IMG/VR virus record: IMGVR_UViG_3300014682_000024 | Location: 1-43,160 of that record | Reading direction: 5' to 3' (one strand) | DNA from: a virus | Lineage: Duplodnaviria; Heunggongvirae; Uroviricota; Caudoviricetes | DNA length: 43,160 bases | Shown: positions 1 through 43,160 of the stretch, one piece after another | How the letters are laid out: each line of letters starts with the position of its first letter | Position numbering within the stretch: position 1 is the first letter of the stretch | Program-made: the position numbers and the translations under genes | Notes under the pieces: model-generated | What the model was told of the DNA's origin: nothing | The model's input: the letters and a program-made list of their open reading frames with translations, nothing else | Database searches by the model: none

Positions 1-546
1 ATGACACGTCTTGCTTTATATATACTATTAGCTTTGCCGTGCCTAAGCTCTTTTTACGTTAACGCGTCTTCTTTACAGGAACAATTAGCGGCTATTGCGC
101 GAGCCGAAAATGAAGGTAAAACCGAAGAAAAACGTATTGAAGATGCACGTAAAGAACAAGAGCGCCAACGTGCCAATGCGGAAAGGATTCGCAAAGAGAA
201 AGCAGCAGCTATGGCAGCAGCAAAAGAAAAACAACGACGAGCGGCTGAGCTTGAGCGTAAGGCTAAGCTCGAAGCAGAAATAGCGGCAGATAAAAAACGC
301 GATCAAGATTATGAAGATCAACTACGCCAACTTGAACTAGAAAACCGAAAACTCGAACTCGAAGCTAAAAGGGCCAGAGTAAATAGAGCAAACGATTTTC
401 TGGACCAAGAACTCAAGGAACGGGCTGCACAAACTGACGTTATTCAATCAGAAGCGGACGCTCGGCGTAATATTTCAACTGGTACCAAAGAATTGTTGCA
501 AAGTGAGGGAAAAGCGAGAGAGAGTAAAGCCGATAGCTGGTGGTAA
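1..546 (+). CDS. Secreted coiled-coil protein (E/K/R/A-rich) with N-terminal signal peptide; moron candidate
   Basis: ORF starts at window position 1. Hydrophobic N-terminus ending VNA, then a long charged heptad-like region. Convergent with the tail genes and separated from them by a hairpin. Confidence 0.4.
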   Translation: MTRLALYILLALPCLSSFYVNASSLQEQLAAIARAENEGKTEEKRIEDARKEQERQRANAERIRKEKAAAMAAAKEKQRRAAELERKAKLEAEIAADKKRDQDYEDQLRQLELENRKLELEAKRARVNRANDFLDQELKERAAQTDVIQSEADARRNISTGTKELLQSEGKARESKADSWW

Positions 547-552
547 TGATAT

Positions 553-574
553 AGTGAGGGGTACCCCCCTCACT
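553..574. terminator. GC-rich hairpin between convergent genes (agtgagggg-tacc-cccctcact); no clear U-tract
   Basis: Perfect 9-bp inverted repeat read directly in the sequence. Confidence 0.35.
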
Positions 575-614
575 ACCGCTATTATATGACAACTTGTTAT
601 TTGCATTTTCTGAG

Positions 615-1193
615 TTAATTACTGCTAATTGCAATCGTTCTAATTGAGCGCAAATCATCCAAGCGGCTCAACTCCTCTTTTATCTCCCGCTGACGACGAT
701 AAATCTCATCGTTGCGCTCGACCTGAGCCTGAGCCATTGCTGCTGCCAGTTCTTCCAATTCCGGCATTGACAGTTTCACCTGTTGATTATCGGCATCACC
801 CCACGCAAGGGCGGTTCGTGTCGTATCCGATTTTGCAGCCATTACTACCGGATAAAGGCGAGCCAGTGAGTCGGGGCCAGCGTTCCAGGTACGTCCGTTC
901 CATTCAAACGTGAAGGGCTGCGCTTCCTGTTCTGTTCGCCACGCCTCGATTTCCCGCTTTTTGGCATCCTTCGCCGTGGCGATAAGTTCAGGTGTGATGG
1001 CAAATGGGGCGATTTCGCCCCATTTGCCGCTCTGTAACTCTTCCCAGATGTGCTGGCCTGTCGGGGTGCTATCGTCCTGCACAGCGGTATACGGGACGAA
1101 TTCCGTTTCACCCTCAAATAACACCTCGCAGTCAACCGCACAATTTTCGAGATAATGGGCGTTTCTGACGCCTTTTACCGCTCTGATTTTCAT
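615..1193 (-). CDS. Putative tail fibre assembly/chaperone protein
   Basis: Lies immediately downstream of the Stf-like fibre gene; W/D-rich central motif (FTFEWNGRTWN, WGDADNQ) as in fibre-chaperone families. Confidence 0.45.
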   Translation of the reverse strand: MKIRAVKGVRNAHYLENCAVDCEVLFEGETEFVPYTAVQDDSTPTGQHIWEELQSGKWGEIAPFAITPELIATAKDAKKREIEAWRTEQEAQPFTFEWNGRTWNAGPDSLARLYPVVMAAKSDTTRTALAWGDADNQQVKLSMPELEELAAAMAQAQVERNDEIYRRQREIKEELSRLDDLRSIRTIAISSN

Positions 1194-1206
1194 GTTTTAT
1201 TCCCCG

Positions 1207-4200
1207 TTACTCGATGCGCACAAACAGGCAGATACGACCGCTTGTTCCGTAAGAGTCCCTGACCCCGGATAACGCCATATAACGCCCCGGAAAAGGGTAC
1301 CCTGTTGCTCCTGCACTTGGTGTTGAACCGTAAGAGCCAGGCCCTGCAGAAGATATTGTGCACGAAAGATTAACCCCGCCCAGTTGTGACCCTGGCACCA
1401 CATCACCCAGGCCAATTTTGATTTCTTTATCCCCGGAAGTTGTTCCGCGATAAACAGCAAGCACCGGAACACCCACTGCCGGGTATTTGAAATATGAGCC
1501 TGAGCCTGCCGTTCGGGACAGCAGGAACGCCAGCGAATCGCCATCGTAAATGACAGGGCTTACTGTTGCATTCCAGTTGTTTCCACTCCAGCGGTAAGTC
1601 AGGCGATGAATACTGTGCTCACCTTCGTAATACTGGTTAAAACACAGCAGCGTTTTGAATTTGCGCGTTGTGTCTGACTCGTCGTTATCAAAGGGTGACC
1701 ACATCACATCAATGATGCCGTTAAATTTCGTTGTGCCAACCAGCAGCGTGGAAGAGTCTGCAATACTGACCGCATAACGCCCCGGCGTGGCCTCTTTCAG
1801 CCATTCAGCAAAATCGGCCTGCCCGTTAAATGTCAGGGCTTCGGTGCTGGCAAATGCCTGACCGAATCCATGCATACCGGACAGTGCCAGCCTGCCCTGT
1901 GTGCGGTCGCGGATATCACTCTGGGGTTCCATCGTCGCAGCCGCTTTCAGCTCAAGCTCCGTGCGCATGGCTTCAGGTGTGTCCAGCGCCAGTAATGCGC
2001 GGGCTTTTTCTGACAGCTGCGCCAGTAAAATCCGGCCCTCTGCACTGAAATAAGGCAGTGTGTTTTCTTCCGGTGTTATCTGGCTGACAGCCGTTAACAC
2101 GTCATTAAGCGGTTGTTTACCTGCCAGTGCTTTAGTGACGGTTGTCGCAAAGTTCGGGTCATTACCCAGCGCCGCTGCCAGTTCGTTCAGCGTGTCCAGG
2201 GCTTCCGGTGATGAGCCAACCAGCGCGGCAAGCAGTTTGCGGACAAACGCCGCATTGGCTATTTCAGTGCCTGCTGCGTCATCTGGCGGGGTTGGTGTTG
2301 TCGGTGCTCCGGTCAGTGCCGGGCTTTTCAGGGGCGCGCGTGCTTCAATCTGTGCAATGAGTGAAGCCACATCAACCTTCAGGTTTTCCCAGCCAACCAG
2401 ATACCCATGACCACCAACGTAGCGATTGTAATAAATCTGACCATTAACACCGTAATAAATTACTGCCTTATAGGCCCTGTCATCTGTTGAGCTTTTAGGT
2501 TGTGGCCAGATAATTTCAATAACGCCGTTTGTCTGAATGCCTGGTACCACCACATTTGTGTCCGCAAATACGGTATAACGACCGGGTTTTGCCGTTTTTA
2601 CCCAGCGGAGAAAATCGACCTCTGTTTTAAATTCGGTCCTGTCGCCGCTGGAAAATACTTTCCCGAATCCAAACATGCCGGGAATCGCCAGACGGCCTTC
2701 GGTGCGGTCGTAAATATTCTCCTGTGCATCCTTCTGTGCTGCATTGCCAAGTTGTAGCGTCAGATTCGTCCAGGTGACCGGGGCGGAGATATTATCGCCA
2801 CGAACGGTCATGAGAATCCGTCCGTCTTTTCCAAAAAACAGAACCAGCTTTGTTGCTGTCTGGCTTGTTTTGTCGCCCCAGCCATTATCCAGCCAGATAA
2901 TTTCTGTTATTCCGGTCGTCTCTTCCGTTTGTGTGGAAAAGGTGTAATACCGTCCCGGGTGCAGGTTGTGCGCAGTTCTGGCTACAGTCGCCATATCGCT
3001 GGCAATAATTGAACGCGCTCCGGCGTCCGTCATTCCGTAACCAAATGCACCAGGCAGCGCAACACGGCCTTCCGAGCTGTCGTAAAGGTCTGTCTGAATG
3101 TCCCTTACCGCTGCGCTTTTCAGCTCAAGCTCATTGCGCATGGTTTCCACTGTGGCCTGTGCCAGCAGTGACCGGGCTTTTTCTGACAGTGGAGACAGTG
3201 AAGCATTTCCGTCCTGATTAAAGCACAGAAGATTATCTGCCCGTTCTTCCAGATTACTGATTGCGGTTAACACGTCACTGAGTGGTTGTTTACCCGCCAG
3301 CGCGTTCATGATTGTTGTCGCAAACTCCGGGTCATTGCCCAGCGCCGCTGCCAGCTCGTTCAGTGTGTCCAGGGCTTCCGGTGACGAGTCAACCAGCGCA
3401 GCAAGCAGTTTGCGAACAAAAGCCGCATTCGCTGTTTCCAGACCGGCAGCATCGTCCGGTGGGGTTGGTGTGGTTGGCGTGCCGGTGAACGCCGGGCTGT
3501 CCAGCGGCGCTTTTGTTTTCGTTTCGTCCATGACGGCTTTGACGGCTTTTGGTGTGGCTGCCAGTTCTTCGCTGTCGTTGTCTGTATCACTACAGAGTTG
3601 CACCAGACCTTTTTCTGTCGTGGAAGCATTGCTTCCCTTCAGGTCATCAACTATCCGTTGCGCCTCGTCCCTGTGCTGTTTCGCGTTCTGCTCGCTTTTT
3701 GCTGCCGCTTCGGCGCTGGCTTTTGCCTCACCGGTCAGCGTTGCGGCATCAGCAAGTTTATCGACCGCTTTCTGGACTATCTTATCGGCATCTTTGACCG
3801 CCTGTTCTGCCCGGGCGGCATCCTGTGTGGCAGATGATGCCAGCTGTGCCACCTGCTTTTTATCTTCGGCAACGGATTCTGCATTCTGCTGTACGTTATC
3901 CGCCAGCGTCTGGCAATCCCCCTTAATCTTCTGCGCATCAGCGACATGTTGCCCGGCCTGTCGTTCGCTTTCCGCTGCCGCTTCCGCGCTCTGCTGCGCC
4001 TGCGCCACCATTTCCTCAAAGCGTTTCACTACATCCGGCTTTAAATCGCCTTCATCAAGGGCAGTCAGAAAGTCGTTCAGCGTGCCGGGCTTTGAATCGT
4101 CGTAAACCGAAATATCACCAACACAATATTCTCTTTCAATACATGACCGAAGATAAACGTCATATCTTCCGGTCTGAGCCTCAAATGCATATTCTCCTGC

Positions 4201-4335
4201 CGGCCCCGTCACCACTGTTGCCACCGTTCTCATGACCACTGCGGATGTATTCTGTCGGGCTTTCAGAATAATATGGTATCCGGACATGGGGAGTCCCGTG
4301 CCATCCGTCAGCACACCCGAAATTAATACAGACAT
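1207..4335 (-). CDS. stf: Side tail fibre protein, lambda Stf-like, with an internally duplicated central domain
   Basis: N-terminus (ISGVL.DGTG...KAR.N...TLNDFL) and central block (LAATPKAVK..MDET..KAPLDSPA.TGTPT...LNELAAALGNDP.FATT...ALAGKQP) match the lambda Stf pattern; the central block occurs twice. Confidence 0.8.
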   Translation of the reverse strand: MSVLISGVLTDGTGLPMSGYHIILKARQNTSAVVMRTVATVVTGPAGEYAFEAQTGRYDVYLRSCIEREYCVGDISVYDDSKPGTLNDFLTALDEGDLKPDVVKRFEEMVAQAQQSAEAAAESERQAGQHVADAQKIKGDCQTLADNVQQNAESVAEDKKQVAQLASSATQDAARAEQAVKDADKIVQKAVDKLADAATLTGEAKASAEAAAKSEQNAKQHRDEAQRIVDDLKGSNASTTEKGLVQLCSDTDNDSEELAATPKAVKAVMDETKTKAPLDSPAFTGTPTTPTPPDDAAGLETANAAFVRKLLAALVDSSPEALDTLNELAAALGNDPEFATTIMNALAGKQPLSDVLTAISNLEERADNLLCFNQDGNASLSPLSEKARSLLAQATVETMRNELELKSAAVRDIQTDLYDSSEGRVALPGAFGYGMTDAGARSIIASDMATVARTAHNLHPGRYYTFSTQTEETTGITEIIWLDNGWGDKTSQTATKLVLFFGKDGRILMTVRGDNISAPVTWTNLTLQLGNAAQKDAQENIYDRTEGRLAIPGMFGFGKVFSSGDRTEFKTEVDFLRWVKTAKPGRYTVFADTNVVVPGIQTNGVIEIIWPQPKSSTDDRAYKAVIYYGVNGQIYYNRYVGGHGYLVGWENLKVDVASLIAQIEARAPLKSPALTGAPTTPTPPDDAAGTEIANAAFVRKLLAALVGSSPEALDTLNELAAALGNDPNFATTVTKALAGKQPLNDVLTAVSQITPEENTLPYFSAEGRILLAQLSEKARALLALDTPEAMRTELELKAAATMEPQSDIRDRTQGRLALSGMHGFGQAFASTEALTFNGQADFAEWLKEATPGRYAVSIADSSTLLVGTTKFNGIIDVMWSPFDNDESDTTRKFKTLLCFNQYYEGEHSIHRLTYRWSGNNWNATVSPVIYDGDSLAFLLSRTAGSGSYFKYPAVGVPVLAVYRGTTSGDKEIKIGLGDVVPGSQLGGVNLSCTISSAGPGSYGSTPSAGATGYPFPGRYMALSGVRDSYGTSGRICLFVRIE

Positions 4336-4359
4336 GTTTATTTCCTGATTCAGAAAACA

Positions 4360-5448
4360 TTAACCAAAATAATTGACGCCTTTTTTCTTGCCACTGGCTT
4401 TCCCCTTTGCAGAAATATCCGTGGTCAGTGACAGATTCAGCGTAAATCCCTGTCCCGGTACCAGTGAAAACTCCACAGACTCAGCCTGCCAGTGATGGTC
4501 CTCACGCACACCAAATCCCTGCGTGACAAAACGCATCTCCGCCCCTGCTTTCAGCAGTTCCGGCCTGCAGGGCAACGTTATCGTCATCTGGCGTCCGGCT
4601 TTCTGCACACGTTTAACCTTCGACTCTGCACAGTGTTTTGCGGTGCCCTGGTCAGGCTGGGTAAACGGATGCCGCTTATCTGTTGACTCCACGTCAACTT
4701 TAACTTCACGTGTGCGTCCGTCACGGGCATCAAAATACCGGACCCCAACTTTCCCGCTCTTTTTATCCCCCTTCGCACCACCCGCAGCGCCCTGTCGCTC
4801 ACCTTCACGATAATCCCAGTCTGATACCATACCCGGCGTAATGGTTATCTCAGGCGCATTTCTGCCCCCCGTACTCTGTGATGCCCCGTATTCCAGAAAT
4901 AACCAGTAGCCATTGGTCGGTTTACTGGTGGCGCCGTACATACCTGCAATGCGGGACAAGAGAGCAGCATCAGATTCTGATGACTGCATCACCCACGGGA
5001 TATGAATATCAGCAAGCACCGATGAGACGCGCGCCACCAGATTATTTTCAGTGGCGATGGTTTTCACCAGGTCGCCCAGTGTGATATCGCTGAAAGCCCG
5101 GGTTTTCAGTGCGGTCACGTCTGCGCCATGTTTTGACGCATTCATGGGGGCTGCGGTGGCATAAATGGTGAGCCGGCGGGGAGGACCACCGCTTGCCACC
5201 TGACAGACGGTAAAACTGCCTTTATTGACCAGATTTCCGTTGAACCCCAGTCCCAGCGTTAGCACCGCGCCTTTCGGTGGTAACGCCAGCGTCTCGCTGA
5301 ACAGCGTTATCATCAGTTCATCGGACCGCTTTGTGCCAGCACCATTATCGGTATATCGCAGTTCAGCCAGCCCCCGTTTTAGGGCCTTCGTGATATCCTG
5401 GCCTTCCGCTGTCAGGCTGAAATCCGGCTGATATTCATTCAGTCCCAT
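4360..5448 (-). CDS. Tail protein D (P2 gpD / late control D family)
   Basis: Size and position at the end of the contractile tail cluster after U and X. Confidence 0.7.
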   Translation of the reverse strand: MGLNEYQPDFSLTAEGQDITKALKRGLAELRYTDNGAGTKRSDELMITLFSETLALPPKGAVLTLGLGFNGNLVNKGSFTVCQVASGGPPRRLTIYATAAPMNASKHGADVTALKTRAFSDITLGDLVKTIATENNLVARVSSVLADIHIPWVMQSSESDAALLSRIAGMYGATSKPTNGYWLFLEYGASQSTGGRNAPEITITPGMVSDWDYREGERQGAAGGAKGDKKSGKVGVRYFDARDGRTREVKVDVESTDKRHPFTQPDQGTAKHCAESKVKRVQKAGRQMTITLPCRPELLKAGAEMRFVTQGFGVREDHHWQAESVEFSLVPGQGFTLNLSLTTDISAKGKASGKKKGVNYFG

Positions 5449-5657
5449 AACTGATACGTCTCCTTCACTTCCGGTTCATATACCCAGTCCGGCAACACGA
5501 TTTCCACTCCCGCCGGATAGACCGGACCAAGGTCAGCCAGTCCGGGATTGGCTTCCAGTACCGCCGCCAGTGACTGGTTAAGCCCGGTACTGCCATAGTG
5601 TCTCTGGCAGATGTCATCCAGCATATCGCCGTCAGTGGTCCGCCAGTTTTTCGCCAT
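5439..5657 (-). CDS. Tail protein X (P2 gpX-like, LysM-like)
   Basis: 72 aa; motif GDMLDDIC.RHYG...VLEANPGLADLG...LPD...LW as in gpX. Confidence 0.75.
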   Translation of the reverse strand: MAKNWRTTDGDMLDDICQRHYGSTGLNQSLAAVLEANPGLADLGPVYPAGVEIVLPDWVYEPEVKETYQLWD

Positions 5658-6126
5658 AGTATTTCAGCTCCAGTGTGAACGTTTTGTTCTTCGGCGCACC
5701 GCCGGGAAGAAAGGACGTGGTGTTATCTGAATAGGCGGTTGCCACGAAATACCCCATCACATCACCTGTGCTCGAGACCAGAAGATGCGGGGCCGGATTG
5801 TCATCCACCATCTGAACCAGTGTATCAAGGGCATCCATTCCCACACCGTCACGAAATCCCGCGTGCGCCATACCTTCAAGGGTTATTGTTCTGGCCCCCT
5901 TGCCGGTATACTGCAGCAGATCGTTTTTTCCGATAAGCTGTTGTTCATCCCATCGCCATTCCATCGTGCGCTTCATGGCGTTATAAGCAGCAGTATCAAT
6001 ACTGAATTCAAACTCACCAAACGACAGCATGACGCGGGAGGCGACATCCGTTAATGATCCCACCGCGTCCCATGCTTCACGCTCAAGCCGGTTTACGCCC
6101 CAGCCCAGCAAATCCACCATATTCAC
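5632..6126 (-). CDS. Tail protein U-like
   Basis: Position between tape measure and X/D as in P2 and R-pyocin clusters; size about 164 aa. Confidence 0.55.
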   Translation of the reverse strand: MNMVDLLGWGVNRLEREAWDAVGSLTDVASRVMLSFGEFEFSIDTAAYNAMKRTMEWRWDEQQLIGKNDLLQYTGKGARTITLEGMAHAGFRDGVGMDALDTLVQMVDDNPAPHLLVSSTGDVMGYFVATAYSDNTTSFLPGGAPKNKTFTLELKYYGEKLADH

Positions 6127-7775
6127 CCCCAGAATGCCTCGCCATCGGTCATGCGGGAACGCTGACCAAAATGAATATCTCCCAGATTTTTCGTTACCCT
6201 GTCAGCCAGTTGTCCGGCATCCTCGCCAGGCTTCTGAGTGATGTTAAATTCCGCCCGTATCTGATACGTGGGTTTTACTTCCACCTGGCTGACACTGCCG
6301 GGGGTATACTGAAGAGCCGAGAGAGGATCCGAATTACCCTGCCCCTGAACTGCTGCAGGAAGTCCGTCAATATAGGTGCGGGATTTCTCTTTTATCGCCT
6401 TAAAATCAGGTTCTTCTTTCGGCCCCAGCAGAGGGTCGAGAAATGCATCAAACTTTTTATCGTCATGATTCCAGGGGAGATAACCGCGGGTGTCTTTATA
6501 GGCCTGTACAACCTGTTTTGTCAGGTCAGGATTTTGCCTGAGCAGTTCATCAAACCATTCACCCTGACCGTTTTTCTGCGCCACTGCTCTCGCCAGCTCC
6601 GGCGACCCCATTTTTGCCAGATACTCCAGCACTTCCCGTCGGTCCTCTCGCGGATCATCCGCCAGCCCCCACTCAATGGCTTTTTGTGTAATTCCGGCAA
6701 GAACTTTTCCAAATTTCCACATCCAGGCAGCCATGTCGATCAGCGCCGGCAGGGCATCATCACGAATAAATGCCCGGATTTTTTCCAGCCCACCATTCTT
6801 AAACCAGGCCGCAAGGTCATCCGTCACCTGTTGAATATGTGGGGCAAGTTCATTACCCAGCTGTCCGCTGATTTCATCAATGGAAGAACTCAGAACATTA
6901 CGGAGATTTGACAGTGCCACATGTCCCTGAACTGCGCCATCAGCCCCTGCCTTTGTCACCAGGTTATAGCGTTTCTGCTCACTGATAAGCTCCCGGTAAG
7001 TTTTCCCTGACAGACGCATCCAGGTCAGAATTTTATTGGCCTCACCACCGAACAACGCATCTGCCATCCCGGCTGCCACCTGTTCATTCTCTACCTGCAG
7101 TAAGCGATCAAATAAAAATTCGACCTGCTCCTGGTTACTTTTCCCTGCCATAACCCCGGCTTTCAGTCCCAGTTTGCCAAAGACCTCCTGAATGGCCCCT
7201 TTATCCGTGGCACCATTATCATCGTCAAAAACCTTGTTCCGGTACTCCTCAAACAGATCACCGATGTTTTCACCGTTCAGCCCCATCAGTCGGGCCAGAG
7301 AATCCCATGACGCATAGGTTTCATAATCCACCCCATAACTGCGGGCTATCCCTGCTCGCTCTGCCGTCTCCGTATTCCGGTTAAGCACAGCGGCAGTGCC
7401 CGCTGCCAGCGTCAACCCGGAACCAACCGAAAGCCCAAAACCGGTTTTAAGGATCGTCCCCGCCCGCCCTTTCCAGCGTTCCAGGCGTTCCGCACGAGCC
7501 AGTTTACGGTTAAATTTGTCCTGTTCTCCGGTGGCATCATGAATTTTTTTACCCAGCTTTTCATACTGCTTTCGCAGATCAGTAATATCCTGTCCAGCCA
7601 GTACGCCAGCCTGAATTTTTCGTTTCAGTACGTCCTGCTGGCGTGTCAGACGAGCCACTTCCTGTGTTGCCCCTGATAATCCGTGCTTCAGTCCATCAAC
7701 CGATTTTTTCCACGACGGATCTATCGTGCCTCCGATCCGGATATTCGCTTTAAGGTTATCGCCCACCGTTGCCAT
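6123..7775 (-). CDS. Tail tape measure protein
   Basis: Long alpha-helical protein directly after the E/E' chaperone pair; start codon overlaps the E' stop. Confidence 0.75.
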   Translation of the reverse strand: MATVGDNLKANIRIGGTIDPSWKKSVDGLKHGLSGATQEVARLTRQQDVLKRKIQAGVLAGQDITDLRKQYEKLGKKIHDATGEQDKFNRKLARAERLERWKGRAGTILKTGFGLSVGSGLTLAAGTAAVLNRNTETAERAGIARSYGVDYETYASWDSLARLMGLNGENIGDLFEEYRNKVFDDDNGATDKGAIQEVFGKLGLKAGVMAGKSNQEQVEFLFDRLLQVENEQVAAGMADALFGGEANKILTWMRLSGKTYRELISEQKRYNLVTKAGADGAVQGHVALSNLRNVLSSSIDEISGQLGNELAPHIQQVTDDLAAWFKNGGLEKIRAFIRDDALPALIDMAAWMWKFGKVLAGITQKAIEWGLADDPREDRREVLEYLAKMGSPELARAVAQKNGQGEWFDELLRQNPDLTKQVVQAYKDTRGYLPWNHDDKKFDAFLDPLLGPKEEPDFKAIKEKSRTYIDGLPAAVQGQGNSDPLSALQYTPGSVSQVEVKPTYQIRAEFNITQKPGEDAGQLADRVTKNLGDIHFGQRSRMTDGEAFWG

Positions 7776-8201
7776 AACGTTGCTTCCTCTCTTCCGACTC
7801 CGCCAGCATCATTGCCACAAAATCCGTATACGGCAGCGCCATCACATCTCCGGGAGACCACCCGAACCAGGCACCGGCGCGCCGTATCGCTGTCAGGATG
7901 CTTTCTTCTTCCGCCGGACCGGCGGCAACAAAAAAACATTAAACTGACGCTCCAGGGCCAGGTAATCACACGCTTCCATGTTCATCATGTCCGCCGCGTC
8001 CATCCCGCACAGACCGGCGATCATATCCAGATCAGCCTCTGCTTCCGGTTTGGTACTCCGGCGATGCAACAGACGATCGCGGACGGTGGGCGCACGCATG
8101 GTGACGTGCGTGATCGTCTGTCCGGATGCGGTGACATACGGCACGGATAACACAATTTCCACGCTGCTGGCAGGAACGCTGTTTTTTTCCGACATAAGCA
8201 T
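7756..8201 (-). CDS. E+E' fusion produced by programmed -1 frameshift (slip at about 7929-7935)
   Basis: Slippery heptamer T TTT TTG on the coding strand; the -1 frame stays open to a TAA at 7756-7758 overlapping the tape-measure start. Confidence 0.55.
7893..8201 (-). CDS. Tail assembly chaperone E (P2 gpE-like)
   Basis: About 100 aa ORF between tube and tape-measure genes containing a G TTT TTT G slippery site; likely true start is the internal ATG near 8195. Confidence 0.75.
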   Translation of the reverse strand: MLMSEKNSVPASSVEIVLSVPYVTASGQTITHVTMRAPTVRDRLLHRRSTKPEAEADLDMIAGLCGMDAADMMNMEACDYLALERQFNVFLLPPVRRKKKAS

Positions 8202-8204
8202 CTC

Positions 8205-8235
8205 CTTTAAAAAAGAAAAGGCGGCCTGAGCCGCC
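8205..8235 (-). terminator. Rho-independent terminator-like hairpin between tube gene and E
   Basis: ggcggc-ctga-gccgcc stem followed on the minus strand by a U-rich run. Confidence 0.45.
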
Positions 8236-8254
8236 TGAATGACAGGATCCCGGA

Positions 8255-8773
8255 TTAAACCCGGATGATTTTTTTCAGATCCGCCAGAACATTAACGCCA
8301 TTAATACGACGTACAAACTCCTCCGGAATAATGCAGATGGTTTCCAGGCCATCGACAGCCTGACGGTAATAACTCAGTGACATTTCCACTGTCACCGAAG
8401 CCTCTGCCTGTGATGTTGCCGGACGTGCATCCGGCGTGATACTGGTGATCATCCCCTGCAGGGTTTCCACCTGTCCGCTGGTCGCATTTCCCACCCGATA
8501 AGCCTGACGCACAACAATCTCCGGCGAATAAAGCCCGGCCTGCAATCCCAGCAGCGTAAGCATGGCAACATCATAACCATAAATCTTAAACGAACAGGTC
8601 AGCGCTTCCATGCCGTCATCCACTGCCACCGGTGCATCCATTGCGCCGGTTTTGATATCCACTGTCGTGATATTAATGGCAGGCGGCGTGTATTCATGCG
8701 CACCCTGAAGGCGGATCCCGCCAGGAAGAAATAACGCCCATGCGCGCAACAGTTTTTTTTCACCCGTAATCAT
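8255..8773 (-). CDS. Tail tube protein (P2 FII-like)
   Basis: About 170 aa protein immediately after the sheath gene with 4-nt overlap. Confidence 0.75.
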   Translation of the reverse strand: MITGEKKLLRAWALFLPGGIRLQGAHEYTPPAINITTVDIKTGAMDAPVAVDDGMEALTCSFKIYGYDVAMLTLLGLQAGLYSPEIVVRQAYRVGNATSGQVETLQGMITSITPDARPATSQAEASVTVEMSLSYYRQAVDGLETICIIPEEFVRRINGVNVLADLKKIIRV

Positions 8774-10245
8774 ACCGTCAGTTCCTCCAGCGCCAGTTTA
8801 TTGTTAATCATTGCCCGCAGTGTCAGGCGCTCCAGTGGTGACTTCGGCCCAAAGTCATAATCGATATACAACTGCCCTGCCGCCAGGGTTTCAGTTGTAT
8901 TCAGTTCATCATTCAGCCAGGCGCTGCCACCGTGGATCGCACCCAGATTTTTAAGCTGACGCATATAGGCATTAATGCTGCCAAGAATGTCGTCTGCCAC
9001 ATCCCGATCAAGCGGGCGATCGACATAAGGCAACATGGCCTCCTGGATACTGTCCTCAATCACATCTGCAGTGCGGCGTACCGGCTCAAAGCGCCACTGA
9101 CTGTGGGATGTGCACAGACGGTTCCCCCAGTGTTTAAAACCGTCATGGCGAATAATGGTGGAAATGTTTTCCATGTTCAGCAGGTTTGCCGTGCAGTTCT
9201 GCTCCCCGAGAATAAACGTATCCACCTGCTCCAGACCGGTGATATTCATCACGTTCTGGTTTGATTTGGACCACCACCACCCTTTTTCGTAATCAATACG
9301 GGCACGCAGCCCGGCAGCACGAGCCGAATATGGACGAAATATCGTTTGCCCGCTGTCATCCGTCACTGACACGCGCGGACGCAGCAGCTCCACACGCCCA
9401 CCAAATGACGCGCGCCGCTGAACCACATCCTGCGGCGTTGCCATTGAGGGCGAGTCAATATAGGCCACAGCCCGCAGCTTCGCGGCATACGTTTCCAGCG
9501 CCTTTGCCACGCCATCATCCTCACTGTACCCCGTGGCAATGAGGATGCGCGGTTGATAGCCTGTCACGCCCTTACTTTCTGTCAGCGCCTCCATGGCCTG
9601 AATCACCGCCGCACGCTGTTCGGCCTCTTTCGCCTTTGTTTTGCTTTCCGCACGCACCACAATCACCAGCGCACCGGTCTGGTCAAAAATATCACGCAGG
9701 GCCGGATATAATGTCCCGGCTGAGCCCAGTTTCCCGGCCTGAGTAATGGCCCCTGCCACCACCACCGGTGTATTGACCGGGAACGCCTCATCCTCCCCGC
9801 CGGATAACGTCAGGCTGAACGGCGACACCACATTATTTTCAGCGCTTCCTGCATTCAGGGCACTGACAGCCGCCGTCACAGGCGAATCCCCCAGCGCATT
9901 CACCACTTCAGTCACACGGTCCGCCGTGGCGTTAATCTGGCTGTGTTCGTCCGTACCCAGCGTTATCGTCAGGGTTGTGCCTTTCAGCGATGCCGCTGTC
10001 TGCGCGTTTTGTTCTGTGGCAGCCACAGCAACAACCGAAATCTTATTACCGGCCCGACCTTCCTGTTTCGCCGTGAAATCCAGCGCCGTTCCCAGCAGCC
10101 AGGAGCCGGCTGTGCCGGAAGCGCACACACCACCAGAGGCGTCCGGCGCTGTCCCCACCAGGCCAATCACCGCCGTGGAGATGGTCTGCACGGCAACCGT
10201 GCCTGTCGTCAGTTCAATGGTTTCAACACCATGTAATCCGGACAT
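8770..10245 (-). CDS. Tail sheath protein (P2 FI-like) with an extra N-proximal insertion
   Basis: 491 aa; position and conserved C-terminal sheath-like region. Confidence 0.75.
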   Translation of the reverse strand: MSGLHGVETIELTTGTVAVQTISTAVIGLVGTAPDASGGVCASGTAGSWLLGTALDFTAKQEGRAGNKISVVAVAATEQNAQTAASLKGTTLTITLGTDEHSQINATADRVTEVVNALGDSPVTAAVSALNAGSAENNVVSPFSLTLSGGEDEAFPVNTPVVVAGAITQAGKLGSAGTLYPALRDIFDQTGALVIVVRAESKTKAKEAEQRAAVIQAMEALTESKGVTGYQPRILIATGYSEDDGVAKALETYAAKLRAVAYIDSPSMATPQDVVQRRASFGGRVELLRPRVSVTDDSGQTIFRPYSARAAGLRARIDYEKGWWWSKSNQNVMNITGLEQVDTFILGEQNCTANLLNMENISTIIRHDGFKHWGNRLCTSHSQWRFEPVRRTADVIEDSIQEAMLPYVDRPLDRDVADDILGSINAYMRQLKNLGAIHGGSAWLNDELNTTETLAAGQLYIDYDFGPKSPLERLTLRAMINNKLALEELTV

Positions 10246-10254
10246 ACATTTCTC

Positions 10255-10280
10255 CCATAAAAAAACCGCCCTCAGGCGGT
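10255..10280 (-). terminator. Terminator-like hairpin upstream of the sheath gene
   Basis: accgcc-ctca-ggcggt stem followed by U-tract on the minus strand. Confidence 0.45.
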
Positions 10281-10299
10281 CAGATGATTAACTTCTTTT

Positions 10300-10842
10300 T
10301 CAGGTATTTTGTGGCTGCTCAGGCCAGCTAATATTGTTGTAAGTGGTCTTATCCGTAATAGCTCTGAAATCCATCGCCTGCAGCGATTTCGCGTAAATGC
10401 GGTACGCTTTCAGCTTCTCCCTGTCTTCGTCACTGATTAATCCCAGCAGCAGGTCTTTTTCCCATTCGCTGGTCATGATGCTGACCTGTTTTAACCGGGC
10501 ATCGCGCTCATCTTCCGCTTTAAGTTTGTAGTCGAAGACAAATTTATCGTCGCGGTAAAACCAGTAACCAGGCACGGTAATACGGCGGTTAGCGGTAATA
10601 TCAGGAACTTCAATAACACTGGCGTTACGGGGTTCAATGCCTGTCACATCCTTACCGACCCACACCACGCGCCCGTCTCCGGTGTAAACCATTTTTATGG
10701 TGTCACTGGCAAAATTTTTCAGCTCTTCATACCAGTTTTTGTCATCTTCCGAAAAAAGCCAGGTGATACCATGTTGTTTTGTCATCTGATATTGTTCTGC
10801 GGTTTTCGGATTGCCTGCAGTAATATTTTTTAAATGCAACAT
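10300..10842 (-). CDS. Tail fibre assembly protein (P2 gpG / lambda Tfa family)
   Basis: 180 aa directly downstream of the H-like fibre; C-terminal Tfa-like motif ending ...ISWPEQP. Confidence 0.65.
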   Translation of the reverse strand: MLHLKNITAGNPKTAEQYQMTKQHGITWLFSEDDKNWYEELKNFASDTIKMVYTGDGRVVWVGKDVTGIEPRNASVIEVPDITANRRITVPGYWFYRDDKFVFDYKLKAEDERDARLKQVSIMTSEWEKDLLLGLISDEDREKLKAYRIYAKSLQAMDFRAITDKTTYNNISWPEQPQNT

Positions 10843-10844
10843 TG

Positions 10845-12272
10845 TTAAACACTCGCCACGTTATACCAGGTGCCGTTAATCAGTTTCTGAAGCGGTCGGT
10901 AATACACGCCGCCGATGTTATCTGCCGAATTACTTCCGGTTTCCTGCACATTAATACCGGATAACCCGTGGCCTGAAGGTGAGCGAAATGTCCAGGATAC
11001 CTGGTTACCTCCCGGGTTGTAATACATTTCGGAACCATAACGCACATCCTGCACGCCGCCATTTCGCTGCTGATAACGGGCATCGAAATTTCCATAGTTT
11101 GATGGGGTCATCTGTCCGTTTACAGCGAATGTGATACTGCCATCGGTATTTCTCTGGCTGTAAAAATGCCAGCCGGAATCATCACCAAGCTCTGCAACTA
11201 CAGGTCGGGATGAATTACCCCATAAATTAAACGTTGCGTTTTTCGTGGAGTTGTTGGCGCTGGATAACGTGAATTTTTTAGCATTTCCGGCCTGAATATT
11301 TTTTAACGCTATCGCCACACCATTCTGGAAACGAAATACATGCTGTCCATTCGCATAAACATCCAGAATGCCGTCGCCGTTTTGTTTTATACCTGTATCG
11401 TTATCCCCGAAAGCAATTGAGTTTCCGCCCAGCGCGTTCTGAACGCCGATACCCAGCGCACCATTGACCTGAGAACCGCAGCCAACAGACACTTTATGCG
11501 ACATGGATATTTCACCCGTCCGCAGATTAATAGTGAACGGTCGAAGTGGACCAATATCGCCATTCTCGCCCTGACCTTCACTGGTAGGGATAAGGTGCAG
11601 GCACTCTTCCGAACGACGAAAAATCAGACCAAAGGCTTCGTTGAAAATCCTCAGCGCATTAACACCACGGATTTTCAGTTCCCCGGTCATGGTGTCACCA
11701 TCACGCTGAACGGCATTTTTTGCCTTGTCCACCGTAGGTTTTAATCCGAGGTTTTCAACAGCCTCATCCTTGTCTTCCACATCCGAAAGATTCTTTTTTC
11801 GTTGCAGATAGCGTCTGTCTCCGATTTCCTGAGTAATAATGGCCCTGTCCGGATCAACTTCCAGCACCACGTTTTGTGCGTGCGTCAGCCCAAGAACCAG
11901 CGTCAGAATAACTTCCTTGATAACGGAGTCTGTCTGGTCTGGTAAAAAGGTGTCCGGATAACGTCCGTACGCGATAAGCGTACCTCTGTCGCTGATCATC
12001 CCCAGTTCACGAAGGGTTTTACCGGGGTATGATTTACAGTCAATCACAATATCCCCGCTGATGAAGCCCTCCTCCACCGCACCGTCGGAAAAGGGTTCCT
12101 GCCCGAATTCGCCGTACAACGATGTCATTGCTGCCATTTCATCCGGCGTGGATGGCAATGCCCGCCCGCCCCCGTCACCAAGCAGAACATGCCGGACGGT
12201 CACGGTTTGCCCGTTCTGATATGCTGCTTCAATTTCTGCAGCGCCGGACGTTGTCAGAATCAGTCCATTCAT
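10845..12272 (-). CDS. Tail fibre protein (P2 gpH-like)
   Basis: Position after I; collar-like N-terminus and G/N/S-rich C-terminal receptor-binding-like region. Confidence 0.7.
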   Translation of the reverse strand: MNGLILTTSGAAEIEAAYQNGQTVTVRHVLLGDGGGRALPSTPDEMAAMTSLYGEFGQEPFSDGAVEEGFISGDIVIDCKSYPGKTLRELGMISDRGTLIAYGRYPDTFLPDQTDSVIKEVILTLVLGLTHAQNVVLEVDPDRAIITQEIGDRRYLQRKKNLSDVEDKDEAVENLGLKPTVDKAKNAVQRDGDTMTGELKIRGVNALRIFNEAFGLIFRRSEECLHLIPTSEGQGENGDIGPLRPFTINLRTGEISMSHKVSVGCGSQVNGALGIGVQNALGGNSIAFGDNDTGIKQNGDGILDVYANGQHVFRFQNGVAIALKNIQAGNAKKFTLSSANNSTKNATFNLWGNSSRPVVAELGDDSGWHFYSQRNTDGSITFAVNGQMTPSNYGNFDARYQQRNGGVQDVRYGSEMYYNPGGNQVSWTFRSPSGHGLSGINVQETGSNSADNIGGVYYRPLQKLINGTWYNVASV

Positions 12273-12859
12273 ACACCTGCCTCACTCTGCCCGCCTGTGG
12301 GCACTGTCTTTGTTGTCACACCGGTACTTCTGATTTTTTCTGTCGCCATCACATAGCCGTAACCAAATCCACGCCCTGTGCTGTTCCCGTAAACGTGAAT
12401 ACTGAACCAGCTGCGCAGATTTTTGGCACGGAGCACCGCATGCTTCAGATCCTGATGATCATTCATCAGCACCGGTAAATCCTTCTGCTCCACGTTCAGA
12501 CGAAAGGTATACGGCTCCCCGGGTGGGGTCTGCTCATACCACTCAACAATCTGCGACCGGAAGGGACTGTCAGCCAGCGATGCCATCAGCGCCGCTTTAG
12601 TCCCTCTGTGGCGGTGGATGTAAGCAGCACGTTTTATCGCAGACCTTTTTTCCGTCTCCGTCCAGTGTTCATTCCAGGTATCCACCGCCATTTCCCAGGC
12701 CAGCCATGGCAGCAATTCAGCAGGACATAAATCGGGATTTTTCACATAGCGGATCAGGCAGACCGCTATGTCTGACAGCATATCTCCGGCGACACAGTCC
12801 ACCACCCGCTCTGCCCGGCTGGCACTGACCGGCAGTATGCTCCTGATATCGTCATTCAT
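12269..12859 (-). CDS. Tail protein I (baseplate, P2 gpI-like)
   Basis: About 196 aa between J and H. Confidence 0.65.
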   Translation of the reverse strand: MNDDIRSILPVSASRAERVVDCVAGDMLSDIAVCLIRYVKNPDLCPAELLPWLAWEMAVDTWNEHWTETEKRSAIKRAAYIHRHRGTKAALMASLADSPFRSQIVEWYEQTPPGEPYTFRLNVEQKDLPVLMNDHQDLKHAVLRAKNLRSWFSIHVYGNSTGRGFGYGYVMATEKIRSTGVTTKTVPTGGQSEAGV

Positions 12860-13766
12860 CAGTTGTCTCCACCTTATTCAGCGTTACCTTACGGCACCAC
12901 GGTGCCTGCCCCATCGCAGGAACGATATCACTGCCCGGAGAGGTCAGATTCACCGTAATCACCCCGGTCTGGTGAAGGGCACCATCCATGCCAGAACGGG
13001 ATGCCACCGAGCCAATCCGGTGGACGCTGTCAGTGTATGACTGCAGCGCCTTGCGGGCATTTGCCATAACCAGTTCACCATCCAGTCCGTAGGGAATATG
13101 AATATCCGCCACCACATCGTAGGGAATAATTTCTGCCGTCCGGACACTGACAAAATCCGTCAGGGGACGGGTTTCATCATCACAGACTGATGCTGCCACC
13201 TTATCCAGCAGGGGTTGTGATGCAGTGCCATTTCCGGACCGGGATAACACATAAAGAAAAACACGCCCTTCCTGTGAATGCGTTTCCGGCCCGTAAGCCT
13301 TCACATCCAGCACATCAGGATCAGCACTTTGCGCAAAATAGTGGTACGCATTTTTCGCACCGGCGGTGCTCAGCCGTGCCCATGACAACTGGATACGTTC
13401 GCGAAAAGCGTCATCATCTTCATACACCGCAGGCGTGGGCGGAATGGTGCTGTCATCTGCCGGGGTAATCACCAGACGCTGCACCTGAAAATTCGCACCA
13501 ATCTGATCCAGGTCGTTCCTCCGGGCACTCGCAAGCAATACACCCCGGACAGCATCATTGACCTGCTGGCGCATCAGCGCCACGCGAAAAGCCAGCGCCT
13601 CTGCCCATTTATACGCCGGATCGGATTCCACCAGGGCCGAAAACAACGTGTCCAGCTCCTGATACTTCGTCACTATCTGAGTGACCAGCACAGCAGTGTC
13701 CGGCACCTCCACCGCATCCGGTACCGGTATCGCAGACAGATCAATAATTGCCTGAGATGTTGCCAA
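12852..13766 (-). CDS. Baseplate assembly protein J
   Basis: About 304 aa; N-terminus (IDLS.IP.PD) resembles P2 gpJ; in the V-W-J-I order. Confidence 0.75.
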   Translation of the reverse strand: MATSQAIIDLSAIPVPDAVEVPDTAVLVTQIVTKYQELDTLFSALVESDPAYKWAEALAFRVALMRQQVNDAVRGVLLASARRNDLDQIGANFQVQRLVITPADDSTIPPTPAVYEDDDAFRERIQLSWARLSTAGAKNAYHYFAQSADPDVLDVKAYGPETHSQEGRVFLYVLSRSGNGTASQPLLDKVAASVCDDETRPLTDFVSVRTAEIIPYDVVADIHIPYGLDGELVMANARKALQSYTDSVHRIGSVASRSGMDGALHQTGVITVNLTSPGSDIVPAMGQAPWCRKVTLNKVETTDE

Positions 13767-14097
13767 TTTTTATCTCCTCGAGTCGAATCGTATCCTGAGT
13801 TTCGTTATTCACCCCGACAAGCGTCAGCCACGCGCTTCCTTCTCCTGTCCACGTCACTTCCACCCGCCGGAGAGTCAGGCGGGGTTCCCAGCGTTCAAGG
13901 GCGGTTACCGTTTCGCGAACAATTCTCACCCGCGTGAAATCATCCTGTGGGTTATCAAGCAGACTGAAAAGTCTGCTGCCGTATTCCCTGAGCAGGACCC
14001 GGCTGCCGACCGGTGTTGACAAAATATCAGTGACGGACTGGCGCAGATGTTCGTTACCGTGCAGATATCTGCCGGTGGCTGAATCAATACCAATCAT
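13741..14097 (-). CDS. Baseplate protein W (GPW/gp25 family)
   Basis: 118 aa between V and J. Confidence 0.7.
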   Translation of the reverse strand: MIGIDSATGRYLHGNEHLRQSVTDILSTPVGSRVLLREYGSRLFSLLDNPQDDFTRVRIVRETVTALERWEPRLTLRRVEVTWTGEGSAWLTLVGVNNETQDTIRLEEIKIGNISGNY

Positions 14098-14130
14098 GTT
14101 GTTTATTCCGGAAAAAGAACTGAAAGGAGA

Positions 14131-14754
14131 TTACATTTGCTGACCAGGCTGTCCGGTGCTGCCACCACTGTCACCCCGGTGATTGTGACCGTTATAGACA
14201 ATTCTGATTTGACTCATCGTTCCGTGATAATCAGAAACCTCACCACCGACCATCAGATCCGCCTTAACCACCGCCTCAGCATTCATGGTTGCTTTACCCT
14301 GTACGGTCAGGGTATCTGTGATTTCTACCGGACCGTCCAGGGTTCCCCTGCCGGTAATTTTATAGCTGCCGCCTTCAGCCAGCGTGATGGACAGGGCATT
14401 AGCCTGACGGTCGTAACGGATTTCCGTTCCGGTATCAAACAAAATAACATGTTCGTATTCACTGCCCTCAGGGACAGGAATGGCGTCAATATTAGCCCCC
14501 GGATACACCCGACCGTTACGCAAATCGCCCGCCTCCGATATCACTGTAACGGCATCTCCGGGAGCCGGGTAATTACTGACCTGCATGTAGCGCCCGGACT
14601 GTACCTGAATCCAGGGCAACGGAGGCGAAAGCACATCCCCGATATCCACCCGAACCATCACCGGGCTACCCGGGATCACCTCGTCCACCACGCCGCGACG
14701 AACCATGTCCGCCACCCTGCGGCGTAACTCAGCCACTTCATCTGCCAGACTCAT
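14131..14754 (-). CDS. Baseplate spike/assembly protein V
   Basis: Start taken at the internal ATG (MSLADEVAELRRRV...); the longer track ORF overlaps the upstream gene. Confidence 0.7.
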   Translation of the reverse strand: MSLADEVAELRRRVADMVRRGVVDEVIPGSPVMVRVDIGDVLSPPLPWIQVQSGRYMQVSNYPAPGDAVTVISEAGDLRNGRVYPGANIDAIPVPEGSEYEHVILFDTGTEIRYDRQANALSITLAEGGSYKITGRGTLDGPVEITDTLTVQGKATMNAEAVVKADLMVGGEVSDYHGTMSQIRIVYNGHNHRGDSGGSTGQPGQQM

Positions 14755-15304
14755 CGCCGGTGCCCTCCGATTTCCAGATAAGACGATAATCCTGCTCATG
14801 TCTCTTGCCGGTTTCCGGTACTTTACCCAGCCAGACTTCCTGTAACGGCGCACCTGCCGGAACTGCAAACGGATCTTCGCCGACCGGAATGTCCTGTTCA
14901 AAAGAGACACGGAAAACGATGTAGTCGTCCAGCAGCCGGTCGAAGGTATCCACCTCAGCATCGATAAAAACCGCCGGATCAACGTTATCCAGCCCGAACG
15001 TGGCTCCCTCAATCCAGTCAGATAAATCCATCGCCAGACAACGGGCAAAAATCTGCGGTTTTGGCACGTTTTCCGTCTTCCCGGCCCGGTCTGTCACCAC
15101 AAACAGATCACATTTCAGCGTGACCCGCGTTTGCCCGTCAGCAAAATGAGCCTTGTCCCAGCCCGGTACATCCACAAACACAGCAGGCGTCACCAGTTGC
15201 GTCACTTTTTCCGGGTACTCATCGGCATCTTCCACCCAGGGAATTTGTTTCAGACTGTCAATCACCGCCTGATGCCAGGCGCCCATCATCAATGGTTCCA
15301 TCAC
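14738..15304 (-). CDS. Hypothetical virion protein (possible tail completion/neck)
   Basis: Acidic 188 aa ORF between head-completion genes and baseplate V. Confidence 0.3.
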   Translation of the reverse strand: MMEPLMMGAWHQAVIDSLKQIPWVEDADEYPEKVTQLVTPAVFVDVPGWDKAHFADGQTRVTLKCDLFVVTDRAGKTENVPKPQIFARCLAMDLSDWIEGATFGLDNVDPAVFIDAEVDTFDRLLDDYIVFRVSFEQDIPVGEDPFAVPAGAPLQEVWLGKVPETGKRHEQDYRLIWKSEGTGDESGR

Positions 15305-16083
15305 TCCAGCCCCTTAAATACCCGGAATTTCAGTTCATGCTCAAAATTTTTCAGGATCAGTGCTTCCGCATCCGGAAAAACAAAATCCTCTATACGGTTC
15401 AGCATGGCTTCATAAATATCAATTTCCGCTTCACGCGCCCTCCGTCGTCCGGATGCCTGTCGGATCAGTATCGTTTTCCTTCTTGATATACGTCCGTTAC
15501 GATTTTCCGCTTCGAACTGGTTGATAAAGGCATCATCCGTTGACCAGGTGGTGACAGGCAGGGATTCCCCGGCAGGTTTAAAACGGATCTCCCGTGCCTT
15601 CCTCCGGTGGGAAGCTGGAGCAAAACGCCCCCGCTCATCGCGCAACTGATGGCGTTCGCCGCGTCGTCCCCCACTGATGCGTCCGCGCAGATCGCGTACT
15701 TTGATGGCGTTCAGACCGAACCATACCTTCGCCTCATCAAACTCATCACCGTTACGACGAATGATAAAATTATGCAGAACACGCTTTTTGATCATTTTCT
15801 GACTGCGTGGGGCAACCTGTTTTTTAAACTCTGCCATAGCCTTCATCCGCAGTGCAGACGCGGCTCTTTTCAGCGCCACGCCCCAGGCTTTACGGATCTG
15901 ACTTTTTGACCCACCCAGTTTAGCGATAATTTTCAGCACCTCATCTTCATCAATATCGACGACGAGGTTTCGTGCCAGCCGTCGCTGCCGGGCACTGCTT
16001 CGTTCATGCTCTCTTACTGCCATAACGTTTACTCGGTCGTTCCGGTGCAGCAGGTGTATTTCTCCCCGGCTCTCCACGCGCAA
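15301..16083 (-). CDS. Hypothetical basic virion protein (possible head-tail connector or tail completion); start uncertain
   Basis: R/K-rich ORF after the FII-like gene; overlaps the FII-like ORF, so the true start may be internal. Confidence 0.3.
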   Translation of the reverse strand: MRVESRGEIHLLHRNDRVNVMAVREHERSSARQRRLARNLVVDIDEDEVLKIIAKLGGSKSQIRKAWGVALKRAASALRMKAMAEFKKQVAPRSQKMIKKRVLHNFIIRRNGDEFDEAKVWFGLNAIKVRDLRGRISGGRRGERHQLRDERGRFAPASHRRKAREIRFKPAGESLPVTTWSTDDAFINQFEAENRNGRISRRKTILIRQASGRRRAREAEIDIYEAMLNRIEDFVFPDAEALILKNFEHELKFRVFKGLE

Positions 16084-16411
16084 GGGTGATGGTAATCACC
16101 CCCTGACCCACAGTGCCTGACTCACCCCAGCCGGGATCGACTACCTGATAGGGTTCGCCGTGGATCATGACCCTGTCATATTTTTTCAGACCGGCGGCCC
16201 ATGCGCTCCGGGTAAATAACACGGGCGCAGTATCACGAATTTCGCCGCTGCCAGTGTTCATCCCGGTGTTTTCTGCCGGGGCATCAAAAACGGCACGGAT
16301 TCTTCTTTCCGTGCCGTCCGGATATATGCTGATTTCCGTCCCCATCGTATCCAGGATGATGTCATCCGCATCGCTCATGGCCTGATCGAACAGATTATCT
16401 AACATCATCAC
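16004..16411 (-). CDS. Head-tail joining protein (lambda FII-like)
   Basis: N-terminus DNLFD.A...D and RAVFD.P.EN pattern as in lambda FII. Confidence 0.6.
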   Translation of the reverse strand: MMMLDNLFDQAMSDADDIILDTMGTEISIYPDGTERRIRAVFDAPAENTGMNTGSGEIRDTAPVLFTRSAWAAGLKKYDRVMIHGEPYQVVDPGWGESGTVGQGVITITLARGEPGRNTPAAPERPSKRYGSKRA

Positions 16412-16773
16412 TCCCGGATTTTTTCTGCCAGACCGTCCGCCAGCAACGCTGGAACTGCGGCTTCATTAACCAGCACAACACTGGAGGCCCGGGCAAACAT
16501 CAACATTTTTCCCGTCACAGCATCACAGGCTGGCATATGCGCCGTTTTCAGCATACGCACCCGGGCGAGTCCCCGCTCAGAATGCATTCCGTCGCCGGAT
16601 GCATCGTTGCCCACATCTTCCTTCCCTGTCTCCTCCCCATCGAATCCGGTGGCCTCCTCTTCCCATTCCGCCAGGCGCTGCTCAAGATCGGCTTTTGAAC
16701 CTGAAATATCTGCTTCACGCCCCAGAATCACTGCCAGTTCCTGCAAACGTTCAGTCATCTGCTCTTTTGTCAT
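16408..16773 (-). CDS. DNA packaging protein FI-like
   Basis: Internal start MTKEQ...; N-terminal pattern MTK..L..RL..L......S..G.K..L..R.AE and ERGLAR motif resemble lambda FI. Confidence 0.5.
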   Translation of the reverse strand: MTKEQMTERLQELAVILGREADISGSKADLEQRLAEWEEEATGFDGEETGKEDVGNDASGDGMHSERGLARVRMLKTAHMPACDAVTGKMLMFARASSVVLVNEAAVPALLADGLAEKIRE

Positions 16774-16823
16774 CACATCTCTCCCGTGCGCTAAAGAAAA
16801 AGGCGGGAATATCCCGCCTGACC

Positions 16824-17852
16824 TTATTTCACCTGAACCACCACAAACGCATCCGGATCCGGCAGCACCATCAACGGCGCAGACTGCGTCATGGTATATT
16901 CGCAACCAGGATCCCCCACTTCCTCCCAGTGTTTCGGATAACGAATCGCAGAGGTGATCCCTTCACTCAGTGCCTGATTATCCTGAATGGCACCATAACA
17001 ACGGACGCCTTCCGCCTGAGTGTTCCCCAGAATCAGTGTACCTTCCGGCAGATAACGCTGTTCATCCCCGTTTTCGTCAACATACGTTGTCTTCGCCACC
17101 ACAATGGCCAGATCGCCGTAATGGCCTTTAAAGGAAACCACGGAGCCCAGATCTTTCAGTGCCGTTTCCAGCTCAGATTTGGAGCCACGGCGGGTATCCA
17201 GTTTTTCACGGAACAGTTTAAAACCGTTCAGCATACGCCAGACCGTGCCGTCCATAATCGCGATATTGATGGTGCCGGAAGCGAAATCGCAGTACGCATC
17301 CAGATCATGCGTCGGATCGAAGGTGTCAGCATTCTGCTGTGACCATTCGCGTCCGCCAGCCTGCGTAATGTTATTGGCGACAGAACGCCCAAAATCCACT
17401 TCCACCGTCTCAAACTGCTCGCCGCTCATGGTGTATTTACCCTGCAGAACGGCACTGACCGCCTGCATTTCTTCCACCTGCACAATCGCCTGCTCTTCCT
17501 GTTTCAGGTTGTCCGTCAGAATACGCAGACGGCGGTAAGCCGGGTCATTAAGGCGGGCCGGATCTTCTCCCGGAAGACGTTCCACTGCCTGCTGATAATC
17601 AAAGCGGTGTTTTGGTTTTACATAACCGGGACGTAACACACGGGTTTCACCACCACGGCTGCGCAGCACTTTGCCTGACACCACCGGAGACACATACGCC
17701 GCAACCGGTGTTTTGCCGGTAATTTTATCCAGCATGACTTCCTGAGTATGGAAAGTGATCGTGCGACGAAAGAACAGCTCCAGAAACAGCGCACGAAACT
17801 TCACTTTCTGCTCGGTGTACCCGAGTAACTGACGCGTGGTAAATAACCCCAT
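16824..17852 (-). CDS. E: Major capsid protein (lambda gpE-like)
   Basis: 342 aa; long motifs shared with lambda E (VSP.VSG.V.RSRGG, PGYVKPKH, YRR.RI, VEEMQAVSAVL.GKYTM.GE, KLDTRRGS.SELETA.KDLG, GNTQA.G.R.YG.IQD, TMIQSAPLM). Confidence 0.9.
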   Translation of the reverse strand: MGLFTTRQLLGYTEQKVKFRALFLELFFRRTITFHTQEVMLDKITGKTPVAAYVSPVVSGKVLRSRGGETRVLRPGYVKPKHRFDYQQAVERLPGEDPARLNDPAYRRLRILTDNLKQEEQAIVQVEEMQAVSAVLQGKYTMSGEQFETVEVDFGRSVANNITQAGGREWSQQNADTFDPTHDLDAYCDFASGTINIAIMDGTVWRMLNGFKLFREKLDTRRGSKSELETALKDLGSVVSFKGHYGDLAIVVAKTTYVDENGDEQRYLPEGTLILGNTQAEGVRCYGAIQDNQALSEGITSAIRYPKHWEEVGDPGCEYTMTQSAPLMVLPDPDAFVVVQVK

Positions 17853-17920
17853 AATTTATTTTCCTTCAGAAACACAAACGGGCCGCATCGCGACCCGTTT
17901 TTCAGTTAATCACTTCACCA

Positions 17921-18256
17921 TCAGGCGTGGCTGATGGCACTTCCCACAAATGCGTTGGCTTTTTTCACCGCATCCACAGAGTCAGGCCAGACCAGCGACT
18001 CAGTGGCAAACGTACCGCTTTTGTAGTACGTCAGCATGGACTCGGTCCCGGTAAGCGCCAGAGCCAGCACGCCCACTGCCGTTCCGGCTTTCTGACCATC
18101 CCATGCCACCAGTTTACCGGTGGCGTCATCCAGCATCAGTGGCGTCAGTGCAGGCATGGCGGCACTGATACCACTGGTGGCTTTTGCGGTATGCGCCGGA
18201 TCGTTTCCGGCAAAAATGTGCACATCCGCGCGCTTTTCCGTGGTGGTTTTAATCAT
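17921..18256 (-). CDS. D: Head decoration protein (lambda gpD-like)
   Basis: 111 aa; motifs DPAHTA, MTPLMLD...KLVAWDG, YKSGTF as in lambda D. Confidence 0.8.
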   Translation of the reverse strand: MIKTTTEKRADVHIFAGNDPAHTAKATSGISAAMPALTPLMLDDATGKLVAWDGQKAGTAVGVLALALTGTESMLTYYKSGTFATESLVWPDSVDAVKKANAFVGSAISHA

Positions 18257-18294
18257 TTTTCAGCCTCCTGATTTATCTGAATTCCGGATATCGC

Positions 18295-28285: not shown

Positions 28286-29332
28286 TTAACGATTATTTTT
28301 TATTTCAGTTACAGTCTGATTAAATCTCTCTTCTTCCAGTTCCGCGCCAACCGCACGACGTCCCAGCGAAAGTGCTGCTTTTATTGTTGAGCCAGACCCC
28401 ATAAAAAAATCAGCCACCAAATCTCCCGGACGGCTGCTGGCCTCAATTATCTGCCGCAACATACCCGCCGGTTTTTCACAGGGATGTTTGCCCGGATAAA
28501 ACTGTACAGGTTTATGCGTCCAGACATCCGTATAAGGAACAGCTGCCGATACGGAAAAATAACGCCGCAGGGATTTGTACTCTTCCAGCAGGCTGGCATA
28601 TTGCCGGTTCAGTTCACTGTATGTGCTGACCAGCTGGTGGTGTGACTTTTCCAGTTCACCGCGCTGATGTTTTTCTGCCGCAACACGCGCAAACAACGCC
28701 TGCAATTTGTTGTAATCACCCTCGTTCGGTAACTGCCACTGACTGGTACCAAACCAGTGCGAAGCCATGTTTTTCTTTCCGGTGGCTTCCGCTATCTGTT
28801 TTGACGTTATTCCCAGTGATTCACGCGCATCACGAAAGTAAGAAATCAGCGGGGCCATGACGTGCTGTTTTAGCTCGCGCCCCTTTGCCGCATAGCCGTC
28901 ATTTTTGGGCTGGTATGGCCCCTGATAATGTTCTGCAAACAGAATGTGTTCTGTTGCCGGGAAATACGCCCGCAGGCTTTCCTTGTTGCATCCGTTCCAG
29001 CGTCCGGACGGCTTCGCCCAGATAATGTGGTTCAGCACATTAAAGCGCTGACGCATCATGATTTCGATATCAGATGCCAGGCGATGACCACAGAACAGGT
29101 AGAGACTTCCGGCAGGTTTCAGCACCCGCCAGAATTGCGCCAGACACTGATCCAGCCATTTCAGGTAATCATCGTCGCCCTTCCACTGGTTATCCCAGCC
29201 CTCGGGCTTCACTTTAAAGTATGGCGGGTCTGTGACTATCAGATCGACAGAGTTTTCCGGTAAGGTCTGGATAAATTCCAGGCAATCAGCGTTGATTAAC
29301 TCACAACTGGATATTTTTACAGTATTAGCCAT
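28286..29332 (-). CDS. DNA methyltransferase (N6-adenine or N4-cytosine type, beta-class motif order), orphan
   Basis: Motif IV DPPY near the N-terminus and motif I FFMGSGST near the C-terminus; no adjacent restriction endonuclease ORF. Confidence 0.8.
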   Translation of the reverse strand: MANTVKISSCELINADCLEFIQTLPENSVDLIVTDPPYFKVKPEGWDNQWKGDDDYLKWLDQCLAQFWRVLKPAGSLYLFCGHRLASDIEIMMRQRFNVLNHIIWAKPSGRWNGCNKESLRAYFPATEHILFAEHYQGPYQPKNDGYAAKGRELKQHVMAPLISYFRDARESLGITSKQIAEATGKKNMASHWFGTSQWQLPNEGDYNKLQALFARVAAEKHQRGELEKSHHQLVSTYSELNRQYASLLEEYKSLRRYFSVSAAVPYTDVWTHKPVQFYPGKHPCEKPAGMLRQIIEASSRPGDLVADFFMGSGSTIKAALSLGRRAVGAELEEERFNQTVTEIKNNR

Positions 29333-29482
29333 AGATCAATAAGCACTTCTCTGATAGGCTCATACCGCTTTTGCGCAAAGCAGATGGGCCTGAGGTTTGC
29401 TTGTGACCCCAACGCATGAGCAGATGGCTGGCAGGTGCCGCTAACACCCACCAGCCGCCCATTACCACAAATTAAAAAAACT

Positions 29483-29680
29483 TCACTGCGGAAGGCGTCT
29501 GTAACAACCGAACTGATAATCTGCCAGACCCGCCATAACAAGCTGGGTCAGTATTAACTGGCAGCGTTCGCGTGAAAGGTAAGTATTCTGCGCAATTTCC
29601 CCGACAGTCGCCGGTTCGGTGACGCTTAATTCATTAAACACCACTCTGGCGGTTTCGGTCATATCCTGCTGTTTTAGCAT
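29483..29680 (-). CDS. Small hypothetical protein (65 aa, winged-helix-like) downstream of the late terminator
   Basis: Internal ATG with RBS AAGGGA; no family recognised. Confidence 0.3.
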   Translation of the reverse strand: MLKQQDMTETARVVFNELSVTEPATVGEIAQNTYLSRERCQLILTQLVMAGLADYQFGCYRRLPQ

Positions 29681-29801
29681 GTCTTTTTCCCTTTTCTGGT
29701 TAACGTGACATACCAATAACTCTTGTCGAAACAGCCAGCAAGCTGAAAGACCGGTATTCACAATCACCAGCGCGTTTAACGTCCTGTACCGTTTTTCTGG
29801 C

Positions 29802-29826
29802 ATAAAAAAACCTGCCAGGCGACAGG
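29802..29826 (-). terminator. Late terminator (tR'-like) just downstream of the putative late promoter
   Basis: Stem cctgtc/ggcagg followed by T7 on the minus strand. Confidence 0.5.
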
Positions 29827-29882
29827 TTTTTTGCTTACTTTGCCATCGCGTAAAAAATCGGCAAAATATCAAATTTACACGA

Positions 29883-29911
29883 AATGTACGCGATTTAATT
29901 GATTTTTGCAA
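29883..29911 (-). promoter_or_regulatory. Putative late promoter (PR'-like): TTGCAA - 17 bp - TACATT, overlapping the 3' end of the Q-like gene
   Basis: Read on the minus strand; about 60 nt upstream of the terminator, matching the lambdoid Q-PR'-tR' layout. Confidence 0.45.
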
Positions 29912-30590
29912 CATCTCGTCGCGAAAAGGTCGCTTTTTGTTGCGTTCTCATTTTCACTGTGCAAATCAAGGATTCTGTATCAAGATTCTTAAAAATGTCG
30001 CACATCTCACGCCAGTAGTTCGCATAATTATGGCTCCAGTTGTCAGGTTTAATTCCACACAGCCTGGCAAGTTCCTGTCGCTGGTAGTTCTCATGCCCGG
30101 CTACCCATCCCCTGACATCCTGCGCCGCCAGCCAGATTAATTTTTTCAGGCGTTCCCGTGTTTTCCCTGCAATTTTTCTGGTACCGGATTGCGCCTTAAA
30201 TTCATTCCACGCCCACTGTGTTATCGCGATCTGATACTCCCAGCAAATATTTCCGCTGTAACACCACAACAACCAGTCTTTATGATGTTCTTCAAGAGAC
30301 AGAACTGCCCGTCGCCATGATGATGTCGAAAACTCAATCTGACTTACCAGAGGAATTGACGTCCCCTTCGCCAGCGATTGTTTCCCCGGGATCGGTGGAT
30401 TATCCCGCGTTATCATTTTTCCGGTAACTTCATCGCGGTACCGGATTTTTTTACGCCTGTAACGCCCTGTCTCAAACTTGGCATTCTCCTGCCAGGCTTC
30501 AAGCTGACCTTTTGTTGCCCCACTCAAATCAGCGGTGGCGATCATGAGTTGCTCACGAACAAACTGTAAATACTGGTTATTCATGCGCAC
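29895..30590 (-). CDS. Putative late antiterminator Q
   Basis: Assigned by position (immediately after rusA, immediately before promoter+terminator and the late genes); family not confirmed. Confidence 0.5.
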   Translation of the reverse strand: MRMNNQYLQFVREQLMIATADLSGATKGQLEAWQENAKFETGRYRRKKIRYRDEVTGKMITRDNPPIPGKQSLAKGTSIPLVSQIEFSTSSWRRAVLSLEEHHKDWLLWCYSGNICWEYQIAITQWAWNEFKAQSGTRKIAGKTRERLKKLIWLAAQDVRGWVAGHENYQRQELARLCGIKPDNWSHNYANYWREMCDIFKNLDTESLICTVKMRTQQKATFSRRDVAKIN

Positions 30591-30940
30591 TCCAGCTCTG
30601 TGATTTTTATCCCCAGCCGACCACCAGGAACGACCTGACCGCGCACAATATTAATTTCATCAAACTGCTCGTCGTCGATAAGCAACCCCGCATGTGTCAG
30701 TGCATCCAGTGGTGCTTTCAGAATATTGTCCAGGTCACGACGGCGCTTATCCGGTGGCTCTGCAATAATTTTTATTGCCAACTTTCCGGACAGGTTTAAT
30801 TTCAGTCGCTGCTGGCGAACAATAAGCGCCACATCCCGGCGATAACGCTCACCGGCTCTTGATACAAAATATGTGCTGCCACGACGTCGCCAGTAGGTGT
30901 TCACCGTTGGCGGGTAAGGCAAAACAAACTCTATACGCAT
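30581..30940 (-). CDS. rusA: Holliday junction resolvase RusA
   Basis: 119 aa; start ...LPYPPTVNTYWRRRG...; DLDN and GQ..PG motifs typical of RusA. Confidence 0.85.
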   Translation of the reverse strand: MRIEFVLPYPPTVNTYWRRRGSTYFVSRAGERYRRDVALIVRQQRLKLNLSGKLAIKIIAEPPDKRRRDLDNILKAPLDALTHAGLLIDDEQFDEINIVRGQVVPGGRLGIKITELECA

Positions 30941-30952
30941 CAGTAACCTCTT

Positions 30953-32128
30953 TTACCCGAGCACGCCGGTTGCAAAGGCGTGATCAAGAAAACGAAAAAT
31001 TAAATCAATCTGGGAACCATGCTTTTCTTCGAACGCCAGCGGGTCCGCATGAAGCTCGTTGTGATGCTCCCGACACAGCGGTAGCGTGAAAATATCGTGA
31101 GATTTTGTCCCCATCCCGCCCTGACCATGACCAATCAGGTGATGGGGATCGTCTGCTGGCTTACCACAACACGCACACGGCTGTGTCTTTACCCAACGCG
31201 TGTATTTCTCATTCACCCAACGGCGACGTTTAGGTCGCTTCATGAAAGATTCAGGAGACTCCGGATCAACGGCAATACTAACCACCGTCTTTTCCTGTGG
31301 TGAGTTCTGTTGCTGGTGGGCGTGAGGCGGTAGCACAATATTTTTTGTGCGCTGCTTCAGTATGCTGGTGGCTGTCTGTTCTCCCGGGACGATGTCGCTC
31401 TCGCGGTACACATAGCGGATTTTTTCCGTACGTAATCCCAGCGAACGACGTAATACTGCCTCCGGTAGCGCGTCCGCCACCTGATTGCAGACCGCCCACC
31501 AGGATAACTCAGCCAGCGATAATTCCCGCTCTTGCGTACCATTCATTGCATTGCGTATGACGTCAATCATCCATGCAGACAGGTTTTGATGAGCAAGTTG
31601 CTCGAGTGATTCGGATGTCTGGTCACGCAGCTGGTTGTCGCAGTGCCAGCACAACACCATCGCTCCGGTACCATAACGATGTATGACGATTTCACTGTGA
31701 TGGTAGTCACTATGAGGCCACTGGCAGGATTTAACATGACGCAGGAGCCAGTCAGACAGTGCACCAGTGCCACCGGCAGCACGAATTACCCGCTCATTGC
31801 TGAAAAATGGCAGCAATGATTTGTCTTCCGCCAGCGGCTGGCGAATGGCAGGAACAACTCCGGACGGCAGACCGCGCATGCTTTTCGGTTCCGGCTCCAC
31901 CAGCACTCGAGGGTTATGAAATACCTGCATGGATTCACGACCAGGCTTAAGGACCACCAGCCCGAGTTCCGGTACCGGAACAGGTCGAAGCAATACCCGC
32001 ACGTTACCTCCAGATCCGTTGCTGGAATGTGCGGGACGGACGCGGTGGGCGTTCAGAGTAAGGCAGTCTGACTGAGATGATCCAGTGTCGGAAGTCGAGG
32101 CTGAGGTCTTTCTGAAACTCGTAACCAC
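30953..32128 (-). CDS. DUF968-like phage protein with C-terminal HNH/zinc-ribbon-like motif; N-terminal limit uncertain
   Basis: C-terminal CACCGKPADDPHH...PLCREHHNELH motif; first 80 or so residues overlap the upstream 92-aa ORF in another frame. Confidence 0.5.
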   Translation of the reverse strand: MVTSFRKTSASTSDTGSSQSDCLTLNAHRVRPAHSSNGSGGNVRVLLRPVPVPELGLVVLKPGRESMQVFHNPRVLVEPEPKSMRGLPSGVVPAIRQPLAEDKSLLPFFSNERVIRAAGGTGALSDWLLRHVKSCQWPHSDYHHSEIVIHRYGTGAMVLCWHCDNQLRDQTSESLEQLAHQNLSAWMIDVIRNAMNGTQERELSLAELSWWAVCNQVADALPEAVLRRSLGLRTEKIRYVYRESDIVPGEQTATSILKQRTKNIVLPPHAHQQQNSPQEKTVVSIAVDPESPESFMKRPKRRRWVNEKYTRWVKTQPCACCGKPADDPHHLIGHGQGGMGTKSHDIFTLPLCREHHNELHADPLAFEEKHGSQIDLIFRFLDHAFATGVLG

Positions 32129-32282
32129 GTCTGCGGTAGTTCTGAATCAGCCATTCGGCCTGTTCTTCAGTGCATGGATCATGCTGGAACCAGTCAGATT
32201 TGAATGCATGAGAACGCCGCCCGCGCCTGCTGGCAAGGACGGCGAGATTATCAGAATTGTGTGATCTGGAATTTTGCGCCAT
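32004..32282 (-). CDS. Hypothetical protein (or frameshifted N-terminal part of the DUF968 gene)
   Basis: 92-aa ORF overlapping the downstream ORF start by 125 nt. Confidence 0.25.
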   Translation of the reverse strand: MAQNSRSHNSDNLAVLASRRGRRSHAFKSDWFQHDPCTEEQAEWLIQNYRRRGYEFQKDLSLDFRHWIISVRLPYSERPPRPSRTFQQRIWR

Positions 32283-32348
32283 CGGCTTTCTCCGGTGGCA
32301 CAGTGTTACTCAGCAGGGGTTCAGCCCTGCGCTGAATTGTAGATGAAT

Positions 32349-32612
32349 TCACTCATCTTCAAAAGCAGAAAAACCAGCCTTAAGCCCAGCTTCTTTCAGA
32401 GACTGCAATGATGTGACAAATTCATTTTCACGCAAAATAAAACCATCCGTCACCAGTCCATCCACAAAGTAAATTAACGCCGCCCCACTCTTCCTTTGTT
32501 GAGACTGTAAACATTTAATACGGCAGTGGCTGACAATAGCGCCATTCTCAACGCGCACAGTATAGAGGCCATCTTCACTAAAAATTTCAACCAATTCTTC
32601 GATTTTCATCAA
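32349..32612 (-). CDS. Hypothetical protein (87 aa)
   Basis: ORF with start MMKIEEL; no family recognised. Confidence 0.3.
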   Translation of the reverse strand: MMKIEELVEIFSEDGLYTVRVENGAIVSHCRIKCLQSQQRKSGAALIYFVDGLVTDGFILRENEFVTSLQSLKEAGLKAGFSAFEDE

Positions 32613-32921
32613 CAGAATCCTTCCAGATAAATAGCACTCCCCTGCTCGGGGTCCATCCCTCTTCTCCCTGCGCGCTACTTAAGAGCCTCGATTCTAGCCG
32701 TGAAGACATACCAATCAACAGCAATAAGCCACCTGAATAACAGAATCAGCCAGCCACATCAGTACAACCAGTGCATCATGCTCACTGAAAATAAACAACA
32801 AAAAACCCGCCGAAGCGCTGAGGGGTCCCCATAAATCAGCGCTAAAGCGGGTTAAGTGCGGGTGCATTGAGGATACCTGACAACTTAAAGAGTGGCGGGA
32901 ATATGCTCCCCGCCGTAGCTC

Positions 32922-33074
32922 TTAACGTTTTTCAACTTCGTAGGCTAAATACGCTGAAAGCTCTGTGTTTCCCTGCCTGATGTGCAGCTCGCATAGCGAA
33001 CCGCGAACCATCCAGACAAATATCAGAATGGTGATGCAAACCACCACCAGACAAAACACATAGCTCCTTCGCAT
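32922..33074 (-). CDS. hok: Hok/Gef-family type I toxin (50 aa)
   Basis: Hand-translated MRRSYVFCLVVVCITILIFVWMVRGSLCELHIRQGNTELSAYLAYEVEKR; TM helix plus the conserved ..SLCE..IR.G..E.A..LAYE motif. Confidence 0.7.
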   Translation of the reverse strand: MRRSYVFCLVVVCITILIFVWMVRGSLCELHIRQGNTELSAYLAYEVEKR

Positions 33075-33132
33075 TACAGCCCCCTGTTAGTTGATTTCTT
33101 ACTGTTAAGAGGCTAATCTTTATGTGTCGCAT
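32932..33132 (-). CDS. mok: mok-like overlapping reading frame
   Basis: Track ORF overlaps nearly all of hok in another frame and starts upstream, as in hok/mok loci. Confidence 0.4.
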   Translation of the reverse strand: MRHIKISLLTVRNQLTGGCNAKELCVLSGGGLHHHSDICLDGSRFAMRAAHQAGKHRAFSVFSLRS

Positions 33133-33200
33133 ACAGATATGCCTCAGATTAATGTTAAGCGTCTTGCCGGACGCGTAATGTTAACTGGGGCTTTTCTCTA
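33091..33200 (+). ncRNA. Candidate Sok-like antisense RNA with promoter TTGATT - 17 bp - TAATCT
   Basis: Plus-strand promoter-like hexamers at 33091-33096 and 33114-33119, antisense to the mok start region; 3' end not defined. Confidence 0.3.
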
Positions 33201-33343
33201 TCTGCCGTTGGTGTTCATGCCCGAGGCAGATAGCCTCAAGCACCCGCAGCAATTCTACAAAAACAAACTATTACTTTCTATCCCCTTTCACTTGTCTCAT
33301 TTCTGACTATACTGCTCCTTCACACAACACAAAAGGTATAAAA

Positions 33344-33517
33344 ATGACCGTTCATGGTATATCGGAAAACAGTACTGTTCACTTATGTGAAAAAAATGGA
33401 GAATGGCTTGTAGTGCAAATTATTAGAAACGACGACATTACATATCAACTCCGAAATACAGATACAGATGAAGAAGTAATCGTCACGCTTCAGGACATTG
33501 TCTCCCCAAATAAATAA
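33344..33517 (+). CDS. Small AT-rich plus-strand ORF (57 aa), unknown function
   Basis: Hand-translated; opposite orientation to all neighbours; followed by a hairpin. Confidence 0.3.
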   Translation: MTVHGISENSTVHLCEKNGEWLVVQIIRNDDITYQLRNTDTDEEVIVTLQDIVSPNK

Positions 33518-33525
33518 TCAAATCA

Positions 33526-33546
33526 GCGGGGCGCACGATACCCCGC
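33526..33546. terminator. Bidirectional terminator-like hairpin between convergent genes
   Basis: gcgggg-cgcacgata-ccccgc; T-rich on the minus-strand side. Confidence 0.4.
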
Positions 33547-33640
33547 ACTATTCCACTTATCACCCCCCAGCGGCAAATCGAATACACCACCAGCGCCACC
33601 GCCATTGCAATTCCTACCGTAGTGAATGCCTCAGGCCAGG

Positions 33641-34315
33641 TCATTGATTCACCTCCTGCGGTGGTTCAGGCAACGCTTCCAGTGATGCTTTCACAAACCA
33701 CGCTGCCTGAACTATAACGCCATGAATCCAGCGCAAATCAGCATCGCGATCTTTCTTTTTCATCTTTTCGCCACTTAAAGCCTGGCTTATGTGGCTGCGC
33801 ACCAAGTCTTCATGTAACTCCTTCGCATCCTCAACGGTGAAACCACCAGGCAAAAGAGTCGGAGTTACCGGAGAGTTAGTTGACGTTTCCGGGATTTCCC
33901 GAAAGTTTCCGGCATGAAGCATGGCGGCGCGGCAGGCGTTCCATGAAATTTCCTGAAGGGAACGACGAATCTGTGTGCTGCATATACTCCTCCCTGACTC
34001 CTGGCTGTTAAACCATGTTTCAAATTCCGGCACTACTGGTGCTGGTTGGGTGGTGACATTGGCAAAGGCTGCACGCAACCCGGCCTTAATTTCCTCTACC
34101 TCATCAGCACCTGGAGATGAATCTGACAGTGCATGATGGAATGCGTAAGCCATATCGTCGTTTACTGCCACCGGCTCTGCTTCCAGCGATGCCAGTGCGA
34201 TACGAAACACATCAGCAAGTAGGCTGTTTGAAGATTGGTTATCGTGCGCCGGTTCGCTCAGGAAACCAGTGATGAATGATTTAATTTCCGCGTTTTCTCT
34301 GGTAATAGTGGTCAT
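33641..34315 (-). CDS. Hypothetical phage protein (224 aa)
   Basis: ORF in the nin-like region; no family recognised. Confidence 0.5.
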   Translation of the reverse strand: MTTITRENAEIKSFITGFLSEPAHDNQSSNSLLADVFRIALASLEAEPVAVNDDMAYAFHHALSDSSPGADEVEEIKAGLRAAFANVTTQPAPVVPEFETWFNSQESGRSICSTQIRRSLQEISWNACRAAMLHAGNFREIPETSTNSPVTPTLLPGGFTVEDAKELHEDLVRSHISQALSGEKMKKKDRDADLRWIHGVIVQAAWFVKASLEALPEPPQEVNQ

Positions 34316-34521
34316 TTATTAATCCTCAAAACTTTATGCCCGGGCGCAAAAGCACGCGTTTTGTCTTTGCTTATTCGCCAGCCATCCTTGCGCGCCTCTT
34401 TTGCACAGCCAGCCCATGACGTACCAATATACTCACCAAAATCTGGCGACTGATATTTGCCATCCGTACACTGGCGGCAATCACAATAGAGATGCATGGT
34501 GTAACTTGCAGCAATACCCAT
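34312..34521 (-). CDS. Small Cys-rich hypothetical protein (69 aa)
   Basis: ORF with CDCRQC...C motif. Confidence 0.4.
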   Translation of the reverse strand: MGIAASYTMHLYCDCRQCTDGKYQSPDFGEYIGTSWAGCAKEARKDGWRISKDKTRAFAPGHKVLRINK

Positions 34522-34881
34522 TCAGCCTCCTTTGATGCCAGTGTTTACAACCAGGCAGGCCTCCTTGAGTACCCAGTCAATAGCGTCCTTCCATGCTCCG
34601 GTTTCAGCTGGCGGATTCTCACACTTTACCTGTTCATAGAAGCGCACTGCTTTAATCAATCCTTCTGGTGTCAGTGGCACAGGCGGGGCAGTGAATAACG
34701 CCTGAATTTCATAGTTCGGCCTGTCGTTGCAATCCTCTTTTGTCGGTACATATTTCCAGTCACCAAACCACGATTTACCATGAGAGTCCGTAACGCCTTT
34801 TTTCACGTAGCGATACCGCCATGCCACTGGCTTTGCCTGATCTGCAATTGCATGCACTTCCTGATAATTCATCCTGCTCAT
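34522..34881 (-). CDS. Hypothetical protein (119 aa)
   Basis: Start overlaps the stop of the upstream small acidic ORF (ATGA). Confidence 0.45.
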   Translation of the reverse strand: MSRMNYQEVHAIADQAKPVAWRYRYVKKGVTDSHGKSWFGDWKYVPTKEDCNDRPNYEIQALFTAPPVPLTPEGLIKAVRFYEQVKCENPPAETGAWKDAIDWVLKEACLVVNTGIKGG

Positions 34882-35054
34882 TCATCGCCCCACTCATCAC
34901 AATATGCTTCGACCGGAGTTTTTCCTGCTTCATAATCATCACGCCATGCTTCAGCATCAGCAGCACTTCCACTGCGTAACTCTGCATAGTCCATTAACAG
35001 TTCATGCCATTCTTCAAAACTGACGTTGTATTTAGTTGAACCAAAATCAGCCAT
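34878..35054 (-). CDS. Small acidic protein (58 aa, MADFGSTKYNVSFEEWHELL...)
   Basis: Hand-translated; strong RBS GAGGAGG; coupled to neighbours; below track cutoff. Confidence 0.4.
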   Translation of the reverse strand: MADFGSTKYNVSFEEWHELLMDYAELRSGSAADAEAWRDDYEAGKTPVEAYCDEWGDE

Positions 35055-35055
35055 T

Positions 35056-35229
35056 TTATTCTTCCTCCTCGTCTTTTATTTCGTGATATGAGTAATTGCA
35101 GTAGTTAAAGAAAATTTCTTTTGCTTCGTCCTGTATTTCATCTGGTGTCGCATCATCATCCACTTCGAATACATCCTCAAAATCTCCACCAGCTATTCCC
35201 GTTTCAATAATTATTTTGAACTTTCGCAT
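35056..35229 (-). CDS. Small highly acidic protein (57 aa, MRKFKIIIETGIAGGDFEDVFEVDDD...EEEE)
   Basis: Hand-translated; stop 1 nt before the next ATG. Confidence 0.4.
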   Translation of the reverse strand: MRKFKIIIETGIAGGDFEDVFEVDDDATPDEIQDEAKEIFFNYCNYSYHEIKDEEEE

Positions 35230-35324
35230 TTCATTACCGCCCTTTCGGGCGGCCTCCTGATGTTCTGAGGGTGCAGAAATCCCTCCGGTTAAGGATTAAA
35301 TTTTATTTACAACACTAAATTTAA

Positions 35325-35849
35325 TTATTCAGGCGCGCGAATCTGTTCCGCACAATGCAACAATGCTTCTGTCACTTCCTTAAGCGTCACGGTATCGGCA
35401 TCATCCAGTCCTGCAACTTTTGCGTGCCTGACAAACGCCGCGCGAAGCTCGTTAAACGCCACCGCCCGTACATCAGCCAGGAAAGCATCTGTAGCCGGGG
35501 TTTGCGGCATACCCCCGTCTGTTGCGCAGATATACGCATCAGATATTTCATCCTGCTCGCCATTAAACACATAGCAACTTTGTACGATAAATTTATTCAG
35601 CCGCGCATTCTCCGCCGCCAGCGCCATGCGTTCTTTCTCAAGTCGGAAAATTTCAGTCACGTATTTGGCGTTTTCACCACCCTTGATTAACTCGTTAATT
35701 CGTTTGCTTTTAATTTCCAGTTCATCCAGCAGTTCCAACACAACCTGAGGTGTGGCTTTCATACGAAATGCCAGCAATTTTTGTGGTGTGGCTGCTATTT
35801 TTATTGCTTCTGCCGCCCCACGCAGTGCCTGATAGTCAATCTTGCTCAC
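35325..35849 (-). CDS. Hypothetical protein (174 aa), possibly Ead/Ea22-like
   Basis: N-terminal IDYQALR.AAE pattern vaguely recalled from Ead/Ea22-like proteins. Confidence 0.4.
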   Translation of the reverse strand: MSKIDYQALRGAAEAIKIAATPQKLLAFRMKATPQVVLELLDELEIKSKRINELIKGGENAKYVTEIFRLEKERMALAAENARLNKFIVQSCYVFNGEQDEISDAYICATDGGMPQTPATDAFLADVRAVAFNELRAAFVRHAKVAGLDDADTVTLKEVTEALLHCAEQIRAPE

Positions 35850-36102
35850 TGGTTGTCTCCTTTTTCCATGTTTTCAGACTTTCACCACAGAACGGGCAAA
35901 ATGAGACTCGAATAGGTGATTTAGAAAATTCACCGGAACGCAACATCACCAAATCAGGGGCGCGAGTTAAATTCTCATTCCAGATTTTGTATATCAGCAG
36001 ACCTTTTCGCATCGTGTATTCAGCATCATGCTCAAGGGCTTTTGCCAGTGCCGCACATGGTTCTAACTGATTGCCATTAACCTGACATTTTGATTCGCTC
36101 AC
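35836..36102 (-). CDS. Small hypothetical protein with CxxC zinc-ribbon-like motif
   Basis: 88-aa ORF with CPFCGE. Confidence 0.4.
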   Translation of the reverse strand: MSESKCQVNGNQLEPCAALAKALEHDAEYTMRKGLLIYKIWNENLTRAPDLVMLRSGEFSKSPIRVSFCPFCGESLKTWKKETTSEQD

Positions 36103-36521
36103 AGCATCACCTCCTGAAATTTCCCCTGATAAAACGCCAGCACTCGCTGCATAACCTCACTCTTCCGGCACTCGCGACAGATTATGTTCAGGTGTCTGTC
36201 GTAGCGGCGTATTTCTCCGTCTGGTAACTTTCGAATCAGTGTCTGGTCAGTTGTTTTCTCCGGTGTCTTACGCCATTCACGATACGCCTGCTCTGATGCA
36301 AAAACACCGTATTCCCCGGACATGTATAAATCACCACAAGCCAGTACATCCACAAGGCAGCGCCGGACCGAATGCCAGCCAGCTCCCGTCGCTCTCTCCA
36401 GTTGCGACATCGTCATGCGTCCATTTTTGCGTACCAATCCGATAATTCGTGCCTTCAGCTCTTCCCGCTGTTCGAGAGAAAAAGGTTTCGCCATAAATCC
36501 TCCTGAAAAAATCACCTTCAC
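36099..36521 (-). CDS. Hypothetical protein, winged-helix-like N-terminus
   Basis: ORF directly downstream of the P-like gene. Confidence 0.4.
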   Translation of the reverse strand: MKVIFSGGFMAKPFSLEQREELKARIIGLVRKNGRMTMSQLERATGAGWHSVRRCLVDVLACGDLYMSGEYGVFASEQAYREWRKTPEKTTDQTLIRKLPDGEIRRYDRHLNIICRECRKSEVMQRVLAFYQGKFQEVML

Positions 36522-36524
36522 AAT

Positions 36525-43160: not shown

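Follow-up and report, generated by a model that had tools for sequence, protein, structure and literature searches.

The two fibre sets in the tail cluster

The window (the whole stretch of 43,160 nucleotides analysed here) is a lambdoid E. coli prophage that combines head genes of lambda type and a Q antiterminator with a contractile tail in P2 gene order. The contractile-tail cluster contains two complete sets of fibre plus chaperone genes, as proposed in the first-pass annotation, whose domains were recognized by Pfam, PHROG and structure matches, the Pfam matches of the fibres and helpers exceeding chance by a wide margin. All genes of both sets are located on the minus strand.

553-574, no strand: perfect 9-bp GC-rich hairpin, AGTGAGGGG-GGTA-CCCCTCACT, read directly from the sequence
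615-1193, minus: helper 2, DUF4376 protein, 192 aa (PF14301, E 1.3e-16, over aa 74-176)
1207-4335, minus: fibre 2, 1042 aa (PF08400 "prophage tail fibre N-terminal", E 1.8e-55; PF03406, E 5.5e-15)
4054-4335, minus: fibre 2, Stf-type N-terminal collar domain (aa 1-94)
Fibre 2, aa 95-240: Ala/Gln-rich helical rod
Fibre 2, aa 238-277: PF03406 repeat
Fibre 2, aa 271-521: module A
Fibre 2, aa 527-652: knob B
Fibre 2, aa 662-926: module C
1210-1548, minus: fibre 2, C-terminal tip (aa 930-1042)
2084-2337, no strand: 254-nt direct repeat, copy 1, collar motif of module C (82% identical to 3257-3510)
3257-3510, no strand: 254-nt direct repeat, copy 2, collar motif of module A
4360-5448, minus: gpD-like tail/baseplate hub protein, 362 aa (phrog_52, E 1.2e-95)
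10264-10281, minus: terminator-like hairpin and T-run between helper 1 and the sheath gene
10300-10842, minus: helper 1, Tfa-family tail-fibre assembly chaperone, Mu U-like, 180 aa (PF02413 Caudo_TAP, E 1e-22)
10845-12272, minus: fibre 1, 475 aa (PF12571 tail-collar N-terminus, E 4.1e-14)
12269-12859, minus: gpI-like baseplate wedge protein, 196 aa (PF09684 Tail_P2_I, E 2.4e-35)

Set 1 (fibre 1 and helper 1) occupies the canonical gpI-gpH-gpG position, with gpJ (PF04865) and gpI (PF09684) upstream of fibre 1, whose start overlaps the end of the gpI gene, and the sheath gene downstream of helper 1. The hairpin behind helper 1, whose 7-bp stem includes 5 GC pairs and precedes TTTTTAT, marks the end of a V-W-J-I-fibre-helper operon, as in P2.

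Set 2 (fibre 2 and helper 2) is appended downstream of gpD and within its operon, which agrees with the earlier placement of a second pair after gene D. Only 24 nt without a terminator separate the gpD stop from the fibre 2 start codon, which is preceded by a GGAA ribosome-binding site, and 13 nt lie between the fibre 2 stop and the start of helper 2, which has a GGGGA ribosome-binding site. The 553-574 hairpin, where the genes of helper 2 and DUF5384 converge, is the probable end of the late operon. The gpD protein, encoded by the final canonical tail gene, matches PF05954 weakly (E 5.6e-5) and is 50% identical to a tail protein of Hafnia phage yong2 and 48% identical to tail formation protein D of Citrobacter phage Chris1.

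Composition of the fibres and their helpers

Fibre 1 (phrog_6859, E 1e-140) consists of a P2 gpH-type N-terminal baseplate anchor (aa 4-148) followed by a Mu S-like shaft and receptor-binding tip. The tip matches the solved Mu tail fibre S (5yvq_A, E 5e-21), and fibre 1 also matches the short tail fibre 9cuy_c (E 4e-17), while helper 1 matches the solved Mu U (5yvq_B, E 1.4e-36). Set 1 shares with Mu S/U and P2 H/G the PF12571 anchor after gpI, a Mu S-aligned tip and a Mu U-aligned helper with a variable N-terminus and a conserved C-terminus. However, neither the invertible G-segment nor the alternative S'/U' pair of Mu was found at set 1.

In fibre 2, modules A and C are 53% identical. Any two of the three knobs share 35-41% identity and align with scores of 151-194, whereas shuffled sequences average about 28 (standard deviation 4-5). 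The two copies of the 254-nt repeat inside the gene are spaced by 1173 nt, which equals 391 codons, and are therefore in frame. The tip was modelled with moderate confidence (pLDDT 73.6); it has conserved scaffold positions, and entropy is highest at aa 990-1009 and 910-929. When the C-termini of both fibres were compared with solved structures, fibre 1 found its counterpart in Mu S, but no receptor-binding domain or fibre matched the fibre 2 tip.

Residues 1-93 of fibre 2 match the lambda Stf N-domain (9e7m) with E values of 1.6e-17 and 1e-18, and the homologous domain of Ur-lambda Stf is 47% identical over 93 aa. Both proteins also contain a PF03406 repeat and a "...DTLNELAAALGNDP..." collar motif, and both genes lie at the 3' end of the late operon with a small helper gene next. 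On the other hand, no match was found between the fibre 2 tip and the Stf C-terminal region described as gp37-like, and the lambda Stf helper is a Caudo_TAP protein whereas that of fibre 2 belongs to DUF4376. The label "lambda Stf/Tfa-like" given to this pair therefore fits the N-terminal anchor and collar motif, but neither the tip nor the helper.

The fibre 2 anchor also resembles the collar spike gp40 of Vibrio phage XM1 (7kjk; aa 1-195, E 1.3e-8), in which the N-terminal Ig-like domain and the Ala/Gln-rich coiled coil are homologous to fibre 2 while the distal parts are unrelated. XM1 has a contractile tail, as in the window, and gp40 sits on its neck, binding the neck proteins gp4 and gp5 (PMC10457771). 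Sequence comparison found no relatives of the XM1 neck proteins among those of the window, and no docking partner for the Stf-type anchor was identified.

Helper 2 (phrog_1141, E 1.8e-85; AF2 model pLDDT 81) gave no convincing match to solved structures. Its assignment as a lambda Tfa or Caudo_TAP protein was rejected on the PF14301 match and on a profile-profile comparison with the conserved C-domain of Tfa proteins, in which there was no alignment and no homology was detected. It is presumed to be the cognate chaperone of fibre 2. According to previous studies, DUF4376 proteins are fibre chaperones experimentally required in Alteromonas phage V22 (PMC7289586), and such a helper is experimentally required for fibre function in Campylobacter CJIE1 (PMC7882524). 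In both V22 (gp26/gp27) and CJIE1 (H-fibre), the gene immediately downstream of the fibre encodes, like that of helper 2, a protein of about 190 aa that carries a DUF4376 domain at its C-terminus (PMC7289586, PMC10579305, PMC7882524). Unlike those phages, where the DUF4376 helper serves a single baseplate fibre, the window pairs DUF4376 with a second, Stf-anchored fibre and Tfa with the baseplate fibre.

Occurrence and variation among relatives

The two-set layout, whose rarity the first-pass annotation had implied, is not new; it is an ordinary one, present in sequenced phages and many E. coli genomes. The same four genes occur in phiP27 (L54-L57), Rac-SA53 (tail1-tail4), vB_Apl-pPE4 (gp67-gp70) and an E. 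coli W prophage at uspF, at the end of the tail cluster and in the order found in the window (baseplate fibre, Caudo_TAP helper, PF08400-anchored fibre, DUF4376 helper). Rac-SA53 tail3 is 74% identical to fibre 2 over its full length, pPE4 gp69 is 81% identical over aa 1-463, and the counterparts of helper 2 and of the fibre 1 shaft and tip are 69-77% and 63-75% identical, respectively; in phiP27 L54, residues 159-475 of fibre 1 are matched at 65% while the N-termini differ. All four are contractile-tail genomes, the sheath being annotated in phiP27 and detected in Rac-SA53. Their two sets are adjacent and their baseplate genes come last in the tail cluster, whereas the window follows P2 gene order, with set 1 in mid-cluster after gpI and set 2 about 6 kb away after gpD, and its fibre 1 has a P2 gpH-type anchor, unlike theirs.

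Both fibre genes of the window are intact, being neither truncated nor frameshifted, and at least 24 NCBI assemblies encode an identical fibre 2 protein flanked by unchanged neighbours. Five related E. coli prophages, assigned by their flanking host genes to four insertion sites (two prophages at ompW/yciE), all carry both sets intact. Among them, the first 150 residues of fibre 1 are 99-100% identical and its last 100 residues 51-99%; for fibre 2 the corresponding values are 93-97% (first 225 residues) and 32-97% (last 105 residues). The two tips assort independently of each other: in SC407 the tip of fibre 1 is unchanged and that of fibre 2 differs, and 52F4 shows the opposite pattern. In helper 1, identity over residues 1-100 ranges from 60% to 100% in step with that of the fibre 1 tip, and is constant at 98% over residues 101-180. 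For helper 2, the one informative relative, with a fibre 2 tip at 32%, has the N-terminal 70 aa down to 60% and aa 71-130 still at 93%.

Two probable receptor-binding fibres and the alternatives

Conserved anchors, divergent and independently assorting tips, and helper N-termini linked to the tips together support two working receptor-binding fibres. The best explanation, to which we give a probability of roughly 0.65, is that the virion carries fibre 1 at the baseplate and fibre 2 as an accessory side or collar fibre; we infer that both are mounted on the virion. The earlier suggestion of "dual or switchable" specificity is thus supported, as the best reading, in its first half, and finds no backing in its second.

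It is unlikely, though conceivable, that set 2 is a passenger, acquired from another prophage through recombination at the late operon's recombination-prone end, still expressed but unmounted or without effect, so that fibre 1 alone sets host range. Set 2 is present in none of 18 relatives of the window's tail from other enterobacterial species, and yong2 and Chris1, the isolated phages closest to the window, each have a single set. At the BLAST level, the window has only the four fibre and helper genes in common with the four-gene-set phages, and since no further tail protein is common to them, no common docking partner is visible. E. coli SA53, which holds both Rac-SA53 and a window-like prophage, offers an opportunity for exchange. 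However, 71 of 5,426 complete E. coli genomes retain the junction of gpD with fibre 2, with a single gpD lacking the fibre 2 start among the matches listed, and the fibre 2 anchor subfamily recurs on three other contractile backbones (66-84% identity). Furthermore, the anchor is conserved while the tip diversifies, without a frameshift in the fibre genes of six lineages; unused genes would decay, which argues against a passenger. Slightly less probable is that fibre 2 forms collar fibres at the head-tail junction that would serve mainly for assembly help, environmental sensing or fibre 1 retraction, like T4 fibritin, and not for recognizing receptors. Its N-domain is homologous to that of the neck-binding XM1 gp40 (PMC10457771), and Shigella phage Sf14 has two sets of neck whiskers besides its fibres (PMC11821841), but the tip is hypervariable and assorts independently of fibre 1, a dedicated chaperone co-varies with it, and the homologous lambda Stf binds the receptor OmpC (PMC12617516).

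Alternation of fibres or tips by programmed DNA rearrangement or phase variation seems highly improbable. Mu and P1 alternate their fibres via an invertase, and so does Chris1, a distant relative which has an invertase as well as an alternative fibre segment in inverted orientation. Homologous recombination between the copies of the in-frame 254-nt repeat could remove or double a module of 391 codons, and the relatives' fibre 2 proteins are between 664 and 1061 aa long. In the window, however, no invertase gene was found, no recombinase gene adjoins either fibre, and neither inverted repeats flanking the fibre segments nor a gix-like AAACCNNGGTTT core was found. The sole homopolymer of at least 8 nt in 1-13000 (8753-8760) is not in a fibre gene, neither significant tandem repeats nor slippery repeats were found, and both sets have the same orientation in constitutive late operons.

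Under the preferred reading of two mounted fibres, the P2 gpH-type N-terminus of fibre 1 would plug into the gpI/gpJ wedge, and its Mu S-like tip would be folded by the Tfa chaperone encoded downstream. Fibre 2 would be an accessory fibre added at the end of the sheath-to-gpD operon, its N-domain being that of lambda's ring-forming side tail fibre, followed by a helical rod, three related knobs and a small variable tip, with helper 2 predicted to act as its chaperone. Laboratory lambda lost Stf and kept its viability, so such side fibres can be dispensable. In a contractile tail the sheath covers the tube, and lambda's docking site is therefore unavailable as such. In lambda, StfN rings the gpV/gpM junction of a non-contractile tail (PMC12617516), whereas the window's tube is sheathed. 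Fibre 2 may instead form a ring at the neck in the manner of XM1 gp40, or its docking site may lie at another position on the tail. According to a previous study, Ur-lambda StfN is a 12-mer collar and the side fibres speed adsorption (PMC12617516). Two fibre types per tail, proposed to bind different receptors as we propose here, are also found in Sf14, T5-like DT57C and T4 (PMC11821841), which differ in being virulent and in having unrelated fibre proteins, both Sf14 fibres being on the baseplate. Like Stf in Ur-lambda, fibre 2 would probably establish a rapid and reversible initial contact; fibre 1 would link binding to the triggering of the baseplate. To judge from the sequences, the two fibres probably let the prophage bind two different receptors, with the two specificities acting together rather than by switching.

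Two fibre sets in a contractile tail cluster

The window encodes a contractile tail, as genes for sheath, tube, gpU, gpX, gpD, gpW, gpJ, and gpI are present, and the genes of the tail region are all located on the minus strand and follow the P2 gene order when read along transcription. The first-pass annotation placed two complete sets of tail fibre and helper (presumed fibre chaperone) in this cluster. Its coordinates were exact, domains were identified for both sets, and both are intact in the window as well as in all five of the related E. coli prophages compared below.

Features of the tail cluster and its downstream end (coordinates, strand, description)
13741-14097, minus, gpW
12852-13766, minus, gpJ
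12269-12859, minus, gpI (PF09684)
10845-12272, minus, fibre 1 (475 aa), its start overlapping the gpI stop
10300-10842, minus, helper 1 (180 aa)
10264-10281, terminator-like hairpin between helper 1 and sheath
8770-10245, minus, sheath
8255-8773, minus, tube
7893-8201, minus, gpE-like
6123-7775, minus, tape measure
5632-6126, minus, gpU
5439-5657, minus, gpX
4360-5448, minus, gpD
1207-4335, minus, fibre 2 (1042 aa), starting 24 nt past gpD
615-1193, minus, helper 2 (192 aa), starting 13 nt past fibre 2
553-574, GC-rich hairpin with a perfect 9-bp stem
1-546, plus, DUF5384 gene (E 1.5e-42), convergent to helper 2

The rest of the window is lambdoid, including repressor, CII-like protein, O/P-type replication genes, Ren, Q-like antiterminator, and lysis genes, and the head genes are of lambda type (Nu1, A, W, B, C, D, E, FI, and FII). 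A tailocin was rejected because these head and packaging genes are complete. The major head gene (16824-17852, minus strand) and the FI-like gene (16408-16905, minus strand) share about 80 nt according to the ORF list, and a single family, phrog_2353 (481 positions), covers both, with the 342-aa product at positions 1-314 and the 165-aa product at 317-481; the two products may be fused, or joined by a frameshift, in some phages. A lone gene for a 267-aa protein (24457-25260, minus strand) is located in a low-GC island (about 44%) between the lysis genes and the small terminase. The whole length of its product matches the K88/F4 fimbrial subunit family (PF02432, E 2.5e-46), and no match was obtained in PHROG or PADLOC; the gene appears to be prophage cargo that encodes an orphan fimbrial subunit.

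Set 1 agrees with its description as a P2 H/G-like pair in the canonical baseplate position. Fibre 1 has a tail-collar N-terminal anchor (PF12571, aa 4-148, E 4.1e-14) and, as with P2 gpH/gpG, its gene directly follows gpI. Its shaft and tip (the C-terminal receptor-binding end) align with the Mu tail fibre S in three stretches, C-terminus included (5yvq_A, E 5e-21), and it also matches a solved short tail fibre (9cuy_c, E 4e-17). Helper 1, encoded downstream, is a Caudo_TAP protein (PF02413, E 1e-22) that aligns with Mu U (5yvq_B, E 1.4e-36), the Tfa of the Mu S co-crystal. As in Mu S/U, a homologous tip is thus combined with a downstream Caudo_TAP chaperone of variable N-domain and conserved C-domain, and set 1 is identified as a conventional pair of P2 H/G or Mu S/U type.

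Architecture of fibre 2 and its DUF4376 helper

The N-terminus of fibre 2 is a PF08400 domain (E 1.8e-55), which matches the N-domain of lambda Stf as resolved on Ur-lambda (9e7m, E 1e-18, 47% identity). In addition, aa 1-195 align to residues 1-186 of gp40, the collar spike on the neck of Vibrio phage XM1 (7kjk_A3, E 1.3e-8), so the two proteins have a homologous N-terminal Ig-like neck-binding domain. The remaining part of fibre 2 is built from repeated modules.

Modules of fibre 2 downstream of the N-terminal domain
aa 95-240, Ala/Gln-rich helical rod
aa 238-277, PF03406 repeat
aa 271-521, module A
aa 527-652, knob B
aa 662-926, module C, 53% identical to module A
last ~110 aa, C-terminal tip

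The three knobs of fibre 2 share 35-41% pairwise identity, with alignment scores of 151-194 versus a shuffled mean of about 28 (sd 4-5). The duplication is also visible in the DNA, as a 254-nt direct repeat (82% identical) with a spacing of 1173 nt, which is exactly 391 codons. An AF2 model of the last 243 aa, of moderate confidence (pLDDT 73.6), predicted an alpha/beta knob followed by a beta-rich tip. This model had no fold match in the PDB at E<=0.001, and in a BFVD fold search it matched only predicted proteins named 'tail fiber repeat' from phages Goslar and Av-05. Across 40 aligned tip homologues, the scaffold residues are conserved, while variability is highest in the stretches aa 990-1009 and 910-929. 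In NCBI records of E. coli and Salmonella, many fragments of this tip (P0004, P0006, P0010, P0011, and others) carry the name 'shikimate transporter, partial', evidently a wrong annotation of a phage tail-fibre C-terminus that has been propagated.

Set 2 had been described as lambda Stf/Tfa-like, which holds for the Stf-type N-domain and fails for both the tip and the helper. The collar domain is common to fibre 2 and lambda Stf; however, Stf has a gp37-like distal shaft and tip, whereas fibre 2 showed no sequence match to a gp37-type or Stf-type C-terminus. Moreover, the lambda side fibre is mounted at the tube/tip junction of a non-contractile tail, in contrast to the contractile tail of the window.

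Helper 2 matches a single Pfam family, PF14301 (DUF4376; aa 74-176, E 1.3e-16), whereas lambda Tfa belongs to the Caudo_TAP family. The DUF4376 chaperones of the V22 gp27 type likewise have a C-terminal PF14301 domain and about 190 aa, and their gene immediately follows the fibre. A previous study stated that DUF4376 and Tfa are homologous (PMC7882524), which was not reproduced by our profile-profile comparison: when a 75-sequence DUF4376 profile was compared with a Tfa profile in hhalign, nothing aligned over the conserved C-domains, and just 50 N-terminal columns did, at 4% identity. By these comparisons, helper 2 is classified as a DUF4376 protein and not as Tfa. A sequence search of the PDB with helper 2 was empty. 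In its AF2 model (pLDDT 81), a small beta domain at the N-terminus precedes two successive helix-hairpin units and a final long helix. The PDB fold that matched this model best is prefoldin beta, an archaeal chaperone (E 0.11, probability 0.97, target TM 0.56), and Mu U was not returned by the search; the prefoldin match is not significant, and it would be only a suggestive parallel for a fibre chaperone. Experiments on two systems, Alteromonas phage V22 (gp27; PMC7289586, PMC10579305) and the CJIE1 prophages of Campylobacter (PMC7882524), showed that their fibres do not function without the DUF4376 protein. For helper 2, such a requirement is supported indirectly by the divergence of its first 70 aa alongside a divergent fibre 2 tip, described below. 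One family, phrog_11571, matches both the N-terminal part of helper 1 and the C-terminal part of helper 2, which suggests that natural chimeras of Caudo_TAP and DUF4376 helpers exist.

Variation, proposed switching, and origin of the second set

The five E. coli prophages compared have the tail of the window, with sheath identity of 97-99%, and occupy four sites according to their flanking host genes, namely near ompW/yciE (SC407 and 52F4), near tRNA-Ser/hyaA, near ssrA, and within a fimbrial usher gene; the window copy itself is located near zinT. Relative to the window, fibre 1 is 99-100% identical over its first 150 aa and 51-99% over its last 100 aa, and fibre 2 is 93-97% identical over its first 225 aa and 32-97% over its last 105 aa, with a total length ranging from 664 to 1046 aa. 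The helpers vary in a corresponding manner. Helper 1 shows 60-100% identity over aa 1-100, tracking the fibre 1 tip, and 98% over aa 101-180; helper 2 falls to 60% over aa 1-70 in one relative, the one with the 32%-identical fibre 2 tip, and keeps 93% there over aa 71-130. These patterns agree with the published model for Tfa, in which the fibre-binding N-domain varies and the C-domain is conserved. A conserved anchor (the N-terminal docking domain), a diversifying tip, and a co-varying helper would be expected of working receptor-binding proteins in both sets, and both fibres are very probably functional. The two tips assort independently among the five relatives: SC407 combines the fibre 1 tip of the window with a different fibre 2 tip, 52F4 is the reverse, and ETEC6335 has the fibre 1 tip of the window together with a phiP27-like fibre 2 tip.

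The suggestion that specificity is switchable was not upheld. No recombinase or invertase gene is present near either set (positions 1-13000), and both sets are co-oriented and located in late operons. The four inverted repeats found are only 20-29 nt long, with 76-86% complementarity, and no fibre C-terminus or helper gene lies between the arms of any of them; the gix-like core AAACCNNGGTTT is absent from the whole window, and the fibre genes contain no homopolymer or tandem repeat. The window thus differs from Mu Gin, P1 Cin, and e14 Pin, in which an invertase acts together with inverted crossover sites flanking alternative fibre C-termini and helpers, and from Citrobacter phage Chris1, a distant relative that has an invertase and an inverted alternative fibre segment. 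Here, the sole plausible source of variation is the in-frame 254-nt repeat of fibre 2, through recombination that is not programmed.

By gpD, Hafnia phage yong2 (50%) and Chris1 (48%) are the closest isolated phages; in both, the baseplate and fibre genes are located 3' of gpD. In addition, 18 relatives in other enterobacterial species were considered; a contig scan by alignment gave these 18 loci, and a scan by gpD alone gave none. Set 2 is judged not to be ancestral to this tail, because yong2 and Chris1 each carry a single fibre set, and none of the 18 relatives encodes a protein homologous to the fibre 2 anchor or to helper 2 within flanks of up to 8 kb past gpD where the contig allowed. 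The yong2-type gene order (V, sheath ... D, W, J, I, fibre, helper) was found in 16 of the 18 relatives as well as in yong2 and Chris1, and the P2 order of the window (positions 4360-15000; V, W, J, I, fibre, helper, sheath ... D) in two Serratia prophages; the two orders of this one tail family are a block permutation within homologous tails. Past gpD, the S. proteamaculans prophage is followed by host genes, and that of S. rubidaea NCTC12971 (locus L034, 9121-11163) by a gene for a 680-aa protein and then a 197-aa ORF. The 680-aa protein weakly matches the SASA carbohydrate-esterase family (PF03629, E 1.8e-5, just at the cut-off of Pfam) and may represent a different accessory host-recognition protein in the same slot. 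From the contents past gpD in these relatives, the site looks like an open slot for accessory host-recognition genes, which in the E. coli lineage is occupied by the Stf-type set.

Derivation of set 2 from a neighbouring degenerate prophage was also considered and rejected, given the 24-nt gap to gpD and a junction kept in 71 genomes; it is also countered by the position of the host genes, which start only past helper 2 and two cargo genes. These cargo genes, which lie at the end of the prophage on the strand opposite to helper 2, are the DUF5384 gene (1-546) and, just outside the window (L002, 14348-14860), a gene for a 170-aa glycine-zipper protein with weak Pfam matches to TraT and Rick_17kDa_Anti (surface antigen). 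Past them are the host genes zinT, msrPQ, hiuH, and hprRS.

A recurrent four-gene set and the possible docking of fibre 2

The exact fibre 2 protein is present in at least 24 NCBI assemblies, and the gpD-fibre 2 junction in 71 of 5,426 complete E. coli genomes (coverage >=80%), with one case of gpD lacking the fibre 2 start among the matches listed. The same four genes, encoding a baseplate fibre, a Caudo_TAP helper, a PF08400-anchored fibre, and a DUF4376 helper, also end the tail cluster in phiP27 (L54-L57), in Rac-SA53 (tail1-tail4), in 'Actinobacillus' phage vB_Apl-pPE4 (gp67-gp70), and in an E. coli W prophage adjoining uspF, and sheath genes are present in their backbones. Rac-SA53 tail3 is 74% identical to fibre 2 over the full length, three knobs included. 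The arrangement is therefore a further instance of a set that several deposited phage genomes already contain and that is common in E. coli; because the tail here is P2-ordered, the set is split into two places. A literature search on the fibre biology of phiP27 and Rac-SA53 found nothing useful.

The recorded host of vB_Apl-pPE4 (PP818812.1, our L008) is Actinobacillus pleuropneumoniae. At DNA level, its fibre and helper genes are 87% identical to genes of E. coli prophages, and it is laid out like Rac-SA53 and the E. coli W prophage; the host attribution looks doubtful. The source strain given for Rac-SA53 (KU052037.1) is E. coli SA53, and strain SA53-3 (NZ_CP076279.1) has a window-like prophage in its genome (81% of the query at 93.6% identity). 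If SA53 and SA53-3 are the same lineage, one cell has two contractile-tail prophages with related fibre sets, which would be an obvious setting for fibre exchange.

Apart from the fibre and helper genes, BLAST found no tail protein common to the window and the other phages with the four-gene set. The N-terminal anchor of fibre 1 differs per backbone, sharing starting only at about residue 159-188, and is swapped to suit each baseplate. The anchor of fibre 2 is kept, with 66-84% identity among the contractile-tail phages versus at most 48% to the best of the sampled remaining matches, those listed being mostly Stf genes of lambdoid prophages or phages. It forms a subfamily on four unrelated contractile backbones (the P2-ordered tail of the window; phiP27; Rac-SA53 with pPE4/E. 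coli W).

Fibre 1 would be mounted on the gpI/gpJ wedge, coupling receptor binding to baseplate triggering, and fibre 2 would form a ring via its N-domain and make the first, reversible contact with a second receptor, as Stf does on Ur-lambda. In Ur-lambda, twelve Stf N-domains form a collar, and the side fibres speed adsorption 10-30 fold (PMC12617516). Another contractile phage with two fibre types is Sf14 (PMC11821841). The lambda site at the tube/tip junction would not be exposed on a sheathed tail, and the solved precedent for an Stf-type domain on a contractile tail is the neck, as in XM1 gp40 (PMC10457771). When the three neck proteins of the window were searched against PDB sequences, no XM1 chain (gp4/gp5) was matched; their best matches are lambda gpFII (E 2.5e-6) and the pyocin collar PA0615 (E 0.09). 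Fibre 2 might alternatively be attached to the baseplate, or branch from a shared fibre 1 shaft.

The Stf-type N-domain could be a backbone-independent 'plug-in' adaptor with which a second fibre rides on any contractile tail, a tentative reading to which we give roughly three chances in ten. Since the backbones have no other tail protein in common at the BLAST level, such an adaptor would either self-assemble into a ring around some generic cylindrical part of the tail (neck or sheath) or dock on the shared fibre 1 shaft to give a branched fibre. The E. coli lineage would be tractable for locating the lambda-Stf-type collar domain on a sheathed P2- or Mu-type tail, because 71 of 5,426 complete genomes carry the junction.

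Apart from this docking question, the findings represent routine modular fibre exchange in an arrangement that deposited phage genomes already contain. Among the kin of this cluster, phiP27 comes from an Stx2e-converting host background and Rac-SA53 from an enterotoxigenic strain. If both fibres are mounted, near-identical prophages could differ in host range by shuffling two independent tips, a point relevant to the possible spread of such prophages through E. coli lineages. The plug-in adaptor, if true, would be a portable way to give contractile phages and tailocins a second specificity.

Follow-up and report, generated by a model that had tools for sequence, protein, structure and literature searches.

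The archetype of the hok/mok/sok type I toxin-antitoxin systems is the parB locus of plasmid R1, for which a model of the mechanism has been described and the toxicity of Hok and its RNase III-dependent neutralisation by Sok have been shown, in which 19 mok codons precede hok, and in which the last stem-loop of the truncated mRNA is held to protect that mRNA (PMC9841398). Fast binding of Sok in R1 was reported to depend decisively on a YUNR motif in the target loop (PMC6562991). The closest described prophage system is hokW-mokW-sokW of the Stx phage 933W and the Sakai prophage Sp5. Experimentally, hokW-sokW is a type I toxin-antitoxin pair in which Sok neutralises a toxic Hok; it aids lysis of Sp5 and phage release and has no effect on growth in uninduced lysogens (PMC8621323). 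To the same family belong hokA to hokE of Escherichia coli K-12, with sokA, sokB, sokC and sokE. The Rfam model RF01794 matches all of them except hokD, which likewise lies in a lambdoid (cryptic) prophage, Qin, and has no leader.

In the window, by which we mean the whole 43,160-nt stretch of viral DNA that was analysed, lies what is very probably an intact-looking hok/mok/sok cassette in the nin region of a lambdoid prophage (Table 1). It has the same three-gene architecture as R1 and shares with it the tac/fbi end-pairing, the ucb anti-Shine-Dalgarno box, the target hairpin formed by the mok Shine-Dalgarno (SD) sequence and dcb, a hok AUG preceded by 19 mok codons, and a Sok whose 5′ tail lies over the mok start. 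R1 is plasmid-borne and carries a loop YUNR, whereas the present cassette is prophage-borne, lacks YUNR and has an extended Sok hairpin. Every element is present and in register with the others (promoter −10, tac, ucb, mok SD and AUG, dcb, hok SD and ORF, fbi, sok promoter and sok terminator), and the unit is free of IS elements, frameshifts and disrupting stop codons, whereas hokA, hokC and hokE of K-12 carry IS150 or IS186 insertions or flanks. The cassette is an ordinary member of a well-known module, and the identical toxin is already public as a Hok/Gef family protein. An initial annotation had placed a hok/mok/sok-like locus at 32880-33200; the locus is indeed there, but these limits are too narrow, as the hok promoter, tac, fbi and the terminator fall outside them. 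That the ORF track had failed to report it was also correct, the cause being ORF-length filtering and not novelty, given that the identical protein is annotated in RefSeq.

Table 1. Features of the hok/mok/sok cassette, in positions of the window
Feature	Position	Strand	Sequence, extent or basis
Whole hok/mok/sok unit	~32797 to 33280		terminator to hok −35
Predicted hok/mok mRNA promoter	33252..33280	−	−35 TAGAAA (33280-33275), 17-nt spacer, −10 TAGAAT (33257-33252)
Predicted full-length hok/mok mRNA	32797..33245	−	~449 nt
tac (translational activator) element	33234..33245	−	5′-GGGUGCUUGAGG; pairs with fbi in full-length MFE fold
ucb / anti-SD box	33187..33193	−	AAGCCCC, mRNA nt 53-59
Leader hairpin 2	33147..33186	−	complement of Sok stem-loop; Rfam alignment
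Tip extension of hairpin 2	33159-33174	−	16 nt, GC-rich, relative to Rfam consensus
mok Shine-Dalgarno	33141..33145	−	GAGGC, mRNA nt 101-105; invariant in 12/12 loci
mok-like leader ORF	32932..33132	−	66 codons; ORF list
dcb	33109..33113	−	GCCUC, mRNA nt 133-137; closes Sok-target hairpin with mok SD
hok Shine-Dalgarno	33084-33080	−	GGGGG
hok toxin gene	32922..33074	−	50 aa; Pfam PF01848, PHROG 251, RefSeq identity
GC-rich post-stop hairpin	32894..32914	−	GGCGGGGAGCAUAUUCCCGCC, mRNA nt 332-352, just past hok stop; MFE folds
fbi (fold-back inhibition) element	32860..32872	−	CCUCAAUGCACCC; 12 bp and one bulge with tac
Predicted intrinsic terminator of hok mRNA	32797..32852	−	hairpin 32852-32806, then U6 32805-32800
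Predicted sok promoter	33091..33119	+	−35 TTGATT (33091-96), 17-nt spacer, −10 TAATCT (33114-19)
Predicted Sok antisense RNA	33126..33196	+	~70 nt; positional homologue of annotated 71-nt sokW misc_RNA

The covariance-model search proposed in the initial annotation was positive. RF01794 matched at 33245-33072 with 98.2 bits (gathering score 59; E 3.7e-21) over model positions 1-157 of 157, the match ending exactly on the hok AUG and containing one 16-nt insertion, in hairpin 2. Because of this E value the locus lies far beyond what chance would yield. The model, named 'sok', is oriented in the sense of the hok mRNA, so that Sok itself is the reverse complement, on the plus strand. This arrangement recurs in 933W, in K-12 (hokB, hokC and hokE) and in nine loci of five further genera.

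The 50-aa Hok-family ORF recovered earlier by hand translation proved to be a clear family member. Its product, MRRSYVFCLVVVCITILIFVWMVRGSLCELHIRQGNTELSAYLAYEVEKR, matches Pfam PF01848 (HOK_GEF) with 70.4 bits (E 9.6e-20, cutoff 22 bits, profile positions 3-42 of 42) and PHROG 251, 'MokW-like host killing', which belongs to the class 'moron, auxiliary metabolic gene and host takeover', and it is identical to RefSeq WP_001585819.1, 'Hok/Gef family protein'. Hok/Gef membership was judged by a length of about 50 aa, an N-terminal hydrophobic helix and a conserved SLCE(L/V) core, all of which are seen here, and the ...RGSLCELHI... motif is one that this Hok shares with 13 loci. The overlapping mok-like frame was likewise found: its AUG precedes that of hok by 58 nt (19 codons plus 1 nt) and is out of frame with it, the same offset as between mokB and hokB of K-12; its stop falls 10 nt short of the hok stop; and its SD sits 9 nt upstream of the ORF. 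The SD is kept across loci and the position of the mok AUG in most of those compared. A Pfam search with the mok frame gave no match, as is expected for a frame that matters only through being translated (PMC9841398). Two other short ORFs, one of 60 aa on the plus strand (33124..33306) and one of 50 aa on the minus strand (32715..32867), were rejected as genes; both are without a family match and overlap RNA elements.

The predicted hok promoter was listed by a generic promoter scan with 9/12 consensus matches, the scan alone being non-significant (3 sites vs 1.6 ± 1.4 in shuffles). The predicted +1, about 7 nt downstream of the −10 at ~33245, coincides with position 1 of the Rfam model. In 933W and ETEC1731 the −10 TAGAAT is kept and the sequence upstream of it differs. 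Both ends of the mRNA are predictions, the 5′ end from the Rfam model position and promoter spacing and the 3′ end from the hairpin followed by U6. Its minimum free energy (MFE) fold reaches −194.5 kcal/mol (z = −10.1 vs dinucleotide shuffles). The terminator, taken from a hairpin in the MFE fold and a U run read from the sequence, was not listed by a simple terminator scan, and the segment carrying it is context-specific, being missing from 933W and from many E. coli copies. The only 'terminator' that the scan returned (33048-33027) falls within hok coding sequence and is likely to be a false hit. The hairpin just past the hok stop is kept in 933W and, by analogy with the last stem-loop of the truncated R1 mRNA, is predicted to protect the 3′ end of the processed mRNA.

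The structural elements of a hok mRNA, whose lack the initial annotation had counted towards a refutation, were found as well, in the form of tac/fbi and ucb/mok SD/dcb pairings. The tac/fbi duplex has an energy of −21.5 kcal/mol vs −15.6 ± 2.1 kcal/mol in shuffles, of which 8 in 1000 reach it. The two elements covary across 13 loci spanning genera, with compensatory types UUGAGG/CCUCAA in Escherichia and CUGGAUC/GAUCCAnG in Erwinia and Serratia, and fbi keeps a fixed place 42-49 nt past the hok stop. Aligning tac and fbi as concatenated segments with MAFFT shifted the outer stem by 2 nt through an indel and was unsuitable for counting pairs, which were taken from the duplex of each locus instead. 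The alternative partners of tac are ucb and nt 20-29. In the closed forms ucb pairs with the mok SD, which it holds in the full-length fold; in the open form ucb pairs with tac and the mok SD with dcb, in a target hairpin that folds alone at −13 to −14 kcal/mol. Both RNAalifold and Rfam have the tac/ucb stem in their consensus, and RNAalifold also gives the SD/dcb stem and an inner hairpin in which 4 pairs are compensatory. The tip extension of hairpin 2 is present in hokW of 933W and in 10 of the 19 loci carrying this Hok type, and missing from the Salmonella, Citrobacter, Enterobacter, Erwinia and Serratia loci.

We compared the energies of the open, translatable form and the closed form over a range of 3′ ends, including a 358-nt truncation. 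The unconstrained MFE fold of the 3′-truncated RNA was still closed, with tac on nt 20-29 and the mok SD on ucb; because it missed the open form, constrained energies were used. By these, the open form costs +6.5 to +8.2 kcal/mol with complete fbi (+8.2 kcal/mol in the full-length RNA) and 0 to +3.3 kcal/mol without it, about +0.6 kcal/mol after 3′ trimming, so that in the truncated RNA it is near-isoenergetic only, not favoured. Nascent transcripts of the family are expected to form a metastable 5′ hairpin, tac pairing with the sequence directly downstream of it. Here, pairing of tac with nt 20-29 appears in the MFE folds of RNAs of 200-370 nt, but at lengths of 60-140 nt the tac/ucb stem is the more stable by about 6.8 kcal/mol (equilibrium energies). 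The modelled folding energetics thus computed fit the switch of plasmid R1.

A plus-strand promoter positioned to make an antisense RNA over the mok start had also been claimed, and the prediction holds up by homology and invariant bases. The generic sigma-70 scan did not list this promoter, which has 7/12 consensus bases and falls below threshold, and for that reason we relied on homology and invariance. It aligns base for base with the sequence upstream of the annotated sokW (TTGCCT-17-TAACCT) and of sokC, and across 12 diverged loci neither the TTG of the −35 nor the T, A and final T of the −10 varies, the spacing being constant. Transcription is predicted to start at the G in the first position of Sok and to run antisense across the mok AUG and SD. 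By both its position and its sequence, the Sok-like gene is a homologue of the annotated sokW, sokC and sokB, its 3′ end being uncertain by about ± 5 nt. The predicted RNA has a single-stranded 5′ tail complementary to the mok AUG and the target loop, then a long stem-loop covering the complement of the mok SD, and finally a GGGGCUUUU tail; it folds at −29.6 kcal/mol (z = −5.1) into the canonical shape of unpaired 5′ tail, hairpin and U-rich tail. The predicted target loop, CGACA, is at 5 nt the smallest among the loci compared, and no YUNR U-turn motif occurs anywhere in nt 106-125 of this locus. Such a motif is found at the target site in 933W, Salmonella, Citrobacter, Enterobacter and K-12 hokB. 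Because it is missing from 6 of the 12 other loci evaluated as well (a count that leaves out K-12 hokC and hokE, which do not fit the simple SD/dcb regular expression), YUNR was treated as a rate-enhancing property of the R1 type and not as a criterion of family membership.

Among described systems the likeness to hokW-mokW-sokW is the most detailed. Both sit at the same place in a lambdoid nin region and share the strand of the early-right operon; nt 1-105 of the mRNA leader, comprising tac, ucb, the extended Sok stem-loop and the mok SD, are identical (105/105), as are the −10 boxes; fbi is identical at 12 of 13 positions; and Sok matches in length and shape. Beyond nt 105, however, identity falls to 63-79%, and the toxins share only 18 of 50 residues (36%). 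The Sok 5′ tail and target read GUCGCAUACAGAUAUGCC here vs GUUCAGCAUGGAUUGAGCC in 933W, whose loop has a YUNR (CUGA) that the present locus lacks; mokW is annotated in the hokW frame with a shared stop, whereas mok here is in another frame; and 933W differs 3′ of fbi. The K-12 toxins are 36-50% identical to Hok here, HokA being closest (25/50), and among the plasmid-borne Hok proteins of PLSDB identity does not exceed about 62%. Close variants of WP_001585819.1 occur in Salmonella, Citrobacter and Enterobacter; those of Salmonella and Citrobacter are 96% and 86% identical in amino acids, with a different leader that lacks the hairpin extension.

Considering these two sets of similarities, it is conceivable, if doubtful, that the cassette is a natural chimera, with a recombination point within sok, near mRNA nt 100-125. 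The front end, from the flank and promoter through tac and ucb to the Sok stem and terminator, is of hokW type, and the toxin back end is 92-96% identical to the Salmonella-type locus, while the Sok 5′ tail and target loop resemble neither putative parent (79% and 68% identity, and without a U-turn motif). If this were true and such exchanges were routine, new orthogonal Sok-hok specificities could arise, and cassettes with one shared front end could coexist in poly-lysogens without cross-protection, which would add, modestly but genuinely, to the picture of how type I toxin-antitoxin modules diversify.

The cassette points the same way as the early-right (pR) operon and lies between the replication genes and Q. 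Its neighbours, all on the minus strand, are in order holin/endolysin, tRNAs, a methyltransferase, Q, RusA and DUF968/HNH on one side and Ren, P, O and CII on the other, the Ren-like exclusion protein being at 36099-36521. The segment 32845-33258 is 98-99% identical in E. coli chromosomes, and many E. coli prophages and viral contigs carry the cassette with 98-100% conservation. Public records place the identical Hok, named 'Hok/Gef family protein', on 532 contigs, and five IMG/VR viral contigs encode it. In the phage collection there was no full-length copy of the cassette, the DNA matches covering the shared leader only, and the closest toxin in a phage record there is <48% identical. Some E. 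coli genomes hold up to 10 related cassettes.

The way in which the cassette may work can be outlined from its predicted elements and, for the later steps, from R1. A weak promoter would give an mRNA of ~449 nt from the minus strand, which codes for Hok, a membrane toxin of 50 aa, and for the mok frame that overlaps it, and a plus-strand gene would give the ~70-nt Sok, complementary to the mok start region. In the full-length RNA, tac is predicted to lie on fbi, the mok SD to be held by ucb and the Sok target to be buried. If the locus behaves as R1 does, slow 3′ trimming would remove fbi, upon which tac would pair with ucb and the mok SD would move into the hairpin with dcb; the trimmed form would be translatable, with translation of hok coupled to that of mok. 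Sok would bind the trimmed form through its 5′ tail, leading to a cut by RNase III. As long as Sok is made no Hok would appear, and when Sok falls the stable mRNA pool would yield Hok, which would damage the inner membrane. Post-segregational killing of plasmid-free cells is not directly applicable to an integrated prophage. By analogy with hokW-sokW of Sp5, the most likely role would be a contribution to host killing and lysis at prophage induction, and/or to prophage retention; the role in lysis is an extrapolation, because Hok here is only 36% identical to HokW.

An unlikely alternative to such a role, though the best placed of those considered, is that the cassette is functional and serves mainly in defence, by abortive infection or exclusion of superinfecting phages, an invader's shut-off of host transcription depleting the unstable Sok and so releasing Hok. 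The accessory neighbours in the nin region, among them the Ren-like exclusion protein, and the class of PHROG 251 are in keeping with this, and hok/sok of R1 reportedly excludes phage T4, a finding attributed to Pecota and Wood in 1996. On the other hand, the sole experimental study of the nearest prophage relative gave a phenotype of lysis and phage release (PMC8621323), and the two roles are not mutually exclusive.

It is still less probable that the locus, a hok/sok member by descent, is functionally dead or attenuated and travels as passive prophage cargo. The visible disruption or flanking of K-12 hokA, hokC and hokE by IS elements would fit such a fate, as would a lineage without loop YUNR and with the smallest target loop of the loci compared, and the replacement, relative to 933W and ETEC1731, of the sequence upstream of the hok −10, which leaves a weak −35 TAGAAA. 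A weak hok promoter, however, is normal for the family, as known from R1; 6 further loci that look intact have no loop YUNR either; and the elements in register, the lack of any IS, stop codon or frameshift, the 98-100% conservation in many E. coli prophages and viral contigs and the presence of the protein on 532 contigs all argue against decay. Finally, the idea that short ORFs and a promoter-like site have come together by chance, with no toxin-antitoxin module at all, draws on how often short ORFs and 7/12 promoter matches arise by chance and on the scan count of 3 sites vs 1.6 expected, and is refuted by the Rfam match (E 4e-21), the Pfam match (E 1e-19) and the covariation of tac and fbi across genera, beside the existence of near-identical annotated loci.

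Cumulatively, our findings favour a hok/mok/sok cassette that would act, most likely, at prophage induction and/or in prophage retention. It opens no new biological question, and its chief value is one of annotation: type I toxin genes and antisense RNAs fall under ORF-length cut-offs, and the public records for this cassette (those of WP_001585819.1 in Escherichia prophages) annotate the toxin CDS only, with no mok, Sok or mRNA switch elements. The cassette may explain cloning toxicity of this prophage segment, cross-talk is possible among the related cassettes that some E. coli genomes carry, and the cassette is relevant to the timing of lysis and to phage yield on induction, as shown for hokW-sokW.

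The reading of the locus as hok/mok/sok-like (toxin gene, overlapping leader frame and antisense RNA) made in the initial annotation was supported by a family toxin, an RF01794 leader and homology of the sok promoter. The 50-aa product, there assigned to the Hok family, matched Pfam PF01848 (Hok/Gef) over nearly the entire profile (70.4 bits, E 9.6e-20) and also PHROG 251, 'MokW-like host killing'. The overlapping mok-like frame was likewise present, starting 58 nt upstream of the hok ORF in a different frame and ending 10 nt before the hok stop; in the same profile search, neither this 66-aa frame nor other small nearby ORFs matched any family. The covariance-model search suggested at the outset was positive: scanning the entire window against Rfam at the gathering threshold returned three matches, of which two were tRNAs and the third was RF01794 'sok'. 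Given the PF01848 and RF01794 matches, the observation is real and far beyond chance. The interval first assigned to the locus, 32880-33200, was too narrow, the true extent being about 32797-33280. We regard membership of the hok/mok/sok family as highly probable, and are somewhat less confident that the cassette is currently active; by analogy with close relatives, toxicity, Sok expression, RNA processing and a role in the prophage would be expected.

Features of the hok/mok/sok cassette, with the repressor-like gene of the same window
Feature	Position	Strand	Basis
hok toxin ORF, 50 aa, MRRSYVFCLVVVCITILIFVWMVRGSLCELHIRQGNTELSAYLAYEVEKR	32922..33074	-	ORF listing and direct reading of the region
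mok-like ORF, 66 codons	32932..33132	-	ORF listing
RF01794 'sok' match, full model length	33245..33072	-	98.2 bits vs gathering score 59; E 3.7e-21
Predicted hok promoter, TAGAAA-17-TAGAAT	33280..33252	-	promoter scan
tac, GGGUGCUUGAGG	33245-33234 (nt 1-12)	-	paired with fbi in 449-nt fold
fbi, CCUCAAUGCACCC	32872-32860	-	paired with tac in 449-nt fold
mok SD, GAGGC	33145-33141	-	paired with ucb in 449-nt fold
ucb / anti-SD, AAGCCCC	33193-33187	-	upstream partner of mok SD in 449-nt fold
GC hairpin downstream of hok stop	32914-32894	-	direct reading and fold
Long hairpin then U6 run, 3' of fbi	32852-32800	-	direct reading and fold
Predicted sok promoter, TTGATT (33091-96), 17-nt spacer, TAATCT (33114-19)	33091-33119	+	homology to sokW, sokC
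Predicted Sok RNA, G start	33126 to ~33196	+	fold and position
Repressor-like gene	38780-39238	+	PHROG results

RF01794 is named 'sok antitoxin' yet runs in the sense of the hok mRNA, as checked in the window (33072-33245, minus strand) and in the compared hok/sok loci L002, L012, L013 and L016. In the window the match lies on the hok strand and its final three model positions are the hok AUG; the same strand and AUG end recur in phage 933W and in nine Salmonella, Citrobacter, Enterobacter, Erwinia and Serratia loci, and the same arrangement in K-12 hokC, hokB and hokE. Because the Sok RNA lies within the match on the opposite strand in every record annotating one (sokW, sokC, sokB, sokE), and the AUG stands at the model end, RF01794 describes the leader of the hok mRNA, beginning at +1 and ending on the hok AUG, and reverse-complementing the model's middle part gives Sok. 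Annotators relying on Rfam matches would place Sok on the wrong strand. The chromosomes of three Erwinia and Serratia loci (L006, L007, L009) carry two tandem hok/sok cassettes, ~480-585 bp apart, each with a separate RF01794 leader; in the second leader of L007, AGG and not AUG stands at the end of the Rfam match, and the frame from there has only 9 codons.

The plus-strand promoter sequence proposed to drive an antisense Sok-like RNA is present. It matched only 7 of 12 consensus bases and was absent from the list of the generic promoter scan, and it aligns with the sequence upstream of annotated sokW and sokC, with which it shares TTGnnn, a 17-nt spacer ending in AAGAGGC, TAAnCT or equivalent, ATGT and a G start. 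Across a 12-locus alignment the -35 TTG and -10 positions 1, 2 and 6 are invariant and the spacing is constant. In its fold (-29.6 kcal/mol, z = -5.1), the predicted Sok RNA starts with an unpaired 5' tail, continues into a long hairpin and ends in a GGGGCUUUU tail.

On the opposite strand, the predicted hok promoter implies a +1 at ~33245, which is position 1 of the RF01794 model; its -10 box recurs in 933W and in ETEC1731, a prophage of an ETEC E. coli, while the sequence upstream of the -10 differs. The predicted 449-nt RNA (33245 to 32797, minus strand) folds at -194.5 kcal/mol (z = -10.1), its ends joined by 12 bp, with one bulge, between tac and fbi, elements of the plasmid R1 model, and the complement of the Sok 5' tail pairs with fbi-adjacent sequence. 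Past the hok stop the order is GC hairpin, fbi, long hairpin, U6 run. Just downstream of the hok terminator, a promoter-like site, TTGATT-16-TAGAAT (32691-32718, minus strand), stands upstream of an 87-aa ORF (32349..32612, PHROG 340) and may restart transcription of the downstream nin genes.

When the 200 nt after the hok stop were dinucleotide-shuffled 1000 times, the tac duplex energy of -21.5 kcal/mol was reached 8 times; the same test on three diverged loci gave 0, 0 and 4. Moreover, tac/fbi covaries across the compared loci: GGGUGCUUGAGGC is paired with CCUCAAnGCACCC in Escherichia, Salmonella, Citrobacter and Enterobacter, GGGUGCUCUGGAUC with GAUCCAnGAGCACCC in Erwinia and Serratia, and GGGUGCUCAGGAUC with GGGUCUUUGAGCACCC in one further locus (L011), fbi starting 42-49 nt past the hok stop in all of them. 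RNAalifold on the leaders recovered two stems, tac/ucb and a conserved SD/dcb, as well as an inner hairpin in which four pairs are compensatory. The hok mRNA structural elements to which the initial annotation had referred were thus found as tac/fbi, mok SD/ucb and SD/dcb pairings.

In the R1 model, the full-length mRNA is closed through tac/fbi with the mok SD held by ucb, 3' processing yields tac/ucb and SD/dcb stems and thereby a translatable or Sok-bindable form, and co-transcriptional translation is blocked by a metastable 5' hairpin (PMC9841398). Comparison of constrained folds gave a cost of forced tac/ucb pairing of +8.2 kcal/mol in the full-length RNA vs +0.6 in RNA ending at nt 358. 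When 3' ends were scanned, the closed form was favoured by 6.5-8.2 kcal/mol with fbi complete (3' end at nt 386 or beyond), and with fbi incomplete the open form lay 0-3.3 kcal/mol from the MFE. As long as the 3' end lies no further than nt 366, the forced open form has the SD paired with dcb (33113-33109) in the target hairpin, whose 5-nt loop the mok AUG adjoins; the unconstrained MFE of the truncated RNA is still closed, tac being paired with nt 20-29. These modelled energetics are consistent with an R1-type switch without proving it.

For rapid Sok binding, a YUNR U-turn motif in the target loop of hok is reported to be decisive (PMC6562991). No YUNR occurs anywhere in nt 106-125 of the window locus, and its predicted target loop is CGACA; CUGA, CUAG or CUCG stands at this site in 933W, Salmonella, Citrobacter, Enterobacter, one Erwinia locus and K-12 hokB. 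Since the motif is also missing from six other Erwinia and Serratia loci, we treat it as a variable rate-enhancing feature and not as a criterion of membership. As at hokB and in R1, the window mok reads in a different frame from hok, unlike annotated mokW and mokC, which share the frame and stop of hok.

The cassette belongs to a kind of element that is already known and annotated. On 532 contigs in public collections, the exact 50-aa protein bears the name 'Hok/Gef family protein' (Escherichia, MULTISPECIES); it is annotated as WP_001585819.1 in E. coli chromosomes with a 98-99% identical cassette, and is encoded by five IMG/VR viral contigs. Its identity is 50% to HokA, 42% to HokE, 40% to HokB and HokC, 36% to HokD and HokW, at most ~62% to any plasmid Hok and under 48% to any Hok in the phage collection. 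Among systems studied experimentally, the closest is hokW-sokW of 933W and Sakai prophage Sp5, which occupies the same nin-region slot.

The source element is a lambdoid prophage, and the right 25 kb of the window is 94.5% identical to E. coli prophages over 76% of its length. By PHROG and tRNA results, the minus strand carries, in order, endolysin/holin (26.1-27.3 kb), tRNA-Gly, tRNA-Thr, a DNA methyltransferase, the Q antiterminator (29895-30590), RusA, DUF968/HNH, two small genes, hok/sok, DUF551-like genes, a Ren-like protein, the P-like and O-like replication proteins and a CII-like activator. Only two tRNA genes (Gly-TCC, Thr-TGT; 27955-28108, minus strand) lie between Q and the lysis genes, where the related ETEC1731 prophage has four (Gly, Thr, Lys, Ile); the methyltransferase gene (348 aa; 28286-29332, minus strand) belongs to the leader region of the late operon, with Q on one side and the tRNA genes on the other. 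The Ren-like exclusion protein (36099-36521, minus strand; PHROG 142, E 4e-43), directly downstream of the P-like helicase loader, is a second accessory/exclusion-type gene of the early-right operon carrying hok/sok. A ~260-bp segment (33259-33520), which separates the hok -10 box from the minus-strand genes upstream, is absent from 933W and ETEC1731. It holds a 57-aa ORF (33344..33517, plus strand) with no Pfam or PHROG match, annotated in E. coli JNE120393 as 'hypothetical protein' WP_157910004.1; in that strain the same flank borders a HokD/W-type hok. This ORF is convergent with, and overlaps the end of, a hydrophobic 53-aa ORF (33483-33644, minus strand) with no family match, whose ATG overlaps the stop of a 224-aa DUF551-like ORF (ATGA, 33644-33641) and whose ...ALVVYSICRW stretch resembles the C-terminal end of 933W L0139.

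With respect to the early-right operon, hok is co-oriented and sok convergent. We infer that pR read-through after induction would traverse the cassette in the sense of hok and oppose transcription of sok, which would fit the report that, after mitomycin C, sokW RNA falls and HokW rises (PMC8621323).

Segment-wise identity along the cassette shows a sharp junction. Compared with hokW, mRNA nt 1-105 are identical (105/105), including a GC-rich stretch of 16 nt that extends the Sok hairpin tip and is missing from the Rfam consensus, and identity beyond is 63-79%; compared with a Salmonella locus, identity is 92-96% over nt 125-373 and only 31% in leader hairpin 2, where the Salmonella sequence has no such extension. 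Between the blocks, the 19 nt that comprise the Sok 5'-tail target and mok start are close to neither parent (79% and 68%). At 33141-33132, between mok SD and AUG, a 1-nt indel (CATATCTGTATG in the window vs CAT-TCTGTATG in ETEC1731 and several viral contigs) alters both the spacing of SD and AUG and the Sok tail by a single base, the cassettes being otherwise ~100% identical. The hokW-type leader accompanies 10 of the 19 loci encoding the same Hok type and is lacking in the other nine; the 400 bp upstream of the hok -10 box are found beside HokD/HokW-type toxins in other E. coli prophages, and a cassette with the same toxin lies in a different nin context in an O111:H8 strain. Together, these identities and contexts point to a shared regulatory front end joined to alternative toxin back ends, that is, to modular evolution within a known family and not to a new kind of system.
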